Source: an uncultured Gammaproteobacteria bacterium
Lineage (GTDB): Bacteria; Patescibacteriota; Patescibacteriia; UBA9934
Direction: 5' to 3'
Assembly: GCA_964452565.1 (NCBI GenBank)
Contig: CAYVLY010000001.1
Coordinates: 386,897 to 450,896 of the forward strand
DNA length: 64,000 bases
Shown: piece by piece, positions 1 through 64,000 of the stretch
How the letters are laid out: each line of letters opens with the position of its first letter
How positions within the stretch are numbered: the first letter of the stretch is position 1
The notes under the pieces: generated by a model
Told to the model about the DNA's origin: nothing
What the model saw: only the letters and a program-made list of their open reading frames with translations
Databases searched by the model: none
Position numbers and translations under genes: made by a program

Positions 1-1327
1 TATTCCTACGCAAGTAACGCTCCATTCTCAGTATAAACGTGCCTGGTGCATCAGAAAGAACCATCGGATGGATTCCAGCTCTCAATACCATTTGTCGTGC
101 AATATACTTATTTGGACAAGCCATCATGATCGGAACATTTGGCCTAAAAATATTGATAGTTGATGCGATAAATGAATATGACGAACAAGTTGCAATAAAA
201 TCAATCTGCTTATTCTCTGCCATTAGATGAACAGACTGAGCTATAGACTTTGGCAAAGCGCCGAGATCGCTGATCTCATAAAATGAAATGTCATCGAACC
301 TTGAAGCCTCGGCCTCGTCGATTATTGACGCCATTGTTTTAACAACAACGTATGGATGCTCGCCTGTCGCAGTTTCTGCAGAAAGCATTACTGCGTCCGT
401 ATGATCAATAATTGCATTTGCCACATCTGAAGTCTCAGCACGCGTTGCACGAGGATTCTTTGTCATTGACTCCATCATGTGCGTTGCGACTATTACTGGC
501 TTGCCAGTTTGGCGGCAAAGTTCGATCATGTCTTTTTGTACAATTGGAACTTGCTCTGGCTTTATCTCAACTCCCAAGTCACCTCGCGCGATCATTATTC
601 CATCAACAACATCAAGAATATCCTCAAACCCCTCAACGGCTTCTGGCCTTTCGATCTTAGCTATAATCTTTGGGCTAATACATCCAAGCGACCTACACTT
701 TGCATCAATAATTCTGCGTGCCTTTTTTATCTCTTCAGCATGTGTAACAAACGACAATGCAACAAAATCAACCCCCTGCTCCAAACCAAACATCAAATCT
801 TCATGATCTTTCTCTGTCATGGCAGGAGCCGAAACCGTTGAATCAGGAAGATTCATGCCTTTATTTGATGTAACCGGCCCACCATGCACAACTTTAAGTG
901 TGATCATCTTGCCACGTACAGACTCAACAACGGTCTCGATAAAACCATCATTTATGAAAAGTCTATGGCCTTTCTTTAAATCCTTATGAAGATCCCCATA
1001 GGTCACTGGCAATGGATGTCCCTCTTTATACTCATCAATACCAGTGTTCAGCTGTATAACCTGACCTCTATGAAGCTCGATTCCCTCTTCTGGAAGTTTT
1101 CCAACTCGAATCTTGGGCCCTTGCAGATCCTGCAAAATCGCAACCGTCTTACCTATCTTCTTCGCGGCTTGCCTAACATGTCGAACTAAAACTTTGTGAT
1201 CTGCGTAAGATCCATGAGAAAAATTTAAACGCGCAACATCTAATCCTGCGCGCATCATACGAACAAGCATCGCCGCTGATGATGACGATGGCCCGATCGT
1301 TGCAACTATTTTTGTACGTCGCTTCAT
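1..1327 (-). CDS. pyk: pyruvate kinase, N-terminal ~442 codons; gene continues beyond the window start
   Basis: Minus-strand ORF open to the window edge, so it is absent from the ORF track. ATG at 1327..1325. Hand translation gives MKRRTKIVATIGPSS at the start and LKVVHGGPVTSNKGMNLPD internally (PK K-G-x-N-L-P signature), in the same frame. Confidence 0.8.
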   Translation of the reverse strand, partial: MKRRTKIVATIGPSSSSAAMLVRMMRAGLDVARLNFSHGSYADHKVLVRHVRQAAKKIGKTVAILQDLQGPKIRVGKLPEEGIELHRGQVIQLNTGIDEYKEGHPLPVTYGDLHKDLKKGHRLFINDGFIETVVESVRGKMITLKVVHGGPVTSNKGMNLPDSTVSAPAMTEKDHEDLMFGLEQGVDFVALSFVTHAEEIKKARRIIDAKCRSLGCISPKIIAKIERPEAVEGFEDILDVVDGIMIARGDLGVEIKPEQVPIVQKDMIELCRQTGKPVIVATHMMESMTKNPRATRAETSDVANAIIDHTDAVMLSAETATGEHPYVVVKTMASIIDEAEASRFDDISFYEISDLGALPKSIAQSVHLMAENKQIDFIATCSSYSFIASTINIFRPNVPIMMACPNKYIARQMVLRAGIHPMVLSDAPGTFILRMERYLRRN

Positions 1328-1351
1328 ATGCAACGTAATTATAACACGAAA

Positions 1352-1825
1352 CTAACTACGCTTACGTCGCTTGCGGACAAGTTTTTGCAGTTCCTCTTCA
1401 AACTTCTTAAGATCCTCAAACGAATGATAAACAGATGCAAATCTTATGTATGCGACCTTATCAAAGCTACGCAGATGCTTCATAACAATGCTTCCAAGCT
1501 TGATACTGGTAATCTCACCTGAGCGTTCTTTTTGGATATCGCGCTCAATCTTTTGAACAAGGCTGTGAAACTGAGCATCAGTATACGGTCGCTTCTCAAG
1601 TGCCTTATTCAACCCCTCAATCATCTTCGATCGTAGATATGGCTCTCGCTTAGCATCACGCTTTACAACAGTGACATTGACCAGATCGACTTCCTCGACA
1701 GTCGAAAACCGATAACCGCAAGAAGCCTTCTCGCACTCTCGTCGACGACGCACTCCAGAGCCCTCTGAAGCAAGTCTAGAATCGACTACTCTAGTTGATT
1801 TAAATCTACAAACTGGACAATGCAT
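1352..1825 (-). CDS. nrdR: transcriptional repressor NrdR (zinc ribbon + ATP-cone)
   Basis: MHCPVCRFKSTRVVDSR...CxxC zinc ribbon followed by an ATP-cone; 157 aa is the typical NrdR size. Confidence 0.9.
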   Translation of the reverse strand: MHCPVCRFKSTRVVDSRLASEGSGVRRRRECEKASCGYRFSTVEEVDLVNVTVVKRDAKREPYLRSKMIEGLNKALEKRPYTDAQFHSLVQKIERDIQKERSGEITSIKLGSIVMKHLRSFDKVAYIRFASVYHSFEDLKKFEEELQKLVRKRRKRS

Positions 1826-1828
1826 AAT

Positions 1829-2332
1829 TTATTTTATTGCTTTTCGAATTATAGCAGGGCTATCGACTGAATTGATGAACTTTAGCTCATCGATTATTGA
1901 GATATCAATCCACTCTGCCAAATCAGCATACTCTTTTTCTTCCTCATCGAGATTCGCTTTCGAAAGCTCGCCTCCAATGCACTTAACAGTAAAATACAGA
2001 AGTGGGCAGTTCCAGAACTCATGTCCATACTTCTTCGAGTGGCTAGGGTTAAAAAACGATGTCTGGCAATGAATAGGCTCTCCAACTTCGACATCAAATC
2101 CTGTTTCTTCAAAACACTCCCTCTTCAGCGCATCCTGGATAGTTTCACCCAATTCCACTCCCCCGCCAGGAAAATCATAGCCATCGAATTGTTTTGAAAG
2201 CAAGATCTTGTTGTCTTCAATCAAAAGCCCATAAACGGAAGGTCGAAAACGCAACCTGTCCTCACAAACCTCGCAAGGATTCATATGAATATCATGACAA
2301 GTAATTTTTTTCATACTCATCGATTTTATCAC
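1829..2332 (-). CDS. NUDIX family hydrolase
   Basis: Nudix box GGGVELGETIQDALKRECFEETG (G-x5-E-x7-REuxEExGu). Confidence 0.8.
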   Translation of the reverse strand: MIKSMSMKKITCHDIHMNPCEVCEDRLRFRPSVYGLLIEDNKILLSKQFDGYDFPGGGVELGETIQDALKRECFEETGFDVEVGEPIHCQTSFFNPSHSKKYGHEFWNCPLLYFTVKCIGGELSKANLDEEEKEYADLAEWIDISIIDELKFINSVDSPAIIRKAIK

Positions 2333-2428
2333 AAATGTTTCACTAAGGGGCCGATCGGGACTTTAATGAAAATTTTCACATATAGCGTGTAAACTTGCAA
2401 ATCTAGTTAAACTGGTCCGGTTGAACTT

Positions 2429-2445
2429 ATTTAGTTGAACTAAAT
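2429..2445. promoter_or_regulatory. 17-nt perfect palindrome ATTTAGTT-G-AACTAAAT with flanking GTTGAACT direct repeat, upstream of the NUDIX-nrdR-pyk operon
   Basis: Seen directly in the sequence; candidate operator. It does not match the known NrdR-box consensus. Confidence 0.3.
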
Positions 2446-2463
2446 CGATACAGGCTAAAATTC

Positions 2464-2494
2464 AAAGGCGCCAATGTTGGCGCCTTTGTTTTCT
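2464..2494. terminator. bidirectional rho-independent terminator downstream of ftsZ
   Basis: Perfect hairpin AAAGGCGCCAA-TG-TTGGCGCCTTT flanked by T-runs on both strands. Confidence 0.7.
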
Positions 2495-2541
2495 ACTCTT
2501 ATTTTCAATTTCCAACTTCTCACCTCCAACCTTCATCATTA

Positions 2542-3780
2542 CTACATCATCTTCCGTCTGATAAACGCCGGGATGCCGAGGTCTTCATCATCTTGTCCAG
2601 CCTCAGACTTTGCTTGCTGACCACCCGCTGGAGGCTGTGCACCAACTTTTTGTTCAAATGTGTTCACTGGCTTTGGTTGCACTGGAGTACTTGAGACACG
2701 TTTTTGTTCAAATGGAGACTCCTTTTTCTGAGTGACAGCTGGCTTCTCATCACGCTCTGGAGCCTTCCAACTTCCTTGTGGTGCAACATCCATATCCCCT
2801 GCCAAGCTAGGTGTACTTCGTTGTTTTCTATTATCAAAGCCTGTTGCAACAACAGTAATCTTAACTTCATCTTCAAGTGTCTCATCTATGTTTGCTCCAA
2901 AGATAACTCTAGCATCATCATCAGCTGATCCAGTAATAACCTTTGCGGCCTCTGCCACCTCGTACATAGAAAGATCTGGGCTTCCAGTTACAGTAAATAG
3001 GATTCCTTTTGCGCCATCAATTGACAACTCGAGAAGCGGACTTGCGATCGCCATCTTAGCTGCCTCTACTGATCTATTTTCACCTGACGCTGATCCAATC
3101 CCCATCAAAGCTGAACCAGCGTTCTGCATAATAGCTTTGACGTCGGCAAAGTCAACGTTGATGAGTCCAGGTAAAGTAATAATCTCTGAGATTCCTTGGA
3201 CACCCTGTCGAAGAACATCGTCGATAATCGCAAATGACTCCAAAAGCGACGTCTTTTTATCAATAATCTGGAGGATTCGATCATTTGGAATTGTGATGAC
3301 TGTATCTACTTGCTCTACTAATTCATTGTAAGCATCGTCTGCAATACGCTTACGTTGAGCTCCTTCAAACGAGAATGGCTTTGTAACAACGGCTACTGTA
3401 AGTGCACCCGCTTCACGTGCAACCTTTGCAACCTCTGGTATTGAACCGCTTCCTGTTCCTCCACCAAGCCCGGCGGTCAGGAAAACCATATCAGTTCCTT
3501 GAACAGTGTTACGAATATCATTTGAACCCTCTTCTGCAGCACGTCGACCAACTTCTGGATTCATCCCCGCACCTAGTCCACGGGTTACAGTTTTACCTAT
3601 TGCAATTTTCTCCTTAGCTGGATTTTGATGAAGTGCTTGAACGTCAGTATTGACCGCAACAAACCCAACGCCCTTTATTTTTTCTTCAATCATGCGCTTT
3701 AGAGCTGCACCTCCACCTCCACCAATTCCAAAGACCTTGATCTTTGCAAATGTTTCTACTTCTGGTTTTACTTGAGCCAT
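2542..3780 (-). CDS. ftsZ: cell division GTPase FtsZ
   Basis: Tubulin signature GGGTGSG; N-terminal GIGGGGGAA; 412 aa. Confidence 0.95.
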   Translation of the reverse strand: MAQVKPEVETFAKIKVFGIGGGGGAALKRMIEEKIKGVGFVAVNTDVQALHQNPAKEKIAIGKTVTRGLGAGMNPEVGRRAAEEGSNDIRNTVQGTDMVFLTAGLGGGTGSGSIPEVAKVAREAGALTVAVVTKPFSFEGAQRKRIADDAYNELVEQVDTVITIPNDRILQIIDKKTSLLESFAIIDDVLRQGVQGISEIITLPGLINVDFADVKAIMQNAGSALMGIGSASGENRSVEAAKMAIASPLLELSIDGAKGILFTVTGSPDLSMYEVAEAAKVITGSADDDARVIFGANIDETLEDEVKITVVATGFDNRKQRSTPSLAGDMDVAPQGSWKAPERDEKPAVTQKKESPFEQKRVSSTPVQPKPVNTFEQKVGAQPPAGGQQAKSEAGQDDEDLGIPAFIRRKMM

Positions 3781-3924
3781 AGCTGAACAATTATTGTGTT
3801 ATAGCTGCCTCCTTGATGAACACTTATTGTATTCAATTAAGCTAATCTTAAATACTTTTTGTATTCACAAATTACCATACCAAAGGGTGTGCATAAAGCC
3901 TTGGGTGTGGATAAAAGCAGAATC

Positions 3925-3994
3925 CAGAACCCAGAAAAAAACAAAAGAATCGACTTTCGCCGACCCTCATCTGGCTTCTTCTTTCTGGGTTCTG
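3925..3994 (-). promoter_or_regulatory. long hairpin immediately downstream of ftsA stop (13-bp perfect stem CAGAACCCAGAAA/TTTCTGGGTTCTG, ~44-nt loop) followed by TTCTGCTTTT; candidate partial terminator or processing site between ftsA and ftsZ
   Basis: Inverted repeat seen in the sequence; located in the 216-nt ftsA-ftsZ spacer. Confidence 0.45.
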
Positions 3995-3996
3995 CA

Positions 3997-5247
3997 TCAA
4001 GGTATCAACGACTTCATCCATTTGCGTAACTGGTCTGCAATCTGATTTACGCCTTTGATATTCAAAAGATTAAACTTGCTACCATGAGCTCCGCGTATTG
4101 CAAATCCCCAAAGCGTAAGCCCGACTGCTGTTGCATATGCACTATCCTGGACTTCATCAATAACACTTGATACTCCGATTGGCCTTCCGATACTAGCTGG
4201 GAGTCGAAGTACACGCTTTGCAACATCAGCAATACCAGGCAGATGCATTGTAGCGCCCGTCAAAACAGTACCAACCGGCAACATCCCAGAACGATCTACC
4301 TTTCTTAGTTCATCGTCGATATTCTCAAATAGTTCTTCGATTCGCGCCTCAATGATCTCAGACACAAACCTAGCCTTAATCATCTCATCTTCAGATGACC
4401 CGAAGTCAGATAGCGAAAACTGCTGCTTTCGATCAACATCATCTGGAACAGCATTCCCAAGCTCAATTTTGACGCGATCTGCGACCTCTAGAGACGTTCT
4501 AAGCCCTATTGCTATATCATTGGTCAAATGGTCACCTCCAACCGGTAAGACGGCTGTATGAAGGATATCGCCCTCTTCAAACACCACTATACTTGTAGAT
4601 GAGGCCCCGATATCTATCACGCACACCCCTAACTCCTTTTGACGTTGAGTCAAGACCGCCTCAGCAGTCGCCAATGGAGTAAACACAAGATCATCGATAT
4701 CCAGGCCAGTCCGATATATGGTCTTTGTTAGATTCTTAATCTGAGATGACAAGGTCTGAATAATGACTGCATCAACCTCTAATCGGATTCCACTCATCCC
4801 AACTGGGTCTTTGATTCCATGTTGACCATCAACAGTAAAACTCTTTGGAATAACATGAAGGATCTCGTAATTTGATGGGGTTGCAACAGTTCTAGCAGCT
4901 TCGATAACTCTTTCCACGTCTTCTTCGCGAATATCAGCATCAGCCCTAGAAATCCCAATAACACCATGGCTTTCTTGTACGAAGATATTGTGTCCAGCAA
5001 TAGAAACCCAGGCGCTGTTAACTGCAACACCTGTCATGCGCTCGGCTCGCTCTAAAGCCTTTGAAACAGAAGACACCGCATCTTCCATAGAGGAAACGGT
5101 TCCCTTGTGTACCCCCTCTGATGGAACAGACACGGCTCCAGTGATATGAAGTTGTGGCTTTCCAGTCTCATCTGGAACGACCTGACCAACAACAACACGA
5201 ATTGTGGACGACCCAATATCTAAACCTGTAATGATCTCCTCTGCCAT
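3997..5247 (-). CDS. ftsA: cell division protein FtsA
   Basis: Actin-like ATPase N-terminus ITGLDIGSSTIRVVVG; 416 aa; directly upstream of ftsZ. Confidence 0.9.
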   Translation of the reverse strand: MAEEIITGLDIGSSTIRVVVGQVVPDETGKPQLHITGAVSVPSEGVHKGTVSSMEDAVSSVSKALERAERMTGVAVNSAWVSIAGHNIFVQESHGVIGISRADADIREEDVERVIEAARTVATPSNYEILHVIPKSFTVDGQHGIKDPVGMSGIRLEVDAVIIQTLSSQIKNLTKTIYRTGLDIDDLVFTPLATAEAVLTQRQKELGVCVIDIGASSTSIVVFEEGDILHTAVLPVGGDHLTNDIAIGLRTSLEVADRVKIELGNAVPDDVDRKQQFSLSDFGSSEDEMIKARFVSEIIEARIEELFENIDDELRKVDRSGMLPVGTVLTGATMHLPGIADVAKRVLRLPASIGRPIGVSSVIDEVQDSAYATAVGLTLWGFAIRGAHGSKFNLLNIKGVNQIADQLRKWMKSLIP

Positions 5248-5284
5248 AGTGTTTATATACTACCCTATTTTACCGTATTCTATC

Positions 5285-5671
5285 TTATCCGAAAAGTCGG
5301 CCGGCTTCGAGCAAATCTTGAATATATGGCCATAAAATCATAGCTGCAATTAATGCAGCAGTGCATGAAGTGATTAAAACTGCCCCAGCCATCATATCCT
5401 TAACATCCTTTACCATTTCATTCAACCTTGGCTTAAGTCCATCTGACAGCCTTTCGAAGATACTATTGATAACCTCGAGAACCAATACGGCCGCTACAAG
5501 CAATAAGAGCACTACTCTTTCCCAAACATCAAGCGGCAACAAAAAAACAACCACTAGAACAACAAGTGCTGCGATCAGCTGAATCCGAAAACTGTGTTCT
5601 TGCTTCATTACCTGCTTAATACCTCGCAAAGCGTACTTAAGACTTTTATAAAACTTTTTTACTGAGATCAT
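5285..5671 (-). CDS. dgkA: diacylglycerol kinase / undecaprenol kinase family (DgkA)
   Basis: 128-aa three-TM protein with the E-x-x-NS-x-xE motif (EVINSIFERL) typical of prokaryotic DAGK. Confidence 0.7.
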   Translation of the reverse strand: MISVKKFYKSLKYALRGIKQVMKQEHSFRIQLIAALVVLVVVFLLPLDVWERVVLLLLVAAVLVLEVINSIFERLSDGLKPRLNEMVKDVKDMMAGAVLITSCTAALIAAMILWPYIQDLLEAGRLFG

Positions 5672-5685
5672 ATAAATAATGGCTT

Positions 5686-6093
5686 CTATAAAATTTGTTC
5701 AACAATCTTATCTTGCAATGAAAACATTTCTTTATCCTCTCCTGGTCGCTCATGATCGTGCCCTAGGACATGTAGAACTCCGTGGACTATTAGATCGATA
5801 ACCTCATGTTCGATACTACCATGTGCTTGCCGACCTGCTTGATCATATGAGATCGCAACATCCCCGAGTTGATTGCCTCCTTCCGAATAGCCAAACGATA
5901 GCACATCTGTGACCTCATCTTTCTCGCGATACATCCTATTTAACTTCTGGATTTCTCGATCTGTCACAAAACGAACATTGATCACACCATCGTTTGATAC
6001 GCTTGAGTTGATTACATCCTGTATCTTTTGACAGATAGAATCTGATAGTTTATCAGACTCTATTAGAGATTGTTCAAAATCTAGACTTATCAT
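5686..6093 (-). CDS. ybeY: rRNA maturation endoribonuclease YbeY
   Basis: HGVLHVLGHDHE zinc-binding motif (H-x-x-x-H-x-x-G-x-D-H). Confidence 0.9.
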   Translation of the reverse strand: MISLDFEQSLIESDKLSDSICQKIQDVINSSVSNDGVINVRFVTDREIQKLNRMYREKDEVTDVLSFGYSEGGNQLGDVAISYDQAGRQAHGSIEHEVIDLIVHGVLHVLGHDHERPGEDKEMFSLQDKIVEQIL

Positions 6094-7049
6094 TGAGCAA
6101 GAAAGCTATTGATCATCATCTGGAAGGTTTGCAAATACACAATCTCTATTTCGTCAGAGAGATCATATTGGAATACATACACCCTACCTTCAGCTTCAAC
6201 ATATGCTAGAAGTTCATCTGGGCTCATATAAGCTACGTAACCCTCTTTTGTGAGTGTTGTATCAAGGTCGTCATATTCCCCTTCTCCAAACGAATTTTCT
6301 GCATACCAATCCTCAAACACCAAATCTTCTAGACTAGATGCAGTAAGCCGTATAGTCGCTGTTGAATTTGTACGGAAGATTACCTCTTCAGTTTCCTGGA
6401 ACTCTGAGTCAACCTCAGCAGCTACTGTCCATTGAGTTGGATAAGTTAATGTGAATCCGAGATCCTCGCTCTCATACTCCTCTACAGATCCAGTATCTAA
6501 CAATGTTTGCGGAGCCTCGCCAAGTGGACTATAACGATGGAACACCTCATTTCCATCTAAGAACGTATCACCATCTGAATCTGGGTCTCGCGCATCAGTT
6601 CCATACATCACCTCTTCGATGTCTGACAAACCGTCACTGTCCAAATCTGATCCTGGACGAATCTCTTCCTCTTCTACAATTACCTCCTCCTCAATTATCT
6701 CACCCTCGACTACTTCCTCTTCTTCAATACCCTGAAGCGCAACCCAGCCAAGAACAGCTATAGCTATAACAAACAATATTCCAGCAATCGCCAAGATCCA
6801 AGGAAGCTTGCTCTTCTTTTTCACTGGAGTGACCGGCTTTTTCACAGGCTGTTTTGGAGGTACTGGCTTTGGAGTTGGTTTTGGTACTGGCTTTGGTGCA
6901 GCCTTAACAACTGGCCTCTTCTCTTCCTTTACAACAGTCTTTTTCTGCTTGAATGCCTCGGGCATTACATGAATCACAAAATCACTTAACTCGCCTTTCT
7001 TTTGTTTCTTTGCACCTTTTGGCGCTTGCTTTTGTGATTCGTCGAACAT
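6090..7049 (-). CDS. single-pass membrane protein: K/P-rich cytoplasmic N-terminus, TM, poly-Glu spacer, two bacterial TSP3-like EF-hand Ca-binding repeats, C-terminal domain
   Basis: TM segment LPWILAIAGILFVIAIAVLGWVAL; repeats DSDGDGLSDIEEV and DSDGDTFLDGNEV (D1,D3,D5,D9,E12 EF-loop spacing). Paralogous to 7155..7841, 7939..8850 and 35229..35909. Confidence 0.6.
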   Translation of the reverse strand: MFDESQKQAPKGAKKQKKGELSDFVIHVMPEAFKQKKTVVKEEKRPVVKAAPKPVPKPTPKPVPPKQPVKKPVTPVKKKSKLPWILAIAGILFVIAIAVLGWVALQGIEEEEVVEGEIIEEEVIVEEEEIRPGSDLDSDGLSDIEEVMYGTDARDPDSDGDTFLDGNEVFHRYSPLGEAPQTLLDTGSVEEYESEDLGFTLTYPTQWTVAAEVDSEFQETEEVIFRTNSTATIRLTASSLEDLVFEDWYAENSFGEGEYDDLDTTLTKEGYVAYMSPDELLAYVEAEGRVYVFQYDLSDEIEIVYLQTFQMMINSFLAQ

Positions 7050-7154
7050 AGTCTACAAAGGTTATAAAGGTGATTAGAGGTTATAAAGGTGATTAAATGG
7101 CATCTCTACAGCCTTTAATCACTTTTTATTACCTTTGCCACCTTTTATCACTTT
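7050..7154 (-). promoter_or_regulatory. GTGAT/ATCAC repeat module (R1) upstream of the TSP3-family gene 6090..7049
   Basis: Read on the coding strand: 3x AAAGTGAT, then 2x TAATCACCTTTATAACC (17-nt direct repeat), then ATG. TATAAC -10-like box about 20 nt before the start. Can fold as GTGATTAAAGGC/GCC(A)TTTAATCAC. Confidence 0.5.
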
Positions 7155-7841
7155 TTACTTCGGTATCTCAAACAACTGACCCTCGCCATTTGGGTTATAA
7201 CCAGCAGCAACCTCTTGGCCATCTAGGAATCCGTCATCATCCGTATCTGCATCGAATGGATCTGTGTCATAAACCTGAACTTCCTCACGATCACCCAAAC
7301 CATCTTTATCTGTATCTACACTTTCAGGATCGGTCCCAGCTTCAATCTCCTCTGCGTCAGTTAATCCGTCGCCATCAGTATCCTGCTCTTCAAGCTCCTC
7401 ATCAACAACCTCCTCTTCATCGACATCCTCTTCTTCCTCTTCAATGTCTTCTACGATCTCTTCTGTTGTATCATCTACAACTTCGTCGGTTGCTACATCC
7501 TGAGTCATCAACCGATAAGCCAAGTAACCTGCTGCTGCAATAATTACAACTGCAACAACAACAATGACACCAACTTTAAAGACATTGGATATATCTGACT
7601 TTGGCGGTGCTGGTGGAACTGTTCCTGCACTTGGTGCCGCCTGTTGCGTTGGCGCAGTTGGCGTTGGTGAAGCTGCTGGAGTCGGTTCAGCCGCCTTAGG
7701 AGCCGCTGCTGGAGCAGTTGGTGCTACAGGAAGGTTCGTGGGCACACTAGGTGCATCTGCCTGAGCATCTGTAGGTCCATCAGTTTTAGCAAACATGTCC
7801 TCAACTTGAGGATCGTCTTTTTTCACTTGATCATCAAACAT
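7155..7841 (-). CDS. single-pass membrane protein with Pro/Ala-rich N-terminus, TM, acidic spacer and bacterial TSP3-like Ca-binding repeats
   Basis: DTDGDGLTDAEEIEAGTDPESVDTDKDGLGDREEV...DTDDDGFLDGQEV; the same MFD-start, TM and acidic-run architecture as 6090..7049. Confidence 0.6.
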   Translation of the reverse strand: MFDDQVKKDDPQVEDMFAKTDGPTDAQADAPSVPTNLPVAPTAPAAAPKAAEPTPAASPTPTAPTQQAAPSAGTVPPAPPKSDISNVFKVGVIVVVAVVIIAAAGYLAYRLMTQDVATDEVVDDTTEEIVEDIEEEEEDVDEEEVVDEELEEQDTDGDGLTDAEEIEAGTDPESVDTDKDGLGDREEVQVYDTDPFDADTDDDGFLDGQEVAAGYNPNGEGQLFEIPK

Positions 7842-7938
7842 AATTTATAAAGGTTATAAAGGTGATCAGAGGTGATAAAAGGTATTAAACCTTTCATCAC
7901 TTTTTATTCCTCTATCACTTTTAATCACTTTTGTTATT
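7842..7938 (-). promoter_or_regulatory. GTGAT/ATCAC repeat module (R2) upstream of the TSP3-family gene 7155..7841
   Basis: Coding strand: AAAAGTGATTAAAAGTGATAGAGGAATAAAAAGTGATGAAAGGT-TTAAT-ACCTTTTATCACCTCTGATCACCTTTATAACCTTTATAAATT-ATG. Contains a 12-bp hairpin with one G.U pair and shares the ATCACCTTTATAACCTTT block with R1. Confidence 0.5.
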
Positions 7939-8850
7939 TTACCTCAGTGGATCATATCCTCCAATCACCTCTGTGCCATCCTGGTATCCATCATTATCTG
8001 TATCTGAATCTGCTGGATCTGTTCCATGCTCAAATACCTCATCATAATCTAGTAATCCATCATCATCTGAATCTGTATCTCGATCGCTAGTTCCATAATA
8101 ATCCTCTTCATCACCGTCTAATTCATCAAAATCCCTGTCTCCTGGCCCAACCATCTCTAAACAAGCATATTTGTAATCTCGGATTCCAACTAAATAACAT
8201 GGGGCCGGATCACGTGTTTCAATTGCTTCTGCGATTCTCGCCCCGTATTCACATTGCGCATCAGATATAATTTCATTGTCGCAATTACCTTCGATAATTG
8301 CATTCAAAGCCCATAACGCACGACAATTATCTACTTTTTCTGAATCTGAATAATCCTCGCAGTCCTCATAGCCGTGATCTTCACCAAGTGTCTGGGTCAC
8401 AATAGCATCATTACAACTATTCTTTTTATCTTGATCTGCGATACCTTTGCAGTCATTGATATCTAAAGATGTAAGGGCAGATAATGTTGCGCAAGAATCA
8501 TAGTCCTCCCCCTCAAGCTCATCACAATAACTAATGTCTCCGGTTTGCTGAGCAAGCCTAGGAGCAGCGCTTGCAATACATTTATCTACATCATCCTCGC
8601 TTTGACAAGATTCTATATATAGCCTTGTATTGTTTTCAACGGTCTTATCTCCACCATTAAAGAATAGGCCAATGACAAATACTAGAAACCAAATTGCCAA
8701 TACAACCGCCACAATGGCTACGACAATCTTAATCACAAGCCCAGACTTCGCGCGTATCTTATCTTTCAAGCTTACAACCTTTGTACCCTCTTCATCCAAC
8801 TCGTACCAATCAACCTTACTTTCATCAAATTGTTTTTGTTTGTCTTGCAT
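7939..8850 (-). CDS. single-pass membrane protein with Cys-rich ectodomain and C-terminal bacterial TSP3-like Ca-binding repeats
   Basis: TM segment LVIKIVVAIVAVVLAIWFLVFVIGLFF; C-terminus DRDTDSDDDGLLDYDEVFEHGTDPADSDTDNDGYQDGTEVIGGYDPLR. Confidence 0.6.
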   Translation of the reverse strand: MQDKQKQFDESKVDWYELDEEGTKVVSLKDKIRAKSGLVIKIVVAIVAVVLAIWFLVFVIGLFFNGGDKTVENNTRLYIESCQSEDDVDKCIASAAPRLAQQTGDISYCDELEGEDYDSCATLSALTSLDINDCKGIADQDKKNSCNDAIVTQTLGEDHGYEDCEDYSDSEKVDNCRALWALNAIIEGNCDNEIISDAQCEYGARIAEAIETRDPAPCYLVGIRDYKYACLEMVGPGDRDFDELDGDEEDYYGTSDRDTDSDDDGLLDYDEVFEHGTDPADSDTDNDGYQDGTEVIGGYDPLR

Positions 8851-8862
8851 ATGATTGAAAGG

Positions 8863-11800
8863 TTATTGAGCACACATATTTAAGTAGATATCTGAAAGCT
8901 CCACAGTTCCCTCTCCATTATATGCTGTTCTCAAAGTCACGGTTTGCTCATTGGATCCATCGCAAGAGAATGTAGTTGGTAATTCTATTGATCTGCTTAA
9001 TCCAGCCTCGATAGTAGTAGACTCAGTCTCACCATCAAATGTTAGTGAGATTGTTACATTAAGGATCGCATCAACAATTGCTTCATACATAGCAACCAAC
9101 TCATCAGATGTTGTTGCACTGTATGCGTATGTGATTCCATTGTCAGGGACTTCACAATCGTGATTACCCTCAGTTGTCATTGCTCCACAAGAATCGCTGT
9201 TGTCAGTACATTCCATACTTGACCACCTCTGCATTTGAGCAATCTCACAATCACTATCACTCAACACTGCTGAGAACACCTCAACACCAGCATCTTTAAT
9301 GTCATCAAGGATATTACTTACTCCTCGCATATATTCGGCTGTATCCATGACATCATCACCATCTGTATCTTCTGTATCGATGTGATCGAAGTATAAGCTC
9401 TCATAATCTGTGTTATAGATATTTCCATCTGTAAAAATGATCATGTACTCATTATCTGCATACCCAGAGAATCCTAACGCCGCGTCCTCGATTGACTCAT
9501 AAATAGGTGTTCCTGTAGTGGAGTCTACTACCAGCCCGCTGGTGATACTTGATTGGGTATCTGACTCCGTTGTTGATACTCCAGCAGAACTTGCAGCTTC
9601 AAGCATTAAGAACTTACCTTCTCCAGACGATGAGTAACTTGCCCAAGCAACTAATGGCTTAAACATGTCAATTGCTTGATCCCAGAATGACAGTGTTGCC
9701 AACTTTGTGTCTTTGATGCTTGGATCATAGCCAGTTGCACCTTCTGTTTCTGCTGGATCAGTTCCACCCAAACCATCATCGTCTATTCCACCATCATCAT
9801 CGTCATCTCCACAGATATCTTCGCAATCAGCCTCATCAAGGACAAGCTCTCCACAGTCACACTCAATTGGCTCTGGTACCTCTTCCTCACACTCATCACC
9901 AACTCCATCACCATCTGTGTCCAATTGTGATGGATTTGAATCGTCTGGACAGTTATCTTCATCATCGGGTATTCCATCACCATCTGTGTCTACAGGTGCT
10001 GTGTAGGTTTGATGCAGGCCACCAATATAAGCCCATCCAATTCCCATATCTGCTGAAACTCCATCATAAGCTTCATGTAGAGCTGTGATAGCATCACCTA
10101 CTGCTGATTCCAATACTTCGATTCTGGTGCTATCTCCCAAGTCTGAACTCATCGACTTTGACAGGTCAATCACAAACATAATCTCAACGTCTGGATACTC
10201 GCGATCATCATCATTAATTGTCATTGTAAGACCATCAGAGACTGTACACTCAGGAATATAAAGTGTAGATGAGTTTCCAGTACTAATAACTAGTCCAGAT
10301 GAATCAAATGGAGAAATGTCAGTTGTATAGGTTCGCTTTGCGCCAAGCTCATTGGTCTCAAGAGCGATGCTCTGCGCTGTATAAGTAAACGGACACATGT
10401 TGGCACAGGAATCATTGCAAACTGGGAGTGCGCAATCTGAATACTCACAATCACTATCTGCCATGCAGTGATCGCCATTGTCTGATCCTCCGTTACAAAC
10501 TCCAACCATAGTACAAGTATATGTAGTGCCCGTACTGCCATCTAATATTATCTCACCATCTTCATCAACTTCTACTGTCCCACCCTCATCAGCTACATCG
10601 CAGTAATCATAAACTCCATTTGTTGAATCATAGTAGTAATAAGAAACATCATCGGCATCGCAGACCTCATCTCCATTAATCTCACCGTCTCCACAAAAAC
10701 TTCCTGATGAAGTTACGTTCACGCAATTGTCATTACAATATGCACAGGTCGAGCCATATGACGCAGTACAGATCGTTCCGTTTGCACTTCCTTCATCGCA
10801 TGATTCTTCACCGTCATAAACGTATCCATCTCCGCAGATGTTCTCAGTACATTCGATCGTACACGAGTCAGTAGAATCGTCATTTCCGTCGTCACACTCC
10901 TCTCCATCATCAACTACACCGTCTCCACATGAGCCAGGAGCTATGCAGTCAATATCTGCCCAGTCATATGCCCACAAACATGTAGAATCATCACACGTCC
11001 GTGTTCTTGTTGTTTGATATTCAATTGATGAACAAATTCCGTCTGCCACACCACTGCTATCACAGTCTCCATCTGTATCACATGGTTCGCCCATCTTATC
11101 TGCATCTCCGTCTACACAAACGGTTGTGTAAGGACACTCATTAGCAGTGTCTTTTGTTTCATCTGTTGTGTCTGTCTCTCCACACTGACCAGTTGATGAG
11201 CTGCCAGAACCGGCTGCCACAATCATAATACAATCGCTATCCTCATCACATTTATCTTCATCTGTTGAATTTCCGCTAGTGCACAACATTCCAGAATAAG
11301 TATCTGTGGTTCCATCACAATCCTCTTCATCATCTGCGTCACCGTCTCCACAATATGGACCAGCACCTGAGCAATCCCAAGCACAAGTATTAGACGCGCT
11401 GGCATCATATACACCATTCAAATATGTACATGATCCACCGCCATATGCTGCACCAGAGGCAGTTCCAGATGATCCACAGTCGCAGGCCTCACCTCCAGCC
11501 AAGGTTCCATCTCCACAATATGTTCGGCTTGTATTGAGACAATCTGCTCCGCAGAAACCATAGCTTCCATTTAATGACCCGTCATCACAATCCTCACCTG
11601 TTTCTGTCACTCCGTTTCCGCAGCTTGTCGCATCACATGTTGTCGTAGTGCTATAAGCAGCACATGTCGAATCGCACTCATCTACATAATATCCATCATT
11701 TGTTCCGTCTCCATCTGAGTCACATGCTGTTGTACTTGATGTGGTATCTCCGACCTCACAAAGCTCGCCACTTCCAACTATTCCATCTCCGCAGATATCA

Positions 11801-14800
11801 GATGCTCCCCAGATTGTTGATCCATCACAGAATGCCGGTCCATTTTGGAACCCATCACCTGTTCCGTATCCTCCAATAATTATTTGCTCATCGTCAGTTG
11901 TGTCACTGTCAATATCTGAGAACCAAGAACCAGTTTTAAATTCAAGTTCTGCACCAATAACATACCCAGAATCTCCATATGCACGATAATGATAGGTTCT
12001 TGAACCTCGCGGACAAAGATATTCACCAGCAACCTCATCCACACATGTTGTCTCATCATAATCTCTATATCTTCCGGAGCCACATCCTTGATAAGAATCT
12101 AAAGGATCTGAGTCAACGCTTACACCAAGATCTGTTGCTAGAACATCATCCCAGGATCCCCAAACACTTGATGTTAATGATCGAACAAAACTTCCTGATT
12201 CGATCTGTGGGGTTGAACTACTCATATACTCTGCAAGATCTGTAACATCTCCTAGACGATCCATATCGCGCATGAGCTTTGATTTTATGTCAGCACAATC
12301 GTATCCAGTTGCAGTACAGTCTAAGTCTGATTCGCAACTCGTTGTATAGTTTCCAGCTGTTGAGCTATAGCAAAGTGCCATGTCATCTACATTTGTAACA
12401 AGAGACAAGTTCTCAAGCATCATGTCAAAAATATCAACAGCTGTACTGCTTGCACCGTAGTTATAAGAGATGATTGCTATGTTCGGATATAACGATCCAG
12501 TGACATAGTTTGGAACAGCCACATAGGTTGAGCGGCCATCTACCACTGCCTGGAATCCATCAATCGTTGTTTGTGTTGGATTACCTGAGAATCCGTTTGC
12601 GTAATACCATGCCATTGGACTTAGGTACGAGCTATTCATCACAAAACGAACACCAATGGCATCACCTGTTGGGCCATTATCATTAACTACATTAAAGAAA
12701 TATTCTTTCAAAACTTCAGTACTTCCACGCTCTTGAGCCATCACAACGCGCAACTCTGGATAATCATCATCAGTGTCGCCATCTTCACCAGCATCTCGAC
12801 AATAGTATGTTGAGAAATTCATCCATCCACGTCCGACACCAGCAGACACACCTGAGCCTGCATGTAATCCGTCAGCATTATCTTCAAATGGGAAGTAATC
12901 AAGAGCTGGCCATGGATTATCACAAACAACTATCGTAATGTCTTCGGTTCCACTAACTACAGTTGATTCACATGTAGCAGATACATACTCGCAATCAGTA
13001 TCAAGGTCGCAACTCTCACCACTAATCGAACACACTCCTGAAGAACATGTCTCCTGACACTCAGAGTCAGTTGTACAACCGGTTATTGATGCATCAGAGC
13101 TACAGTAGAAAGACTCGCCAGATGTATCTTCTGTAACAATTGCTTTTGTTGCAATGTTTGCTTCACCACTTGATCCTGTGGATGTGTAATCAGCAGTGGC
13201 GGCGCTAACAGAGCCAACAGACTCACTGCTTCTTGTTAGGAATGAACCAATGCCATCGTCATCATCGTCGTCGTCCGAACTCCAGCTTGTCCATTCCCAT
13301 GTATATCCTGAAATTGGCTCAATCGCCTGTGCTGAGCCTGTGTCGTATGAATAAGCTGTTGCAGTAAATGTGTGCTCCTCATCAACCTCGGTGAATGCAT
13401 TCGGGCTATCTTCGTCTCCATCAATGATGTCCACTTCATCAAGTCCGCAAATGCTCTGATATGTCTCAAAGCTTTGTGAAGCATCTCCATCCATTGCAAC
13501 TCCATAACTTGTCAGAACTCCATCCCGATCATCATCACCCAGAGTATCTCCAGTAACATAGATTGTATAACTTGCTTCTGCAGCAAGTGCCTGATCGTGA
13601 TTGAACACCACTTTATAAACGCCATCACCAACTGCACTTTGCGTGTATCCAGTGATTGGCAATATACAGTCTCCACTTGTTTGTGCATGTACGATTGGCG
13701 CAAAGATCATTGTAAATACATTTAATGCTCGCTGCCACCAAGAATCTGACGATCCGCCCAAGGCAATAGTTGAATGAGTACTTGGGCAAGTTCCGTCATC
13801 AGTAGTTGTAATGTCTAATACTATAAATACATTGCCTTCAAAGGTTGATGTTTCCATCTTCATATTGAACAGCCCATAAATCTCAGCATTCAAACATGCG
13901 TTAGAGCCATTCGGGAACAATTCCGGATCAGGTCGCTCCATGCAACACAGTGTAGTTGCAGGACCATAGCCATCATCGCAATCATCATCATCTTCAGCAA
14001 CACATGAAAGATATAGCGAGGTATATGCCGTTAGATCGTCATAGGTAACCTGAACAGTTGCTGTTGCAAGGTTTGTACTCATATCTACCTGCTGTCCAGC
14101 GTCAGTACTGATCAAGGCCAACTGAACAGGATCTGTATATCCATCAGGTCCTGCGCCGTATGAGCTACCTTCGCAAGCGTCCAGCTCCCCATAGCCAGCA
14201 ATTCCATCTCCACAAACTGAGGCTTCAGTGTAATAAATCGATGAGCCTGAAAGCAGACAGTCATCAGAACACCACTCTTCCCCATCACAATCCTCACCGG
14301 CACTTGTACTTGAATGTTGATCTAATATTTCATCGCCACACTCGCCAGAACTTCCAAAGCTTGCGTAATCAGCATCAGCACCTTCACGAATACAGCTTGA
14401 TGAGCACCCGTCACCGTCGGTTGTATTTGAATCATCACAAGTCTCATATGGTTCATCGATTGTTCCATCACCACATTCTGCAGCAACTTGTGTAATCGCT
14501 GTTGTTCCTTCATTAAGACAGATTGAGGAGCATCCATCGCCAGATGAAGCATTTCCATCATCACAGTCCTCTCCTCCTTGATCATCTTCATGTGCGATAT
14601 CGCTATTTCCACATGTTGCTCCAGCTGCCTGAGACCCCTCGTTTAAACATGAAGAAGAACATCCATCACCGTTAGTTGAGTTGTTATCATCGCATTCTTC
14701 CCCGGTATCAAGGTCCCCATCACCACAACAGGAAGAACTATCTGCATCGCAAGTGCTTGCAGCATATGTACAATCCGTATCTAGAGAACACTCAGTTTCA

Positions 14801-17800
14801 GAGATAGAACATGTTCCAATTAACGCCTCTGTATCAGTTATTTCACATACTTCCTGGCAGTCTGTGTCAGCACTACAAGACTCGCCAGTTGATGAGCATG
14901 TGTATACACATGCGTCGGTTCCTTCATATTGGCAAGATGAAGAACATCCATCGCCATCAACTGTATTCCAGTCGTCACAGTCCTCACCCGTCTCAGTGGA
15001 GCCATTTCCGCAGATTCCATAATAAGTCTCTGATCCGCTTGCAGTACAAGCTGATGTACATCCGTCTGGGATATTTGTTTGACCTACATCAAACAAACTA
15101 CTTGCAACTGTAACCCATTCCGCTACATCCTCATCACTAACAATAGGGTCAGTCCATGACCAGTCATAGCCATAACCACTCAATTCCTGACCTGCAACAG
15201 AGCAGCTATCTGGATCTCCATATGCAGTGACCTCGTAATGCTGTGTATCGCCTATTGCCTCAAGTGTCTGATTTTCAGGGGCAAGTGCGATGCTGCTTAC
15301 CAAACAAAGTGCATCATCGTCCTTTGATCCAAAAGTCCAAGAGAAATCATCTCCATAGTTTGTTCTAGTAAGTGCTACGCCACTATTTGATATAGCAGAT
15401 CCTGACACTACAACTCTGTAGAACTCAGATTCCTTCAAGCTCGTACCGTAATCGCTGTCCGCAATAGTCAATGTCACCTCTGAACAACCAACTGATTCCA
15501 CGCTGCTGCAACTAGCTGTAGTTGTTATTTCTGAAACCACCGCACATAGCTCATTTGAGCAGGAATACAATGTTATATAATCAGTTATTGAATCATCCAT
15601 CACCACATTAAATGTAGCGCTAATTGCGCCATTCACGCATGCAGATGAACAATCTGGCTGATAGTCGCTAACATACGGATCTTCAAAATTAACAGTAACT
15701 TCTGCATCACCAGTGGTTCCGCTATCTGATTCTTCTGCTGTCAAAATAGTAATTCCTTCTGCAACACCAACTGCAGATATGCAATAATCTTCTGTCATTT
15801 CCTCACAATCTGTAAGGCCAATATATGAATATGTGTCTACATCCCAATCCCAACCATAACTTGCAGGATTCAAGACCTGACATTCTTGCAATGGCAATGC
15901 ATTGAACTCAGAATCTTCACCCTGCTCTTCAATCGTGGACGAGGTTGGGCTGACCATCACCTCTTCAATCTCACAATCTGCTTCACTTGGACCTGTAGTA
16001 AATGTCCAAGTCACATCCTCCTCAAGAGTTTGGCCAACGCCTGTATCTGAGTACGATGTAAGATCGTCCGTCACCCAAACAAGATATGAGGTGCTGGTTT
16101 TAAACTTCCCATCGTTATAAGAAGAATCTAAAGTCCATGTAAACGATGTTCGCTCAGTACTCGATGAGGCATATACCGACCCGCTTACATCATCGTCATC
16201 AAAATCAACATTGCACCTGCTATCAGAGCACTCAAAAATCTTAATGTTGTCGGTCGAAATAGTATCTTCATCCATGACAGTACTAAAAGACGCTCTAATC
16301 ACTGTATTGGTGCACGACTCTGTTGTATAAATTAGGTTTGGAACTGCACTAACCAAATCGTCAGAACACTCAACAAGTAAAGTTGGTACATCTGGAATGT
16401 CGCCTGTTGAGAAATACCAAGCATAACCTCCAGAAACATCAGCCGCGACCTCCTCTTCAACAGTTCCAACTTCAAAATTCAATTCATTACTTTCTTCTAG
16501 TGCCGACGAAGTAACAGATACTGGCCCAGTCTGGGTACCAGAAGGAACGGTCACCGTTACACTATCATCATCCCAATCCTCTACCGTGCCAAAAACTGAA
16601 CTATAAAATTCTACTGATCCTGCTGTTGACCCCAGCCTTTGACCATAGATAATAATAGTATCGTCAACCTCTGCGATATCTGGATCAATCGCACAAATTC
16701 CAGGAGTGGGTTCATCGTCAGTAACTGTAAAGTCAATATCATCTGAATCAACTCCAGCTTGTGTTGTTATATAAAGGTCGTAATCCCCTGCTTCAACATC
16801 GCTTTCATTAGTAAACTCTTCTGGAACTATGATTGTAATCTCATCATCACTCCAGTAATCATCCTCACAAGCATCTGGGAAATCAACACTACCCTGCGCG
16901 ACATATCCGCTAGTTTGATCTTCAAACCAAACACTTCCAATGGCAGCACCAAAGTTTGTACCTGAAATAGTGACATACTGACCCACGCCACCCTCTTCAG
17001 GATCTATAGAATAAATTGTTGGTATTTCCTCATCGCTATACTCAACTCCAAAGCTTATTTCGTTCGAAGTTACTCCATCAACTGTTACAGACACGTCAAC
17101 AAATTCTCCTGCCGTTAACGACGGCACGGTCACGACCGCAGACGCATCTGACCATGTTGAATAGCTACTTGCTTCAGTTGTATCAAAATAAATTGATGAA
17201 TCGCCCACTGAATCACCGAAGCCGAGCCCTGATAGCGTAACCGCGTCTCCTACCTCAGCTTCATCAGGAGCTATGTTACAAAGATTTGGACGCTCAGTTT
17301 CATTAACATCAAAATCATCAATCAACGTTCCTTCATCATTGTCAGTTGAGTCAGTATATCCAGATGGCGAAACTTCAACAGTAATAGGCCCATCATCAGC
17401 TCCTTCTGGTACTTCTGCAATGATCTGATCAGACCACCACCCCTCACCACAGGTTGGAATGTCAGCCTCTACCGTGCCGCCAGCGCCATCAGAAAAATAG
17501 ACCGAGCCTCTTGTTCCAAACCCAGAACCAGAAATAGTTACATAAGTGCCAACTGCTCCGTTTGAAGGTGAAATGCTCTCGATCTCAGGATATGAAACAC
17601 ATGTGCCATCTTCGCATGTCCCACTTGCACAATCATCGTCCTCCTCACATGAATCGCCATCACATGAGCCACAACTACCACCACAGTCAGTTCCCTCTTC
17701 ATCTTCGTCCTGCGTTCCATTGAAACAATGCGCTGGCAAAATCTTAATTCGAACTGAATCTGTGTCTTCGTTTCCTGCAATATCTGTCACAGTAACCTCA

Positions 17801-18837
17801 AGCGTGTAACGAGTGTCCTCTTCAGTGTCATCTGTATACCAAGTGCTTTCAATGGTTACATCTGATAAGTCAGATCCGCTTGCTGATACAGTGTCAAACC
17901 AATCATCACCAGCATAAAAATCCGCGCTCGATATCTCACTGTCATCTGTTGCTGATACTTGAACTAAACTTGAACTGTCTGTTGAGATATTCTCGCCGCT
18001 CTCAGGATAAGTAACACTCACATCAGGATCTTCGGTGTCAACTAACTCACCTGTGGTGAAAGTTGACGTACAGTCTGAAACCGCACAATCAAGCGAGGTT
18101 CCGGTCGAACTTTCAATATCGCCGTCTACAGTAACGGTGTACTGGGTATTTTCATCAAAACAATATCTATCTTCGTTTGGCTCAGGGCATGCTTCAGATG
18201 GCATGAACTCAATGCTGTTTCCTGAAATCTCCAAAGTTCCACTTACCTCATCGCCTGTTTCAGTATTTGTAATTGTGATATTCCCTTCAACTGTATCTTC
18301 ATCCAATGTTCTACTGAACGTGACCTCAGCTACGACATTACGAATCGACACTTCGCCTTCTGGTGAATAACCCGCAACTGCAAACGAAGTTACTGAACCT
18401 CCACCATAAGAACCACCCGCCCCACTATCACTACTTGTATAATCGCCATCACCGCCTGTGGCTTCTAATAAGGCATTTAGCACAAACGTCGTAATCGACC
18501 ACGATAATAATATTATCGCAAGCCCAATAAACCCGTTGAGAAGGATCTTCTTTGCTTTATCTACCTTGTCCGCCTCACCTCTTGCCGTCATCCACATGAA
18601 ACCACCGTATAGCACTATTACAACCGCAATAACGCCCAGAACAGTCAGGAATGTCCTTATAATCTTCGCAACAACGATTCTAAGATCTTCGTCCTGCAGA
18701 CCCGATACATCACCCACTTCCTCGAGTTCGTCGACTTGAGCATGGGTTACTTGCATTGGCACTAAGACACCTCCTGTTATTGTAAACAGGACTGCAAGCG
18801 AGCTTATGAATAGAGTTAAACGTTTGAAAAACAGCAT
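8863..18837 (-). CDS. giant (3324 aa) cell-surface adhesin-like protein with N-terminal signal peptide plus two-TM TrbC/VirB2-like pilin anchor module and a multi-domain ectodomain
   Basis: Single uninterrupted 9975-nt ORF. N-terminus: signal peptide, then VIAVVIVLYGGFMWMTARGEADKVDKAKKILLNGFIGLAIILLSW (two hydrophobic helices). Ectodomain: Big_5-like Ig domains; IPT/TIG-like ISPSNGAVGTYVTISGSGFG; many Cys-rich repeats of the form CGDGxxDxGEECDDGNxxxGDGCSSxC (DUF4215/Myxococcus-type cysteine-rich repeat); a TSP3 repeat DTDGDGIPDDEDNCPDDSNPSQLDTDGDGVGDECE; a vWA domain with MIDAS motif VIDLSKSMS. Confidence 0.85.
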   Translation of the reverse strand: MLFFKRLTLFISSLAVLFTITGGVLVPMQVTHAQVDELEEVGDVSGLQDEDLRIVVAKIIRTFLTVLGVIAVVIVLYGGFMWMTARGEADKVDKAKKILLNGFIGLAIILLSWSITTFVLNALLEATGGDGDYTSSDSGAGGSYGGGSVTSFAVAGYSPEGEVSIRNVVAEVTFSRTLDEDTVEGNITITNTETGDEVSGTLEISGNSIEFMPSEACPEPNEDRYCFDENTQYTVTVDGDIESSTGTSLDCAVSDCTSTFTTGELVDTEDPDVSVTYPESGENISTDSSSLVQVSATDDSEISSADFYAGDDWFDTVSASGSDLSDVTIESTWYTDDTEEDTRYTLEVTVTDIAGNEDTDSVRIKILPAHCFNGTQDEDEEGTDCGGSCGSCDGDSCEEDDDCASGTCEDGTCVSYPEIESISPSNGAVGTYVTISGSGFGTRGSVYFSDGAGGTVEADIPTCGEGWWSDQIIAEVPEGADDGPITVEVSPSGYTDSTDNDEGTLIDDFDVNETERPNLCNIAPDEAEVGDAVTLSGLGFGDSVGDSSIYFDTTEASSYSTWSDASAVVTVPSLTAGEFVDVSVTVDGVTSNEISFGVEYSDEEIPTIYSIDPEEGGVGQYVTISGTNFGAAIGSVWFEDQTSGYVAQGSVDFPDACEDDYWSDDEITIIVPEEFTNESDVEAGDYDLYITTQAGVDSDDIDFTVTDDEPTPGICAIDPDIAEVDDTIIIYGQRLGSTAGSVEFYSSVFGTVEDWDDDSVTVTVPSGTQTGPVSVTSSALEESNELNFEVGTVEEEVAADVSGGYAWYFSTGDIPDVPTLLVECSDDLVSAVPNLIYTTESCTNTVIRASFSTVMDEDTISTDNIKIFECSDSRCNVDFDDDDVSGSVYASSSTERTSFTWTLDSSYNDGKFKTSTSYLVWVTDDLTSYSDTGVGQTLEEDVTWTFTTGPSEADCEIEEVMVSPTSSTIEEQGEDSEFNALPLQECQVLNPASYGWDWDVDTYSYIGLTDCEEMTEDYCISAVGVAEGITILTAEESDSGTTGDAEVTVNFEDPYVSDYQPDCSSACVNGAISATFNVVMDDSITDYITLYSCSNELCAVVSEITTTASCSSVESVGCSEVTLTIADSDYGTSLKESEFYRVVVSGSAISNSGVALTRTNYGDDFSWTFGSKDDDALCLVSSIALAPENQTLEAIGDTQHYEVTAYGDPDSCSVAGQELSGYGYDWSWTDPIVSDEDVAEWVTVASSLFDVGQTNIPDGCTSACTASGSETYYGICGNGSTETGEDCDDWNTVDGDGCSSSCQYEGTDACVYTCSSTGESCSADTDCQEVCEITDTEALIGTCSISETECSLDTDCTYAASTCDADSSSCCGDGDLDTGEECDDNNSTNGDGCSSSCLNEGSQAAGATCGNSDIAHEDDQGGEDCDDGNASSGDGCSSICLNEGTTAITQVAAECGDGTIDEPYETCDDSNTTDGDGCSSSCIREGADADYASFGSSGECGDEILDQHSSTSAGEDCDGEEWCSDDCLLSGSSIYYTEASVCGDGIAGYGELDACEGSSYGAGPDGYTDPVQLALISTDAGQQVDMSTNLATATVQVTYDDLTAYTSLYLSCVAEDDDDCDDGYGPATTLCCMERPDPELFPNGSNACLNAEIYGLFNMKMETSTFEGNVFIVLDITTTDDGTCPSTHSTIALGGSSDSWWQRALNVFTMIFAPIVHAQTSGDCILPITGYTQSAVGDGVYKVVFNHDQALAAEASYTIYVTGDTLGDDDRDGVLTSYGVAMDGDASQSFETYQSICGLDEVDIIDGDEDSPNAFTEVDEEHTFTATAYSYDTGSAQAIEPISGYTWEWTSWSSDDDDDDDGIGSFLTRSSESVGSVSAATADYTSTGSSGEANIATKAIVTEDTSGESFYCSSDASITGCTTDSECQETCSSGVCSISGESCDLDTDCEYVSATCESTVVSGTEDITIVVCDNPWPALDYFPFEDNADGLHAGSGVSAGVGRGWMNFSTYYCRDAGEDGDTDDDYPELRVVMAQERGSTEVLKEYFFNVVNDNGPTGDAIGVRFVMNSSYLSPMAWYYANGFSGNPTQTTIDGFQAVVDGRSTYVAVPNYVTGSLYPNIAIISYNYGASSTAVDIFDMMLENLSLVTNVDDMALCYSSTAGNYTTSCESDLDCTATGYDCADIKSKLMRDMDRLGDVTDLAEYMSSSTPQIESGSFVRSLTSSVWGSWDDVLATDLGVSVDSDPLDSYQGCGSGRYRDYDETTCVDEVAGEYLCPRGSRTYHYRAYGDSGYVIGAELEFKTGSWFSDIDSDTTDDEQIIIGGYGTGDGFQNGPAFCDGSTIWGASDICGDGIVGSGELCEVGDTTSSTTACDSDGDGTNDGYYVDECDSTCAAYSTTTTCDATSCGNGVTETGEDCDDGSLNGSYGFCGADCLNTSRTYCGDGTLAGGEACDCGSSGTASGAAYGGGSCTYLNGVYDASASNTCAWDCSGAGPYCGDGDADDEEDCDGTTDTYSGMLCTSGNSTDEDKCDEDSDCIMIVAAGSGSSSTGQCGETDTTDETKDTANECPYTTVCVDGDADKMGEPCDTDGDCDSSGVADGICSSIEYQTTRTRTCDDSTCLWAYDWADIDCIAPGSCGDGVVDDGEECDDGNDDSTDSCTIECTENICGDGYVYDGEESCDEGSANGTICTASYGSTCAYCNDNCVNVTSSGSFCGDGEINGDEVCDADDVSYYYYDSTNGVYDYCDVADEGGTVEVDEDGEIILDGSTGTTYTCTMVGVCNGGSDNGDHCMADSDCEYSDCALPVCNDSCANMCPFTYTAQSIALETNELGAKRTYTTDISPFDSSGLVISTGNSSTLYIPECTVSDGLTMTINDDDREYPDVEIMFVIDLSKSMSSDLGDSTRIEVLESAVGDAITALHEAYDGVSADMGIGWAYIGGLHQTYTAPVDTDGDGIPDDEDNCPDDSNPSQLDTDGDGVGDECEEEVPEPIECDCGELVLDEADCEDICGDDDDDGGIDDDGLGGTDPAETEGATGYDPSIKDTKLATLSFWDQAIDMFKPLVAWASYSSSGEGKFLMLEAASSAGVSTTESDTQSSITSGLVVDSTTGTPIYESIEDAALGFSGYADNEYMIIFTDGNIYNTDYESLYFDHIDTEDTDGDDVMDTAEYMRGVSNILDDIKDAGVEVFSAVLSDSDCEIAQMQRWSSMECTDNSDSCGAMTTEGNHDCEVPDNGITYAYSATTSDELVAMYEAIVDAILNVTISLTFDGETESTTIEAGLSRSIELPTTFSCDGSNEQTVTLRTAYNGEGTVELSDIYLNMCAQ

Positions 18838-18915
18838 GTAATGATTGTTTATAACAATTATTACCCTGAGCGACCCCTGCGATCTACACAGGGAGTCGAA
18901 GGGTGAATTCTTTAA

Positions 18916-20733
18916 CTAAAATGAACACTCTGATGATGATGGCACACCAGCACAACAATATGGATAACTAGACGATGTTCCGCACGATCCTCCACTTACA
19001 TCAGGCCCCTCACCTGGAACAAAGCAATTCTGATATTGATTCTTGATCTGATAATCTCCTGTACCGTCCATTCGTGGAACCTCAGGTATGTAGAAATAGG
19101 TTGTTCCACCATCAACGCTTTCCAAGAAAACTCCGTGATTGATCTCAACTTGAGATGCAACAACGTCTTTTCCTGTTTCTCCAGCATCAGCCCCATCTTC
19201 ATCTAAGCTATTCACGTAAATCCAAAACGCCATCTCGTGAACTGGTACAGGTTCCAGCGAAATATTTGTAGTAGTTAGAGTCGAACTCATCATCACGGAA
19301 TCAAATGTAATATAAACCTCCTGATCTAATGAAATGTCTGATTCAGAAATATCTGGGGAAATACTGTCAATCTCTGGAGCAGTTAGATTTATATCGTCAG
19401 TTGTAGTAAAGCTCCAGGCATAGTCATCCCCTGCCGTTCCATCATCATCTCCATCCAAAGCGTTCCCTGCTGTATCTGTAACTCCATCATAAGGATAGAT
19501 ATCAACCTGCGGTGGCTCCTCGCCTGGAGTTGCCGCAACTGCCGTGACCGAGATTGTCTGACCTCCAGGAAGGCAGTAGATTGTCTCTCCACATGAGTTT
19601 GTTCCGCATGGATCATCTGATGTGAAGGTTACAGTTCTGTACTGATTGCTTATTTCATAAGATCCAGCTGTTGGAGATCCGTCCGCTCCAACTGTTTGAA
19701 TGTTATCGAATCCCGAATCCGACTCCCTTGTTCCAGAAGCACTTGTTGGATCAACTGCTTCACTAAATGTAATCTCAACAACAATATTTCGATCATATGA
19801 GCCAGATGCAGCTGGAGTAACACTATTCACAGTTGGAGGTGTTAGATCGATTTCTGTTCCAACTTCAAACGACCATTCATATCCTCCAGTATCAAGAATT
19901 GTCTCGCCATCTACATTTTCAATATCATCATTTAGATAAACCGTGTAGGAAGTATCATCTGTAGATGAGCCTAGGAGCTCTGTTGGATCAAATACGAATG
20001 TTTTTAAATCATCTGTGAAACTAACATCTACCTCAGTACTTTCAAACGCACCGCTCTCACCATCTGCAGATGCATAGATTAAAATGTTATCTGTATTAAG
20101 CTCAGTGGACGTTGTGTCGTCAGATACATCGTCCGGAGTTCCAGCTGTATCATAGCCTGAGATAATTGCCTCAAGATCTATCTCATCCTTGAATGTTACG
20201 AAGATTTTCGTGTTGCGAGCGATCTCTGATGCATTACGTTCTGGATAGTGATCACTTATTCCCCCTGATCCTAACGAGCCAGAGAGCCGCTCAACGGTCG
20301 GAGTACTTGAATAACTTGTTGAATACGATCCAGTATCACTTATCGCGCCTGTGAGTGCATTGATGATGAACGCTGTTATTGCATATGCGCACAGTGTAAT
20401 GACAAGTCCGATAGTCGCATTTATCAAAATGTTTTTCGCCTTTGTAATTTTGTCTGGATCTCCTTGCGATGTCATCCATGTGAATCCTGCATACAAAACT
20501 AGAACCAAGAAAATCACTCCTAGAATTCCTAAGAACACTTTTATGATATTTCCGATCAGCTCAGGTAGTTCAGCGTCTGCAAGTTCAGATGCCTCAGCTG
20601 CAGTCTCTAAGCCTCCTGCAACATCCTGCGCCATTGCTGGAGCCGCGCTAAAAATAAAAAGCGCCAGCACCAAAAAACCGACACCTACCATGAACATTAT
20701 CGCTTGGGGTAGAAGCGTTTTGTGTTTTGTCAT
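18916..20733 (-). CDS. 605-aa surface protein with the same signal peptide plus TrbC/VirB2-like two-TM anchor module, followed by Big_5-type Ig-like domains and a Cys-rich C-terminus
   Basis: N-terminal IIKVFLGILGVIFLVLVLYAGFTWMTSQGDPDKITKAKNILINATIGLVITLCAY is paralogous to the giant protein N-terminus. Ig-like TPPTVNSVTPAASGSYDRNIVVEITFSEAVDPTS; C-terminal CGTSSSYPYCCAGVPSSSECSF. Confidence 0.8.
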   Translation of the reverse strand: MTKHKTLLPQAIMFMVGVGFLVLALFIFSAAPAMAQDVAGGLETAAEASELADAELPELIGNIIKVFLGILGVIFLVLVLYAGFTWMTSQGDPDKITKAKNILINATIGLVITLCAYAITAFIINALTGAISDTGSYSTSYSSTPTVERLSGSLGSGGISDHYPERNASEIARNTKIFVTFKDEIDLEAIISGYDTAGTPDDVSDDTTSTELNTDNILIYASADGESGAFESTEVDVSFTDDLKTFVFDPTELLGSSTDDTSYTVYLNDDIENVDGETILDTGGYEWSFEVGTEIDLTPPTVNSVTPAASGSYDRNIVVEITFSEAVDPTSASGTRESDSGFDNIQTVGADGSPTAGSYEISNQYRTVTFTSDDPCGTNSCGETIYCLPGGQTISVTAVAATPGEEPPQVDIYPYDGVTDTAGNALDGDDDGTAGDDYAWSFTTTDDINLTAPEIDSISPDISESDISLDQEVYITFDSVMMSSTLTTTNISLEPVPVHEMAFWIYVNSLDEDGADAGETGKDVVASQVEINHGVFLESVDGGTTYFYIPEVPRMDGTGDYQIKNQYQNCFVPGEGPDVSGGSCGTSSSYPYCCAGVPSSSECSF

Positions 20734-20802
20734 ATTTTCTTGTCGTGTTAGTTACAACGACCACTAACATTATACCGCAAACTCAAGCAATCTTTACTAC
20801 AA

Positions 20803-20842
20803 ATTGTGGACACAAAAAGCCCCCGATTTCTTAGGGGCTTTT
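20803..20842 (-). terminator. 40-nt repeated double-hairpin terminator module (copy 1)
   Basis: ATTGTGGACACAAAAAGCCCCCGATTTCTTAGGGGCTTTT: hairpin TTGTG-GA-CACAA plus hairpin AAGCCCC-N9-GGGGCTT with T-run. Identical copy at 25844..25883. Confidence 0.6.
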
Positions 20843-20852
20843 AACTATATTT

Positions 20853-21416
20853 TCATAATACTACCAACTCCTCCCTCTTCTTCATTTCTTTTCCTTCAGT
20901 GTCAATCTGACTAGCTTCCTCTACATCATCACCTCTTGTGAATCTAGGGAAGAAGGTGGCTTCTATGTCTATGATGTATTGGTTCCAGTCTTCTCCATAT
21001 AGAGTGGTCGCTATTTCTTCTGTCTGTATCCATCTTATGGTTGTTCCGTTTGTATCTATGGCATATACCTTAGGATCAGACTGGATCTTTATTAGTACCA
21101 CTCCTGGGTTTGGTAACATTGGTTGTCCAAGTTCAATGGTGGTTAAAGTAGCGTCTGTTACTATTTTAACGTTGTCAAAGTTATCTTGGTATGTAAAGAA
21201 GGTTTGCATATCCATGAATGGACGTCTAACTGTCTCACCTGTAGTTTCGTCAGAATCTAGATAGTAAACTGTTGAGAAGTAAGCTGAACGTATATAGTCC
21301 CCTTCAGAGGTTACAGATATGTCTTCTAGTTCTCCTGTGACTGGAGATACTCCTGTTTGGCCTGTGGATGGCTCTGTTACTTCTGTAGCTGCATCATCAT
21401 CTGTAGTATCATTCAC
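20853..21416 (-). CDS. acidic hypothetical protein; ORF-track start is a GTG; reading frame is open and protein-like upstream as far as the TGA at 21648..21650
   Basis: No ATG, GTG or TTG in the 77 in-frame codons upstream of the listed GTG. The upstream segment encodes a BNR/Asp-box-like motif YSTDGGSTYT. It is in the same frame as the 1402-aa ORF. Confidence 0.5.
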   Translation of the reverse strand: MNDTTDDDAATEVTEPSTGQTGVSPVTGELEDISVTSEGDYIRSAYFSTVYYLDSDETTGETVRRPFMDMQTFFTYQDNFDNVKIVTDATLTTIELGQPMLPNPGVVLIKIQSDPKVYAIDTNGTTIRWIQTEEIATTLYGEDWNQYIIDIEATFFPRFTRGDDVEEASQIDTEGKEMKKREELVVL

Positions 21417-21647
21417 GACTCCATCGTCTACACCGTTAAGTGCACATGTTTCTGTTTCAAAGGTCGCTGTTATATCTGCAAGATCTGTACCCTCAATCTT
21501 AAACTGAAGTGTACTTCCTACTATATCTGTTGGAATAGTCCATGTGTAGTGTTCTGTATTTGTTATTGGGCCATCAATAAATGTGTATGTTGAACCGCCA
21601 TCTGTTGAGTAATGGATATTTACTAAATTAACACTCGAGGAGGTTAC

Positions 21648-24600
21648 TCATGACAGTGCGATATCTTCTCCTGGATTCAGACCTTCTGAACAGGTTCCTG
21701 TTGATGTAGAGGAAGATGAGATTGAGTCTGCACCACCTTCAAGAGAGCCAATCTCGGGAGAAGATGAGGTTGTTGGAGTACTTCCTGAACTTGCTGTTGT
21801 AAAACTTATGTCGTCTAGTGTTGTTTCATTACCAAAGTCATCTATGGCCCAAATCTTTGTGTAATATGTGGTTTGCTTGCTAAGGCCTGTGATGGTTGTG
21901 GTTGCGGTTCCTACGGTTGTTAGATCTGTGTCATCTGAATCATCCCATTCAGTAGCACTTGTTCTACCTTGAACATCTGACTGGCTAGTATCAATCCAGA
22001 TTTCATAATGATTAAAGTTTGAGTCTGTGGCTGCAGTCCAGGTAAACGTTGCGGTTGTGGTAGTCGCACTAGAACGTGCGAATGAAGCTAAAGACGCTGG
22101 ATCTACATTGTCTACAGTTATACTTGTTTTAGATGCAGTAGATCCGGCTGCAGTTCCATCATATGGAGTTATTCTAACCTGGGCAGTAGAAAGATCGGCT
22201 GCTGCCTCATCTGTAGCAGATTCCCATACAACAGAGACTGTATTAGCTCCAGATGAACTTGTTATATATCCACTGGCATTACCTACTTGGTAAGTATCAT
22301 CGTTTTCTACTGCAGGATCTCCATAAGTAGCAGATGCCTCTGCTCCTGTCTCAGATACTGTAGCTTTAGTCCATCCTCCGCCAATGTCGTATTCAACAAG
22401 GGCCTCTAGAGTATCGTCATCATCTGCATCATCCATGATGAATGTAATAGTCACATCTCCTGTTCCGTCTGTACCTTGAGTTGCTGTAACTGTTGAGACT
22501 GTTGGGGCAACATTGAAACCCCAGTTGGTATTATTCCCTCCATTTGTTGAACGTGACGGGCTTACAGCATGTGTAATTGTATTACCACCACTCGCATCTG
22601 AATCTGTGACATTAACATAATCTACAGAACTTGTACCTGAAACATTTAAAAGCCAGGTTGTAGCAGGACTAGAACTAGTAATTGTAATCAGGGCTGCATC
22701 ACCACCTGTTAATGTTAGGGTCCCAGATACTGTTGTTGTGGTGCTTGCTGTAAATACAATTGCCTTACTTGCTGTTGTAGAGGTTAAATTATTGAAAGAT
22801 GTAGTTCCAGAAATCGTTGTTGTCTTTGACACGTCGTCCAATGTCACGGTTCCTGATCTGGGCGTAAATGTCCCGGAGTTAGCCCAATCACCTCCCACTG
22901 TAATTGCATAGTTATCACCATCTGAAGTGTCTAGCGTTCCAGCCGTAATTGTGAGTGTATTATTTACATCTATAGCCTCATCTAGTGTATAAGTGCTACC
23001 AGATGAGTTAATTGTTAAATTATTGTATGGAGATAATGCTGAAAGTAATGATGTAGACTCTGTGGTTGCTGCATTATATGTAATTGTTCCACCTGAGTTA
23101 GTCCATGTGTTTGCAGTTTTAACAATATCAGAAGTCGTATCATTAGATTCAATCTGAAGTTCACCACTTGAAATTGTTACAGTATCTCCTCCTGCATCTC
23201 CAAAGGTATTTATATTTGTTCCCGTCTTCATCGTTCCACCACTAATAACTGTATTACCTGCAATGGTCATAGTGTAGTCATTAACATCAAAGGTTCCTGC
23301 AGATACTGTTAGATTTCCCACTATTGATTCATTTGCACCCAACTGAGCTATTGCACCTCCAGTTGTTGCAATTTCCAGGCTTTGATATGCCCAGTCCTGC
23401 ATAGCAACCGTTCCTGTTGATGAAACATATTTTACTGTAGAGCCTGAGTTCAAAGTTGGAACAGTATCATCTAAAGTCAAGGTTTCTGTTCCTCTCCATG
23501 CAAATGTTCCGCCATCTTCAACTACAAAATCACCAGACCAACCACTAACTGTCAAATCATAACCATTTATATTTAATTCCCCTTCTACAACAGTGAGGTC
23601 TTGCTCACTGTCATTCACAGTTAAATCAGATGCTAAATTAACAGTCGGTGTTGAAGTGGTGGTTCCTATTTTTATATGTCCGTCATATAAAGCTTCTGCT
23701 CCAGTTAAATCAAAAGTTTGAGCACTAGAGCCAGCAAGAGTCAATACAGAGTCATTCTTATCATAACTGTACCAATTTGATTCTATTGTTACATCTCCTT
23801 GAGCTTCAATTGTGCCCAATATCGTCCTTCCATCACTCATTAATAAATCACCTTCAACATACAGGGTATCCCCAGAGCCTAAATAAACATAATTAGAACC
23901 TCCACCACATACAACGCCCGTACCACTACAATCAAAGGTAACATCATTGAAAACACCAGAAGTAGCAATTGACGCCTTATCAAAATTCCAAGTGTCAGAA
24001 CCATTACCATCCCACATGAAAGTACCACTGTTATGATTAGAAACACCTCCAGCAGTATGGGTCCAACTGCCTGCAATAAATGTTGTACCAGTTGTTGCAT
24101 TAAAAGTTCCATCTGTAATAATCACATCATTTACATCTAATGTTCCTGTATTTCCATTTAATGTACCTCCAGATATATTTAAATCATCTGCCACCTCCAA
24201 TTCATATGCGCCAACATTCAAACTTCCATCAGTGAGTGTCAAATCTTGTCCTGAACTATTCATTATCAAGTCAGATGCTAAATTAACAGTTGGTGCTGCG
24301 GAACCAGTCCCTATTGTTACATGTGCGTTAAATAAAGCTTCCCCTCCAGTTAAATCAAAAATTTGTGTACCAGAGCTAGAAAAAACTAAAGGAGTGTCAC
24401 TGGTATTATTGCTATACCAATTTGACTCTATTGTTACATTTCCCTGGGCCTCAATTGTACCTGTTATTACTCTTCCATCACTCATTAATAAATCACCTTC
24501 AACATACAGGGTATCCCCAGAGCCTAAATAAACATAATTAGAACCTCCACCACATACAACGCCCGTACCACTACAATCAAAGGTAACATCATTGAAAACA

Positions 24601-25793
24601 CCAGAAGTAGCAATTGACGCCTTATCAAAATTCCAAGTGTCAGAACCATTACCATCCCACATGAAAGTACCACTGTTATGATTAGAAACACCTCCAGCAG
24701 TATGGGTCCAACTGCCTGCAATAAATGTTGTACCAGTTGTTGCATTAAAAGTTCCATCTGTAATAATCACATCATTTACATCTAATGTTCCTGTATTTCC
24801 ATTTAATGTACCTCCAGATATATTTAAATCATCTGCCACCTCCAATTCATATGCGCCAACATTCAAACTTCCATTAGTAATAGTTAAATCTAGCCCACCA
24901 TAATTCAAAATACAATCCGAAACTAAATTAACAGTTGGTGCATTAGTTACAGTTCCAATAGTTGTATGTGAATCCCATTCATCTGTATATCCTGTTAAAT
25001 CAAAAGTTTGTGTCCCTGTTCCAGTAAATGTCAGAGCGGCATCAGTAAGATTAAAGGCATCCCAAGGTCCTACAGTGACATTACCCTGCACCTCTATACC
25101 ACCACCGTTAAACCACCTTCCATCATAAAAAGTCGCATTACCGTTTATATATAGGGTGTCTCCTGAAAGATTAACATAGGAGCCGGAGTCACTGGTGCTA
25201 TCATAAGTAAAATTATTAAACACTCCAGAGGTAGGAATCCCGGCTTTATCAAAATTAAAGGTTTGTCTATAACCAGTATGTTTGACTGTTCCTGAACCTG
25301 CATTCCACACTCCTCCAGCTGTATGTGTCCAGTTTCCAGTAAAAGTGAGCGTCCCTGACGTACCATTAAATGTACCACCTGAAATTGTAACACCTCCGCT
25401 TATTGTAATATCTTGACTTGCTCCAGTGAATGTCCCATCTGCTTGATCATAATGTGATGAACCAATTGTTAAACTTCTAGCCTGTGTAATGGTCCCATCA
25501 TAACCACTATTTATATCAATTCCAGCAACAGACCCTGCAAATGAAGCGTCAATTGTTGAATCATTGTCAGAAGTATTATCAAAAGTAGCAACATCACTTG
25601 CTCCTGGTGGTGAATCGGTAGACCAGTTCAAGCCAGTTGACCAGTTTGTATCAACTCCTCCGCCACCATCCCAAGTGACTACTGCTGCATGAGCTTGATT
25701 GGCACTCCAAAAGGCTGCAAGTAGCACAAATAATGCAATAATAGAAATATTGCAAATCAGCAAGCCAAGCGATCTTGTCTTAATATATTTCAT
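21648..25793 (-). CDS. large secreted/anchored protein with parallel beta-helix-like ~215-aa tandem repeats and C-terminal FN3-like domains
   Basis: Likely start MKYIKTRSLGLLICNISIIALFVLLAAF (signal/anchor) at 25793; the ORF-track start at 25856 lies inside the terminator repeat. Repeats NISGGTLNGNTGTLDVNDVIITDGTFNATTGTTF occur; two copies are nucleotide-identical over ~400 nt. FN3-like TTATFTWTAATDSNFNHYEIWI. Stop TGA at 21648..21650. Confidence 0.8.
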   Translation of the reverse strand: MKYIKTRSLGLLICNISIIALFVLLAAFWSANQAHAAVVTWDGGGGVDTNWSTGLNWSTDSPPGASDVATFDNTSDNDSTIDASFAGSVAGIDINSGYDGTITQARSLTIGSSHYDQADGTFTGASQDITISGGVTISGGTFNGTSGTLTFTGNWTHTAGGVWNAGSGTVKHTGYRQTFNFDKAGIPTSGVFNNFTYDSTSDSGSYVNLSGDTLYINGNATFYDGRWFNGGGIEVQGNVTVGPWDAFNLTDAALTFTGTGTQTFDLTGYTDEWDSHTTIGTVTNAPTVNLVSDCILNYGGLDLTITNGSLNVGAYELEVADDLNISGGTLNGNTGTLDVNDVIITDGTFNATTGTTFIAGSWTHTAGGVSNHNSGTFMWDGNGSDTWNFDKASIATSGVFNDVTFDCSGTGVVCGGGSNYVYLGSGDTLYVEGDLLMSDGRVITGTIEAQGNVTIESNWYSNNTSDTPLVFSSSGTQIFDLTGGEALFNAHVTIGTGSAAPTVNLASDLIMNSSGQDLTLTDGSLNVGAYELEVADDLNISGGTLNGNTGTLDVNDVIITDGTFNATTGTTFIAGSWTHTAGGVSNHNSGTFMWDGNGSDTWNFDKASIATSGVFNDVTFDCSGTGVVCGGGSNYVYLGSGDTLYVEGDLLMSDGRTILGTIEAQGDVTIESNWYSYDKNDSVLTLAGSSAQTFDLTGAEALYDGHIKIGTTTSTPTVNLASDLTVNDSEQDLTVVEGELNINGYDLTVSGWSGDFVVEDGGTFAWRGTETLTLDDTVPTLNSGSTVKYVSSTGTVAMQDWAYQSLEIATTGGAIAQLGANESIVGNLTVSAGTFDVNDYTMTIAGNTVISGGTMKTGTNINTFGDAGGDTVTISSGELQIESNDTTSDIVKTANTWTNSGGTITYNAATTESTSLLSALSPYNNLTINSSGSTYTLDEAIDVNNTLTITAGTLDTSDGDNYAITVGGDWANSGTFTPRSGTVTLDDVSKTTTISGTTSFNNLTSTTASKAIVFTASTTTTVSGTLTLTGGDAALITITSSSPATTWLLNVSGTSSVDYVNVTDSDASGGNTITHAVSPSRSTNGGNNTNWGFNVAPTVSTVTATQGTDGTGDVTITFIMDDADDDDTLEALVEYDIGGGWTKATVSETGAEASATYGDPAVENDDTYQVGNASGYITSSSGANTVSVVWESATDEAAADLSTAQVRITPYDGTAAGSTASKTSITVDNVDPASLASFARSSATTTTATFTWTAATDSNFNHYEIWIDTSQSDVQGRTSATEWDDSDDTDLTTVGTATTTITGLSKQTTYYTKIWAIDDFGNETTLDDISFTTASSGSTPTTSSSPEIGSLEGGADSISSSSTSTGTCSEGLNPGEDIALS
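23836..24876 (-). repeat. near-perfect intragenic tandem duplication (period 645 nt; about 396 nt identical: 23836..24231 = 24481..24876)
   Basis: The identical 77-aa reverse-frame ORFs 23879..24112 and 24524..24757 in the ORF track show the duplication. The identical nucleotide strings were read directly. Confidence 0.85.
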
Positions 25794-25843
25794 GATCTTA
25801 TTGTTTCTATATTGTATCAAGCTACTATTTATAAAAGAAACAT

Positions 25844-25883
25844 ATTGTGGACACAAAAAGCCCCCGATTTCTTAGGGGCTTTT
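25844..25883 (-). terminator. 40-nt repeated double-hairpin terminator module (copy 2), downstream of yqeY
   Basis: Identical to 20803..20842. Confidence 0.6.
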
Positions 25884-25893
25884 TTGTTTAAAA

Positions 25894-26340
25894 CTATTCA
25901 CCAAGCAACCGCGCTAGCATTGCTTTGACGCGTTTGCCGTCGGCTTGATCCTTAAGCTCTTCCATTAGTTTACCCATGGCTTTGCCCATTCCAGACATGT
26001 CTCCGATCTCAAGCTCTTTGATGACTTTCTTCGCAGCTTTCTCAAGATCCTCTTCTGACATCTCGGGCGGCAAATACTTTTTAAGAACTTCGATTTCTGA
26101 CCGAGCCTTGTCTGCTAAGTCCTCCCGCTCCCCTTTGATGAACATCTCAAGAGAATCCTCGATCTTCTTAAGATCAGATCGAACCACTGAAACAACATCT
26201 GCATCCTCTAGCTCCTCCTTCATGTCGATCATTTTATTCTTGAGCGATGCAATCAGCAATCTCAGTACACTAAGGGTCTCGGCATCCTTCCCTTTCATTG
26301 CCTCCTTCATGTCACTTGTAATTTTGTCGTATAAATTCAT
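25894..26340 (-). CDS. yqeY: GatB/YqeY domain protein
   Basis: 148-aa helical protein with a YqeY-like sequence (MNLYDKI...LKK...EIE...YLP). Confidence 0.75.
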   Translation of the reverse strand: MNLYDKITSDMKEAMKGKDAETLSVLRLLIASLKNKMIDMKEELEDADVVSVVRSDLKKIEDSLEMFIKGEREDLADKARSEIEVLKKYLPPEMSEEDLEKAAKKVIKELEIGDMSGMGKAMGKLMEELKDQADGKRVKAMLARLLGE

Positions 26341-26399
26341 ATTTTGTGATTATTTCTTATATATAGTGTATTCTTAATGCGGCATTAAGACAAGATATT

Positions 26400-26864
26400 A
26401 TGAAAAGTAAATTCAGCGAAAAGCTTGAAAAGCATTCTCAAGAACACCTACAGGATGGCGAAAAATATATAATTGGAATACGAGTCAACTGCCCTGGTCT
26501 TTTGACAGCTATGAGCCTTGGAGCAACAGGAGCAGCCGTTGGTGTAGTTATGGCGGCTCAACTACATAAGAAGGCTCAAGAAAAGGCAGGGGAAACTTTG
26601 AAACAATCAAGCCCCCAGATGGCACTTGCTTTGACTAACAAGAGGATGTTGATCTTCAAACGATCGATATTCACTGGTGGCGCTCGAGATCTACTCGGTC
26701 ATATCAATCGCGACAAGATCAAAAGCGGAGAGATTGATAAAACATTTTTTGGATACAATCTAAAAATAAACTTCAAAGATGACAAAACACTGGAGCTTCA
26801 AGGCATCAAAATCGACCACTGCGAAGAATTCATCAATGAGCTTAACAGGCAGCTGACTACATAA
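26400..26864 (+). CDS. hypothetical protein
   Basis: 154-aa ORF with a Gly/Ala-rich hydrophobic segment; no recognised motif. Confidence 0.45.
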   Translation: MKSKFSEKLEKHSQEHLQDGEKYIIGIRVNCPGLLTAMSLGATGAAVGVVMAAQLHKKAQEKAGETLKQSSPQMALALTNKRMLIFKRSIFTGGARDLLGHINRDKIKSGEIDKTFFGYNLKINFKDDKTLELQGIKIDHCEEFINELNRQLTT

Positions 26865-26950
26865 CAAACAATTTCGTATAGTTGTCGATCGACAACTATA
26901 CAGAGTAAATAAAAAACCACCACACGGCGGTTCTTTTAATACACGCCAAG

Positions 26951-27237
26951 GTCCCCAGCCAATTTTTCCCAGCTAATCTTAAACTCAGGCCTGTCACGAG
27001 CACGTCCAGGTTTATCCTCGGGCAGGAGAACGGAATTGCATTTTGCGTGACATTTATCCATATAAACAAATGGAGCTCAAAATGCCCGTTCGTATGTACC
27101 GAGGTATACCTGGACAGCGCAGTGAGGCCAAGCAGTTTCTTTTCCCCATTTCTTTGCTGCTTCAAAGAAATGGGGCCAGGGGTTAGGGGCAGGATGCCCC
27201 ATAACAAAACAGGGCCTTGCGGCCTTGTTTTATTTTT
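26951..27237 (+). ncRNA. copy 1 of an about 240-nt structured repeat family (candidate sRNA or MITE) with 3' rho-independent terminator
   Basis: Shares >85% identity with 46210..46489 and a core with 61947..62167. Internal hairpins CCCCATTTCTTTG-N7-CAAAGAAATGGGG and GGGGCA-GGA-TGCCCC. Terminator ACAGGGCC-TTGC-GGCCTTGT plus TTTTATTTTT. Confidence 0.5.
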
Positions 27238-27241
27238 GAAT

Positions 27242-27499
27242 TTATCGTTTTCGATATCCACCGCGTCGGCGGTCATCTTCATTGATCTGTCCAGTCTTTA
27301 CCATCCAAGCTCGCTTCTCTCCGATCTTTAGACCACGCAATGCGCTATCTTTTCGCTTGTTCTTTGTTTTCTTTTTAACATGATATCGCTTTCCTGCAAC
27401 AGACAACTTTTTACCAGATTGCATAAATCGACGTGAAAATCGACGATACATCGCCTCAAAACTTTCACCTTTCTTTCGTTTGATAAAAATGTCTGACAT
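27242..27499 (-). CDS. rpsU: 30S ribosomal protein S21
   Basis: Basic 85-aa protein; YRRFSRRFMQSG...KRYH.KKKTKNKRKDSALR resembles the S21 family. Confidence 0.65.
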   Translation of the reverse strand: MSDIFIKRKKGESFEAMYRRFSRRFMQSGKKLSVAGKRYHVKKKTKNKRKDSALRGLKIGEKRAWMVKTGQINEDDRRRGGYRKR

Positions 27500-27702
27500 G
27501 TGCTTTCACCTTCCTTTCTCTGGTGGAACCTCCATCTTTGGCATATCGCGGTGTCGAAATCTACTTTTTTGCTCATCGTACGTTCTAGTACGTTTCGCAA
27601 AAGCCTCGATTTCTCCTAGCGATATATCCAAACCTGAAAATTCCTTAATGATTACTGGCAGAATAGTACTAAAATTGGATAATTATGTCAATCCTAAATG
27701 CC

Positions 27703-27741
27703 TAAAAAGCAAAAGTCCCACCCAGGCGTTCCCAGGTGGGG
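27703..27741 (-). terminator. GC-rich hairpin plus T-run terminator downstream of the high-GC gene 27767..28579
   Basis: Minus strand reads CCCCCACCTGGGAACGCCTGGGTGGGACTTTTGCTTTTT, the same style as the terminators at 36577..36614 and 37757..37810. Confidence 0.5.
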
Positions 27742-27766
27742 GCTCGAAAGTCCGATCGCGAGGAGG

Positions 27767-28579
27767 CTACCTGAGCATCCAGCCGTAGATGTCCTGCATG
27801 CGATCATCGATGTTCTCGTCCCTCAGGCAGACCGCGATGCGCGCTGCCCAGGCCGGAACCATCATGTCGGGACACATCATGACGGCGGCGTCGTAGGGGA
27901 AGAACTCTACCCCCTGGATCACCTCTGCGTCTGAACCGTCACCCCCCTGCGCCGTCTGCACGTTGAGGTGCAGTGTGCCCCGATCAGTGGCCTTGAGGAA
28001 CCTGATGTCCACCTCGACAGCGAGACAGCCGATACCCTGACCTTCCCTGAAATTGGAGAACCACTGGGAACGCTGAGGGTTCATGCGCGGTCCCGGAACC
28101 ATCCAGGTACGCTTGAAGACCCCTTCGTGGTCACCAACCTCAGCATGAAGCTCCTCCATGCCGGTATCCTCGTGGGTCGCGGCGATCTTACCGTAGCCAC
28201 CGGCGGCGTTCCAGCTCATACCGCCCATGCATGGACGATTTTGGTAGGCCAGCGCCACGTAGAGACCACCCTCGACCACGACGTACGGCATAACCACCGT
28301 GCCACCACCACCTGCTTCCCAGTAGACCACAGTGACGAACTGGTCACCGTTTCCAGCGTCGAGATGGCAGAGATGGACCTCGCGGTAGATCTGCTTCTCG
28401 TCGTTGTGGATGTACAGAACGACTCTCTGAACCTGGTCTGAGCCGCCAGACCCCTCGACGCTGTCGACGTGCACCTTCCAGTCCGACTCCACACTCGATG
28501 GGATAGGCCCCAGGACAGCCAAGATGCCCTCAGGCATCAGGCTCTGAAAGCCACTCGCTTGAACCTGCTCTTCACTCAT
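27767..28579 (-). CDS. hypothetical protein encoded in a ~60% GC island (cassette 1)
   Basis: 270-aa ORF with GC content far above the surroundings. RBS GGAGGTG before the ATG; TTGACG-N17-TAAGGT promoter-like element about 60 nt upstream; own terminator. Confidence 0.55.
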   Translation of the reverse strand: MSEEQVQASGFQSLMPEGILAVLGPIPSSVESDWKVHVDSVEGSGGSDQVQRVVLYIHNDEKQIYREVHLCHLDAGNGDQFVTVVYWEAGGGGTVVMPYVVVEGGLYVALAYQNRPCMGGMSWNAAGGYGKIAATHEDTGMEELHAEVGDHEGVFKRTWMVPGPRMNPQRSQWFSNFREGQGIGCLAVEVDIRFLKATDRGTLHLNVQTAQGGDGSDAEVIQGVEFFPYDAAVMMCPDMMVPAWAARIAVCLRDENIDDRMQDIYGWMLR

Positions 28580-28706
28580 AGCACCTCCATGCTAATGCCA
28601 ATCCTTGCCATCAGTAGCAAAGGAAAAGAACCTTAGCGTAATTATCGATTCTCGTCAACCCAAAAACCCGCCAAATCGGCGAGTTTTTTAAACTGTCTAT
28701 ATTCTT

Positions 28707-29405
28707 TTATATCTGCCCCTTGAGTGCTTCCAATTTTTCAATAACTGCAGCCTTGTAGCCCTCATCTAACTCTTCTCCAGAAAACTCATATGAAACCTCT
28801 CCACTGGCATTCATTGTAATTGCAACGGTAGTAGAAGGCCCACTATAGTCAAAATTATCACCCGAGTAAGTCTGAAGACTACTTATATGAATCTCTGCCA
28901 CAGCTTTTGAGTGGAAATATTCATCAAAATAATAATCACCAGGCTCAAATTCATCAACGTAATTTAAATCAGGTGTATCAACATTTGCACCAAACCCATT
29001 ATATAAACTGTGACCGTTCTCAACTGGATTAACTTCTGAATGATCAACCTCATCCATCACGGTATCTAAATCACCTTCGTTAAATACCTCACGTGCCCTT
29101 GTAATCATTGCACCACGCTCAGTTTGTTCAAATTTCTCTATTGCAGCTTGAATTTCTTTATCATCAACCTCTGCTTCCACCGAGGCTCTATCTGCCTCCA
29201 TGCGTATAAACTCAACCCCTCCCTGCAATGCATCCCAGTCAAAATCTCTCAACTTCTCAGCAAGCGCCCTATCACTTCTTGCTGATGATACCAACTGTGA
29301 AAACTCTTCAACTCGTCGTCGCGCCTCTAGAAACTCCGTCCTCTCGAGGACTTCTCTTGTATCTGGAGCGCGTACAACCTCCTTTGGTGCACCTCTTTCT
29401 GGCAT
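28707..29405 (-). CDS. hypothetical acidic protein
   Basis: 232-aa ORF in a native-GC background; no recognised motif. Confidence 0.5.
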   Translation of the reverse strand: MPERGAPKEVVRAPDTREVLERTEFLEARRRVEEFSQLVSSARSDRALAEKLRDFDWDALQGGVEFIRMEADRASVEAEVDDKEIQAAIEKFEQTERGAMITRAREVFNEGDLDTVMDEVDHSEVNPVENGHSLYNGFGANVDTPDLNYVDEFEPGDYYFDEYFHSKAVAEIHISSLQTYSGDNFDYSGPSTTVAITMNASGEVSYEFSGEELDEGYKAAVIEKLEALKGQI

Positions 29406-29486
29406 ACATTTAAGATTAAATAATTATTACCCTCATTCTAAGAACTAATGATCTAAATTACAAGAAGGTGTCCACACAAGGGCTGT

Positions 29487-29515
29487 ACCATAAAAGACCA
29501 GGCAAGCTGGTCTTT
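29487..29515. terminator. bidirectional terminator hairpin AAAGACCAG-GCAA-GCTGGTCTTT downstream of hisS
   Basis: Perfect inverted repeat flanked by A/T runs. Confidence 0.6.
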
Positions 29516-29532
29516 TATAGTGAAAAACAAAT

Positions 29533-30858
29533 TTATTTACCTTTGAGCTGCTTCTTCACTAAATTAAGAACCTTGGTGATATCTACAATCTCTTGCCCTC
29601 CTGATTCCATATCACGAATAATGATTGTTCCATCAAGTACTTCTTTTTGCCCAAGGATCAATGCAACCTTTGCATTCCGTTTATCGGCGATCTCAAGCTG
29701 TGCCTTAAGTGCCCCCTTTCCAAACGCTTCCGCAGTCTTGATGCCCGCAGTACGGAACTCCTCAAAAACTATCAATCCTTTGCGTCGAGCTGCATCTCCT
29801 AGCTGACAGAAAAAAACATCAGTCTCTTGCTGTTTAGGAAGCTCAACTCCTTGACTCTTCATAGCGCGAACGATCCGCTCTATACCAAGCGCCAATCCCA
29901 TAGCAGGGGTATCCTCGCGACCACCAAGCTGCTCAATCAACATGTCGTAGCGACCTCCGCCCCCAAGAGAACTTTGTGCCTTCTCACCTTCGTCATCCAC
30001 TTGCACGATCTCAAACACAGTCTTTGTGTAGTAGTCCAAACCTCGAACCAAGAATGGATCAAGTTCATATGGCACCTCGGCCTCATCAAGATATTCAATT
30101 ACAGTCATGAAGTGTTGCTTTGATTCCTCATCAAGCCAATCAAGAATCTGCGGTGCATCCTTTTTGAGCTCATCCATTCCCTCTTCCTTTGAATCAAGTA
30201 GCCGCAATGGATTCTTAGTCAAACGCTTCTTGTCAACATCAGACAACTTTTTACGGAACTGCTTAAAGTAACTCACAAGTTCCATGATGTACTCACGTCG
30301 TGAATCCTCTGTTCCGATTGAGTTGATCAAAAACTTCACATCTACACCAAGCTCAGTAAGCATCCGATGTGTCATGATGATCATCTGTGCATCTAGAATT
30401 GGATCAGATGACCCAATTGCCTCAAGTCCAAACTGATAAAACTGACGATAACGACCAGCCTGCGGACGATCATGTCTAAACATCGGACCGAAGTACCACA
30501 TCTTCACTGGCTGTGTCTTGTTAAGCATTCCATGTTCGATATACGCACGTGCGACTGAAGCAGTTGCCTCAGGTCGCAATGTAACACGAGCCTCGCTCGG
30601 ATCCTTAAATGTATACATCTCCTTTTCAACTATGTCAGTTGCCTTTCCAACAGAACGCTCAAACAAAGTTGTTGGCTCTAGAATTGGCAGACGAATACGA
30701 CCAAAACTATAATCTGTTGCAATCTTTCGACAAGCATCCTCAACAGCATCCCAATATGTTTGATGCTCAGGAAGGATGTCTTTGAATCCACGCAAAATCT
30801 GCGGGGTCTTTATCTTTTTCTTTGGTTCCTCCTCGATAGGTTTCTTCTGTGCAGTCAT
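29533..30858 (-). CDS. hisS: histidyl-tRNA synthetase
   Basis: Class II aaRS motifs; HisRS-like RLDSKEE...GGGRYD; 441 aa. Confidence 0.9.
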   Translation of the reverse strand: MTAQKKPIEEEPKKKIKTPQILRGFKDILPEHQTYWDAVEDACRKIATDYSFGRIRLPILEPTTLFERSVGKATDIVEKEMYTFKDPSEARVTLRPEATASVARAYIEHGMLNKTQPVKMWYFGPMFRHDRPQAGRYRQFYQFGLEAIGSSDPILDAQMIIMTHRMLTELGVDVKFLINSIGTEDSRREYIMELVSYFKQFRKKLSDVDKKRLTKNPLRLLDSKEEGMDELKKDAPQILDWLDEESKQHFMTVIEYLDEAEVPYELDPFLVRGLDYYTKTVFEIVQVDDEGEKAQSSLGGGGRYDMLIEQLGGREDTPAMGLALGIERIVRAMKSQGVELPKQQETDVFFCQLGDAARRKGLIVFEEFRTAGIKTAEAFGKGALKAQLEIADKRNAKVALILGQKEVLDGTIIIRDMESGGQEIVDITKVLNLVKKQLKGK

Positions 30859-30860
30859 AA

Positions 30861-31469
30861 TTAATAAGTTAGATTATACTCAGGAGTATCGATCACTCCG
30901 GCTTTACTAAATGGAAGTCCGCGAATCCATACTCGTCCGACAATGTTATCTTCTGGGATTGGTCCAATTGAACGAGAATCTAAACTCATATCGCGATTAT
31001 CCCCCAAGACAAAGTACTCGCTGTCGCTCAATACCACATACTCCTCTCCGTGAGTATACTCATCAATGTAGTACTCATCGACAACCACACCATTGGGAAA
31101 CTCATCATTGTAAACTCGGATTGTTCCTTCTTTGATTTCTACGGTTTCGCCAGGTAGACCAATCACGCGCTTAATGTAATACTGATCTATACCTGTAGGT
31201 GGTTCAAATACGACAATCTCTCCACGTTCGATCGCTCGGAATCTGTATGAAAGCTCATCAATGATCAAATACTCGTTCTCTTCAAAATTCGGCTCCATTG
31301 AAGCTCCCTTTACAATAAATGGTTGAATCAAAAAGTATCGAATCGGAATAATGATAGCAGCTGCAATGATCACAACCTGCAATACCTCTAAAACAAATAC
31401 CACAACACCACCCAGCGTTGCTCCGAAGATTCTGAATATTGCAGAGTCTTTTTTCTCCTTAAAAGACAT
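30861..31469 (-). CDS. lepB: signal peptidase I
   Basis: Catalytic Ser box GASMEPNF and the GDNRDMSLDSR box. Confidence 0.85.
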   Translation of the reverse strand: MSFKEKKDSAIFRIFGATLGGVVVFVLEVLQVVIIAAAIIIPIRYFLIQPFIVKGASMEPNFEENEYLIIDELSYRFRAIERGEIVVFEPPTGIDQYYIKRVIGLPGETVEIKEGTIRVYNDEFPNGVVVDEYYIDEYTHGEEYVVLSDSEYFVLGDNRDMSLDSRSIGPIPEDNIVGRVWIRGLPFSKAGVIDTPEYNLTY

Positions 31470-31596
31470 GTTTTTACTTTAAAATTGGCTTAAATCTCGC
31501 TCAGAATAGCATATTTTTCATGCATGTGCAAGGAAAAACCACCACTCATGATTTCCGATTCCCAATTCCATAAAAACCTGCTAGAATACGAGCGTT

Positions 31597-33084
31597 ATGA
31601 GCGACGAGCATAGCGTTGATTTTCTCAAAAAGAAGTACCAGATGGTCCCAACTCAAAAGAGCACAAAGCGAAAGCGCAAGGCTCTCAAAGTGTTTGGGGC
31701 GCTTTTTGTTGTTACAGCTATCTGCGGCGTTCTTTTTTCTTACAATCTTTCCCGCGAGTATGACGACGAGGCTGTTGAGTATGAGAGCTTCTCACTCTTC
31801 TCTTCTTTACGTAATCTTGTTAGTTCAGGAGATAAGGAGTTGACCGGTGAAGATGATGACCGCATAAACTTTTTACTTCTTGGAGTTGGAGGATACGGAC
31901 ATGCCGGGCCTGAGCTTTCTGACACCATAATGTTTGCAAGTTACAAACCTTCAACAAGTGATATTGGTTTGCTCTCGATTCCTAGAGACCTAGCCGTGCC
32001 TATTCCTGGATATGGCTACCAAAAGATCAACAGTATAAATGCGTATGGTGAGATGGAAGATCCTGGATCTGGTCCTGAGTGGTCATCTGAGGTAATTGGC
32101 GATCTTCTTGATCAGCAGATTCACTACTACGTGAAGGTTGACTTCAATGGATTTGTAGAAATGATTGATGCAATTGGCGGAATCGATGTGTATGTTGATA
32201 GGTCATTTACAGACTACAGCTACCCCACTGACGACGATCTTATTCAAACAGTTTCGTTTGATGCTGGATGGACACACATGGACGGTGAAACCGCCTTGCA
32301 GTTTGCCCGCTCAAGACACGGAGATAATGGCGAAGGGTCTGACTTTGCTCGCGCTGAGCGCCAACAAAAAATCTTGCTTGCTGTAAAAGATGAACTTCTC
32401 TCAGCATCAACCTTTCTGAACCCGTCAAAGCTGAGCAACCTAGTTGAGACTTTCCAGGACAATGTTGAAACAAACATGTCATTCTGGGAGTTGATGAAAA
32501 TGACACGCTACATTCCAGATATCGACACTGAGAATATCTACACAACAGTTCTTGAAACTGGATATGACAGTCCTCTGTATTCTACGATGATTAATGGAGC
32601 GTATGTTCTTCTACCAAAGAAAGATGACTGGACACCAATTCAGGAGATGGCGCAAAACATTTTTGATGAATCTGGTTCTGCAAGTTATGCAACTGACAGT
32701 GTAGATAGCGATTCTGACACAAGTGCGGAGATCTCATCAACGATCCTGGAGATACAAAACGGAACAAGCGTTGTAGGCCTTGCCTTTCAAACCTCGCAGA
32801 TGCTCTCTGGAACAAACTTTTCTGTAGAAAACATCGGAAACGCAGACTCTCAAGATTATGAAACAACTATAATCTACGACCTTACCGGCGGAGAAAAACC
32901 AGACGAACTGGAAGTATTAACAAACTTTTTAGAAGCCGATGTTGCAATGACAACATCGGGTTGGATCTTTTCTGAAACAGTCACTCCTCGTGAGCTAACA
33001 ATTGATACTCCAGAGGATACTGATGAAAACATTGACTTTTTGATAATTTTGGGGCAAAACGCTACGAGCTTGGTACTGCAATAA
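31597..33084 (+). CDS. LytR-CpsA-Psr (LCP) family cell-envelope protein with C-terminal LytR_C-like domain
   Basis: N-terminal TM; FLLLGVGGYGHAGPELSDTIMFASY LCP core; extended -10 TGCTAGAAT just upstream. Confidence 0.8.
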   Translation: MSDEHSVDFLKKKYQMVPTQKSTKRKRKALKVFGALFVVTAICGVLFSYNLSREYDDEAVEYESFSLFSSLRNLVSSGDKELTGEDDDRINFLLLGVGGYGHAGPELSDTIMFASYKPSTSDIGLLSIPRDLAVPIPGYGYQKINSINAYGEMEDPGSGPEWSSEVIGDLLDQQIHYYVKVDFNGFVEMIDAIGGIDVYVDRSFTDYSYPTDDDLIQTVSFDAGWTHMDGETALQFARSRHGDNGEGSDFARAERQQKILLAVKDELLSASTFLNPSKLSNLVETFQDNVETNMSFWELMKMTRYIPDIDTENIYTTVLETGYDSPLYSTMINGAYVLLPKKDDWTPIQEMAQNIFDESGSASYATDSVDSDSDTSAEISSTILEIQNGTSVVGLAFQTSQMLSGTNFSVENIGNADSQDYETTIIYDLTGGEKPDELEVLTNFLEADVAMTTSGWIFSETVTPRELTIDTPEDTDENIDFLIILGQNATSLVLQ

Positions 33085-33170
33085 AGTGATTAAAGGTTAA
33101 AAAGGTGATCAAAAGTGATTAACAACTTTTCACACCTCTCATCACCTTTCATCACTTCTTAATCACCTCT
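33085..33170 (+). promoter_or_regulatory. GTGAT/ATCAC repeat module (R3) upstream of der
   Basis: AAAGTGATTAAAGGTTAAAAAGGTGATCAAAAGTGATTAACAACTTTTCACACCTCTCATCACCTTTCATCACTTCTTAATCACCTCT-ATG. Same architecture as R1 and R2: 3x GTGAT, then 3x ATCAC. AAAGGTGAT...ATCACCTTT is a perfect 9-bp pairing. Confidence 0.5.
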
Positions 33171-34541
33171 ATGACTTCACACGCCCCCAAGGTCGCGATT
33201 GTTGGCCGAACAAATGTAGGAAAATCAACCCTGTTCAACAAGCTTATTGAAGAACAGAAGTCTTTAGTTTCTGCGACTCCCGGTACAACTCGTGATCGCT
33301 ATGAGGGAGACTGCATCTGGCGCGCCAAGGTTGTGCGGCTGATTGATACAGGTGGGCTTGATCGTGATCAAACTGATGAGATCGATATTGAGATTGGCAA
33401 GCAAGCAAGGGCAGCCATAAAGGAGGCTGATCTTGTTTTATTTATAGTTGATGTTAAGGCCGGTCTTCAAGAAGAAGATCGTTTGTTAGAAAAAGAACTT
33501 CAGAAGCTTAAGAAGCCAATAATTCTCGTTGGAAATAAGGCAGACAATGCAAAGCTTGTTGCATCTGTTCATGATAAGCAATGGCATAAGTGGAGTCTGC
33601 AATCTCCGATGCCAGTTTGTGCCAAACGGGGAAATAGGACCGGTGACTTGCTTGATAGCGTTTACGAAGAACTTGAAGAGCTGGGCAAACCCCCGATTTC
33701 GATTTCCGATGCCACTGCCATGCGTGTTGCAGTTATTGGAAGGCCGAACGTTGGAAAGTCTTCCCTTCTTAATGCCGCACTTGGTGAAACTCGATTTATT
33801 GCATCATCACGTGAACATACGACTCGCGAACCTAATGACACACAAGTTACTATAGACGGACGTGATTATATTCTTATCGACACTGCGGGTCTTCGAAAAA
33901 TGGCACGTGTTCACAGTGGTAAGTCAAAACTTGAAAAAGAAGGTGTTGAAAGAACCATTAAAGCCATAAAGAAATCTGACGTTTGTCTTCTGGTGCTCGA
34001 TATTTCTAAAAATATCCAAGCGCAAGATAAGCATCTAGCTGGTGAACTTGAAAAATCTGGAGCAAGCGTGGTTATCATTGCAAACAAGTGGGATCTGATT
34101 CCTGATAAAGACCCTGTCACGATCGACAAATACGAACACTACATCCGCGCTAACTTGCCATCTCTTGATTGGGCGCCGATCTTGTTTACAACTGCTACAA
34201 CTGGAAAGCGTGTTCAAAACATGTTCGATATTATTGATCAAGTTTTTGAAAATAGATTCACACAGCTTGATGATCAAGAAACACACGAGTTTATCAGCCG
34301 AGCCATTGTGAAGCACAAACCAAGTCGTGGAAAAGGAATCGCGCATCCAAAAATCTTTAAGTTTAGGCAAACTGGAGTTAACCCTCCAACATTCCTTTTG
34401 TTCATCAAGCAGATGCGTACTGACTCTCTGAATAAATCATATTTGCGGTTCTTAGAGAACTTATTGCGACGATTTTATTCATTTGGTGGAACTCCGATTG
34501 TGATCAAAGTGCGCGGACGTAAGAAATCACATACGACTTAA
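33171..34541 (+). CDS. der: ribosome-biogenesis GTPase Der (EngA), tandem GTPase domains + KH-like domain
   Basis: Two P-loops GRTNVGKSTLFN and GRPNVGKSSLLN; 456 aa. Confidence 0.9.
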   Translation: MTSHAPKVAIVGRTNVGKSTLFNKLIEEQKSLVSATPGTTRDRYEGDCIWRAKVVRLIDTGGLDRDQTDEIDIEIGKQARAAIKEADLVLFIVDVKAGLQEEDRLLEKELQKLKKPIILVGNKADNAKLVASVHDKQWHKWSLQSPMPVCAKRGNRTGDLLDSVYEELEELGKPPISISDATAMRVAVIGRPNVGKSSLLNAALGETRFIASSREHTTREPNDTQVTIDGRDYILIDTAGLRKMARVHSGKSKLEKEGVERTIKAIKKSDVCLLVLDISKNIQAQDKHLAGELEKSGASVVIIANKWDLIPDKDPVTIDKYEHYIRANLPSLDWAPILFTTATTGKRVQNMFDIIDQVFENRFTQLDDQETHEFISRAIVKHKPSRGKGIAHPKIFKFRQTGVNPPTFLLFIKQMRTDSLNKSYLRFLENLLRRFYSFGGTPIVIKVRGRKKSHTT

Positions 34542-34550
34542 TACAGAACA

Positions 34551-34642
34551 CAGATCCCCTCCAGCTCCCCCCTCGAAAGGGGGAGGGTCTAGATTCGAAA
34601 TTAGACCCCTCCTTGCGAAGGAGGGGGTAGGGGAGGTCTGTG
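34551..34642. repeat. dual-hairpin REP/RPE-like element copy A (der-pth spacer)
   Basis: CTCCCCCCTCGAAAGGGGGAG hairpin, then GGTCTAGATTCGAAATTAGACC, then CCCCTCCTTGCGAAGGAGGGG hairpin. Family members at 53535, 54409, 56494 and 61069. Confidence 0.7.
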
Positions 34643-34663
34643 AATCTCAATTCCAACAACTCT

Positions 34664-35224
34664 ATGAAACTAATCCTAGGCCTGGGCAATCCAGGAAAAA
34701 AATACGAAAGTACTCGCCACAATGTCGGCTTTATGGTGCTCGATGCGATTGCTGCTGAGCTCGGTGCCTCATTTTCTGATAAATCCGATTTACATGCTGA
34801 CGTGGCTGAGTTAAATCTCGACGGCGAGAAGCTGATATTGGCAAAGCCAACAACATTCATGAACAAGTCAGGCGATTCCTTACGGGCACTAATCAAAAAA
34901 TACAAAGTTGACTTAGGTGATATTTGGATCGTGTTTGATGATGCAGCTTTGGGTCTTGGAACACTTCGAGTTCGGCAAGAAGGATCGGCCGGCGGGCACA
35001 ATGGTGTAAAGTCAATCATCGATGCAATCGGCGGTCAAACTTTTTGGAGATTTAAAGTCGGCGTCAACTCCCCTGCTGAAAATGTGCCGCTTGAGGATTG
35101 GGTGCTTTCAAAGTTCGCAGGTGATCAAGTCGAACTTCTCGGACGCGTGATCGAACTTACAAAAGAACAAATCCTAAACGCCTTACAAACCGAACCAAGC
35201 GATGAAAGCCTGTCGATAAACTAA
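34664..35224 (+). CDS. pth: peptidyl-tRNA hydrolase
   Basis: MKLILGLGNPGKKYESTRHNVGFMVLD Pth signature. The ORF track begins at a GTG at 34640 inside the REP-like element; the ATG at 34664 is the likelier start. Confidence 0.85.
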   Translation: MKLILGLGNPGKKYESTRHNVGFMVLDAIAAELGASFSDKSDLHADVAELNLDGEKLILAKPTTFMNKSGDSLRALIKKYKVDLGDIWIVFDDAALGLGTLRVRQEGSAGGHNGVKSIIDAIGGQTFWRFKVGVNSPAENVPLEDWVLSKFAGDQVELLGRVIELTKEQILNALQTEPSDESLSIN

Positions 35225-35228
35225 ACAT

Positions 35229-35909
35229 ATGAAAAAATTTGCATTACTTACATTAGCCTCCCTACTACTTGTAGGGTTTGGGTGTACATCAGATTCGTCA
35301 GATGATACAGGCCTTGAAATTCCTGAAGATGAGACTGTTGAGGAATCAACAGAGTCAACTCTAGACTCTGATGGGGACGGGATCACAGACTACGAAGAAA
35401 TTGAAACCTATCAGACAGATCCATTCGATGAAGATACAGACGGTGATGGATATTTGGATGGTGACGAGATTGCTGCAGGATACGATCCAAACGAGCCTGC
35501 AGTAACAACTATAGTAGAAGAGGATGCCAACTTTCAAGATACACAGATAAAAGATGGTCTGACAGTTAATACAGATATTACAGTTGACCTTACAACAACT
35601 ATTGACTGCGGAGCTGAGGTGTCATGTTTTGATGAAAAGTTTGCAGCTTGCGAACCCTCAACAATGACAAGTGATGCAAGTGGGTGGGTAGCGGTTAGTT
35701 ATGAAATTACTGGCCCAGCTGATTACGGGTGCGCAGTAACAATGATATATACAACAAACCCCAATCCGGAATGGCAAGATAAACCGCTTTACTGTGTCTA
35801 CGATAATTCAAAAGACTTTGAATCAGCGATGATGGAAGCTGTCGAAGCAGCGATGGAAACTGACGGATACTGCAGTGGACCACTTAATGACGTATTCCAC
35901 TCTGAGTAA
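35229..35909 (+). CDS. lipoprotein with bacterial TSP3-like Ca-binding repeats (fourth member of the TSP3 family in the window)
   Basis: Signal peptide MKKFALLTLASLLLVGFGC; DSDGDGITDYEEIETYQTDPFDEDTDGDGYLDGDEIAAGYDPNEP. Confidence 0.6.
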   Translation: MKKFALLTLASLLLVGFGCTSDSSDDTGLEIPEDETVEESTESTLDSDGDGITDYEEIETYQTDPFDEDTDGDGYLDGDEIAAGYDPNEPAVTTIVEEDANFQDTQIKDGLTVNTDITVDLTTTIDCGAEVSCFDEKFAACEPSTMTSDASGWVAVSYEITGPADYGCAVTMIYTTNPNPEWQDKPLYCVYDNSKDFESAMMEAVEAAMETDGYCSGPLNDVFHSE

Positions 35910-35920
35910 GTAAATATTAC

Positions 35921-35948
35921 AAAAAGAGCCAATCCCGGCTCTTTTTTG
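35921..35948 (+). terminator. terminator AAGAGCCAATCCCGGCTCTTTTTT; near-identical copy at 36611..36636
   Basis: Hairpin GAGCC-N6-GGCTC plus T6. Confidence 0.6.
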
Positions 35949-35959
35949 GTTTACAGGGC

Positions 35960-35988
35960 TTGACAATGCAGTTTTTTTATGCTAAATT
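35960..35988 (+). promoter_or_regulatory. near-consensus sigma70 promoter of high-GC cassette 2 (TTGACA-N17-TAAATT, preceded by TGC)
   Basis: TTGACA at 35960..35965, 17-nt spacer, TAAATT at 35983..35988. The ORF-track start of the 198-aa ORF (TTG at 35960) is this -35 box. Confidence 0.55.
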
Positions 35989-36034
35989 TCTTTGTTCATT
36001 CAACCAGGCCCAGGGGCGCAAACCAGAGAACAAC

Positions 36035-36556
36035 ATGCCTGACAGAGTGGAAAAACTCGCCAGTCTAATGGGAATGAAAGGAACCGTAGTTGATGGGAAG
36101 GAAATCTTCGCCTGTCGGCTCGGTTCAGAAGGCGACACCCTCGTCATCGCGTACTACGACGACGCGCGGCACATCTGGAAAATCCGGTTCTTGCCGGGAA
36201 TCCCCATCGTACCTGCGCAAGCGCTGGTGCACGGTGGCTACAGGTGGAACGAGCGAGGCTATGGATATAAGTTCTACAACTGGCCCAAAACCTCAATCCA
36301 GATCGAAGATGAACCCCACGAAGTTGGTCAACGCGAATTTATGTGTTCGATTGGTGCTTTCACAGCTGAACGAACCGTGGATGCCTTCGTGGCGCTCCAA
36401 CTCGTCTTCCGCGTAAGCTTCCTTGCGCCATACGATCGCCCCCTGACAGACACACAGGTCAGAGAAGCAATGCATCTAATGACGATCGTGGCCAATGACT
36501 GTCATTTTGTCGCCCCACCTGGGTATTACCCTGGCGACGAAGACCTCGAAAGCTAA
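36035..36556 (+). CDS. hypothetical protein in ~60% GC island (cassette 2), 173 aa from first ATG downstream of the promoter
   Basis: In-frame ATG at 36035 (M26 of the track ORF 35960..36556); GC-rich codon usage unlike the host genes. Confidence 0.5.
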   Translation: MPDRVEKLASLMGMKGTVVDGKEIFACRLGSEGDTLVIAYYDDARHIWKIRFLPGIPIVPAQALVHGGYRWNERGYGYKFYNWPKTSIQIEDEPHEVGQREFMCSIGAFTAERTVDAFVALQLVFRVSFLAPYDRPLTDTQVREAMHLMTIVANDCHFVAPPGYYPGDEDLES

Positions 36557-36576
36557 ACCGTACCTCACCCCCACCC

Positions 36577-36614
36577 CGGACCCCCGCGTCCTTGCGTGGG
36601 GGTTCTGCTTTTTT
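36577..36614 (+). terminator. GC-hairpin terminator of cassette 2 (shared module TCACCCCCACCCC...CGTGGGGGTTCTGCTTTTTT)
   Basis: ACCCCCGCG-TCCTTG-CGTGGGGGT hairpin (one G.U pair) plus TCTGCTTTTTT. About 80% identical to 37757..37810. Confidence 0.65.
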
Positions 36615-36682
36615 GAGCCAATACCGGCTCTTTTTTGACCAAACTACCAACGTTACACGTTGGTAGTTTTTGCATAATTATA

Positions 36683-36711
36683 TTGACAATTTGGCTAATT
36701 TATGCTATATT
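36683..36711 (+). promoter_or_regulatory. near-consensus sigma70 promoter of high-GC cassette 3 (TTGACA-N17-TATATT)
   Basis: TTGACA 36683..36688, 17-nt spacer ATTTGGCTAATTTATGC, TATATT 36706..36711. Similar to the cassette 2 promoter (TTGACAAT...TTTATGCTAWAT). Confidence 0.55.
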
Positions 36712-36778
36712 TTTTTGTTTCTAGCGCAACTCCGCGCAGAACATATCGTGCATCCCGCACGTGAAGAGGGAGACAAGA

Positions 36779-37747
36779 ATGACTCACAGGCAAATCAAGG
36801 TGTGGCGCCAGCCCACCTCTGTGAGCGTCCAGCTCGAAGCCACCCGCAGCGCCGAGCACGAATTGAGACAGCTCATCATAGCCATACAGCAAGCGCTGGG
36901 GGTCCAGGACTGGCACAACTTCGGACGCATGCTCCAGACCTGCTGCAACGTCTTCATGCCAGAACGCCACACCCCGATGGGCTTCGGCGTACGCAGACGT
37001 TCACCAGCCCAGATCCTCAAGCGCAAGATGGAGTGGGTGGACATCGAAGAGTTCAAGGCCTTCGGCCTCAAGATCGAAGACGAAACCTTCACAGCCACCC
37101 CCCGCGAACCCGTGACCATCACGATCGGACGCACCTTCACTGGGGGTCACGAGTTCAACAGCGATGGACACAGCATCGTCTTCACGGTCGCAAGCGACTC
37201 CGAGGTCGAGATCATCGCTGAGGTCCAGGACAGAGTCGGGAGCGTCGATAGAGGCCGCCACATGGGCAGCTACCACTTGCAGCTTGGCGAAACCACCTAC
37301 ACATCTGTGCTCTACGTCCAGGCCTGGACTCAGAGACACTGGGCCTTCAGCAAGGGCAGCAAGGAACGCCTGGGAGACCGCCTGCAGGAACCGCCCTACG
37401 ACTGCTTCCGCCGAGATGCTCCGATCTATCAGGTCGAACCGCTCGAAGACGAGGAGCTCGTGGTCTACGAGAGCTCTGGGGCCCACAATGTAGGTCTGGA
37501 AGTGCCCTTCTCGCGCACGGCACCGAGACACCCGGATCGTCAGGTCTTCGCCTCGGTCGGACCGTTCTCGTTGGCACTGCGCAAGGGCGAACGCCGCGGA
37601 CGCAGCCCAGCTCGCGATCGCATCGTGGTCTTCCGCGATGACAAACTGCCCATCGTCCCACCCGAAGTTGACGATGAGGAATGCGACGATAGCGGCTGGG
37701 ACTGCGACGAATTCGACTTCGCTGACCGGTACGACGCAGAGTACTAG
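36779..37747 (+). CDS. hypothetical protein in ~60% GC island (cassette 3), 322 aa
   Basis: RBS GAGGGAGA 6 nt before the ATG at 36779; GC-rich; antisense ORFs in this stretch are treated as GC artefacts. Confidence 0.55.
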   Translation: MTHRQIKVWRQPTSVSVQLEATRSAEHELRQLIIAIQQALGVQDWHNFGRMLQTCCNVFMPERHTPMGFGVRRRSPAQILKRKMEWVDIEEFKAFGLKIEDETFTATPREPVTITIGRTFTGGHEFNSDGHSIVFTVASDSEVEIIAEVQDRVGSVDRGRHMGSYHLQLGETTYTSVLYVQAWTQRHWAFSKGSKERLGDRLQEPPYDCFRRDAPIYQVEPLEDEELVVYESSGAHNVGLEVPFSRTAPRHPDRQVFASVGPFSLALRKGERRGRSPARDRIVVFRDDKLPIVPPEVDDEECDDSGWDCDEFDFADRYDAEY

Positions 37748-37756
37748 CCCCACCAC

Positions 37757-37810
37757 TCACCCCCACCCAAGGACCCCCTCGTCCTCGGCGTGGGGGTTCT
37801 GCTTTTTTGT
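37757..37810 (+). terminator. GC-hairpin terminator of cassette 3 (second copy of shared module)
   Basis: TCACCCCCACCCAAGGACCCCCTCGTCCTCGGCGTGGGGGTTCTGCTTTTTTG. Confidence 0.65.
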
Positions 37811-37817
37811 TCAAACC

Positions 37818-37878
37818 TGGGGCCCACCACGAGCCTGCCTGCCAGCAGGCAGGGGTTTCAGGGGGATGAAGTGCCCCC
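37818..37878 (+). repeat. internally deleted fragment of the about 240-nt structured repeat family (retains both termini)
   Basis: GGGCCCACCACGAGC (5' end as in copy 3), then palindrome CCTGCCTGCCAGCAGGCAGG, then GGGGGATGAAGTGCCCCC (3' hairpin as in copy 3, GGGGGACGGAGTGCCCCC). Confidence 0.5.
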
Positions 37879-37954
37879 AATGAAACACGTTTCACACAAC
37901 AACCCTTGACACACCTAACAAAATCAGATTTTTCGTGCATGATAAAATATAAGT

Positions 37955-39055
37955 ATGACTCAAGGAGATGAGAGCTTGGCGTATTTGATGGCCTTAAATG
38001 AATTTCCACAGTTTGGTCCGCGCAGGATGCAGCGGTTGTTTAAGTATTTTGATTCAGCCCAGTCAATCTTCGAATCAGGCACATCAGATCTTCAAAGTGC
38101 AGGGATCTCTGAGAATATTGCAAAAGAGTTCATTGAATTCCGTAAATCAATCAATCCGCAGGAACTACTTGAGCTTATTCGATCGAATCAGGTCTCGACC
38201 TTATCAATCTTCGACCCTAACTACCCCACCCTACTCAAAGAGATATTTGATCCTCCGACATTGCTATATGTAAAAGGTAAGCTTCCAGATCTTACTGATC
38301 GAAAACTTCTTGGAATCGTTGGTTCGCGCAAAGTAAGTCCATATGGCATGCAGGCTGCAAAAGACCTAACTCGAAACATAGCAAGGGCTGGAATCATTAC
38401 TGTAAGCGGGCTTGCGTATGGAGTTGATCAAATCGTACATCGATCAACAATCGACGCAGGCGGATCAACGATCGCAGTTCTAGGCTTTGGCATTCTGCAT
38501 GAATCAACGCCGCGTGAACAAAAGATGCAAAGATACATAGTTGAGAATGGCGGATGTTTAATCAGTGAATTCCCGCTGATGATGCATGGTGCCAAACAAA
38601 ACTTCCCAGTCCGCAACCGAATCATCTCAGGGCTAAGCCACGGGACCCTTGTGGTTGAGGCGGCGATAAAATCCGGCTCACTAATAACAGCCCGATCGGC
38701 AACTGATCAAAACCGTGAGGTTTTTGCTGTTCCAGGTCCGATTAACTCTCCAGCTTCAGAAGGTACAAATAATCTAATCAAAAATGGCGCACATACGGTC
38801 ACTTCGATCGAAGATATACTTGAACCACTTGAAATCGACCGAATCCGATCAAACTCAATCAAAAAAACCACCCCAAAGGGCGACACTCCGCAGGAAGATA
38901 AAATCCTGTCGATCTTATCAAAACAACCAGTCCACATCGACGACATCACCCGCAAATCCAACCTTCCTCCCCACACCGTCGCAAGCGTAATTTCGATGCT
39001 TGAATTGAAAGGACTTGCCCAAAACGTCGGAGCGCAATACTATACGTACGTATGA
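37955..39055 (+). CDS. dprA: DNA processing protein DprA (Smf)
   Basis: Rossmann-like core GIVGSRKVSPYGMQAAKDLTRNIARAGIITVSGLAYGVDQIVH; 366 aa with C-terminal winged-helix-like tail. Confidence 0.85.
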   Translation: MTQGDESLAYLMALNEFPQFGPRRMQRLFKYFDSAQSIFESGTSDLQSAGISENIAKEFIEFRKSINPQELLELIRSNQVSTLSIFDPNYPTLLKEIFDPPTLLYVKGKLPDLTDRKLLGIVGSRKVSPYGMQAAKDLTRNIARAGIITVSGLAYGVDQIVHRSTIDAGGSTIAVLGFGILHESTPREQKMQRYIVENGGCLISEFPLMMHGAKQNFPVRNRIISGLSHGTLVVEAAIKSGSLITARSATDQNREVFAVPGPINSPASEGTNNLIKNGAHTVTSIEDILEPLEIDRIRSNSIKKTTPKGDTPQEDKILSILSKQPVHIDDITRKSNLPPHTVASVISMLELKGLAQNVGAQYYTYV

Positions 39056-40329
39056 TCCCGCAATATTACAAAGCCTACGAAAACTTTTTGTCACTGACCA
39101 ATCTGTGTCAAAAGCCGTTTTCTGATTCAAAAGCAGAGCTCAAAAAATCCATGAGACGCACAGAGCTATTTATGGAAGCTCTTGGTAGTCCGCATAAAAA
39201 GCTTAAGATCATTCATATCGCAGGAACAAGTGGAAAAGGATCGGTCGCATATATGCTACATCAGATGCTTAAGGCTGACAACCAAAGCGTTGGAACCTAC
39301 CTCTCACCTCATACAACAACCTTCTTAGAACGCTTTCAATATAACGACAAGCTTTTAAGTGCTAAAGAACTTACTGATTCGATTGATGATCTGATGAGCA
39401 CATATGAATCTTTTCTTGAAAAGCACGGCACTCCACTTTCGTTCTTCGAGCTCTCAACTTGCCTCTCGCTCTTCGCCTTTCATAAAGCCGGCGCCAAGTG
39501 GTGTGTACTTGAGACTGGATGCGGTGGCCGCTGGGATGCCACAAATGTAATCCCAACTCCAGAGGTTGCGATTATCACAAATATCGACAAGGATCATACT
39601 GAGCTTTTAGGGAACTCTCTAACACAGATTGCATTTGAAAAAGCTGGAATCATTAAAAAGAATGGAACGGTTTTTTGCGGTGAAGTGAGACCAAAAATAA
39701 AAAAAGTATTCATGAAAGAGGCGATCAAAAACAATGCCGCGCTTTTCTTTATTCACCCTCCGTTTGAGAACATCACAGATGCAAAGCATGGAGAACATCA
39801 GCAACACAATGCTTCACTTGCTGTGGCTGCAGCACAAGAGCTAAAGATAGCTGATTCTTCGATCGAAAAAATACTTGATAATCTCAAACGCCTTCCTTGT
39901 CGCTTTGAAACTATTCAAAAGTCGCCGCAAATCATCCTGGATGGCGCACATTCCCCTGCCAAGATTGCGGCTACAGTGAAAAAGATCAAAACAATCGACA
40001 AACCTATACACTTGATATTCGGCTGTGCTGCAAACAAAGATGCAACTCAAATGATTAAACAGCTCGCTCCACACATTAACAAAGTCACAACAACACGATT
40101 TAAGATGGATATGCGAAAAGCAGCAATCCCATCTGATCTCATCAAGGCAGTACCAAAGGCAAAGCGGTCTGGTGCATTCTTGGATCATGAGGAAGCACTT
40201 GATCATGCTAAGAAGCAAATCAAGCAAGGCGAGGTTATTATCGCCACCGGCTCTCTTTTCCTAACAGGTGAAATGCGTACGAATTGGATCAGTGAAGAAG
40301 AAATAATCACAACTGGCTCTTCCTTTTGA
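39052..40329 (+). CDS. folC: folylpolyglutamate synthase / dihydrofolate synthase (Mur ligase family)
   Basis: P-loop IHIAGTSGKGS; LDGAHSP motif; 425 aa. Confidence 0.7.
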   Translation: MIPQYYKAYENFLSLTNLCQKPFSDSKAELKKSMRRTELFMEALGSPHKKLKIIHIAGTSGKGSVAYMLHQMLKADNQSVGTYLSPHTTTFLERFQYNDKLLSAKELTDSIDDLMSTYESFLEKHGTPLSFFELSTCLSLFAFHKAGAKWCVLETGCGGRWDATNVIPTPEVAIITNIDKDHTELLGNSLTQIAFEKAGIIKKNGTVFCGEVRPKIKKVFMKEAIKNNAALFFIHPPFENITDAKHGEHQQHNASLAVAAAQELKIADSSIEKILDNLKRLPCRFETIQKSPQIILDGAHSPAKIAATVKKIKTIDKPIHLIFGCAANKDATQMIKQLAPHINKVTTTRFKMDMRKAAIPSDLIKAVPKAKRSGAFLDHEEALDHAKKQIKQGEVIIATGSLFLTGEMRTNWISEEEIITTGSSF

Positions 40330-40473
40330 TGGAGGAGATCCCTCGACTCCTCGCGTAAACGCTCGGTCGCTCGGGATGACAGCTTCTGGAATACAGCTAT
40401 CCGCCACCGTCATTTGACATCCCTCTCTTAATCCTGCATTATTGGCACGTACATATCTCAAATTAAGCTAATT

Positions 40474-42762
40474 ATGGGCACAAAACTACTGATCGTTGAG
40501 TCACCAACCAAGGCAAGAACAATTACGAAATTTTTAGGCGCACCTTACGAGGTGCTTTCTTCCTATGGACATATCCGGGATCTTCCGAAAAAGGAGATGG
40601 GAGTGGATACTGAGAAAAGCTTCACACCAAAGTACGTGGTTCCTACAGATAAGAAAAAGCACGTAAGCGAGTTAAAGGCTGCTGCTAAAAAAGCAGATGA
40701 GATCTACCTTGCCTCTGATGAAGACCGCGAAGGAGAAGCCATTGCCTGGCATGTGGCTGAAATCTTGAAGCTTGATGAGTCTGAAATCAAACGGATCGCT
40801 TTTCATGAAATCACAAAACATGCAATTGAAGAAGCCCTAAAGGAGCCTCGCAAGCTCTCAATGCACCTAGTTGACGCACAGCAGACCCGTCGTATTCTTG
40901 ATCGACTTGTCGGTTACGAACTTTCTCCATTCTTATGGAAAAAAGTTCAACGCGGACTTTCAGCTGGGCGTGTACAATCAGTTGCTCTTCGACTAATCGT
41001 TGAAAGAGAACGTGAACGCAATGCCTTTAATTCTGAGGAATACTGGACTATCGAGGGGCTATTTGAAAAGGATACAGCCGAGTTTGAAGGAAAACTCTCG
41101 AAAATCGATGGAAAGAAGGTTGAAAAACTACAGATCCAAACTGAGGCTGATGCGCAAAAGATCAAAGATGATGTTACTGGCGAAGAATTTACAATCTCAT
41201 CGATTGAAAAGAAGCAAGCTACCCGAAAACCTCCAACACCACTGACAACTTCTACTTTGCAGCAAGAGGCGAACAGCAAACTTGGGTTTGGCGCAAAGCG
41301 AACCATGACAATCGCACAAAAGCTCTATGAAACTGGACGTATTACTTACATGCGTACTGACTCTCTGAACTTAGCTGATAAATTCTTAGGTGAAGCACAA
41401 GAGTATATCCAAGGCTCGCTTGGAAGTGACTATGCTAAAGGTAAGCAAGTCTATAGAACAAAGAAAAAAGGTGCACAAGAAGCTCATGAAGCAGTTCGTC
41501 CAACTGATATAACTGCATCACCAGAAGCTTTGCGTGGAAGACTTAAAGACGAGGGCCAGTGGAAACTTTATGATCTGATTTGGCGACGAACACTTGCGAC
41601 GCAGCTTCCTGCTGCAAAGCTTGAGCAAACTGGTATCAACCTAGAAGCCAAGAACTATACATTCCGTACAAGCGGTAGTGTGATCGTATTTGATGGATTC
41701 ATGAAAGTATACCGTGCTGCAAAACAAACCATCCTTCCTGAACTTGCAGAGGGTGATAAGGTCAAAGATAAGGAGATCAATGCCAAGCAACACTTCACAG
41801 AACCACCTGCACGATTCTCTGATGCAACTTTGGTTAAGGTGCTTGAAGAGCATGGTATTGGTCGACCTTCAACTTATGCGCCTACGATCGGGACGATCAT
41901 TGATCGTGGATATGTTGAGCGTGATGAGCGTAAAAAGCTTGCACCAACCAACACTGCTCTGATCGTAACCGACCTACTTGTTGAGCACTTCCCAGACATT
42001 GTTGATTACGAATTCACAGCAACCATGGAGAAAACACTTGATGAAATCGCTGAGGGTAAGATCGAATGGGTACCAATGCTTGAAGCTTTTTACAAACCAT
42101 TCCATGAACATTTAGAAAAAAAGTCCGAAGAACTGACCAGAGCGGATGTAATGCACGAGCGAGAGCTTGGGGTTGATAAAAAGTCAGGAAAGACCGTATA
42201 CCTCAAAACCGGACGCTTTGGACCATATGTCCAACTAGGTGAATATCATAAAGACGATAAAGAAGCGCCAAAGCCAAAGAGCTCTTCCCTGCTTAAGGGC
42301 ATGAACATGGATACTGTGACTCTTGAAGAGGTACTTCCATTATTCGAACTTCCTCGAACCGTCGGTACTACAGCAGATGGTGAAGTTATCACAGCGCAAC
42401 TTGGTCCATATGGTCCTTATCTAAAAGCTGGCAAACTCAACGCCTCTCTGCCAGAAGAAGAAAGCGTTCTTGAAGTAAATGAAAATACCGCACGAGTTAT
42501 TCTTGAGACCACTAGGGCACAGAAGAAAGCCATGGCAGAACCACTTGCAAAGCTTGGAATAGATCCTGAATCAAAGGAAGAGATACTTGTGAAGGTTGGC
42601 CGCTTTGGACCCTATGTCACAGATGGAACAACAAATGTATCAGTCCCTAAAAAGTTCGATCCAAAAGAAATAACCGCAGAGCAAGCGATTGAAATGCTTA
42701 TAAAGAAGCGAGCAAAAAAAGGTATAAAACCAGGTGCAAAGAAAAACGCCAAGAAAAAATAG
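40474..42762 (+). CDS. topA: DNA topoisomerase I
   Basis: TOPRIM N-terminus LLIVESPTKARTITKFLG...GHIRDLP; 762 aa with Lys-rich C-terminal tail. Confidence 0.95.
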   Translation: MGTKLLIVESPTKARTITKFLGAPYEVLSSYGHIRDLPKKEMGVDTEKSFTPKYVVPTDKKKHVSELKAAAKKADEIYLASDEDREGEAIAWHVAEILKLDESEIKRIAFHEITKHAIEEALKEPRKLSMHLVDAQQTRRILDRLVGYELSPFLWKKVQRGLSAGRVQSVALRLIVERERERNAFNSEEYWTIEGLFEKDTAEFEGKLSKIDGKKVEKLQIQTEADAQKIKDDVTGEEFTISSIEKKQATRKPPTPLTTSTLQQEANSKLGFGAKRTMTIAQKLYETGRITYMRTDSLNLADKFLGEAQEYIQGSLGSDYAKGKQVYRTKKKGAQEAHEAVRPTDITASPEALRGRLKDEGQWKLYDLIWRRTLATQLPAAKLEQTGINLEAKNYTFRTSGSVIVFDGFMKVYRAAKQTILPELAEGDKVKDKEINAKQHFTEPPARFSDATLVKVLEEHGIGRPSTYAPTIGTIIDRGYVERDERKKLAPTNTALIVTDLLVEHFPDIVDYEFTATMEKTLDEIAEGKIEWVPMLEAFYKPFHEHLEKKSEELTRADVMHERELGVDKKSGKTVYLKTGRFGPYVQLGEYHKDDKEAPKPKSSSLLKGMNMDTVTLEEVLPLFELPRTVGTTADGEVITAQLGPYGPYLKAGKLNASLPEEESVLEVNENTARVILETTRAQKKAMAEPLAKLGIDPESKEEILVKVGRFGPYVTDGTTNVSVPKKFDPKEITAEQAIEMLIKKRAKKGIKPGAKKNAKKK

Positions 42763-42794
42763 AACCAAAAACAGGCTCTTACGAGCCTGTTTTT

Positions 42795-44636
42795 CTATTT
42801 TACTTCTGACCGATCTATCCCGCCCCTTGTTGGCGCTGTGCCTGGCTTTGTTGTCTTTGCCTGCTTCCCGGCTCCAACACCAAGCTTACTGGCATCAACA
42901 GCAGTATCACCAAACTTAAATCCAGTCTTCATTGACTTTCTTTCTGCCAGCTCTTCTGGAGTCTGAACCTCTGGTGCTTCTGGTGCCGGCGTCTCTGCTG
43001 GCGCAGCCGCTTCTGGCCCTCTAGTCTTTAACAGTTCCGCTTCTGCCTTAATTTCTCTATCTAGTTGCTTTTTGCGCTCTGCTATTTCTTCAAGTCCAGC
43101 CTCGGCCTCGTCCAATCGTGCTTTGAGTGCATCGTGATCCGCTTTACTAAGCTCTGTATTTTCTAGCTGCTCCTCGAGACCTTTAATCGTTTCTGTTAAT
43201 GATGCTTCATCCTCAACAATCTTATTAAGCCTTTCAGAAAATTCATCTTGTTTTCCCGAGCCTTCAAGAGCAGCAATCCTATCACTAAACTGCTGTTGTT
43301 CATTCTTCTTCTCCTTAGCCTTTTCTTTCTTTAACGTCATCTTACCCATTTTCTTAATCTGTTTCCTACGTTCTTCATCTTCCTTCGCAAGCTTCTCATC
43401 GAGCTTCTTAATAGCCTCACCCGGCTCTCCAAACTTTGCTTCTTCCTGTCCTGTGATTTGTTTTAAGAATGACCAAAGACCAAGCGCCATTCGTGGAATC
43501 GTGGGAAGTGATCCAAGAATTGGCTTTCTACCTGCTATAAACTGACCCAACACACCAACTGTACCCATAGATGCAGCGGCAGCAGCCCATCCAACCTTTT
43601 TGACTTTACTATATTCTTCTTCATCAACCTCTTCCTTTGCAGCTTGCTCCTGCTGTTCCATACCAGCACCAAACTCTTGCCCCGCACCCCGTCTAGCTGC
43701 TTCGTTTATTTCCGTTCCTGGAACTTGCCCGCGATCGCCACCTCTATCACGACCTAAGGCATCAGCTGCTGCACCAGCAGCAGCACCAACTGCTGCTTCA
43801 ACGCCAGCACCAGCCTGGCTATCATCTGGTGGTTCTATTCCACCATCAGCCCCAGGTGCTTCAATGACATCAATAGCATTATCTAACGCCTGATCCCAGC
43901 GCTGCCTTGTCTCGCGATTTGATTCTTCTACTTCTGGGGGCAGTCCTGCGCCACCGCCAGTTAACTCAAATGTTTTGCTTTTTACCAACTTTATTACGTT
44001 TGCCAAATCCTCATAATCCACGCTGTCATCTAATTGATCGACATTCTCGAGCATTAGCAACATTTGAATTGCATCCTTTGTATCTTCATCCGCTCTTCTC
44101 TCCATCTCACGCAGAGTGTCCAAAAAATCTGGATTTTTAACAGCTTCCAGTACGGACTGGTAATATTCTGTATTATCACCTGGTGGTTCAACGTCTGCGT
44201 CTGGTGGTTCAACGTCTGCGTCTGGTGGTTCAACGTCTGCGTCTGGTGGTTGAATCTCTTGCCCTGTACCAGTGTCATCAGCAGGCGGCTCAACATCAGC
44301 AGGCGGCTCAACATCAGCAGGCGGCTCAACATCAGCAGGCGGCTCAACTCCACCTTCTCGATCCATACGATCAGCAACAGCATCGCCAAGATCGCCGATT
44401 GCCTCAGCCTCAGCACCTGCTCTAGCTTGTGCGCGCAACTCTTCCTCAGCAGCAAAGCGGGCCGCAGCTTCCTCATCTAGTTCAACACGAGCCGCCTCCT
44501 CAGCCGCAGCCTCTGCAGCAAGCTGCTCTGGAGATACTTCTGGCTGCTCTGCAGCTGCCTCAGGAGTGCCTTCAACTCCCTCTTGTTGACCTTCTTTTTT
44601 GTCTGGTTCATTTACCATATGTATACATAATATCAA
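42795..44636 (-). CDS. acidic low-complexity coiled-coil protein with tandem VEPPAD / DADVEPP repeats and one predicted TM segment
   Basis: 613-aa ORF; probable start MVNEPDKK at 44618. 4x VEPPAD (18-nt period, 44272..44345) and 3-4x DADVEPP (21-nt period, 44188..44270). Lys/Glu-rich coiled-coil C-terminal half. Confidence 0.55.
   Translation of the reverse strand: MILCIHMVNEPDKKEGQQEGVEGTPEAAAEQPEVSPEQLAAEAAAEEAARVELDEEAAARFAAEEELRAQARAGAEAEAIGDLGDAVADRMDREGGVEPPADVEPPADVEPPADVEPPADDTGTGQEIQPPDADVEPPDADVEPPDADVEPPGDNTEYYQSVLEAVKNPDFLDTLREMERRADEDTKDAIQMLLMLENVDQLDDSVDYEDLANVIKLVKSKTFELTGGGAGLPPEVEESNRETRQRWDQALDNAIDVIEAPGADGGIEPPDDSQAGAGVEAAVGAAAGAAADALGRDRGGDRGQVPGTEINEAARRGAGQEFGAGMEQQEQAAKEEVDEEEYSKVKKVGWAAAAASMGTVGVLGQFIAGRKPILGSLPTIPRMALGLWSFLKQITGQEEAKFGEPGEAIKKLDEKLAKEDEERRKQIKKMGKMTLKKEKAKEKKNEQQQFSDRIAALEGSGKQDEFSERLNKIVEDEASLTETIKGLEEQLENTELSKADHDALKARLDEAEAGLEEIAERKKQLDREIKAEAELLKTRGPEAAAPAETPAPEAPEVQTPEELAERKSMKTGFKFGDTAVDASKLGVGAGKQAKTTKPGTAPTRGGIDRSEVK
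44188..44345 (-). repeat. in-frame tandem coding repeats (21-nt x about 4 and 18-nt x 4)
   Basis: TGGTGGTTCAACGTCTGCGTC units and ATCAGCAGGCGGCTCAAC units, read directly. Confidence 0.9.
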
Positions 44637-44683
44637 AATCTTGCTTTTCGTGGTATTAGCGGCTAGTGTATACTATATAAGCT

Positions 44684-46153
44684 ATGAAAATTGCTTTTGA
44701 AACAATAAAAGAAGCATTGACCTCGGATCGATATACATCCGAGGATATTGAACTTGCAAAAAAAGCTTTTAATCTTGCAAAGCAAGCGCATGAAGGTCAG
44801 GTCCGCAAAACTGGAGAGCCATATTTCATTCACCCCATGATTACCTCGATAAAGCTTGCTGATATGAAGCTCCCTATCGAAGTTGTGGTTTCTGGGCTCC
44901 TACACGATGTTCCAGAAGATACTGAGGTAGAACTCGATGAGATTAGGAACGCTTTTGGTGATGATATTGCGAACATGGTCAACGGCGTTACAAAGTTGGG
45001 ACATGTTCAGTACCGTGGGATTGATAGATATGTCGAAAACCTGCGCAAGATGTTCTTGGCAATGGCGCAAGATGTTCGTGTGGTCTTTATCAAATTCGCC
45101 GACCGCATGCACAACATGGAAACGCTGTATGTGATTCCTGAACACAAACGAAGGCGTATTGCCAAAGAGGTAATGGAAATCTATGCTCCGATCGCCAATC
45201 GACTTGGTATGGGTGAATATCGTGGGTTGTTTGAGGATTATGCATTTCGATATATTGAACCAAAAGAATACAACTGGACAAAGCATTTACTAGAACAACG
45301 TGTAAAAAAGGCAGGACCTGCCATGGAGCGCGCAATGAAGAATGTTGATGCCGAACTGCTAAAACACAACATTCATACAATGAACATACATGGCAGGATT
45401 AAGTATTGCTATTCCCTTTTTAAAAAACTCAGGCGTTACAATGATGACATCTCAAAGGTATATGACATCATGGCTCTACGGATCATTGTAGACGATGTCA
45501 GTGAGTGTTATGCAGCGCTTGGAATTTTACATGGACTATATACACCACTTTCCGGACGAATCAAGGATTACATCTCACAGCCTAAACCAAACGGTTACCA
45601 GTCACTTCACACCACGGTTTTTGATGATCAGGGGACGATTCTTGAATTTCAGATTCGTACAACTGAGATGCACGAAGAAGCTGAATACGGTATTGCGGCT
45701 CACTGGCGATACAAAGAAAATCCTGGACAAAAAGAACGTCAGGTAACCTGGATGAATGAACTTGTTAAGATCCAAAAAGAGCTTGATGAGGAAGACTTCA
45801 TGGACCGACTTGATGAGCTAAAGCTCGACATGTTCCAGGACCGCATCTTTGTCTTCTCACCCAATGGTGACGTGTTTGACCTTCCAGCAGGCTCAACCCC
45901 GATCGACTTTGCTTATAATGTTCACACTGATATCGGAAATAAAGCAAGTGGTTCTAAGATTAATCATCAGATGGCAAACCTTAATACTCCGCTACGTTCT
46001 GGTGATATGTGTGAGGTTCTTGTTGATCGAAACCGCCAAAGTCCAAATGCTGACTGGTTGAAATTTGTAAAGACTCACCACGCGCGATCAAAAATCCGCG
46101 ACGCCCTAAGGAAGTCAAAAAAATCTTTCTTTCAGAGTATTATAAATCGGTAG
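44684..46153 (+). CDS. rel: short bifunctional RelA/SpoT-family (p)ppGpp synthetase/hydrolase (HD + synthetase + TGS, no ACT)
   Basis: HD motif LLHDVPEDT; synthetase region RIKYCYSLFKKL...DIMALRIIV; TGS IFVFSPNGDVFDLPAGSTPIDFAY. Confidence 0.85.
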   Translation: MKIAFETIKEALTSDRYTSEDIELAKKAFNLAKQAHEGQVRKTGEPYFIHPMITSIKLADMKLPIEVVVSGLLHDVPEDTEVELDEIRNAFGDDIANMVNGVTKLGHVQYRGIDRYVENLRKMFLAMAQDVRVVFIKFADRMHNMETLYVIPEHKRRRIAKEVMEIYAPIANRLGMGEYRGLFEDYAFRYIEPKEYNWTKHLLEQRVKKAGPAMERAMKNVDAELLKHNIHTMNIHGRIKYCYSLFKKLRRYNDDISKVYDIMALRIIVDDVSECYAALGILHGLYTPLSGRIKDYISQPKPNGYQSLHTTVFDDQGTILEFQIRTTEMHEEAEYGIAAHWRYKENPGQKERQVTWMNELVKIQKELDEEDFMDRLDELKLDMFQDRIFVFSPNGDVFDLPAGSTPIDFAYNVHTDIGNKASGSKINHQMANLNTPLRSGDMCEVLVDRNRQSPNADWLKFVKTHHARSKIRDALRKSKKSFFQSIINR

Positions 46154-46209
46154 GAGCAGCGGCCAGACAAAGGGCCGGCTTACGCCGGCCCTTTTAATTC
46201 TGAAACTAA

Positions 46210-46489
46210 GTCCCCAGCCAACCTTCTAACCTCGGGCCTGTCACGAGCACGTTCATGCTCATCCCCTGGCAGGAAGACGGAATAGCATTTTGAGTCCAAT
46301 TTATCCATATATACAAATTGGATCGCCAAAATGCCCGTCTGTATGCCTGGGGTATGCATGGACAGCGCAGTGAGGCCAAGCAGTTTCTTTTCCCCATTTC
46401 TTTGCTGCTACAAAGAAATGGGGCCAAGGGTTAGGGGTTAGGGGCAGGATGCCCCAATAACAAAAGACCGGCGATCTGCCGGTCTTTTG
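46210..46489 (+). ncRNA. copy 2 of the about 240-nt structured repeat family with 3' terminator
   Basis: Near-identical to copy 1, including the GTCCCCAGCC start. Hairpins CCCCATTTCTTTG-N7-CAAAGAAATGGGG and TCCAATTT...AAATTGGA. Terminator GACCGGC-GATCT-GCCGGTC plus TTTT. Confidence 0.5.
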
Positions 46490-46493
46490 CGAT

Positions 46494-46521
46494 GGATCCC
46501 CGCCTTTGCGGGGATGACAAG
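46494..46521. repeat. solo GGATCCCCGC-CTTT-GCGGGGATGACAA hairpin (same motif as the MITE-like family X ends), downstream of parB
   Basis: Perfect 8-bp stem; motif GGATyCC..GGrATGACAA shared with 59337..59440 and 62792..62879. Confidence 0.5.
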
Positions 46522-46528
46522 TTTATAG

Positions 46529-47416
46529 CTACTCCACAATCCTCTTAATAAAATCCTTTAGCTCCTCTCGCGAGTAAAAGTGAATTGTTAGTTTGCTTGC
46601 CGGTCCCTTCACTTGAAGTCCGACCTTAGTACCTAGTGCTTCGCGAAGTTCTGATTCGATCGCCGCAATGTTTGGATCTTTGTCCGCCTTTTTGCGCGGT
46701 GTGGCAGCTCGTGCCTCTGCCTCACGCACACTCATCTTTCCTCCAAGCATTTGTTTAAACAATTCGTTTCGACGCTTTGGATCAGATTCTGACAAAAGAG
46801 TTCGAGCATGAGACCTGGTAATCTTCTTTTCCATAAGTGCCTGCTGAATCTCATGATCGAGATCCATTAGACGCATTGTATTTGCAACATATGACCGACT
46901 CTTACCAACACGCTTTCCAATCTCATCCTGAGTGAGTCCAAACAATTCGACAAACGAATTAAATGCTCGCGCCTCTTCAATGGCATTCAAGTTTGACCGT
47001 TGAATGTTTTCGATAAGTGCTAGCTCAAGCTTTTGCTGTTCTGTTGCAGTTCGCACAACTGCTGGAACGCTTTTCATGCCAAGCATCTTTGCACATCTAA
47101 AGCGTCGCTCACCTGCAATGAGCTCATAAGATCCATCATCCTTCCGGGTTACAAGTAAGGGCTGTAATATTCCATGCTCTTTTATGGACTGCAAAAGATC
47201 CTCCAAGTCTGATGGAGAAAAGTGAACACGCGGCTGATGCGGATTTTCAGCGATTTGATCGACCGGAATCTCAGACTCAACTGTGTGCTTAATAACTTCT
47301 GCAGCCTCAGTTCCTGGTTCAGGTGCTATCTTGGGTGGAATCAATGAACTAAGTCCACGACCTAATCCTCCCTTAGGTGTTACCATACAATGCTTCTTTA
47401 GTTGCGTTTTCTTCAC
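46529..47416 (-). CDS. parB: chromosome partitioning protein ParB
   Basis: GERRFRCAKMLGMKSVPAVV ParB box. The track ORF overlaps parA; the internal start MVTPKGGLGRGLSS at 47386 is likelier. Confidence 0.85.
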   Translation of the reverse strand: MKKTQLKKHCMVTPKGGLGRGLSSLIPPKIAPEPGTEAAEVIKHTVESEIPVDQIAENPHQPRVHFSPSDLEDLLQSIKEHGILQPLLVTRKDDGSYELIAGERRFRCAKMLGMKSVPAVVRTATEQQKLELALIENIQRSNLNAIEEARAFNSFVELFGLTQDEIGKRVGKSRSYVANTMRLMDLDHEIQQALMEKKITRSHARTLLSESDPKRRNELFKQMLGGKMSVREAEARAATPRKKADKDPNIAAIESELREALGTKVGLQVKGPASKLTIHFYSREELKDFIKRIVE

Positions 47417-48167
47417 GCATTAAGAATTCTTTAGCTAATCGCTCGTATGATCGAGCTGCCTTTGACTTTGGATCATAGTGCGCAATGGACTGACCAAAGC
47501 TTGGGGCCTCAGCCAAACGAACACTACGCGGAATAACTGAACGGAAAATCTTTTCTGGAAAGTGTTTATAGAGCTCTTCAAGCACTTGGTTTGAAAGCTT
47601 TGTTCGCGAATCAAACATAGTGATCACTGCTCCCATAACCTGAAGCTCTGGCTTGATCGACTGTTTAACCATGTTAATTGTCTGCATGAGCTGCCCCAAT
47701 CCTTCAAGAGCATAATACTCGGCCTGCACCGGGATCAATACGCTGTCTGCTGCCACAAGTCCATTAATCGTAAGAAGTCCAAGCGTTGGTGGATTGTCGA
47801 TCAGTATGTAATCGTAATCATTCCGAACTTCGAGCAATGCTTCGTGCAACTTCTTTTCGCGACCAAATTCATTTACAAGCTCCACAGATGCTGCCGCTAG
47901 ATTCGCATGTCCTGGCAAAATATGTAGACCCTCATGTGCTGATTTAACCAGAAGATCATGTGCTTTATGAAGGCCAGCAATTGCTTCGTACGTCCCCTTT
48001 GTATCTGATATCTCATGCCCTAAACCACTTGATGCATTTGCCTGCGGATCCAGATCAACCAAAAGAACGTATTTCCCTTGTTCAGCCAAATACGCCGCTA
48101 GGTTAATCGCCGTTGTGGATTTACCAACACCTCCCTTTTGATTCACGATCGAAACAATATGCGCCAT
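47373..48167 (-). CDS. parA: chromosome partitioning ATPase ParA/Soj
   Basis: Deviant Walker A NQKGGVGKSTTAINLA. Confidence 0.9.
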   Translation of the reverse strand: MAHIVSIVNQKGGVGKSTTAINLAAYLAEQGKYVLLVDLDPQANASSGLGHEISDTKGTYEAIAGLHKAHDLLVKSAHEGLHILPGHANLAAASVELVNEFGREKKLHEALLEVRNDYDYILIDNPPTLGLLTINGLVAADSVLIPVQAEYYALEGLGQLMQTINMVKQSIKPELQVMGAVITMFDSRTKLSNQVLEELYKHFPEKIFRSVIPRSVRLAEAPSFGQSIAHYDPKSKAARSYERLAKEFLMREENATKEALYGNT

Positions 48168-48271
48168 AACGCACTTATTATATCAGTTTGAGGGGTGATC
48201 ATCAAAGCAAGCATGTGGGTCTATCGTGCCCCAATGTTTGACAAAAACCAGTAAAAACTGTAGTATCTTCG

Positions 48272-48348
<77 letters not shown>

Positions 48349-48471
48349 GGCCGTCGAACGGCCTAAATCCGTTCAGGCAACCACAAAAACCCATCGACAC
48401 CACGTCGGTGGATTTTTGTACAACAAGGCCTGTGGCCCGTCTAACGGGCCCAAAATGCTAAAATAGACCAT

Positions 48472-48741
48472 ATGCATTTTGTTTATGTTCTGTTCTGTAA
48501 AGATCGGAGATTATATATCGGCTACACAAAAAACTTGCAGGAACGCTTTACCGCGCATCAAGGTGGTAAAGTACGATCAACGCGCCACCGACTACCTATT
48601 AAGCTCATCTATTATGAGCATTATTGCAATAGCAAGGATGCTAGAGCTCGAGAAATATACCTCAAGAGTGGTGGAGGCCACCATCACTTTAAAAGACAGC
48701 ACAAGAACCAACTTATAAGACTGGGTTATAAGCATCTCTAA
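48472..48741 (+). CDS. GIY-YIG nuclease domain protein (small standalone)
   Basis: MHFVYVLFCKDRRLYIGYTKNLQERFTAHQ matches the GIY-YIG core (Y-V-Y..G.T..L..R...H). Confidence 0.7.
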   Translation: MHFVYVLFCKDRRLYIGYTKNLQERFTAHQGGKVRSTRHRLPIKLIYYEHYCNSKDARAREIYLKSGGGHHHFKRQHKNQLIRLGYKHL

Positions 48742-48772
48742 ATAACAAAAACCGGTCGTTAGACCGATTTTT

Positions 48773-49774
48773 TTGTACCTGGCATATCGTGGTACCATGA
48801 GTGTTAATGAAAAACTTATGCAGAAAAAGACTATTAAGTTTGTTTTCTTATCAATAATCGCGTTGTCCATTATAACTGGAATTGCATACTTTTCTATTCC
48901 ATCAAATCTCAAGATGCATTCACATGAAAAGGATGAGCACAAAGTGGGAGACGTAGGTACTTGCCAACTCTTCTTCACAATGGACGCCATTGTAGCAGAT
49001 GGACAACGTACACTTCGTAGTGCGACGTCAACGGATGGATTCACATTTACATTCGAAGATGAAATCTGGCTGGAGTCACACCATACAGCTGACCCCGCTG
49101 TACGACTCGGAAGCGATGGTATTTGGAGAATTGTTACAGGATCAATGGGTGGCTCGCCTGATCACGGAATTCGATTTGGATACGTAAGTGATGAACCATA
49201 CTTTCCTGAGCCCGATCTGATCATCACTGATGAGAATACTCATTATCAATTTCCAGATTTAATTGAAATGGATGATGGGTATAGGATTTACTTTGGCGGA
49301 GGTGGTATATATAGCGCGTTTTCTGAAGATGGTTTTGAATTTGAAAAAGAAGACCTCTGGCTGCGATCTTTTGACGGTGTTGACATGGTTGCTGACCCCA
49401 CTGTTGCACGCCGAGATGATGGAAGTTATGTAATGTATTACAAGGTAGCCGGGGAATTAACAGGAGATGGGACGCGGTCGGTAAAAAACCATGCGCTCGC
49501 CCGTGCATTTAGTGAAGATGGAATCAATTGGACTCATGAAGAAGTAATTCTTGTCGAGCATGCAAGTGTTCCTGCGGCTTATACAGATGCAAATGGGACA
49601 GTGTGGGTGTATTATCTTTACTTTGGAGATTGGCCAGAAGAGAAAGAATCTATATGGGCAACATATGAGCTTGATGATGGTAGTCTTGCTGAACCACAAC
49701 CTATCAGGTTTATTGGGGGTATCCCAGAAGGATATTGGACCAATAACCCCTCACCAATGCTTTTGAGTGATTAA
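48773..49774 (+). CDS. secreted/anchored beta-propeller-like protein with BNR/Asp-box-like repeats
   Basis: N-terminal TM FVFLSIIALSIITGIAYF; repeats ATSTDGFTFTF, FSEDGFEFE, FSEDGINWTHEE (S-x-D-G-x-x-W/F). Confidence 0.55.
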   Translation: MYLAYRGTMSVNEKLMQKKTIKFVFLSIIALSIITGIAYFSIPSNLKMHSHEKDEHKVGDVGTCQLFFTMDAIVADGQRTLRSATSTDGFTFTFEDEIWLESHHTADPAVRLGSDGIWRIVTGSMGGSPDHGIRFGYVSDEPYFPEPDLIITDENTHYQFPDLIEMDDGYRIYFGGGGIYSAFSEDGFEFEKEDLWLRSFDGVDMVADPTVARRDDGSYVMYYKVAGELTGDGTRSVKNHALARAFSEDGINWTHEEVILVEHASVPAAYTDANGTVWVYYLYFGDWPEEKESIWATYELDDGSLAEPQPIRFIGGIPEGYWTNNPSPMLLSD

Positions 49775-49823
49775 ATGATTTTGACGAGATCAAAAAAGAC
49801 CGTCTTTTTATGACAGTCTTTTT

Positions 49824-49900
49824 TGGTGGCTGGGGTGGGAATCGAACCCACAACCTCAGGCTTATGAGTCCTGCGCTCTAACCGATTGAGCTACCCAGCC
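49824..49900 (-). tRNA. tRNA with CAU anticodon (elongator Met or Ile2/lysidine)
   Basis: Reverse complement reads GGCTGGGTAGCTCAATCGGTTAGAGCGCAGGACTCATAAGCCTGAGGTTGTGGGTTCGATTCCCACCCCAGCCACCA; Y11:R24 elongator-type D-stem. Confidence 0.8.
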
Positions 49901-50003
49901 TTGTTATGCGCCAAGACTATAACAGAAATCTGGCATTTTTGCAAGCCCCCGGATTGACGTTTTCGTCAATTTTTGATACAATTTTCGCGTTAAATCCAGT
50001 TAT

Positions 50004-50090
50004 GGGCGAGTGGCGGAACTGGTAGACGCGCAGGACTCAAAATCCTGTGGTAGCAATACCGTGCGGGTTCGATCCCCGCCTTGCCCACCA
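50004..50090 (+). tRNA. tRNA-Leu (anticodon CAA), long variable arm
   Basis: GGGCGAGTGGCGGAACTGGTAGACGC...CAGGA-CTCAAAA-TCCTG...GGGTTCGATCCCCGCCTTGCCCACCA. Confidence 0.85.
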
Positions 50091-50122
50091 AAAAGAACCG
50101 ACATGTGTCGGTTCTTTTTGTC
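50091..50122 (+). terminator. rho-independent terminator after tRNA-Leu
   Basis: GAACCGACA-TG-TGTCGGTTC perfect hairpin plus TTTTTG. Confidence 0.75.
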
Positions 50123-50192
50123 CTGAGCCTGTCGAAAGGCCCAGTATCAGAGTACTCGACCATAGTCGAATCTTTTTGTATGATGCGATCGT

Positions 50193-50768
50193 ATGAATCA
50201 AGAACTATTAGACAAATATAAACTCTCCCCTATCCGATCAATCGCATGGGATGAGATATACTCAAAATGGAAAGAATGCGAGGAGGAAGTTTGGCGATCG
50301 CACTATACAGAACGCGGGCATGATTCATGGGACAGCTGGCGTCGCCAATATATCGAAGCAATCAAGCCTGAGAGCCGATCATGGAAACTATACAAGGTCA
50401 CAACCCCAGCAGAATCAATCTCAAAAATGTATATTGGCCCATTCAAAGGCTGGACCGGTTATTATGACAATCGTGAGCAATCGACTTTTGCTGATATAGC
50501 CAAGAATCTCGATCCAGAAAAACGCAAGGCTCTGCTAAAAATCGCAAATAATTTCCCCAAAGAAATGTTCATCTGGGGACTTGCAGATAGCCATAGAATC
50601 ATGACCATGGAGGGATCTCACCGGTCAGCAGCTGCTACGCTAGCATATATCAACCAAATTCCTATATCATCAGATGTTGAGATAGCACTAAGTCATTACA
50701 ATGCTGATGAACAAGATTCATTCGATAAACTCTTCACAACCATTGTCAAAGCACAAATGGGCTCATAA
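50193..50768 (+). CDS. hypothetical protein
   Basis: 191-aa ORF; no recognised motif. Confidence 0.45.
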   Translation: MNQELLDKYKLSPIRSIAWDEIYSKWKECEEEVWRSHYTERGHDSWDSWRRQYIEAIKPESRSWKLYKVTTPAESISKMYIGPFKGWTGYYDNREQSTFADIAKNLDPEKRKALLKIANNFPKEMFIWGLADSHRIMTMEGSHRSAAATLAYINQIPISSDVEIALSHYNADEQDSFDKLFTTIVKAQMGS

Positions 50769-50789
50769 TCTGATATAATACTATCCGTT

Positions 50790-51251
50790 ATGACAATGAG
50801 CACTCATACAGCTATTGGAGCAGCAATTGGATTTGCGGTTGGGAACCCAATCCTTGGATTTATCATTGGATTTACTTCTCACTTTCTAATCGACATTATT
50901 CCACATGGTGACAGCAATATTTCGAAGAATCTTAGGGTTCATAAAAGAAAAAAGGGCGCATTTACTTACGGCACAATCGATGGGATTGCAGCGATCTATA
51001 TCATTCTGCTGTTAACGCCGATCCCCAAGGAAACATCTGAGATTGCGTTTAGCGCAGCTATTGCCGGAAGTATCTTGCCAGATCTACTCGTAGGACTTCA
51101 TGATCTAACAAAGTCAAAGTTCTTGAAGCCAATAAATGACCTGCACTTCTTCTTCCACGAATTACTAGTAAAAAAATACGGGGACATTAAACTGCCCACA
51201 GCCTTGATCGGACAAGTCGTCCTGATCATGATCATAATGACACAAATATAA
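50790..51251 (+). CDS. membrane protein, possibly YdjM-like metal-dependent hydrolase family
   Basis: Multi-TM; HFLIDIIPHGD motif. Confidence 0.45.
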   Translation: MTMSTHTAIGAAIGFAVGNPILGFIIGFTSHFLIDIIPHGDSNISKNLRVHKRKKGAFTYGTIDGIAAIYIILLLTPIPKETSEIAFSAAIAGSILPDLLVGLHDLTKSKFLKPINDLHFFFHELLVKKYGDIKLPTALIGQVVLIMIIMTQI

Positions 51252-51270
51252 AAACCCCGTTCGGGGTTCT

Positions 51271-54200
51271 TTATTTTACAATCCTCACAACCCCATCATT
51301 TGCATTGACTTCGACTTCATCGCCGTCTTTCAAAACTTGTGTCGCAACCTTGGATCCGATGATGCATGGCTTCTTTAATTCACGGGCCACGATCGCAGCG
51401 TGACAGATTACTCCCCCTTCGTCTGTAACAATCGCTGCGGCTTTTTTGATTGCTGGCAAGAAGTCAGGTGTAGTCATTGGAGAAACTAGGATCTCACCTT
51501 TTCGAAACTCACCGATCTGATCCTTACACTTTAGAACTTTAACAGTTCCCTGGACTCTTCCCTTGAATGCAACCTGCCCCTCTATACTTTGAACATCAGC
51601 GGGCACCTCTTCAAACTCGAAGTTAAGATCTGAATTACTCTGAATAAACTCATCTATCGTTATAGCATTAGCGACCTTAGGGGGCACCAAGACAAAGTGC
51701 TGCTTACGATCCTCCAAGACTGACTTATCGGGCACACTGAAAACCTCATCCAACAAGATCGAAGTTACCAAACGAGATAGTTCTGGATACAGTTCGATCA
51801 ATGTCGATCGAATTACTTCATCAGATCGATCAAAAAACTCATCCTTGTCCCTCCAAGCTCGCGCCTTTTCCTGCATCTCCTTAGGCAACCTTTTATCAAA
51901 CCCTGCATGATAGAGGATCACCAGGTCAGCCATCATTGCATAGAGCAGGTTGCTAAATTGATCAAATGCATTGGAATCAACAAGTGGCTTTTTCCAAAAT
52001 CCCCTCATAATATCTAGGTTTCGACCGTATCTCTCAAGCACCTTATCGAAATAATCTGGATTCTCTTCATGCTTCTTAACTACCCCTCCCATAAGATCCC
52101 ACATCACAGCCTCATTCTCCCAAACCTCTACGACGCCATCGTTGATGTAAAAAACATAAGGCGACTTCTGACCTATTTCAATCCCATGATACTTCTCTAA
52201 ACCTTCATCATTGGCATAAAACCAGGCCTGCTGGATAATAATCGAAAAATCCCGCGTATAAGCTTTTCGATAAATATCCCGAGGTTCTTTTTTAGACTCA
52301 AGCAGCTTGACAGTACCTTGATCTGCATTGACTTCTATGATGTCGCCACTACTAAGTACACTTGTTGCACACTTGGTTCCAACGACACACGGCTTCTTAA
52401 GCTCACGAGACACAATCGCGGCGTGGCTGAGCATTCCTCCAGCATCAGTTACAATCGCGCCAGCCTTTTTCATGAGTGGAACATAGTTTGGATCTGTCAT
52501 TCCAGTAACAAGGATCTCCCCTTCTTCTATTTTGGCGTCTTCAAAATTTGTAATGATTCTACACTTACCTGTTACGATTCCCTCGTACGCAGTTGTTCCT
52601 TTCAAAATCCCAGTATCGAGATTCTTCCAACCCTGTTTTATTCTGTCTACTTCATCAGCATTGAGAATCAGAGTATTGCCTGGGGTTAAATATACCCCGG
52701 ACTTTATATATCGTTGTTTTGCCTCGTCGAGAGATACGCTACAAGCTACCAGCTCATCGATGGTAAGCGTAGAGTAAGCTCGGTCATTGCCGCCCGTGAA
52801 GTGCTTAACCATTAAATTGATCAAATCTTCTGCATCTTTATAAATCGTCTCTGAATAGCGCCTTGCCTTTTCAAACTTTTTAGCCGATGCGCTGTAAAGC
52901 CTATCTGGTAAAAAGTTTATAACAGCTTTGGTCGAAATCTGATACGCACCATACGCACTGTACACTTCTTTCAATTTCGCTAATGTATCCTGATCGGTCA
53001 AATCTCCACTCAGATTTTTAATTAAAGCGGTAAGCCCATCTGCAGTCTTTACAAATGAATCACACCACCTATCAACAACAGCCTCGTCATCAATCACCAA
53101 CTGTGCCAAGTGGCTTCCATGCGATTCATACGAATCCATTGGAAGGTAGGCTGACATTATTCCGTTCTTAATGACTAGTAGCACAGAATCAAGCGAAGAA
53201 CCAAAAAATTCTTGAGGCTTGCTAAAATATACACCCTCACCCAGCGACACTTGCAAAAGTGAAAACGGTCCCTCCCAATCTTTCTGCCAGTTGCGACTAG
53301 CGATTTTTGATACGTTGCTTTTTTCTTTATCAAACGACCCCAACGTAGTAATCGGCCGGCTTTGGGTGATGTAAAACTTGCCATTCTCATAAGCCCATTC
53401 GATATCGCAAGGAAAGCCATAGTGGTCTTCAATCTTTTTTATCAGTTCAGCCAGTTCAATGATCTGAGATTCTGACAAGACTTGTGCCTCGGCTTCGTCA
53501 GATGCTAACTCGATCCATTGATTATTAGACGTAGAGACCTCCCCTATCCCCTCCTTCGTAAGGAAGGGTCTAGCCACTCGACTCTCCCCCTTACGAAGGG
53601 GGAGTTGGAGGGGGTCAGACCCAAGAACTAGCTTCTTATTTTGAACATTCACGTTGACATCAAGAATCTCAAGCGTATCTTTTTGCACAACATAAGCATC
53701 TGGTGTTATTGATCCTGATACTATTGCCTCGCCTAAACCAAACCCGGCCTCGATAATCATTTGGTTTCTGTCTTGAGTCACAGGATGAACCGAGAATGCG
53801 ATTCCTGAGGTTTCTGACTGGATCATCTTTTGCACAACAACAGCGACTGATATGTGATGATTTTCTAATCCTTGCTCAAATCGATAATAGATTGCTCGAG
53901 GAGTAAACAAAGATGCCCAGCACCTCTGGACGTCCCTCAAAAGTCTTTCCTGAGTTGTATTCAAAAAGGTATCCAGCTGCCCTGCCCATGCCGCAGATGC
54001 GCTATCCTCTGCTGTTGCGCTTGATCGGACCGCGACGTAGTCGGCTCCTAATTGATCAAACTGCGATTGAACTTCCTTCGCAATATCATCAGGCATCACA
54101 GCGCTCATAATCAAACCCTGGATCTTCTCAGAGGCCTCATCAATAGTGTGAATAGCTTCAGTATTCACAGTATCAAGGATTGATGCAATCTCAACTCCAA

Positions 54201-54375
54201 GGTCGGTCTCTTCCAAAAATCTATCAAACGCATCGGCTAGAATCACATACCCTGGGGGTACAGCTAGACCCGCCTGAGTCATCTCGCCAAGCGACGCACC
54301 TTTCCCACCGGCTTGATCAACGTCGCTTGATGCTATTTTTTCAAATACTTTTGTATAACTCATATCAAAAAACAC
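51271..54375 (-). CDS. PEP-utilising enzyme family protein: PPDK_N-type ATP-grasp N-domain plus two phosphohistidine swivel domains (PEP synthase / rifampicin-phosphotransferase-like)
   Basis: N-terminal DQAGGKGASLGEM; two copies of G-G-x-x-S/C-H-A-A-I-V-x-R-E-L-K-K-P-C-V/I-x-G (GGMLSHAAIVSRELKKPCVVG; GGVICHAAIVARELKKPCIIG); 1034 aa. Carries an in-frame REP-like insert at 53535..53620. Confidence 0.8.
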   Translation of the reverse strand: MFFDMSYTKVFEKIASSDVDQAGGKGASLGEMTQAGLAVPPGYVILADAFDRFLEETDLGVEIASILDTVNTEAIHTIDEASEKIQGLIMSAVMPDDIAKEVQSQFDQLGADYVAVRSSATAEDSASAAWAGQLDTFLNTTQERLLRDVQRCWASLFTPRAIYYRFEQGLENHHISVAVVVQKMIQSETSGIAFSVHPVTQDRNQMIIEAGFGLGEAIVSGSITPDAYVVQKDTLEILDVNVNVQNKKLVLGSDPLQLPLRKGESRVARPFLTKEGIGEVSTSNNQWIELASDEAEAQVLSESQIIELAELIKKIEDHYGFPCDIEWAYENGKFYITQSRPITTLGSFDKEKSNVSKIASRNWQKDWEGPFSLLQVSLGEGVYFSKPQEFFGSSLDSVLLVIKNGIMSAYLPMDSYESHGSHLAQLVIDDEAVVDRWCDSFVKTADGLTALIKNLSGDLTDQDTLAKLKEVYSAYGAYQISTKAVINFLPDRLYSASAKKFEKARRYSETIYKDAEDLINLMVKHFTGGNDRAYSTLTIDELVACSVSLDEAKQRYIKSGVYLTPGNTLILNADEVDRIKQGWKNLDTGILKGTTAYEGIVTGKCRIITNFEDAKIEEGEILVTGMTDPNYVPLMKKAGAIVTDAGGMLSHAAIVSRELKKPCVVGTKCATSVLSSGDIIEVNADQGTVKLLESKKEPRDIYRKAYTRDFSIIIQQAWFYANDEGLEKYHGIEIGQKSPYVFYINDGVVEVWENEAVMWDLMGGVVKKHEENPDYFDKVLERYGRNLDIMRGFWKKPLVDSNAFDQFSNLLYAMMADLVILYHAGFDKRLPKEMQEKARAWRDKDEFFDRSDEVIRSTLIELYPELSRLVTSILLDEVFSVPDKSVLEDRKQHFVLVPPKVANAITIDEFIQSNSDLNFEFEEVPADVQSIEGQVAFKGRVQGTVKVLKCKDQIGEFRKGEILVSPMTTPDFLPAIKKAAAIVTDEGGVICHAAIVARELKKPCIIGSKVATQVLKDGDEVEVNANDGVVRIVK
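53535..53620. repeat. dual-hairpin REP/RPE-like element copy B, embedded in frame in the PEP-utilising enzyme CDS
   Basis: CCCCTCCTTCGTAAGGAAGGG, then GTCTAG, then CTCCCCCTTACGAAGGGGGAG. Translated as PLQLPLRKGESRVARPFLTKEGIGEV without a stop. Confidence 0.7.
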
Positions 54376-54408
54376 TGTATCACACAGTGCTACTTCTATA
54401 AATATACA

Positions 54409-54446
54409 GGCAACCCCCTCTATCTCCCCCTTGGGAAGGGGGAGGA
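54409..54446. repeat. REP-like element copy C (single hairpin CTCCCCCTT-GGG-AAGGGGGAG with GGCAACCCCCTCTAT leader)
   Basis: Identical leader and hairpin to copy D at 56494. Confidence 0.7.
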
Positions 54447-54447
54447 C

Positions 54448-54939
54448 TCAGAACAACGCATCAGCACTAACACTTAGGATTGTGACGATAATGCCGGCGG
54501 CAAAAACTCCTGGAATAATTCCCCAAACAGCGTACTTGAACGGAATCTTGAGAGCCACAGCTGCTAAAGTCGCAGTCCAAAGTCCAGTGAATGGTAGTGG
54601 TAGTGCTGTAAATAAGAAAAGTGCAAATGCTCCGTACTTTGCGTACTTGTCACGCACTCGACGCTCAGCACGATCAACTGACTTATCAATTACTTTTGTA
54701 AGGATCGGGGCAAATCGCTCTGTCATCCTACGCAACCAATTGAGTCCGAAGTATAGCGGGAACAAAGGCAGCATGTTTCCGAAAATTGCATATCCAAGTG
54801 CATCAAGAGGTGCAAGTAGCCACGTATGGATTGCAATCGGGATTGCTAATCGAAGCTCTGTGATTGGCAAGGTAGCCAAAATCACAGTCGCAAGCTCGCG
54901 CGGAAACTGGTCAAGAAATTGTACAATTGCATCGATCAT
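54448..54939 (-). CDS. small multi-pass membrane protein (putative small multidrug export family, COG2426-like)
   Basis: 163 aa, four hydrophobic helices. Confidence 0.5.
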   Translation of the reverse strand: MIDAIVQFLDQFPRELATVILATLPITELRLAIPIAIHTWLLAPLDALGYAIFGNMLPLFPLYFGLNWLRRMTERFAPILTKVIDKSVDRAERRVRDKYAKYGAFALFLFTALPLPFTGLWTATLAAVALKIPFKYAVWGIIPGVFAAGIIVTILSVSADALF

Positions 54940-54941
54940 AT

Positions 54942-55910
54942 TTACTCAGGCCACTGGTAAGTCTTAAATGCCCAATAGGCCAAACCTTTAGCTTCATTTG
55001 CGCGCGCATCCTTTGACTCTGACCCCATCACAATAACATGAATTTTATCACCCTCATGCTCTACGGTAGTCGCAAGAACATATCCGGCTTGGGGTAAGTA
55101 CCCTGTCTTTCCCCCTACCACATCATATGGATCTTCATTAACAAACGTGGTTAACAATGTATTCGTGTTCTCTATCGTGACTGATCGACCCGATGCTTGA
55201 GTAATGGTCACAGATGGCAGCTGTGTGTAGTATGTGATTGTTTCATTTTGCTCTGCTGCCTGAAGGAGCAACACTAACTCACGAGCGGTCGACATATTAT
55301 CAGCATCAAGTCCAGTCACATCATAAAACTCAGTCTGCTCCATCCCAAGCTCATCTGCCTTCTGGTTCATTCGTGCGATAAAGTCCTCGCTTGATAACCC
55401 AGAAAATCGAATCAATGATTGTGTTGCTGTATTATCTGATCCAACCAAGCTTGCTGCTAAGACATCACTCAAAGCAAGACTATTGAAATAACCAAGGTAA
55501 ACTCGTCCACCTGCCACATAATCTAAATCCGGGTCAAGGCTCACTATCTGATTCAAATCAGGATTCTGATCCATAAACACAAGCGCCGCCATTAACTTGG
55601 TAACACTTCCGATCGATCGCAAGGCGTCTGGATGTTTTTGAAACAGCACAGCGCCGCTCGCATCATCCATTACCAATGCACTCCATGCTGTAGTAACGAT
55701 CCCATGTGAATCCAGGTCGATTTTCACAGGATGATCCCTGCTATCTGCCTCAGGAAGTGCAGCATATGCTACTTCAATTTCTGCAGCACTCATAATAGTT
55801 TGTTCAAATGTTCCTTCTCCAACCTGATACTCAAAAACCGATGCATCTGTTGGAAAGATTTGCACCAAAGTGGTCGCAATCAATGCTTGTCCTAGTAACT
55901 TCAATAGCAT
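54942..55910 (-). CDS. dacA: D-alanyl-D-alanine carboxypeptidase (peptidase S11, PBP5-like)
   Basis: SxxK (SVTK), SxN (SDN) and KTG (GKTGY) motifs. Confidence 0.8.
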   Translation of the reverse strand: MLLKLLGQALIATTLVQIFPTDASVFEYQVGEGTFEQTIMSAAEIEVAYAALPEADSRDHPVKIDLDSHGIVTTAWSALVMDDASGAVLFQKHPDALRSIGSVTKLMAALVFMDQNPDLNQIVSLDPDLDYVAGGRVYLGYFNSLALSDVLAASLVGSDNTATQSLIRFSGLSSEDFIARMNQKADELGMEQTEFYDVTGLDADNMSTARELVLLLQAAEQNETITYYTQLPSVTITQASGRSVTIENTNTLLTTFVNEDPYDVVGGKTGYLPQAGYVLATTVEHEGDKIHVIVMGSESKDARANEAKGLAYWAFKTYQWPE

Positions 55911-55911
55911 A

Positions 55912-56469
55912 TTACTCCTCTTCGATCGTAGTTAGTGACTCAAGTAGTTGATCAATCTTTGAATTCTCATGCAAGTCCTCGAAATCTGGAAGCTCCTCAA
56001 CGCTATGGATTCCCAGGTGGCGAAGCATCTTTGATGAAAGTGTATATACTGGCTGGAGCTTGTTCTTGTCATTACGTTCTTCAATAAGTCCACGCATCAG
56101 CAAATTTCGAAGGATAATACTACAGTTAACTCCACGAATGTGTTCGATCTCTGCCTTAGTTATCGGTGCTCTATAGGCAATGATTGTAAGAGTCTCAAGC
56201 TGCGGTCGAGTAAGTTCTGACTGCATGTCATCTTTAGTAAGATCCGATAGTTCCTGGGCCAATTCAGGGTTAGTCGCGAGCGTCACAGCATCTTGTGAGA
56301 TAACTAGATGCGCGCCTCGATCTTCGACATTCATCTGGGTCGCCATCTCTTTCAATGTGAGCTCAAGTTCAGAAACCTTAACCTTAAGCATTTTTGCCAG
56401 GCGTTTAAAAGTCATTGGCTTTGTTGAGAGAAATAACAGTGCTTCGATTTTTGGTTTGAGTTGGTTCAT
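55912..56469 (-). CDS. scpB: segregation and condensation protein B
   Basis: Winged-helix ScpB N-terminus IEALLFLSTKPMTFKRLAKML; adjacent to scpA. Confidence 0.85.
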   Translation of the reverse strand: MNQLKPKIEALLFLSTKPMTFKRLAKMLKVKVSELELTLKEMATQMNVEDRGAHLVISQDAVTLATNPELAQELSDLTKDDMQSELTRPQLETLTIIAYRAPITKAEIEHIRGVNCSIILRNLLMRGLIEERNDKNKLQPVYTLSSKMLRHLGIHSVEELPDFEDLHENSKIDQLLESLTTIEEE

Positions 56470-56493
56470 AGTTACAGTATATCAAGACTCGCT

Positions 56494-56583
56494 GGCAACC
56501 CCCTCTATCTCCCCCTTGGGAAGGGGGAGGACCTTGATCTAGATCCCCCCTCCTTCCCAAGGAGGGGCTGGGGGTGGTTGCCT
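56494..56583. repeat. dual-hairpin REP/RPE-like element copy D in the scpA-scpB spacer, abutting the scpA stop
   Basis: GGCAACC...CTCCCCCTTGGGAAGGGGGAG...GATCTAGATC...CCCCTCCTTCCCAAGGAGGGG...GGTGGTTGCC, an outer inverted repeat enclosing the two hairpins. Confidence 0.7.
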
Positions 56584-57330
56584 TTAAACCCTTTCTATCA
56601 TTATTTCTTCATCTTTTTGCTTAACCTTTACAATCTGTCGGCGCATCATTTCCAAAAGTGCCAAGAAGCTTACTACAACCTCTACCCTGCTCTTTGCACC
56701 TGCTACTACATCCTTGAAGCTCATCTTTGCACGTGTGCTAATGGCTCCCTTGAGTTCATCTAACCGCTCCTCGACTGATTTGACGCGTTCCATTGAAATC
56801 TCTCGCAAAGCAAAGAATGGCTCCATGCGCTTGAGTAACGATCGAAACGCATGATGTAGGTTGATTAACGTAATATTCTCAGCTGGGTAAAATGCGTCTT
56901 CTGTTTCAATGATCTTCTTTGTATACGGACGTAGGTAAGCCTTCTCAGGATTTTCAAACTTCTCCTCAAGTCTATCTGCCGCTTCTTTGAAAAGTCGATA
57001 CAAACGTAGCTGATCCTCAAGGTCCTCAATCTTTTCATCCTCATCATCGATCCGTAAGTATGGTAGGAGCTCGCGACTCTTAAGATAAATCAAACGCGAT
57101 GCTACAACTAGAAAGTCAGCCATCTCTTCTGGCAAGACTTGCTCACTTTCGAGCCGCTCGAGATACTCATCTGTAACTTCTGCAAGGTTAACATCTTTGA
57201 TCTCAAGCTCGTGTTTATCTAATAACTCCAAAAGAAGCCCTAAGGGGCCACTAAACGCCTCTTGCTTGATTTCCAACTGGATCATGCATGCATTATATCG
57301 CAGATTTACAGAATACAGAACCCAGAACAC
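56584..57330 (-). CDS. scpA: segregation and condensation protein A
   Basis: ScpA-like FSGPLGLLLELLDKHELEI...; likely start MIQLEIKQ at 57286. Confidence 0.85.
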   Translation of the reverse strand: MFWVLYSVNLRYNACMIQLEIKQEAFSGPLGLLLELLDKHELEIKDVNLAEVTDEYLERLESEQVLPEEMADFLVVASRLIYLKSRELLPYLRIDDEDEKIEDLEDQLRLYRLFKEAADRLEEKFENPEKAYLRPYTKKIIETEDAFYPAENITLINLHHAFRSLLKRMEPFFALREISMERVKSVEERLDELKGAISTRAKMSFKDVVAGAKSRVEVVVSFLALLEMMRRQIVKVKQKDEEIMIERV

Positions 57331-57423
57331 AGACTGCAGAATCCACGATCACCACGTGACAATACGGCACTTTTATGATGAAACAACTCCAGACGCCCCT
57401 TCGCCCGAACTTCAGGAGCTCTC

Positions 57424-57657
57424 ATGAATGCCAAACGTTTTCTGCTTGTAAGACTCTTGGCAGCACTAGTCACGTACTGCCTTCAAACCATAGCACTCAT
57501 ATACACGGCGTTAGCGCTTATCAAATTCGACCACCATATCATGAATGGCGAAGTGAATAACGCCGTCAAGATGCTCATCGGGGTCGGATTGATGCTATGC
57601 GGATTCTATGTTCTAAGCCTCGCCCGCAAGGCTATATCAAAGAAACCCAGACGGTAG
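57424..57657 (+). CDS. possible small two-TM membrane protein
   Basis: 77-aa ORF with two hydrophobic segments, followed by hairpin CCCAGGACC-TTG-GTCCTGGG plus T-run; weak support. Confidence 0.3.
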   Translation: MNAKRFLLVRLLAALVTYCLQTIALIYTALALIKFDHHIMNGEVNNAVKMLIGVGLMLCGFYVLSLARKAISKKPRR

Positions 57658-57816
57658 CAAAGATAATCTGTAGATGAGATTGTTCACACAGCAAGCTAGC
57701 GATCCGCACGACACCCCAGGACCTTGGTCCTGGGTGATTTGCCTTTTAGAAAACCAGCATATACAAGGCTTTCTACCCCAAGGTTCAACCTTGAAAGAAA
57801 AAGTTAATATTTAAAG

Positions 57817-57850
57817 GGCCGGGGTGTAAATCACCCCGGCCCTCTTTTCT
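57817..57850. terminator. bidirectional terminator downstream of aspS
   Basis: GGGCCGGGGTG-TAAA-TCACCCCGGCCC perfect 11-bp hairpin with T-runs on both sides. Confidence 0.7.
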
Positions 57851-57855
57851 GTGTT

Positions 57856-59253
57856 CTATTTCTCTATTGATATATTCGCATCCTTGAGTGCCTGCTCTGA
57901 AAGCTCAGATGGTGCGTCCATCATCAGATCCCGCGCACTTCCGTCTTTAGGGAACGCCATCACTTCACGGATATTTGGCTCGTTCTGCAGAATCGCAACA
58001 ATCCTATCCATTCCAAGTGCTATCCCACCATGTGGCGGTGCCCCGTACTTGAAAGCCTGCAGCATGTGCCCGAACTGATCACTGATTTGATCCTCATTGA
58101 ATCCGATAATCTCAAGTACAGCTTTAAGCAGCTCAGGCTTATGATTTCGAATACTTCCACCTCCAATCTCAAATCCATTCAAAGCCAGGTCGTACTGTGA
58201 TGCAATGATCTTTTCAATATCTTTCTTTTCGATAAGATCTTTTTCAAAATCAGGCTGCGCTGCAGAAAATGGATTATGGGTGAATGTCCAGCCTCCGTTA
58301 TCGTCCTTTTCGAAGAATGGAAAGTCAACGACCCAGCAAAACGCTAATAAATTCGAATCGTCTTTATCCTTTCTAAGATCTGGCCGATCAGTTCCATGCT
58401 TTTCCATTGCTTCTGCATAAGTCATCCGAGGGAATGGCTTTTCTTGAATCTTCTTTTCAGGATAATTCTCCTCTACTACTTTGATCATCATACTCTCGAT
58501 CATATCCATTACATCATCCTGATCTACAAAACTCATCTCAAAATCCATCTGAGTAAACTCAGGCTGACGATCACCACGTTGATCTTCATCACGGAAACAC
58601 TTTGCCATTTGGAAATATCGTTCAACTCCGGAAGTCATCAAAAGCTGCTTGAACTGTTGCGGAGCCTGAGGAAGAACATAAAACTTACCTGGATGAAGGC
58701 GCGCTGGAACAATATATTCACGCGCTCCTTCTGGGGTCCCTTTTGTAAGGATCGGAGTCTCAACTTCAATAAACCCCTCACCTCCAAGAAAACCACGCAT
58801 CGCCTGGAACACCTTATTGCGATTTCGGATATTCTCAGCCATGCGCTCCGATCGGAGATCAAGATATCGATACTTAAGTCGAACGTCCTCACCCACTCCT
58901 GAAGTATCTTTATCCAATTCAAATGGCGGGGTCTTTGCCTCATTTAAAACAGTGATCTTCTTTGCCAAAAGCTCAACTGTACCGGTTGTGATCTTATCGT
59001 TGACTTGCTTATCACCACGCTTTTGAACAACACCCTCAATCTCTACAACCCACTCAGGTCGAAGGGTCTCAGCAATCTTTGTTCCATCCTCGCCAAGATC
59101 CGCAGGCACTCCAACGATCTGCAAAAGACCATCTTTATCACGGAGATCAAAAAACATTATCTTACCCATATCACGCCGTGCATGAATCCATCCGGCGACT
59201 TTGACGGTTTCATCTGCCTTATCGACCGTCTGCGAAGTGAAAATTCTTTTCAT
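57856..59253 (-). CDS. aspS: aspartyl-tRNA synthetase, short archaeal/non-discriminating type
   Basis: 465 aa; OB-fold N-terminus VKVAGWIHARRDMGKIMFFDLRD; class II motifs. Confidence 0.9.
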   Translation of the reverse strand: MKRIFTSQTVDKADETVKVAGWIHARRDMGKIMFFDLRDKDGLLQIVGVPADLGEDGTKIAETLRPEWVVEIEGVVQKRGDKQVNDKITTGTVELLAKKITVLNEAKTPPFELDKDTSGVGEDVRLKYRYLDLRSERMAENIRNRNKVFQAMRGFLGGEGFIEVETPILTKGTPEGAREYIVPARLHPGKFYVLPQAPQQFKQLLMTSGVERYFQMAKCFRDEDQRGDRQPEFTQMDFEMSFVDQDDVMDMIESMMIKVVEENYPEKKIQEKPFPRMTYAEAMEKHGTDRPDLRKDKDDSNLLAFCWVVDFPFFEKDDNGGWTFTHNPFSAAQPDFEKDLIEKKDIEKIIASQYDLALNGFEIGGGSIRNHKPELLKAVLEIIGFNEDQISDQFGHMLQAFKYGAPPHGGIALGMDRIVAILQNEPNIREVMAFPKDGSARDLMMDAPSELSEQALKDANISIEK

Positions 59254-59336
59254 ATGAATGTTTAAAATGTTGAAGTGTCTAAGTTGTTTACGGGATCCAG
59301 TTTACCTTTTTGGGACGATTTGCTCAAGATTACTAT

Positions 59337-59440
59337 TTGTCATTCCCGCGAAGGCGGGAATCCATCAGTTATCGAATTCGATAAACGACCTGCCTGCCGG
59401 CAGGCAGGTGGATCCCGGCTCTACGGCCGGGATGACAATC
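59337..59440. mobile_element. MITE-like element X1: two inverted copies of hairpin motif GGATyCCCGC-loop-GCGGGrATGACAA flanking internal palindromes
   Basis: TTGTCATTCCCGCGAAGGCGGGAATCCATC, then GTTATCGAATTCGATAAAC, then CCTGCCTGCCGGCAGGCAGG, then GGATCCCGGCTCTACGGCCGGGATGACAATC. Ends at the recO stop. Confidence 0.5.
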
Positions 59441-60216
59441 TAAGCAGCAAGCCCCTGCCAAAACGGCACGGTTTGATCAACTGGAAGATGATATTGCATT
59501 AAATCGTGTACGATTCGCGAAAAATCTTCAATATGATCTCTTTCGAAATTAGTCTGCATAATATCCTCATACCTTGCCTCTCGAGCAAAACGAAGGATCT
59601 TAACCGCCTCTTCTGCGATCGTACGTGCTGCAAACCACTCTTCTCCGTCTTTCTGAACACAGTCACTGCAAACTAGCCCACCTTTACCACCATGCCACCT
59701 AAAAGCTAGTGGCATTATCTTGTCTTTACAAACCACACAATCGCCCAAAGCTACCTCATAACCAAGCTGTTGCATTAATCGAAGTAAGAGCGATCCTAAC
59801 AAAAGCACCTGCTGCTTCTTTTCGATACGTTCTTGCTGATCAACAAAGTGCACCCAATCCAGAATCAAATGATACAAGATCTCATCCTCGTCGTACTCGC
59901 GTAAATGTTTGTCGATCAGCGCTAGCGATGATTGAGTGAGAATCCTTCGATCAAGGTCATCCATCAATGATCGGAACGCATGCTGCCGCTCAACTGAGAT
60001 AACTGTTACCGAACGACGGCCTTTGATTATTTCAAGATCCACAATCGCATAAGGCTCAAGGTGCGCAGCCAACTTTGCCTTACCCTTGCGCGCTCCGCGT
60101 CCAGTAAAAACCACCTTTCCAAAATCGCGTGTCAAAGCAGAATAACGACGATCCGCTTCCCGAAATGGAGCGGACGTCAATACAATAGCTTCAGTTTTTA
60201 GAGCCGACCAAGCCAT
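59440..60216 (-). CDS. recO: DNA repair protein RecO
   Basis: OB-fold N-terminus and C-terminal zinc finger CVVCKDK...CSDC. Confidence 0.8.
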   Translation of the reverse strand: MAWSALKTEAIVLTSAPFREADRRYSALTRDFGKVVFTGRGARKGKAKLAAHLEPYAIVDLEIIKGRRSVTVISVERQHAFRSLMDDLDRRILTQSSLALIDKHLREYDEDEILYHLILDWVHFVDQQERIEKKQQVLLLGSLLLRLMQQLGYEVALGDCVVCKDKIMPLAFRWHGGKGGLVCSDCVQKDGEEWFAARTIAEEAVKILRFAREARYEDIMQTNFERDHIEDFSRIVHDLMQYHLPVDQTVPFWQGLAA

Positions 60217-60220
60217 GACT

Positions 60221-60613
60221 CTACTCTAGCGCATCGAGGAAAGATTGCAAGATAAGCATTGCCGCAAGCGAATCCTCAGGCGCCTTGGTTCCCTCTTCCC
60301 TTTGCAAACGCTGGCTCTCAGCTGTAGTAAAGCTCTCGTCGATTTCATGAACTTCGATTCCCACATGCGATCGTAACTTTTGGATGAATACCTGAGTAAC
60401 CTTCAACTGCTCGCCATCATGGAACTTACCAACTGCTAGTGGAACTCCAACAACAATCTGTTCAACTCCTTCGCTCTTCACCAGCTCTGCAAGTGAATCA
60501 AAAATCTGCTCGTTATTTTCAACAGTCTCAATCGGACTTGCCATCTTTGTTTCACTGTCACCTAAAGCAAGTCCCATCTTTTTAAGTCCAAAGTCAATTC
60601 CTAAATATCGCAT
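60221..60613 (-). CDS. ruvX: Holliday junction resolvase-like RuvX/YqgF
   Basis: MRYLGIDFGLKKMGLALGD (RNase H-like). The track ORF extends to 60676, but the conserved start is the internal Met at 60613. Confidence 0.8.
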   Translation of the reverse strand: MRYLGIDFGLKKMGLALGDSETKMASPIETVENNEQIFDSLAELVKSEGVEQIVVGVPLAVGKFHDGEQLKVTQVFIQKLRSHVGIEVHEIDESFTTAESQRLQREEGTKAPEDSLAAMLILQSFLDALE

Positions 60614-60614
60614 A

Positions 60615-61064
60615 CTATTCATTTTCAGTTTCAATATAATATCCAGCCTCAAAACTTGGCCGCACAACCTCGCCATTTACCATTGCTGCCATGTCATCGT
60701 CCATGTTAAATACCTCGTCACCATCATCAACATGCAAGATAGCGATGTAGGTGTCTCCTGGGATCATTGTACTGGTTAGATCAATAGTGTAATCGTACGA
60801 TCCGTCGTAGAAGTACTCTGAGATTCCTATGGTTTCGCCTGGGGCAATGTCCATAGACTCATGGATGGTCACAAAACCTGGTTCGCTATTCTCAACATAC
60901 AAATAGACTTGATTGAGATCATACTGATCATCAACTTCGATTAAACCTATATCAACTTCGACTGGACCAAAGTCAGGAGAAGCATCAGGAGCAATCATGA
61001 AAAATAGGCCAATGATAGCTAATATTATTATTACGGCACCAAGGCCTAAAAAGTCTTTTTTCAT
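60615..61064 (-). CDS. signal-anchored hypothetical protein
   Basis: N-terminal TM LGLGAVIIILAIIGLFFMIA; acidic ectodomain. Confidence 0.45.
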   Translation of the reverse strand: MKKDFLGLGAVIIILAIIGLFFMIAPDASPDFGPVEVDIGLIEVDDQYDLNQVYLYVENSEPGFVTIHESMDIAPGETIGISEYFYDGSYDYTIDLTSTMIPGDTYIAILHVDDGDEVFNMDDDMAAMVNGEVVRPSFEAGYYIETENE

Positions 61065-61068
61065 AGTT

Positions 61069-61147
61069 CGCCTCTCCCCCTTCCCAAGGGGGAGGGTCTA
61101 GATCTAGTCTCCCCTCCTTACGAAGGAGGGGTTGGGGGAGGTTTCTC
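61069..61147. repeat. dual-hairpin REP/RPE-like element copy E (between map and the downstream gene)
   Basis: CTCCCCCTTCCCAAGGGGGAG, then GGTCTAGATCTAGTCT, then CCCCTCCTTACGAAGGAGGGG. Confidence 0.7.
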
Positions 61148-61151
61148 ATTA

Positions 61152-61934
61152 TTAAATCTTAATCTCAGGCTGAGGGGTTAGGATCTCTGGTCCCTCATCA
61201 GTTATCGCAACGGTGACTTCGAAATGCCCAGCATCAGATGTGTCCTGAGTTCGAATCGACCAACCATCACCATCAGTTTTTATATCATGTCCTCCAGTAG
61301 TGATCATCGGCTCAAGCGCCAAGCACATTCCCTTCTTTATCTTGACGATTGGAAAATCTCCACTGGTGAAATTCGGAATCTGGGGCTTCTCGTGTACGGC
61401 ATGGCCTACTCCATGTCCAGTCAATGCTCTAACAATTCCATAGCTGGTTCCCTCAATAACTTCCTCAACAGCCTTTGCAATATCTTGAATCATTCCATCT
61501 TTTTGACAAGCCTTGATGGCACGATCGAGTGCAAGCCGTGTGGTCCTCAAAAGCTGTTTCCTATCCTCACTTATCGAACCAACCGGAACAGTCACAGCCA
61601 TGTCTGTACAAAGTTCTTTGTACCAGCATCCAATGTCGAGCCCTACAATGTCACCTTCCTTGAGTTCAATGTCGCGATCTCCGCAGCCATGAACAATCTC
61701 GTCATTTGCAGAAATACAAAGCGTTGACGGAAACTCAACTCCATCCCCACTTTTATAGCCTTTGAAAGACGGCTTGGCTCCCTCATCAAGAAGAGCCTGC
61801 TCTGCGATCTTATCGATTTCAGACATCAAAACACCAGGCTTAACCGCATCAACAGCCTTTTGCAAAGCACGCGAGAGGATCGCCCCTCCCTCACGCATGA
61901 TCTCAATTTCTTCTGGTGTCTTAATAAGTGCCAT
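61152..61934 (-). CDS. map: methionine aminopeptidase type I
   Basis: Pita-bread fold with metal ligands; 260 aa. Confidence 0.9.
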   Translation of the reverse strand: MALIKTPEEIEIMREGGAILSRALQKAVDAVKPGVLMSEIDKIAEQALLDEGAKPSFKGYKSGDGVEFPSTLCISANDEIVHGCGDRDIELKEGDIVGLDIGCWYKELCTDMAVTVPVGSISEDRKQLLRTTRLALDRAIKACQKDGMIQDIAKAVEEVIEGTSYGIVRALTGHGVGHAVHEKPQIPNFTSGDFPIVKIKKGMCLALEPMITTGGHDIKTDGDGWSIRTQDTSDAGHFEVTVAITDEGPEILTPQPEIKI

Positions 61935-61946
61935 AAGCTCTTTCTT

Positions 61947-62167
61947 GGGCCACCACGAGCACGTTCAGGTTTATCCTCGGGCAGGAGAACGGAATTGCAT
62001 TTTGATGTCCAATTTCTCCATAGATACAAATTGGATCTCCAAAATGCCCGTTCGTATGCCTGAGGTATACCTGGACGAGCGCAGTATGGCCACGCCCTTT
62101 CTTTTCCATATTTCTTTGGGCGAGCAAAGAAATATGGCCTGGGGGCTACGGGGGACGGAGTGCCCCC
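61947..62167 (+). ncRNA. copy 3 of the about 240-nt structured repeat family (more diverged, with compensatory substitutions)
   Basis: Hairpin CCATATTTCTTTG-N6-CAAAGAAATATGG compares with CCCCATTTCTTTG...CAAAGAAATGGGG in copies 1 and 2; both stem sides changed. TCCAATTT...AAATTGGA; 3' hairpin GGGGGACGGAGTGCCCCC. Confidence 0.5.
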
Positions 62168-62177
62168 GCTTGATTAA

Positions 62178-62732
62178 TTAAATCCTCAAAGCCTCTTCAA
62201 TCCGCTTTTCAACTTCTTCAATCTCACCAACTCCATCAACATCCTTAACTACCCCCATCTTACGATACTCCTCAATAATTGGCTCTGTATCATTGTGATA
62301 AATAGCCAAACGCTTCTTGATCAGCTCCTCAGTGTCATCTGCCCTTCCTTCGATCTCTGCGCGTTTTAAAAGACGCTTGAGTGTCTCTTCCTCAGGAACC
62401 GTAACCACCACAAGCGCAGTTGGTACATCAAAGTTATTAAAAGTATGGAACTGAGCCATGTTACGTGGGTACCCGTCGATGATATATCCCTCCTCAGCAT
62501 CAGGCTTTTGGAGTCGCACCTTAAGAACATCGAGCGCCACATCGTCAGAAACAAGCACACCACTGTCGATGAGCTCTTTTATCTTTTTCCCAAGCTCACT
62601 TCCTGACGCTGCCTCATCACGCAAAAGCTGACCCATCGATAATGCTGGGATGTTTAACTTCTTTGATAGAATGTTCGCTTGCGTCCCCTTACCACTCCCC
62701 TGCGGACCAAGAACTAATATTTTGTGTTTCAT
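62178..62732 (-). CDS. adk: adenylate kinase (short, lid-less form)
   Basis: P-loop GPQGSGKGTQ; 184 aa. Confidence 0.9.
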   Translation of the reverse strand: MKHKILVLGPQGSGKGTQANILSKKLNIPALSMGQLLRDEAASGSELGKKIKELIDSGVLVSDDVALDVLKVRLQKPDAEEGYIIDGYPRNMAQFHTFNNFDVPTALVVVTVPEEETLKRLLKRAEIEGRADDTEELIKKRLAIYHNDTEPIIEEYRKMGVVKDVDGVGEIEEVEKRIEEALRI

Positions 62733-62791
62733 AATATGTTGAAATTGTTTAATCGCTCGGCTCTACCTCGCTTGTCCAAAATGTTAATCTA

Positions 62792-62879
62792 CTTGTCACC
62801 CCCGACTCCGATCGGGGGTCCATCGTTTATCGAACTCGATAGTTGATGGATCCCGGCTCTACGGCCGGGATGGCACATC
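62792..62879. mobile_element. MITE-like element X2 (second member of family X)
   Basis: TTGTCACCCCCGACTCCGATCGGGGGTCCATC, then GTTTATCGAACTCGATAG, then GGATCCCGGCTCTACGGCCGGGATGGCACATC. The left hairpin sequence differs from X1 but keeps its position and pairing; the right hairpin is identical to X1. Confidence 0.5.
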
Positions 62880-62884
62880 TTTCC

Positions 62885-63112
62885 CTACTCCTCAAATATC
62901 TTCTCCAAAGCCCTTTTAACATCACCGCCAGAGATCAGATTAGCGTCCTGAAGGTGCCTGAGAAGCTCTTTAACGCGATCTTCACTCAAAGACCCATATT
63001 TCCTCATGTATATCTGCAACGCAAGCTCTAAAAGGTTCTTTTCCCTCGAATCCAACCCCATATTCCGACTAAGCTTGTGTATCTTACTATCAGTTAATTT
63101 GATCTCTGTCAT
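62885..63112 (-). CDS. small hypothetical protein
   Basis: 75-aa helical ORF; weak support. Confidence 0.35.
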   Translation of the reverse strand: MTEIKLTDSKIHKLSRNMGLDSREKNLLELALQIYMRKYGSLSEDRVKELLRHLQDANLISGGDVKRALEKIFEE

Positions 63113-63207
63113 ATTCGATTTTACCTCCCCATTTTAGCGTGTTTGTAGGCTATCTGCAATAATTAAAGCAGGGCTCTTAGACCCCGCTATTATAGGCCTA
63201 TCTGATA

Positions 63208-63969
63208 TTATTCCTGGAATATTTCCTCGACCTCTCCCGATGAAATATGCGGGATAACACGAGCTTTCTCGTAAACCTCCCCCATTACATGCGCACCTCT
63301 TACTGTGGCGGACCCTTCCTTCCTTTCAATAATTACATTCTGATTATTTACACCTAATTCTAACGGAATAGAACCTGGACCAAAGTCAACAACCGGTATT
63401 TCCGTGCCCACAACCTCGTCATCACTAATCAACTGTAATATATGCTCACGATCGGATTCAGACACAAAAACCATACAAGACGTGGGCTGTATCAATCTAT
63501 ATAACCTTTTATATGCAGTGTCTAATTTCCCATTATCCGGATGTTCCTCAGTAATCTCATTGGCAGGATCAATAAGGCTATCGCTAACCCCAAGCTTATG
63601 ACGCATAGCTCCACCGTCAGGAAGTTCAAAATAATATGACCCGCTGCTAACTTTAAAAATTCTAGAAAACTCAGATGCAATCTCTGGATCTTCTATGGCA
63701 TCTCTAATTAATTGCTCTTGTAACATTCTTTCGTGCGAATAAAATCTCCGTAATTGCTCCTGACGCCATTCTGGGTCACTATCATCCCAATCTATAGCAT
63801 CGTACCGCGCCTTCATCTTTTCATAATACTCAGTATAAATTTTTTCATCAAACAATTCACGAATACGCAATAACCTACGCTCTCTCTGTCGCAGGTATTC
63901 ATGTTCCTCTCCCAGCTGCATCCCCTCCTCCCTTCTTGGTAGCACACCTCTTGATACTGTCATAGACAT
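63208..63969 (-). CDS. hypothetical protein
   Basis: 253-aa ORF; no recognised motif. Confidence 0.45.
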   Translation of the reverse strand: MSMTVSRGVLPRREEGMQLGEEHEYLRQRERRLLRIRELFDEKIYTEYYEKMKARYDAIDWDDSDPEWRQEQLRRFYSHERMLQEQLIRDAIEDPEIASEFSRIFKVSSGSYYFELPDGGAMRHKLGVSDSLIDPANEITEEHPDNGKLDTAYKRLYRLIQPTSCMVFVSESDREHILQLISDDEVVGTEIPVVDFGPGSIPLELGVNNQNVIIERKEGSATVRGAHVMGEVYEKARVIPHISSGEVEEIFQE

Positions 63970-64000
63970 AAATTATAACAAAATAGTAAAGCCGGTCAAT

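Follow-up and report, generated by a model that had tools for sequence, protein, structure and literature searches.

Three spacers between neighboring genes of an uncultured, Uhrbacteria-like member of the Patescibacteria carry one signature, A-rich GTGAT boxes followed by ATCAC boxes up to the start codon of the next gene, and raise the question of what such spacers are and what, if anything, they do. All three lie in a 64,000-nt stretch of DNA (here referred to as the window). Patescibacteria have tiny genomes with little noncoding DNA, so an insert of about 100 bp between translationally coupled genes is unlikely to be cost-free. The original prediction regarded the spacers as a conserved leader of TSP3-family genes and of der, with motifs identical to the 3' end of 16S rRNA, and listed translational or transcriptional control, a regulator-binding array, and intercistronic processing sites as possible roles.

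The window has a G+C content of 44% and holds genes typical of Patescibacteria, among them those for a 3324-aa protein with a T4SS-pilin domain and for small membrane-anchored TSP3-repeat proteins. It also contains ybeY, dgkA, ftsA, ftsZ, nrdR, lytR, der, pth, dprA, topA, parAB, and scpAB, and the best named homologues are from Candidatus Uhrbacteria.

Results

Anatomy of the three modules

Each of the three regions is a complete spacer that runs exactly from the stop codon of one gene to the ATG of the next, between co-directional genes (3/3). R1 (7050 to 7154, minus strand) is 105 nt long and separates the stop codon of a 228-aa TSP3 gene from the ATG of a gene for a 319-aa protein, R2 (7842 to 7938, minus strand) takes up the 97 nt between the stop codon of a 303-aa TSP3 gene and the ATG of the 228-aa TSP3 gene, and R3 (33085 to 33170, plus strand) makes up the 86 nt between the stop codon of a LytR_cpsA_psr gene and the ATG of der. 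R1 and R2 belong to one gene series on the minus strand, which starts with the 303-aa membrane-anchored protein with TSP3_bac repeats (7939 to 8850) and continues through the 228-aa TSP3_bac protein that separates the two modules (7155 to 7841) to the 319-aa membrane-anchored protein (6090 to 7049), for which Pfam gave no match. The gene for the last of these overlaps ybeY (5686 to 6093), and dgkA, ftsA, ftsZ, a NUDIX gene, and nrdR follow on the same strand. On the plus strand, R3 is preceded by the gene for the LytR_cpsA_psr family protein (31597 to 33084) and followed by der, which encodes the EngA GTPase (33171 to 34541), and then by pth and a gene for a 226-aa TSP3 protein.

Read on the sense strand, a module begins with four to five purine-rich units of 9 to 10 bp in which C is scarce (for example, AAAGTGAT, AAAGGTGGC, and AAAGGTAAT), passes through a center of 5 to 9 nt, and ends with four to five inverted units (for example, ATCACCTTT, ATAACCTTT, and ATCACCTCT) that hold 0 to 3 G residues in 43 to 53 nt. 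In R1, the 5' arm (7111 to 7154, minus strand) consists of five purine-rich units (AAAGTGAT, AAAAGGTGGC, AAAGGTAAT, AAAAAGTGAT, and TAAAGGC) with steps of 10, 9, 10, and 10 nt from one GT core to the next. It is followed by a central loop, TGTAGAGAT (7102 to 7110, minus strand), and by a 3' arm of five G-poor inverted units (GCCATTTAATCAC, CTTTATAAC, CTCTAATCAC, CTTTATAAC, and CTTTGTAGACT; 7050 to 7101, minus strand) that adjoins the ATG. The corresponding parts of R2 are a 5' arm at 7889 to 7938, a loop at 7884 to 7888, and a 3' arm at 7842 to 7883, all on the minus strand, and those of R3, on the plus strand, are a 5' arm at 33085 to 33119, a center at 33120 to 33126, and a 3' arm at 33127 to 33170 that lacks G altogether. 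The architecture described in the original prediction is therefore present, but the genes around R1 and R2 lie on the minus strand, so that these two modules have to be read on that strand.

The three modules align colinearly with pairwise identities of 68 to 83%, as expected from the earlier view of them as one architecture: R1 and R2 are 83% identical, and either of them is 68 to 73% identical to R3. They also match one another in several registers, 9 to 10 bp apart, and the similarity between modules thus shows arrays of the same unit; it is not proof that whole copies descend from one another. A 17-mer (TAATCACCTTTATAACC) had been reported as common to R1 and R2. It occurs twice without mismatch in the 3' arm of R1, but its R2 copy carries one mismatch; the antisense strand of R3 holds the 17-mer with two mismatches. 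The purine-rich arm comes first in all three modules, as had been pointed out, but this shared orientation relative to the ATG is largely automatic, since an array followed by its own reverse complement reads GTGAT first and ATCAC second on both strands. Two features are strand specific. The 5' arm is built on AAAGTGAT, whereas the 3' arm, when complemented, gives AAAGGTGAT, and five A residues in a row precede the inner stem on the sense strand and appear as T5 on the antisense strand (7123 to 7127 and 7901 to 7905 on the plus strand and 33099 to 33103 read on the minus strand). In R1 and R2, the sequence TATAAC stands 11 nt ahead of the ATG.

Clustering of the repeat unit within the window

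Boxes of the form AAAG(G)TGAT/ATCAC(C)TTT reach a density of 7 to 8 per 110 bp at 7050 to 7154, 7842 to 7938, and 33085 to 33170. When a weight matrix derived from the boxes was run over the window, it returned 8, 7, and 7 boxes per 110 bp at 7.8, 33.1, and 7.05 kb, respectively, and no more than 4 per 110 bp in the rest of the window; the maximum in shuffled sequence was 3 to 5. Seven of the eight matches to AAAGTGAT in the 64 kb, and five of the eight matches to AAGGTGAT, fall inside R1 to R3. We also used a composite pattern, AAAGTGAT-N10-40-ATCACCTYT-N0-1-ATMAC, which demands one forward box and two reverse boxes; in the 64 kb it matched R1, R2, and R3 exclusively, and it had no match in 100 shuffles. 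Tandem Repeats Finder independently called arrays with a period of 9 to 10 in each arm of R1 to R3, and comparison of the modules with themselves gave maxima at offsets of 9 to 10, 19, and 29. The motif is therefore not ubiquitous AT-rich background, the outcome that would have spoken against the original prediction: within the 64 kb it is confined to three clusters and elsewhere stays at the level of shuffled sequence. These data confirm that the clustering of the motif in R1 to R3 is real.

The window holds three copies of the module, at 7.0, 7.9, and 33.1 kb, with R1 and R2 adjacent. An additional 4.1 kb of sequence from the identical strain, which came from short Logan contigs that are 100% identical to the window, contained no further module, and no variation in length was seen between two samples of the strain.

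Other repeat families are present in the window as well. A family of TTCTG heptads forms a direct array ahead of scpA and an inverted pair of arrays in the ftsA-ftsZ spacer, where four CAGAANN units are followed by a hairpin with a T-run and by three NNTTCTG units. The window also carries a GC-rich palindrome that represents an unrelated repeat family.

The same junctions in related genomes

The order of genes from the giant gene through genes for 300-, 228-, and 320-aa proteins to ybeY-dgkA-ftsA-ftsZ is conserved in Uhrbacteria, and the orthologous junctions can be compared directly. The genes that flank the modules are tightly coupled in most relatives. At the junctions that correspond to R2 and R1, the spacers measure 15 and 2 nt in L052, 20 and 2 nt in L041, 35 and 5 nt in L053, and 96 and 3 nt in L054, respectively. 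In L037 (141 and 116 nt) and L036 (at least 129 and 55 nt), they are longer and of unrelated sequence. The lytR-der spacer, which corresponds to R3, is 1 nt long in L061 and L035, 24 nt in L028, 40 nt in L057, and 73 nt in L029, where it contains G-poor CCAATCCC-type repeats. Presence and absence at orthologous sites are thus polymorphic, with spacers of 1 to 40 nt in L028, L035, L041, L052, L053, L057, and L061. Counting unrelated spacers as well, at least 10 relatives have spacers of 1 to 40 nt or of other sequence at the orthologous junctions, which contradicts the idea of a conserved leader of the TSP3 genes and der. Sequence searches gave the same picture. No cluster of GTGAT boxes was found in about 260 kb of related DNA, and a strict pattern that matches all three modules had 26 matches in 185,579 species genomes, approximately the number expected by chance (the two that were inspected are coding sequence), and matched one conserved phage gene in IMG/VR. 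By these comparisons, the modules are strain specific and lineage specific.

One relative has a module of the same design but with another unit. In L059, the lytR-der spacer of 108 nt (4749 to 4856) has the architecture of R1 to R3: a TAA stop codon, four AAAGGGT units with a period of 9 to 10, a center, four ACCCTTT units, and the ATG, with a minimum free energy (MFE) of -40 kcal/mol. Der or LytR identity between lineages is 82 to 88% in the star-like group made up of the window strain, L057/L028, L059, and L061, and a module occupies the lytR-der junction in two of the five genus-level lineages. Similar arrays occur at other junctions. In the der-pth spacer of L059 (6225 to 6312), ATTC heptads come after GAAT heptads, the ftsZ-nrdR spacer of L037 (15449 to 15569) has five AAAGTNN units, a GC-rich hairpin, and four NNACTTT units (MFE, -49 kcal/mol), and a 125-nt palindrome follows der in L034 (1600 to 1724). 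The architecture was also seen in relatives with AAAGTAT/ATACTTT units. Between species the two arms covary as whole arrays, and individual genomes have units of their own that recur at several unlinked junctions: AAAGGTGAT and TTCTG in the window; CAGTAGG, AAAGGGT, and GAAT in the organism represented by L036 and L059; and ACTTTNN in L037. Because relatives build it from other units, the recurring entity is the architecture, a purine-rich array after the stop codon and a complementary G-poor array up to the ATG, and not the GTGAT sequence.

Predicted folding and local signals

The proposal that the two halves of each module can pair agrees with folding of the leaders. R1 to R3 have MFEs of -22 to -36 kcal/mol, and none of 200 shuffles folded as well. 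Fold z scores range from -4.5 to -6.6; sense strands score about -4.6 and antisense strands -4.9 to -6.6, both far below shuffled sequence. The predicted hairpins comprise 23 to 38 base pairs and span the spacer, their central stems contain 0 to 3 G-C pairs, and the ATG and the 0 to 13 nt that precede it are unpaired in the predicted folds. Stems of this predicted size would provide the two or more helical turns of imperfect double-stranded RNA between cistrons that characterize RNase III sites. RNase III (rnc) is not encoded within the window. When units were permuted within the arms, most of the folding energy was retained, and a fraction of 0.06 to 0.36 of the permutations folded at least as well as the native order. 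The hairpin potential is therefore a by-product of complementary arrays, with no evidence for a selected pairing register. The strand that folds better is also inconsistent, being the antisense strand in the window modules and in L059 and the sense strand in L037 and L034.

Consensus scans found no sigma-70-like promoter and no canonical terminator inside the modules, which fits read-through transcription. An intrinsic terminator proper was rejected, since the modules also lack a GC-rich stem with a U-run, and the T5 run is on the antisense strand only. Rfam searches at the gathering score and at E values of up to 10 gave at most generic long-hairpin matches (miRNA precursors), with 15 to 27 bits against gathering scores of 50 to 211.

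Several other identities were considered and set aside. A replication origin or DnaA-box cluster does not fit, since the unit is TTATCAC and not TTATNCACA and GC skew tracks the gene strand, with no minimum at the modules. Against integron attC sites, the genes on either side belong to the conserved core and keep a conserved order, and inspection by eye found no GTTRRRY/RYYYAAC cores. Omega/ribbon-helix-helix heptads (WATCACW) share the core pentamer but are contiguous 7-bp units, in contrast to the period of 9 to 10 bp observed here, and in a CRP/FNR-type dyad (TGTGA-N6-TCACA) the half sites are closer than the nearest GTGAT and ATCAC pairs of the modules, which are 19 to 24 nt apart. DNA uptake sequences as such were discarded because, over the 64 kb, the boxes occur only in three clusters and are not scattered. 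A small opposite-strand open reading frame behind SD-like boxes exists at R1 only (7097 to 7543), where it is a shadow frame antisense to the Pfam-supported TSP3 gene.

Start codons and the 16S rRNA tail

Shine-Dalgarno (SD) signals are rare in this organism. An SD core 4-mer was present at positions -20 to -4 in 6 of the 38 genes examined, and the 25 nt ahead of start codons are poor in G (0.18, versus 0.25 in coding sequence). Many genes have a TGnTAnAAT box 6 to 11 nt ahead of the ATG, a layout of leaderless or near-leaderless mRNAs. None of the three genes downstream of R1 to R3 has an SD sequence.

The heptamer AGGTGAT is complementary to the universal 3' tail of 16S rRNA and represents an SD variant, and GATCACCT is identical to part of that tail. 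The reported identity of the repeat unit with the 16S 3' end holds for 8 to 9 nt (GATCACCT(C)) but does not extend to the anti-SD core, as no unit contains CCTCC. The 13-mer of the 16S tail, GATCACCTCCTTT (GAUCACCUCCUUU), searched with up to three mismatches, had one match in the modules, on the R3 strand antisense to der, and none on a sense strand; rRNA genes were absent from the window and from the fetched loci. The suggestion that SD-like and anti-SD-like repeats sequester each other was not supported. The downstream genes lack an SD, which leaves a sequestration model nothing to act on, the SD-like boxes lie at least 40 nt upstream of the ATG, and the ATG is unpaired in the predicted folds. 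The likeness to 16S rRNA is partial and probably beside the point.

Discussion

A lineage-specific quasi-palindrome between cistrons

What do these spacers do, if they do anything? Our tentative answer, to which we assign a probability of about 35%, is that each module is a lineage-specific, fast-evolving intercistronic quasi-palindrome whose role, if it has one, would be that of an RNA stem-loop in processing or stability; this keeps intercistronic processing, one of the roles in the original prediction, among the viable ones. The purine-rich array (AAAG(G)TGAT, four to five times) begins at the upstream stop codon, and the G-poor inverted array (ATCAC(C)TTT or ATAACCTTT) ends at the downstream ATG. 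We assume that a polycistronic mRNA includes the spacer. The transcript could then fold in the cell into a long, AU-rich, imperfect hairpin of 23 to 38 base pairs, whose foot would join the region of the stop codon to a point 0 to 13 nt ahead of the AUG. Such a hairpin might serve as a site of double-strand-specific cleavage or as a stabilizer of the 3' end and would in either case uncouple the two cistrons. The downstream gene would be left with a short, G-free, unstructured leader, and such a leader would fit an organism in which most genes are translated without an SD. Cotranscription with neighboring genes and effects on mRNA decay are known for palindromic repeats of the ERIC and Correia types (PMC3184786). 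The arrays may grow, and stay complementary, by replication slippage together with template switching between the arms or by the spread of small repeats, and either process would keep the arms matched even as the units change from species to species.

Some of our observations weigh against an RNA role. A period of 9 to 10 bp is not needed by an RNA hairpin, but it is needed by a protein that binds one face of DNA. The outcome of the unit permutations, the inconsistent strand preference, and the presence of just three copies in the window point in the same direction. Slippage alone, moreover, leaves unexplained why unlinked junctions in one genome share a unit.

Alternative explanations

The modules could also be thought of as selfish or neutral repeats without function, either non-autonomous mobile or REP/MITE-like copies or by-products of slippage and quasi-palindrome template switching, that are tolerated solely at sites where the fit between stop and start codon is exact. 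We consider this a real possibility, if a somewhat improbable one. The modules occur in this strain only, with short spacers at the same junctions of relatives, related genomes hold their own, different unit families at several junctions, the window has two further unrelated repeat families (the TTCTG heptads and the GC-rich palindrome), and species-specific MITE and REP families are common (PMC3184786). On the other hand, inspection of the junctions against those of relatives revealed neither a target-site duplication nor terminal inverted repeats whose ends are defined, the ends of R1, R2, and R3 differ, and matching in several registers does not demonstrate common descent of whole copies. 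An exact stop-to-ATG fill in three of three cases would also need strong selection or a targeting mechanism, and the lytR-der junction is occupied in two of five genus-level lineages. The 9- to 10-bp period, the conserved GTGAT core, and the variable linkers would fit an operator array for an oligomeric protein that binds one face of DNA (of the MraZ/AbrB type or a ribbon-helix-helix protein), in which the opposed arrays flank a weak promoter or form a roadblock. R2 does contain AAAGTGA-TTA-AAAGTGA and R1 contains AAAGTGA-N3-AAGGTGG, and ftsA and ftsZ lie 2 to 4 kb downstream of R1 and R2 on the same strand. We nevertheless regard an operator as unlikely. The fourth base of the box is mostly A and not G or T (GTGG occurs once), known MraZ operators have three to four direct boxes upstream of mraZ compared with 8 to 10 boxes in two orientations inside an operon here, and the modules have no promoter-like site. 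Neither mraZ nor another candidate regulator is encoded in the window, no MraZ domain was found in any window open reading frame, and searches for mraZ in the window and in all loci, which included tblastn with approximate query sequences, gave none. One conserved protein could not account for the 7-bp units of unrelated sequence in relatives.

Transcription termination offers another origin for the same polarity, since all palindromic modules seen are purine first on both strands, as in bidirectional terminators. An overgrown bidirectional intrinsic terminator (A-tract, hairpin, U-tract) might attenuate sense transcription or mainly stop antisense transcription, with the downstream gene reexpressed from a weak -10-like box (TATAAC/TTAAT) in the 3' arm. 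A GC hairpin resembling a terminator sits in the middle of the arrays in two spacers, ftsA-ftsZ of the window and ftsZ-nrdR of L037; in R1 to R3, the inner stem is followed on the antisense strand by the T5 run; and TATAAC precedes the ATG of R1 and R2 by 11 nt. However, the consensus scan detected neither terminator nor promoter in the modules, their central stems have 0 to 3 G-C pairs compared with the GC-rich genuine terminators of the genome, and TATAAC lacks the conserved final T and the TG extension of the clear promoters of the window, so we find this derivation quite doubtful. Least probable of all, in our judgment, is the translational leader of the original prediction, in which SD-like AAAGGTGAT boxes and 16S-tail-like GATCACCTYT boxes would sequester each other or titrate ribosomes. 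Apart from the complementarity of AGGTGAT to the 16S tail and the identity of GATCACCT with part of it, this reading can draw on the lytR-der module of L059, which likewise has an SD-like AAAGGGAGG and an anti-SD-like CCCCCTTT. Against it stand the lack of a CCUCC core in the units and of a sense-strand match to the 13-nt tail within three mismatches, the missing SD in the downstream genes and its rarity in the organism, and the position of the SD-like arm, which is the arm distal to the ATG and leaves the starts unsequestered in the predicted folds. Modules of the same architecture elsewhere use units unrelated to SD or 16S sequences, such as GAAT/ATTC, and the element is missing from relatives.

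A broader reading, which we hold to be unlikely, is that Uhrbacteria may carry an undescribed class of self-complementary minisatellite spacers with genome-specific unit "dialects" shared by unlinked junctions. Units that unlinked sites share and that turn over from one species to the next would imply a partner that is sequence specific and coevolves quickly, and not mere slippage. Such a partner may be a species-specific DNA-binding or DNA-uptake system, these bacteria being dependent on competence, or a new kind of mobile element with stop/start junctions as its target.

Significance and comparison with known systems

If the preferred reading of the modules as processing or stability hairpins is right, they show how an SD-poor organism that favors leaderless mRNAs uncouples the cistrons of conserved operons, one of which runs into ybeY-ftsA-ftsZ. 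As mutational by-products, by contrast, they would document a lineage of reduced DNA repair in which slippage and template switching are unusually active. Annotators should treat the module as strain specific and neither as a conserved regulatory leader nor as a 16S mimic. The genome-specific unit dialects at Uhrbacteria intercistronic junctions are the part that deserves follow-up.

Among known systems, simple-sequence contingency repeats precede surface-protein genes, as do the 7-bp repeats before the hmw genes of Haemophilus influenzae. The modules resemble these in having short tandem units before the starts of surface-protein genes and in being fast-evolving and strain specific, but their arrays are few, imperfect, and paired with an inverted array, and one lies before the housekeeping gene der. 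Like bidirectional intrinsic terminators, they have a purine-rich 5' side and a pyrimidine-rich 3' side on both strands, and related spacers have a central GC-rich hairpin; unlike them, R1 to R3 lack a GC-rich stem and a U-run on the sense strand and were not called by a terminator scan. Long irregular hairpins placed exactly between cistrons invite comparison with phage T7, for which Dunn and Studier reportedly described RNase III processing hairpins between the cistrons of the early mRNA. The predicted products would be alike, an upstream message with a 3' hairpin and a downstream message with a short leader, but there is no sequence similarity, and cleavage of the modules is hypothetical.

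The MraZ operator of the dcw cluster, in Mycoplasma genitalium four copies of AAAGTGT-N3, is a series of A-rich GTG boxes with a 10-bp period (PMC12957436). The modules share the repeated A-rich GTG boxes and a period of 9 to 10 bp, and ftsA and ftsZ lie downstream on the same strand here; in contrast to the operator, their boxes are mostly GTGA, number 8 to 10 in two orientations, and lie inside an operon, between TSP3 genes or before der. Closest in general form are the ERIC, Correia (NEMIS), and RUP MITEs and the REP/BIME elements, which are also imperfect palindromes of about 100 bp that are located in the intergenic regions of operons, are species specific, and differ in presence or absence between relatives; these elements are transcribed, number several copies per genome, and can affect the decay of mRNAs as RNA hairpins (PMC3184786). 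The modules differ from ERIC, Correia, and REP elements in that neither terminal inverted repeats with defined boundaries nor a TA target duplication nor a parent transposase was found, that their body is an array of 9- to 10-bp subrepeats and not a unique sequence, and that three copies were seen in the window. They are best filed among the dispersed intergenic palindromic repeats, within which their internal tandem arrays and their exact placement from stop to start codon are unusual.

The build of R1, R2 and R3 in related genomes

R1, R2 and R3 are palindromic AAAG(G)TGAT/ATCAC(C)TTT modules that fill stop-to-ATG gaps in the window, and their purine-array/inverted pyrimidine-array build recurs, with other units, in the intercistronic spacers of relatives. 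Such spacers were found at positions 4749-4856 and 6225-6312 of locus L059, 15449-15569 and 13957-14076 of L037, 1600-1724 of L034, and 1-129 and 853-907 of L036 (L059 and L036 come from one JGI sample). The units in these relatives are AAAGGGT, GAAT, AAAGTNN, CGAAT and CAGTAGG/CTACATT heptads, and CAGTAGG-type heptads appear again at ~10.8-10.95 kb of L059.

Surroundings of the modules and translation starts

A 148-aa ORF on the plus strand (7097-7543), antisense to a TSP3 gene, has its ATG in the R1 loop, preceded by a perfect AAAGGTGAT box. This antisense ORF is without a counterpart in R2 or R3, and it is most likely a shadow ORF. The 303-aa TSP3 gene is preceded by a 12-nt spacer (8851-8862) that, together with the final bases of the giant gene (encoding a 3324-aa protein with a T4SS-pilin domain), reads ATAACCTTTCAATCAT-ATG. 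Here, ATAACCTTTCAATCAT is one lone unit, similar to those that make up the 3' arms of R1 and R2. Upstream of many genes in the window (for example, those at 31597, 37955, 47373-48167, 50790, and 55912-56469), TGnTAnAAT boxes lie 6 to 11 nt ahead of the ATG, and an SD core is present in only 6 of the 38 genes examined. The organism appears to initiate translation mainly on leaderless or short-leader transcripts, without SD.

Other repeats in the window

The window holds a second repeat family, consisting of (G/T)NTTCTG heptads (chance expectation 0). In the ftsA-ftsZ spacer, arrays at 3918-3936 (minus strand) and 3976-3994 (plus strand) flank a hairpin plus T-run as an inverted pair. Before scpA, five to six direct copies (57307-57342, minus strand) stand directly upstream of TATAAT-N6-ATG, a leaderless-type start.

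Repeats are also found within coding sequence. The 613-aa ORF at 42795-44636, which gave no Pfam hit, contains two perfect (100%) in-frame tandem repeats, of 21 bp × 3.4 (44180-44251) and 18 bp × 4.1 (44276-44348). Within the 1402-aa ORF at 21648-25856 lies an internal repeat of ~645 bp (23847-24834), with AAGGTGAT at 23847 and 24492 and the same 21-mer pair at 24129 and 24774.

Between 48272 and 50090, two tRNA-Met genes on opposite strands are accompanied by a tRNA-Leu gene, an ORF of 333 aa that is unannotated, and an ORF for a GIY-YIG endonuclease (48472-48741). L059 likewise carries a GIY-YIG gene, which has repeats of its own on its flanks.

Finally, a GC-rich palindromic repeat, CTCCCCCTT..GGGGGAGATAGAGGGGGTTGCC, is sited in intergenic regions at 54409-54430 and 56494-56515 (minus strand), and the gene at 60615-61064 is preceded by a related copy. 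Distantly related genomes have similar elements (loci L033 and L059), and the repeat looks like a REP-type family.

Follow-up and report, generated by a model that had tools for sequence, protein, structure and literature searches.

Pilin-like hairpins fused to a giant vWA protein and its paralogue in Uhrbacteria: a candidate cassette for cell-to-cell attachment

The two genes described here belong to an uncultivated, ultrasmall Patescibacterium of the Uhrbacteria type (GTDB class ABY1). Within the window, i.e. the entire 64-kb stretch of DNA that was analyzed, both predicted open reading frames were confirmed: 18916..20733(-) encodes a protein of 605 aa and 8863..18837(-) a giant of 3324 aa, and the two N-terminal peptides quoted in the original prediction are present in the translations. 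Three genes for single-pass membrane proteins are found on the same strand, namely 7939..8850 (303 aa), 7155..7841 (228 aa) and 6090..7049 (319 aa). The first of them begins 12 nt after the stop of the giant and is syntenic in 42 loci, the last overlaps the start of ybeY by 4 nt. Since all are read from the minus strand, the giant is transcribed before them, i.e. it lies upstream and not, as had been supposed, directly downstream. This cassette is surrounded by housekeeping and division genes and not by secretion or pilus genes. A large gene neighbouring the giant carries an in-frame stop.

Both proteins start in the same manner. A Sec-type signal peptide comprises aa 1-33 of the giant (THA|Q; 18739..18837(-)) and aa 1-35 of the 605-aa protein (AMA|Q); in the giant it is marked by a hydrophobic peak and by the AxA|Q motif conserved in the family, at which it is presumably cleaved. 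A helical hairpin follows at aa 56-126 of the giant (18460..18672(-)) and, after an acidic N-terminus, at about aa 56-128 of the 605-aa protein (20350..20568(-)). Apart from the signal peptide and the two N-terminal helices there are no hydrophobic segments. The hydrophobicity and charge scan gives -7 and -5 for the flanks of the helices and +2 for the loop; the 605-aa hairpin shows two hydrophobic peaks, a +1 loop and acidic flanks, and its AF2 model has helices at 56-87 and 93-128, then Ig-like domains (pLDDT 85). The hairpins are 46% identical to each other, and both exceed the gathering score (26.6 bits) of the Pfam family PF18895 (T4SS_pilin), the 605-aa protein with 41.0 bits (aa 54-122) and the giant marginally with 26.8 bits (aa 63-119). 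This marginal score is backed by a family-specific profile that matches the N-termini of nearly all orthologous giants (E of about 1e-25 to 1e-35). The profile search on which the predicted pilin-like module hinged thus turned out in its favor.

Free-standing Patescibacterial pilins of 125-138 aa align end to end with the first approximately 135 residues of the fused proteins (34-50% identity) and terminate where the G/S linker of the latter begins. This means that each fused protein corresponds to a whole pilin with a C-terminal extension. In the orthologue alignment no stretch of the giant is better conserved than the hairpin (conservation 0.69). A profile of the module matched 62,656 cluster representatives, and the best 150 of them include single-module proteins of 268-1,795 aa besides giants of 3,018-3,578 aa, in agreement with the proposal that this architecture occurs on large CPR surface proteins. 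In cultured parasitic Patescibacteria, proteins with a T4SS-pilin domain rank near the top in expression among unknown genes (PMC10936435). No description of a pilin unit fused to such surface proteins was found in the literature.

The denomination “TrbC/VirB2-type” needs qualification. PF04956 stays below the Pfam threshold and no solved conjugative pilin was matched in the PDB search, so that, as judged from these comparisons, the relation to TrbC/VirB2-type pilins is distant only. A weak match leads to a “Mbov_0395 family pilin-like conjugal transfer protein” on a plasmid of Bacillota (Pontibacillus; tblastn E 1e-4), where a gene for a VirB4-like ATPase is located 4 kb away. Against NF045849 the hairpins reach 35.2 and 27.3 bits and they are also sub-threshold for pLS20_p028 (NF045890), the NCBIfam cut-offs being 40 and 150, respectively.

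These similarities, together with the completeness, colinearity and strong conservation of the fused units, speak for a reading that we consider possible but rather doubtful, namely that both proteins are true modular conjugative-type pilins. Both hairpins would be extracted from the membrane and polymerized, via a monoderm-type T4SS, with small free-standing pilins encoded elsewhere. The outcome would be a VirB2-like pilus in which the Ig stack and the vWA-tipped giant serve as minor subunits or sit at the tip, by analogy with modular type IV pilins and the vWA tip adhesins of sortase pili. It fits this reading that the F pilus tolerates F-pilin with C-terminal extensions and displays these. 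In three distant relatives (L079, L080 and L082) the two fused genes flank a stand-alone pilin gene for 123-140 aa. Of the Uhrbacteria assemblies with the cassette, two are entered as VirB4-positive (PMC12102498 Table S1), and in S. epibionticum small arrays of VirB2-like pilins are essential (PMC10633639; PMC12857230). On the other hand, neither VirB4 nor VirB6 nor a coupling protein was found in the 64-kb window, and a screen of the +/-10 kb flanks of 80 related loci, limited to the proteins of the window and the pilin profile as queries, revealed no further pilin-module gene. A demonstrated pilus of PF18895 proteins was not found in the literature, and the missing matches to PF04956 and to solved conjugative pilins count against modular pilins as well. 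Finally, an appendage of 3,200 residues on every subunit would be sterically incompatible with a homopolymer, so that only sparse or tip incorporation would be possible.

The predicted paralogy of the pair is real (BLASTP E 5e-28, 30% identity over 477 columns) but confined to the N-terminal 420-460 residues or so, comprising signal peptide, hairpin and the first Ig-like domains. The 605-aa protein, for which 616 full-length homologues were found, continues with a low-confidence linker, Ig-like (Big_5) β-domains and a conserved Cys-rich C-terminus. In the homologous region of the giant Big_5 and Big_7 Ig-like domains were detected by Pfam (aa ~150-365; 17743..18390(-)), with a small Cys knot behind them (aa ~370-415). 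An IPT/TIG region comes next (aa ~417-800; 16438..17589(-); TIG with 79.7 bits in 3 stretches). It matches domain D of CGTase in the PDB and has TIG-type starts at aa 417, 517 and 606 in the motif scan, a fourth near aa 712 being suggested by reading the translation. Further Big_5-type domains (aa 800-1265; 15043..16440(-)) are present in 33 of 33 orthologues. The Cys-rich acidic repeats, recognized by TIGR02232 (73 bits, 5 stretches) and DUF4215, were expected to number more than ten, and the motif scan yields 13 CG[DN]x starts, 6 in a first cluster (aa 1276-1560; 14158..15012(-)), which according to orthologue occupancy contains a lineage-specific insert at aa ~1301-1350, and 7 in a second one (aa 2349-2830; 10348..11793(-)). 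Between both clusters lie an Ig-like region (aa ~1560-1900; 13138..14157(-)) with Big_5 in 12 of 33 orthologues and no sequence homologue in the PDB, and a conserved domain (aa 1960-2345; 11803..12960(-)) that has no sequence match in Pfam or PDB. The latter appears to be a new module, its core being modelled as a PsbP/Mog1/LpqN-like α/β fold. Altogether the ectodomain of the giant contains 20.6% D+E, 2.0% K+R and 156 Cys.

The vWA domain close to the C-terminus (aa ~2880-3240; 9118..10200(-)) gets no Pfam call on the single sequence; a profile of 32 orthologous giant C-termini matches solved vWA domains in the PDB with E 4.8e-23. Its MIDAS residues (D2891-x-S-x-S with S2893 and (S2895), T3110, D3137) are invariant or more than 90% conserved among orthologues. 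With this domain the whole predicted inventory of Ig-like, IPT/TIG, Cys-rich and vWA/MIDAS elements is borne out by Pfam and profile searches. The top two solved matches are collagen VI and the mussel thread matrix protein PTMP1, and the best ones include the adhesive pilus subunits SpaC, 3txa (a GBS “cell wall surface anchor” tip-type protein), Mfa5 and Streptococcus sanguinis PilB. The TSP3 Ca-binding repeats that had been recognized in the giant (aa ~2948-3020; 9778..9996(-)) are indeed present, with a weak match to solved thrombospondin/COMP (E 0.007) and a strong one to PF02412 proteins, which flooded the sequence search. They are no conserved part of the protein but belong to a lineage-specific insertion inside the vWA domain (aa ~2950-3050) with an occupancy of 0.04-0.16, i.e. 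in less than 16% of orthologues. A conserved C-terminal domain (aa 3241-3324; 8866..9117(-)) completes the giant, in whose translation and hydrophobicity scan no LPXTG motif, C-terminal anchor or C-terminal transmembrane segment was found.

Among the small membrane proteins the 303-aa one has a Cys-rich acidic ectodomain with two C-terminal TSP3_bac repeats, and the 228-aa one a cytoplasmic tail rich in Pro and Ala and three such repeats in its acidic ectodomain; both pass the TSP3_bac threshold. The 319-aa protein has a cytoplasmic tail rich in Lys and Pro (+14) and, in its acidic ectodomain, a TSP3-like DxDxDG stretch; it gives only a weak match to the CglD region and no Pfam hit. The order yqeY, ~600-aa protein, giant of ~3000-3500 aa, TSP3 membrane proteins and ybeY is kept in 80 species-level genomes (80 loci fetched, of 138 species genomes), mostly of Uhrbacteria. 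The ~600-aa protein equals YqeY in conservation (median identity 49 vs 48%), and the divergence of this protein and of the giant tracks that of HisS (rho 0.79 and 0.74). Therefore, on sequence evidence, the cassette is inherited vertically, behaves like a core element and is not hypervariable, and a search for co-variation with host range, as once recommended, looks unpromising. It had also been considered that the giant might be a mis-join of several genes, and the metagenomic origin, the repeat-rich sequence and the in-frame stop in the neighbouring large gene could nourish the suspicion of an assembly or annotation artefact. This is ruled out for practical purposes by 43 complete orthologues from independent assemblies (2,887-3,487 aa), which are colinear over ~2,900 aligned residues with 34-60% identity and the same start and end domains. 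An independent protein library contributes seven more giants (3,018-3,578 aa).

The fixed position of the cassette between yqeY and ybeY-dagK-ftsA-ftsZ in about 80 species and its core-like inheritance would suit a structural role, and so would the strongly acidic ectodomains with Ca-binding-type repeats that all five proteins have in common. They might form a Ca2+-bridged acidic coat or fibrillar (S-layer-like) layer for envelope integrity or cell shape, with the vWA domain mediating self-assembly as in the matrix proteins collagen VI and PTMP1. We regard such a scaffold as unlikely. In Foldseek the 605-aa model comes closest to the S-layer protein SbsC, but with TM-scores of only ~0.15, and this match reflects generic Ig-like domains. 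Neither SLH nor any other known domain for S-layer anchoring was detected by Pfam, a single rod of 3,300 aa with one distal binding domain suits a fibre better than a lattice, and the proximity of ftsA/ftsZ may be coincidental.

Most likely, and with about even confidence on our side, the pair represents a hairpin-anchored, vWA-tipped adhesive fibre of an episymbiont. Both proteins would be exported by Sec to the cell surface, each as a complete pilin unit (signal peptide cut at AxA|Q, acidic N-terminus, two long hydrophobic helices, short basic loop) whose C-terminus, outside the membrane, is extended by an ectodomain. In the 605-aa protein this would be a few stacked Ig-like domains, and in the giant an extremely acidic, disulfide-rich rod of ~3,200 residues, with Ig-like, TIG, 13 Cys-rich and PsbP/Mog1-like elements and the vWA domain with intact MIDAS as the last one. 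The hairpin would retain the protein in the cytoplasmic membrane. Disulfides and probably Ca2+ would stiffen the rod and hold the vWA head far from the cell, roughly on the order of 100 nm if extended (about 4 nm for each domain of Ig size). The metal ion at the MIDAS might then bind an acidic ligand on another surface, most plausibly on the cell on which the episymbiont lives, and the fibre probably has the 605-aa paralogue and the three highly acidic TSP3 proteins as partners at its base. Of the “plausible host-attachment apparatus” the domain architecture stands, and giant and cassette are strong candidates for cell-to-cell attachment, with a role towards the host as a conjecture from sequence.

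Some observations fit less well with the adhesive fibre. The pair evolves like core genes, whereas host-specific adhesins often evolve fast; its ligand may therefore be conserved or may not be a host molecule. The hairpin, most conserved and indistinguishable from free-standing pilins, is under more constraint than a passive anchor needs, and the cassette is located among housekeeping and division genes. As central domains of the giant have no characterised homologue, other activities are possible.

Among known systems the VirB2-like pilin arrays of Patescibacterial T4SS loci (Ca. Southlakia epibionticum, TM7x; Wang et al. 2023, PMC10633639; Quinonero-Coronel et al. 2025, PMC12102498) share the PF18895 family, the phylum and the same complete unit, free-standing members being 34-50% identical to it. 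The pilins described there are small and form arrays of 2-11, often beside virB4, whereas the units of the cassette bear C-terminal ectodomains of 470 or 3,200 aa and have housekeeping genes as neighbours, the 64-kb window containing no T4SS gene. In that work (PMC10633639/PMC12102498) adhesins such as PrgB were reportedly not found. The Mbov_0395 family and pLS20_p028 of monoderm conjugation, with weak hairpin similarity below the cut-offs, are small proteins encoded in conjugation clusters. The modular type IV pilin PilB of S. sanguinis (PDB 7b7p), whose vWA module is matched by the C-terminal profile of the giant with E 2.6e-10, follows the same logic of an adhesive module C-terminal to a polymerisable or anchoring pilin. 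Its pilin class is unrelated, with a class III signal peptide, one N-terminal helix and type IV pilus machinery instead of a Sec AxA signal and a two-helix hairpin, and the appendage of the giant is about ten times larger. In the vWA tip or ancillary adhesins SpaC (6m48), GBS 3txa and Mfa5 (6to1) a MIDAS-vWA domain is likewise distal on a filament of Ig-like domains. However, these are anchored and polymerised by sortases or type V strand exchange, while the giant has neither LPXTG nor C-terminal anchor and its stalk is one polypeptide and not a polymer. Giant RTX adhesins of Gram-negative bacteria (LapA, SiiE and MpIBP type), which are fibrils stiffened by Ca2+, resemble the 3324-aa protein in an N-terminal retention module, a long Ig-like rod, acidic Ca-binding and ligand domains near the C-terminus, some of them vWA. 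They are secreted by type I systems via a C-terminal signal and held in an outer-membrane pore, whereas the giant combines an N-terminal Sec signal and a membrane hairpin with TIGR02232 instead of RTX repeats in a monoderm-type cell.

The minus strand of the window contains ORFs at 8863..18837 (3324 aa, the giant protein) and 18916..20733 (605 aa), and both N-terminal peptides quoted in the original prediction are present in their translations. The pilin-like N-terminal module claimed there is borne out in both proteins. Pfam places PF18895 (T4SS_pilin; curated gathering threshold 26.6 bits) at aa 54-122 of the 605-aa protein with 41.0 bits and, marginally, at aa 63-119 of the giant with 26.8 bits. 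A family-specific profile matches the N-termini of nearly all orthologous giants with E 1e-25 to 1e-35, and PF18895 is also precomputed for orthologues in the database annotation. In the window the module is confined to these two ORFs, which are homologous over the first ~420-460 residues (E 5e-28). Each protein has three hydrophobic segments, all within the first 125 residues: a Sec-type signal peptide of the AxA↓Q kind (ending THA↓Q or AMA↓Q) and two helices joined by a short loop, the plan of the PF18895 family, with whose small members both proteins are colinear. The flanking charges are -7 before helix 1, +1 to +2 in the loop and -3 to -5 after helix 2. This pattern fits an N-out, loop-in, C-out topology that would leave everything downstream outside the membrane. 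An AlphaFold2 model of the 605-aa protein (63 homologues, mean pLDDT 85) comprises helices at 56-87 and 93-128, a disordered linker and Ig-like domains, and Pfam calls three Big_5 domains in this protein. The structural neighbours of the model are generic Ig-like stacks (S-layer protein SbsC, BIg domains of LdtMt2) with low TM-scores.

A profile of the 94-position pilin unit, run against a library of 1.84 billion proteins (E<=1e-3), matched 62,656 cluster representatives. The best 150 of these divide into free-standing pilins (106-160 aa), tandem-unit proteins, and proteins in which a single N-terminal unit carries a tail (268-1,795 aa in total, plus seven giants of 3,018-3,578 aa). Over their whole length the free-standing pilins align with residues 1-135 of the giant and of the 605-aa protein (34-50% identity), and they stop where the Gly/Ser linker of the fused proteins starts; for this reason we regard these two as whole pilins with C-terminal extensions. 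When ten tailed proteins were scanned, PF18895 passed in all ten and Big_5 in nine. The PF18895 unit is thus a general N-terminal carrier of ectodomains of 200 to 3,500 residues, and the family, so far seen as "pilin arrays", can be recast as a modular display system. The tandem type, represented by the protein P0241 and about 80 others among the best 150 of 62,656, has 2-17 pilin units in one ORF ("polypilins"); one example of 1775 aa shows 17 matched stretches.

The 605-aa protein has 616 homologues. The best 120 of them are nearly all full-length (~570-650 aa) with at least 49% identity and, where names are given, belong to Uhrbacteria, Parcubacteria or Patescibacteria. In the data of Quinonero-Coronel et al. 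(PMC12102498), Uhrbacteria fall within GTDB class ABY1. A scan of one genome per species detected a homologue in 138 genomes, and 80 loci were examined. Practically every locus has a pilin-headed ORF of ~2,900-3,500 aa directly after the ~600-aa gene (p600), and the order hisS ... yqeY, p600, giant, TSP3 genes, ybeY is kept (ybeY was seen once). Since 43 complete giants are colinear with the window protein (34-60% identity over ~2,900 residues), a mis-join, named in the original prediction as a possible source of the long ORF, is ruled out, and an assembly or annotation artefact is excluded for practical purposes. Median identities over 59 loci are 64% for HisS, 48% for YqeY, 49% for p600 and 40% for the giant. 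As the divergence of p600 (rho 0.79) and of the giant (rho 0.74) correlates with that of HisS in these loci, the cassette of p600, giant and TSP3 genes is core-like and vertically inherited. This conservation pattern gives no hint of co-variation with host range. The core-like conservation and the fixed housekeeping neighbourhood would also suit a structural surface scaffold, a reading that we consider unlikely. About half of the titles of the species-representative MAGs behind these loci (L005-L084) read "uncultured Gammaproteobacteria bacterium", an evident placeholder or mislabel. In the most distant cassette relatives (~36% identity) a free-standing pilin gene for 123-140 aa lies between the ~645-aa and giant genes (L079:11902-12288, L080:6439-6858, L082:11870-12238), and the pilin array there comprises three genes.

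On the 3' side of the giant, on the same strand and after gaps of 12, 97 and 105 nt, single-pass membrane proteins of 303, 228 and 319 aa are encoded, with ectodomain net charges of -47 to -49. The giant had been described as lying downstream of these genes; the order is the reverse, as on the common minus strand it is upstream of them. PF18884 (TSP3_bac) passed in the 228-aa (50.9 bits) and the 303-aa protein (29 bits), and the 319-aa protein stayed below its threshold. A promoter and terminator scan returned fewer sites than in shuffled sequence and, therefore, the operon structure is proposed from the short intergenic gaps alone. Beyond the TSP3 genes follow ybeY, dagK, ftsA and ftsZ. On the 5' side, between the 605-aa gene and yqeY, lies a gene for a ~1,660-aa beta-helix-like surface protein, broken by one TGA. 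Housekeeping genes make up the remainder of the window: hisS, lepB, a LytR-family gene, der, dprA, a Mur ligase gene, topA, relA/spoT, parAB, a PPDK-like gene and those for D-Ala-D-Ala carboxypeptidase and AspS.

The gene with the in-frame TGA (20853..25856, minus strand) is a single frame split into ORFs of 1402 and 187 aa by the stop at 21648..21650, and four orthologues have Trp (TGG) at this position. Recoding of UGA is rejected because in other genes of the window TGA acts as a normal stop, terminating ftsA, dprA and further conserved genes; the in-frame TGA is a nonsense mutation or a sequencing error. The protein is signal-anchored with beta-helix-like repeats, an exact ~130-aa internal duplication and, towards its C-terminus, a weak fn3 match below threshold; only close relatives carry the gene. 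Away from the cassette, at 35229..35909 on the plus strand, a fourth small acidic TSP3_bac protein (226 aa) is encoded, with a lipoprotein-like N-terminus ending GC. A GC-rich island at ~36000..37900 (56.5% versus ~43% GC) holds Arg-rich hypothetical ORFs at 35960..36556 (198 aa) and 36761..37747 (328 aa) plus several overlapping ORFs. No Pfam match was found for the 328-aa ORF, and a non-coding RNA was discarded as cause of the island at 36-38 kb, there being no Rfam match. The island may have been horizontally acquired. In a complete chromosome of 886 kb (locus L066, OZ246416.1 1-14936) the cassette starts ~3 kb into the record, and in the window parA/parB are ~26 kb from the cassette, which may be origin-proximal like the T4SS loci reported in other Patescibacteria.

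The ectodomain of the giant has an extreme composition, with 20.6% Asp+Glu, 2.0% Lys+Arg and 156 Cys. Behind the pilin unit Pfam calls Big_5 and Big_7 (aa ~150-365), and after a small Cys knot (aa ~370-415) three stretches of TIG domains (aa 417-800); the Ig-like and IPT domains of the original prediction are thereby recovered. A motif scan places TIG-type starts at aa 417, 517 and 606, and the translation suggests a fourth near aa 712. Big_5-type domains occupy aa 800-1265 (Big_5 in 33/33 orthologues), followed by six Cys-rich acidic repeats (aa 1276-1560), an Ig-like region (aa 1560-1900; Big_5 in 12/33 orthologues), a conserved domain without Pfam or PDB sequence match (aa 1960-2345), seven further Cys-rich repeats (aa 2349-2830), a vWA domain (aa ~2880-3240, from an orthologue-profile match) and a conserved C-terminal domain (aa 3241-3324). 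The Cys-rich repeats, predicted to exceed ten, have 13 motif starts; NCBIfam finds the cysteine-rich acidic repeat TIGR02232 in five stretches (73.1 bits, cut-off 20.8) and Pfam finds DUF4215 (27.6 bits, cut-off 27). Searching for homologues of this central domain (aa 1960-2345) gave none, a weak negative since all proteins listed in two other searches of the same database had at most 1,019 aa. Its structure model, built from an 8-sequence alignment of giants out of the representative search, has a pLDDT of 62 overall and of 76-92 in the core, and the domain may tentatively be called PsbP/Mog1-like. A toxin or enzyme reading was dropped, as no segment contains a catalytic or toxin domain according to Pfam, NCBIfam and PDB profiles. 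No S-layer anchoring domain such as SLH was found by Pfam, and the structural match of the 605-aa model to SbsC is limited to generic Ig-like domains (TM ~0.15). There is also no sortase anchor (C-terminal LPXTG, hydrophobic segment, basic tail), the giant ending ...YLNMCAQ without a hydrophobic segment.

The vWA domain with MIDAS was correctly recognized from the start. Pfam does not call it on the single sequence of the giant because an insertion of ~100 aa splits the domain. A profile of 32 orthologous giant C-termini compared with solved structures matches collagen VI best (E 4.8e-23), further the tip pilin SpaC (5e-13), the bimodular type IV pilin PilB (2.6e-10), PTMP1, a GBS tip-type adhesin, Mfa5 and integrin I domains. 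The window protein has all the MIDAS residues (D2891-x-S2893-x-S2895, T3110 and D3137), of which T3110 is invariant and D2891, S2893 and D3137 are at least 90% conserved. The TSP3 repeat that had been noticed in the giant is probably real (COMP match with E 0.007, no Pfam call at E<0.1), but it sits inside the vWA insertion of ~100 residues, and under 16% of the orthologues have this insertion. With the C-terminal 585 aa as query, hundreds of PF02412 (TSP3-repeat) proteins were recovered, and P0121 was the single true orthologous fragment among them. We give about even chances to the giant being a membrane-anchored fibre, stiffened by Ca2+ and disulfides, with a MIDAS vWA head at its far end that would bind a ligand on another cell; at the fibre base it would have the 605-aa paralogue and the TSP3 proteins as partners. 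The original interpretation is partly supported: the architecture holds, and the cassette is a candidate for host attachment.

The label TrbC/VirB2-type holds in the sense of a distant link to conjugative pilins and fails as a family assignment. Against PF04956 (TrbC/VirB2; gathering score 27.9 bits) the 605-aa protein reaches sub-threshold 17.2 bits and the giant does not match this family, and some orthologues have a weak precomputed match. The pilin profile matched none of the solved conjugative pilins among PDB sequences, only spurious designed "Pizza" repeat proteins, and mature conjugative VirB2/TrbC pilins have ~70-120 aa compared with 605 and 3324 aa here. NCBIfam gives sub-threshold matches to two monoderm "pilin-like conjugal transfer" families, and the unit matches a 151-aa "Mbov_0395 family pilin-like conjugal transfer protein" (E 1e-4) of a Pontibacillus megaplasmid, with its gene 4 kb from a VirB4-like ATPase gene. 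The link to classical conjugative pilins is distant. The Pontibacillus locus (L085, NZ_CP062975.1 343104-361241, 898-kb plasmid), which contains this Mbov_0395 pilin-like gene, was the sole match to the hairpin in the plasmid collection; its cluster also holds the VirB4-like ATPase (CD1110 family) and a large peptidoglycan endopeptidase.

Alternatively, a T4SS could build the hairpin into a pilus, where it would be a minor subunit or the tip, all else being as in the fibre described before. This is favoured by the completeness and strong conservation of the fused pilin unit, and modular type IV pilins and tip adhesins with vWA domains offer an analogy. However, no T4SS genes are adjacent in the 64-kb window, where neither VirB4, VirB6 nor a coupling protein is encoded and no virB3, virB4 and virB6 cluster is found, and no PF18895 pilus is known to have been demonstrated; we consider this reading rather doubtful. 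No further pilin-module gene was found within +/-10 kb of 80 related loci in a screen limited to the window's proteins and the pilin profile. VirB4 is present elsewhere in two cassette-bearing assemblies (L062, L006) according to Table S1 of PMC12102498. The T4SS of these episymbionts is of the monoderm type and has no relaxase; a cultured relative needs it as an essential system. In its boldest form, to which we likewise assign a low probability, the cassette would encode the first recognised modular VirB2-like pilins: a T4SS would build a pilus of small pilins and insert the 600-aa and 3,300-aa fusions as base or tip subunits, giving a host-grappling organelle with a vWA head here and a fusion design used thousands of times in the phylum. 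If polymerisation were demonstrated, the modular-pilin concept known for type IV pili would extend to conjugative-type pilins in a monoderm.

To our knowledge, what is understood of host recognition and holding by Patescibacteria comes largely from Saccharibacteria, and the VirB2-like pilins of the phylum are abundant and sometimes essential. The cassette offers a concrete, lineage-wide target in an uncultivated class, comprising the pilin unit, a giant rod whose MIDAS vWA domain is its one identifiable predicted binding site, the short paralogue and, as putative partners, three acidic membrane proteins of the Ca-binding type. VirB2-like pilins (PF18895, PF04956) are widespread in Patescibacteria; their genes come in arrays of 2-11, frequently close to virB4, and Ca. 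Southlakia epibionticum cannot do without them (PMC12102498, PMC10633639, PMC12857230). T4SS-pilin-domain proteins are among the highest-expressed unknown genes in parasitic Paceibacterales cultures (PMC10936435), and adhesins such as PrgB were not detected in a 2025 survey (PMC12102498). Public annotation names some members "pilin", "Ig-like domain-containing protein" or "Type IV secretion system pilin/Bacterial Ig-like domain". No description of pilin units fused to large ectodomains, or of the cassette, was found in these papers, in a giant-gene survey or in further full-text searches. The cassette relates to three known kinds, namely Patescibacterial VirB2-like pilins, modular pilins and giant vWA-tipped adhesins. 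Type IV modular pilins have a class III signal for prepilin peptidase and a single N-terminal helix, whereas the window proteins have a Sec signal (AxA↓Q) and two helices; by analogy the giant and the 605-aa protein would work like type IV modular pilins, yet they are not members of that family.

Follow-up and report, generated by a model that had tools for sequence, protein, structure and literature searches.

We describe here a gene for a large secreted surface protein, from a Candidatus Uhrbacteria-like member of the Patescibacteria with the standard genetic code, whose reading frame is interrupted by a single TGA. The interruption is probably a young nonsense mutation, W1382* (numbered from ATG 25793), in which a single G-to-A transition would have turned the TGG codon of a conserved tryptophan, in the first-strand region of an Ig-like domain, into TGA. 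A recent nonsense mutation was one of three causes offered by a sequence-only reading of this DNA, and is the best supported of them.

One gene interrupted at a conserved tryptophan

Translation of the minus strand from position 25856 to 20853 gives a frame of 1668 codons that contains, as the sequence-only reading had claimed, one internal stop, the TGA at 21650..21648. The ORF upstream of this TGA encodes 1402 aa when counted from TTG 25856, and the open stretch downstream of it runs for 264 codons before it is terminated by TGA at 20855..20853. The first ATG, GTG or TTG past the internal TGA is the GTG at 21416..21414, codon 78; the 77 codons that precede it lack a start, again as claimed. 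TTG 25856 falls within the hairpin that terminates yqeY, the gene upstream, and the true start of the surface-protein gene is almost certainly ATG 25793, which opens a signal-peptide-like sequence (MKYIKTRS...). Counted from this ATG the gene comprises 1381 + 1 + 264 = 1646 codons, versus 1667 from the TTG. The earlier proposal of one interrupted gene for a protein of about 1667 aa thus stands as to the gene and is revised as to its length. The features of the locus, all on the minus strand of the window (the whole 64-kb stretch of DNA analysed), are as follows.

25840..25883, minus: second copy of the 44-nt terminator repeat, 98% identical, between yqeY and the surface-protein gene; contains the TTG of the ORF list
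21651..25793, minus: 5' part of the gene, running from the probable start ATG 25793 up to the TGA (1381 codons), from translation
25686..25793, minus: predicted Sec signal peptide MKYIKTRSLGLLICNISIIALFVLLAAFWSANQAHA, with putative cleavage after AHA, from translation
21825..22070, minus: FN3 domain (Pfam PF00041, residues 1242-1323), preceding a Ser/Thr-rich linker
21432..21680, minus: Ig-like beta-sandwich domain straddling the TGA, PF10342-type in homologues; boundaries approximate
21648..21650, minus: in-frame TGA replacing the TGG Trp codon; plus-strand 21648 reads T, against a presumed ancestral C
21414..21416, minus: GTG from which gene callers begin a 187-aa 'gene', inside the acidic linker, with GGAG only 2 nt upstream
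21357..21431, minus: acidic disordered linker GVDDGVVNDTTDDDAATEVTEPSTGQ, boundaries approximate; pLDDT 53-55 at model residues 71-90
20856..21356, minus: conserved alpha/beta domain at the C-terminus, about 165 aa, now behind the stop; pLDDT 93-98
20853..20855, minus: TGA at which the full-length ancestral gene ended naturally; the homologues stop at this position of the alignment
20799..20842, minus: hairpin and T-run resembling a terminator, downstream of the gene; one copy of the 44-nt direct repeat

An open in-frame continuation is not by itself rare in a region as tightly packed as this one. Four of the 58 long ORFs of the window have at least 264 open codons in frame after their stop, and in the other three the next gene is separate and has its own start 12-78 nt past the stop. 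The interruption of a single gene is more than chance because protein homology runs straight across the TGA. In a tblastn search of related Patescibacteria genomes, an HSP covers query residues 1-398 in frame across the TGA, and 60 of 62 homologous copies have TGG, encoding Trp, at its position; TGA is found there only in the window. The same Trp is nearly invariant in one protein alignment (A1) and invariant in another (A4), and no internal stop was found in any of the 107 HSPs from other homologous copies. Among these copies are five from the closest genome and a paralogue, P0019, which is apparently from the same genome as the window and is intact. The comparison of orthologues that the sequence-only reading had proposed as a check revealed one-ORF architecture: the genes of relatives are single ORFs of 1078-2923 aa that share the N-terminal beta-helix opening and the C-terminal module of the window gene. 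Its core proposal, one large surface protein cut by a single stop, is therefore borne out by the fused relatives and by the location of the stop at a nearly invariant Trp of an Ig-like domain.

Searches of JGI metagenome contigs gave no hits to the exact junction pattern, and a protein-based scan of them recovered only FN3-domain relatives (38-68% identity over query residues of about 1-190), with no close orthologue and no TGG allele. Exact look-ups of the window proteins of 1381 and 605 aa, and of P0019, gave no match. Our first homologue search missed a 100%-identical 187-aa protein that is on record, and its lack of hits above 90% identity is not to be read as absence of a TGG allele. One protein, P0007 (263 aa), begins just past the Trp position and was considered as a second split case; it is a contig-edge fragment.

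The downstream stretch, comprising the remainder of the Ig-like domain and the C-terminal domain, is well preserved. It keeps 45 of 47 family-conserved residues, its 264 codons contain no further stops or frameshifts and no decay, and its structure model has a mean pLDDT of 90.6. This preservation implies that the mutation is evolutionarily very recent or that the downstream part is still in use; we favour a recent mutation because the 45 conserved residues are retained, and the intact codons by themselves fit a recent mutation and continued selection via readthrough equally well. Peptides encoded downstream of the TGA include SAYFSTVYYLDSDETTGETVR, IVTDATLTTIELGQPMLPNPGVVLIK and PFMDMQTFFTYQDNFDNVK, and the tryptic peptide spanning the junction would be about 130 aa long.

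Domain organization and the C-terminal module

The full-length protein would consist of a signal peptide, beta-helix-type repeats, an FN3 domain, a Ser/Thr linker, the Ig-like domain, the acidic linker and the C-terminal domain. The 5' part encodes a signal-peptide-like N-terminus, Gly/Thr-rich beta-helix-type repeats, a middle region and the FN3 domain. The signal peptide was called by eye from the translation, on the basis of a basic n-region, a hydrophobic core and an AxA pattern. The long repeat region starts with 'VTWDGGGG..NWS', an opening also present in five relatives (L061, L055, L076, L007 and L009), and no Pfam or NCBIfam model matched the beta-helix part. The FN3 match to PF00041 (E 5.8e-4, 20.5 bits against a cut-off of 25) lies below the Pfam gathering score; homologous FN3 and C-terminal modules are contiguous in P0008, L007, L009, L019 and L024.

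In structure models, for which the homologue P0001 was used to model the domain across the stop position, the Ig-like domain straddles the stop, with its first strand ('EDIALS') upstream of the TGA and its remaining strands downstream. The motif just behind the stop, which the sequence-only reading took as BNR/Asp-box-like, is a hairpin of this PF10342-type domain and not part of a BNR propeller, and Pfam gave no BNR match. Precomputed hits to PF10342 (Kre9_KNH / 'Ser-Thr-rich GPI-anchored membrane family') are carried by the homologues P0003, P0006, P0013 and P0019. The interrupted domain shares with this family an I-x-W ... YS-x-DGG ... Y-x-W-x-P pattern and the beta-sandwich fold, but the window copy with its W restored has no PF10342 hit at E<=1 and is a divergent relative at best. 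Acidic linkers of variable length follow in all homologues of the protein alignment.

The C-terminal domain has the pattern SPVTGE...GDYIRS.YFSTVYY...VRRPFMD.QT...VTDATL...LG.PMLP..GVVL.KIQSD..VY...RWI..E..A..YG..W..Y.ID and is matched by 3626 representative proteins at E<=1e-3. In about 95% of the top 150 matches it forms the very C-terminus of a long protein. The domain is covered by neither a Pfam nor an NCBIfam model, and a profile search of the PDB with alignment A3 returned mainly the subtilisin domains of unrelated N-termini and was uninformative on the tail. Most plausibly it is a cell-envelope anchoring or sorting module, because it ends thousands of different secreted Patescibacteria proteins, among them proteases, M23 peptidases, glycosidases, cupredoxins and adhesin-like giants. 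A lead is provided by the PlyCB-like repeat domains of EccB1, from mycobacterial type VII secretion, although the scores are weak and there is no sequence similarity; a cell-wall binding role has been proposed for the EccB1 repeats, and is itself unproven (PMC4769845). As a good candidate for an envelope anchoring or sorting signal, this domain is the more useful by-product of the analysis.

NCBI and Logan list the 187-aa product as a protein in its own right, and this public annotation, together with a few short, stand-alone-looking database entries for the C-terminal domain, would favour two genuine genes, one for a 1402-aa protein and one for an independent protein of 187-264 aa. We consider this very unlikely. 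The boundary would cut a beta-sandwich after its first strand, the family members carry the domain almost always at the end of long proteins, and the short look-alike that was checked is the contig-edge fragment P0007. The GTG at 21414..21416 is probably a spurious start, because it lies in the acidic linker, has GGAG only 2 nt upstream and is not followed by a signal peptide; it is preceded by the 77 startless codons. The annotated 187-aa ORF is an artefact of ORF calling, and annotation of the locus should show a single interrupted gene (W1382*) instead of a 1402-aa protein and a 187-aa hypothetical protein.

Authenticity and decoding of the TGA

If the organism really had TGG, it would possess an intact 1646-aa gene and the TGA would be an error of sequencing, amplification or consensus calling. 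Only one base differs and the downstream ORF is perfectly intact, both of which fit such an error. Against this, Logan assemblies of two runs, SRR8146440 and SRR8146441, made with an assembler different from that of the window, contain contigs of 1460 and 1454 bp that match the window exactly, TGA included, and that are unbranched for more than 600 bp on either side of it. The TGA allele is thus the consensus in the assemblies of both runs, a statement at the level of assemblies and not of reads. The contigs end inside the 44-nt terminator repeat at one end and break at 22266/22272 at the other, where no repeat within the window was found that would explain the break. All other window genes scanned against Pfam are full-length and undisrupted, which argues that the assembly is not error-prone. 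The two accessions are adjacent and may share a study, sample, library or amplified template, and with it an artefact or a minor wild-type allele; we found no mention of SRR8146440 in the literature. The identity of the sequence between the assemblies of the two runs largely excludes a sequencing or assembly error, which we regard as improbable.

The TGA could also be read as sense, genome-wide or locally, as Trp (code 4), Gly (code 25) or selenocysteine. Some Patescibacteria, the Gracilibacteria and Absconditabacteria, read UGA as Gly (PMC8629427), and the aligned residue here is Trp, as code 4 would have it. In this genome, however, TGA is a genuine stop and the code is standard. It terminates complete ftsA, dprA, Mur ligase and Sm_multidrug_ex genes at their expected ends, with full-length domain matches, and it is the natural end of the interrupted gene itself. 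No in-frame TGA was found in ftsZ, topA, hisS, an Asp/Asn-type class II tRNA synthetase, der, relA, parA/B and others (about 30 genes in the 64-kb window), in agreement with the earlier view that code 25 is unlikely. The GC content is about 43%, and Uhrbacteria are not, to our knowledge, a reassigned clade. The only tRNA genes in the window are two for tRNA-Met and one for tRNA-Leu; no tRNA with anticodon UCA is present there, and no tRNA-Trp gene was found in the window or in the scanned loci L001-L082. Selenocysteine is further disfavoured by the homologues, which have Trp and not Cys or Sec at the site, and by the lack of a SECIS-like hairpin 3' of the UGA. Recoding in any of these forms is extremely unlikely, and the locus gives no ground for proposing an alternative code or recoding in Uhrbacteria.

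Reversible switching of the gene, raised earlier as a phase-variable surface protein, is a notion to which we attach next to no probability. This is a large surface-protein gene with internal repeats, but the site itself (TCA TGA GTA ACC) is free of homopolymers and short tandem repeats, and the change is a substitution of one base, not a frameshift. We saw neither an invertible element nor a flanking inverted repeat; the 44-nt repeats on either side of the gene are direct, resemble terminators and lie outside the coding region.

Consequences of the stop and comparison with known systems

Under a nonsense mutation, RF2 would terminate translation at the TGA, and the main product would be 1381 aa long, or about 1345 aa after cleavage of the signal peptide. 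This truncated protein would be without most of the Ig-like domain and without any of the C-terminal domain. Loss of the C-terminal domain would be expected to release or mislocalise the protein, and the gene would be a pseudogene of recent origin or a truncation allele. Were tRNA-Trp(CCA) to read the UGA as a near-cognate codon, with no programming involved, it would put back the ancestral residue and could yield a little wild-type protein; nothing suggests that such background readthrough is programmed. The locus would then show a surface-protein gene shortly after its inactivation, in keeping with the fast turnover of surface proteins expected in episymbiotic CPR bacteria.

Alternatively, leaky termination might itself be under selection, with tRNA-Trp usefully reading the UGA to give two isoforms, a truncated, released one and a full-length one attached to the envelope by its C-terminal domain. 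If true, this would be natural isoform control by a leaky UGA in a Patescibacteria surface protein. The full preservation of the downstream codons is compatible with it, and near-cognate tRNA-Trp(CCA) can read UGA, here inserting the ancestral Trp (PMC13092985 for the mechanism). We nevertheless judge selected leakiness to be quite unlikely, and programmed readthrough, one of the causes offered earlier, finds no support. The locus resembles known cases of programmed readthrough in having an in-frame UGA followed by a long protein-like extension. It differs from them in that the stop is unconserved in relatives (0 of 107 other copies, including the five of the closest genome and the paralogue), in that no stimulatory structure follows (the 106 nt at and after the stop fold no more stably than shuffled sequences, z = -0.38, and there is no Rfam hit in the region), and in that the stop splits a folded domain. 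Programmed readthrough extensions usually sit at a domain boundary. The stop context is UCA-UGA-G, and a UGA-G context is not known to be notably leaky.

Decoding of UGA as Trp, as under code 4, is carried out by a near-cognate tRNA-Trp or one with a 4-bp anticodon stem (PMC8629427, PMC13092985). The likeness to such systems is that the UGA of the window sits where homologues have Trp; the difference is that it is the only such UGA in 64 kb and that UGA terminates several conserved genes here. The closest parallel is with ordinary nonsense alleles and young pseudogenes of bacterial surface proteins, in which the same kind of substitution creates a stop inside a domain, the frame stays intact downstream, and gene callers likewise split the locus into two 'genes'. 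The window shows no essential difference from these; its sole peculiarity is that, of all nonsense changes, only TGG to TGA has its original residue restored by background suppression through tRNA-Trp. The event is best read as a real but ordinary young nonsense mutation and not a recoding signal.

Reading frame and gene boundaries

The minus-strand frame running from 25856 to 20853 comprises 1668 codons, and its translation contains a sole internal stop, the TGA at 21650..21648, which separates two entries of the ORF list:

21648..25856, minus strand: 5' ORF, 1402 aa, TTG start
20853..21416, minus strand: 3' ORF, 187 aa, GTG start

The 264 codons 3' of the TGA are open, and the earliest possible start among them is a GTG at codon 78; the coordinates and codon counts of the sequence-only reading were right in both the translation and the ORF list. 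The TTG at 25856 sits in a terminator-like hairpin after yqeY, and the true start is almost certainly the ATG at 25793, giving MKYIKTRSLGLLICNISIIALFVLLAAFWSANQAHA, by appearance a typical signal peptide. The GTG at 21416 lies in an acidic linker with GGAG just 2 nt upstream, and translation from it would leave a piece of an extracellular module in the cytoplasm; the annotated 187-aa protein is regarded as an ORF-calling artefact. At least 264 open in-frame codons follow the stop in 4 of the 58 long ORFs in the window, and in the other three the continuation is an independent neighbouring gene with its own start 12-78 nt past the stop. An open in-frame continuation is thus by itself not rare in the window, and homology across the TGA is decisive.

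Two repeats were observed on the minus strand. A 44-nt direct repeat with one mismatch (20799-20842 and 25840-25883, 5041 bp apart) flanks the whole gene, holds a terminator-like hairpin (AAGCCCCTAAGAAATCGGGGGCTTTTT) and contains the termini of Logan contigs; it may be a terminator used twice, or a trace of the gene's insertion or duplication. Within the beta-helix region, an exact 403-nt repeat (23827-24229 and 24472-24874, offset 645 nt) duplicates about 133 aa; its origin is a tandem duplication or gene conversion of very recent date, or possibly assembly collapse or expansion.

Homology across the TGA

A query spanning the junction and the downstream part, with W placed at the stop, matched 49 proteins; all source-named matches were from Patescibacteria or Candidatus Uhrbacteria except one weak Gemmatimonadales match. 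In the protein alignment the stop column holds Trp almost without exception, within the motif I-x-W-x-S, and a conserved 'VNLYYS-DGG-TY' segment follows a few residues later. Scanning one genome per species yielded 80 loci; tblastn showed Trp/TGG at the aligned position in 60 of 62 copies, with edge misalignments accounting for the other two, and TGA occurred in the window alone. The closest copies, paralogues in the Uhrbacteria MAG SI037_bin110, read PGENIALAW(TGG)ASNSSVNLVNLYYSTD, and the window reads PGEDIALS*(TGA)VTSSSVNLVNIHYSTD. An internal stop was found in none of 107 other homologous HSPs.

In six relatives the gene is a single uninterrupted ORF (L061, 1078 aa; L019, 1446 aa; L076, 1690 aa; L007, 2022 aa; L009, 2327 aa; L055, 2923 aa). 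All six end in the C-terminal module of the window protein, and all except L019 share with it an N-terminal signal peptide and the beta-helix start 'V/I-(T/S)-W-D-G-G-G...N-W-S'. Residues ~1049-1350 of the window protein are 50-54% identical to L019, L024, L007 and L009, and a paralogue apparently from the same genome, P0019, retains an intact 'EVTWEAD...' domain and tail. This comparison with relatives, together with the homology across the TGA, supports the earlier proposal of one surface protein broken by a single stop.

Structural models bear on whether two separate genes meet here. In the AlphaFold model of the homologue P0001, a beta-strand (103-107) immediately precedes the Trp (W108), after which the remaining beta-sandwich follows (pLDDT 81-92). 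The window's 264 downstream residues, modelled with a mean pLDDT of 90.6, start in mid-sandwich and continue through a disordered acidic linker to a well-packed alpha/beta domain. The TGA therefore falls within a folded domain, behind the first strand, and does not mark a gene boundary. Two separate genes are accordingly very improbable, with the sandwich cut in this way and no start codon before codon 78.

SI037_bin110 carries at least five paralogues. Four (L003-L006) are 74-75% identical to the window through the Ser-rich linker, Ig-like domain, acidic linker and C-terminal domain and differ in their N-terminal parts; L034 is 48% identical over part of the module. These sequences suggest that the tail has been exchanged or homogenised among surface-protein genes.

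Origin and consequences of the stop

The 187-aa ORF is recorded in Logan assemblies of two sequencing runs, SRR8146440 and SRR8146441. The contigs concerned, 1460 and 1454 bp long, match window positions 20813..22272 and 20813..22266 exactly, TGA included, unbranched for ~600 bp 5' and ~835 bp 3' of it; another SRR8146440 contig matches the yqeY region exactly. An error in the window assembly is therefore excluded, and both runs have TGA as their consensus allele. Those window genes that were run against Pfam also matched over their full length with no signs of disruption, which speaks for assembly quality. Against these exact matches a sequencing artefact is improbable; the runs perhaps share one sample, and an artefact common to both, or TGG as a minor allele, is possible but unlikely. 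The two contigs (L084 and L085) terminate no more than 6 bp apart (22266-22272) at a site without a repeat in the window, which points to differences between strains or to a repeat present in a second genome of the sample.

Bacteria known to have reassigned UGA are Gracilibacteria and Absconditabacteria, which read it as Gly, and Mycoplasmatales, Entomoplasmatales and a few insect endosymbionts, which read it as Trp (PMC8629427). The window gives no sign of either reassignment. TGA terminates 15 of its 59 long stop-to-stop ORFs, among them complete ftsA, dprA (whose TGA overlaps the ATG of the Mur ligase gene), the Mur ligase itself and a Sm_multidrug_ex protein matching its Pfam profile over 1-121/121, and it is also the natural end of the interrupted gene. 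It is absent in frame from ~30 other window genes, including ftsZ, topA, hisS, an Asp/Asn-type class II tRNA synthetase, der, relA/spoT, a PPDK-like gene, parA/parB, ruvX, map, recO, scpA/B and the 3324-aa neighbour. This count agrees with the earlier view that code 25 is unlikely, and recoding has a very low probability. Selenocysteine was rejected because homologues carry Trp rather than Cys or Sec and because shuffled versions of the 106 nt around and beyond the stop fold just as well (z = -0.38); Rfam returned three tRNAs and nothing else over the window.

Of 47 downstream columns conserved in at least 85% of the family, the window retains 45, the two changes being conservative (L to I, V to I), and its closest relatives score equally overall. 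No further stops or frameshifts follow the TGA. Either the mutation thus occurred very recently or the downstream part remains under selection. Among the causes considered initially, a genuine TGG-to-TGA nonsense mutation of recent date, ordinary in kind, is best supported by the TGG of relatives, the two-run consensus and the undecayed tail, and we consider it probable; phase variation is very improbable. The main product is likely, from the sequence, a 1381-aa protein ending ...GEDIALS without the Ig-like and C-terminal domains. Near-cognate tRNA-Trp(CCA) can read UGA (PMC13092985) and would restore the exact ancestral residue, so wild-type protein may plausibly be made in trace amounts. Functional leaky termination, which the undecayed tail would fit equally well, is unlikely: the stop is unique to the window copy, lies inside a domain and precedes no RNA structure, all of which speak against programmed readthrough.

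The C-terminal domain and its surroundings

The next two genes downstream (8863-20733, minus strand) encode proteins of 605 and 3324 aa, in each of which an N-terminal T4SS-pilin-like domain (PF18895 / NF045849-like, partly below curated cut-offs) precedes large extracellular regions (Big_5; cysteine-rich acidic repeats); a gene for a 303-aa TSP3-repeat protein belongs to the same run of surface-protein genes. Elsewhere, a GC-rich island at ~36600-38000 (56.5% GC in the 36001-38000 composition window, ~43% elsewhere) contains long ORFs overlapping on both strands, including one of 328 aa (36761..37747, plus strand) without a Pfam match. The island, with no Rfam match or tandem repeat, may be foreign DNA.

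Behind the stop lies a domain from a very large, unannotated family, which is a more interesting by-product than the stop itself:

20856-21356, minus strand: C-terminal domain, ~165 aa

It has no model in Pfam or NCBIfam and is found in 3626 representative proteins at E<=1e-3, almost always at the very C-terminal end of secreted Patescibacteria proteins whose N-terminal enzymes or adhesin parts vary widely. Numerous TPA MAG records under the title 'uncultured Gammaproteobacteria bacterium' (L010-L014, L018, L019, L021, L023 and others) contain the same module; as it is otherwise known from Patescibacteria/Uhrbacteria, the titles are apparently placeholders or taxonomically wrong. The domain folds confidently (pLDDT 93-98), and its sole structural neighbour, a weak one, is EccB1 of the type VII secretion system. 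It is a candidate for envelope anchoring or sorting.
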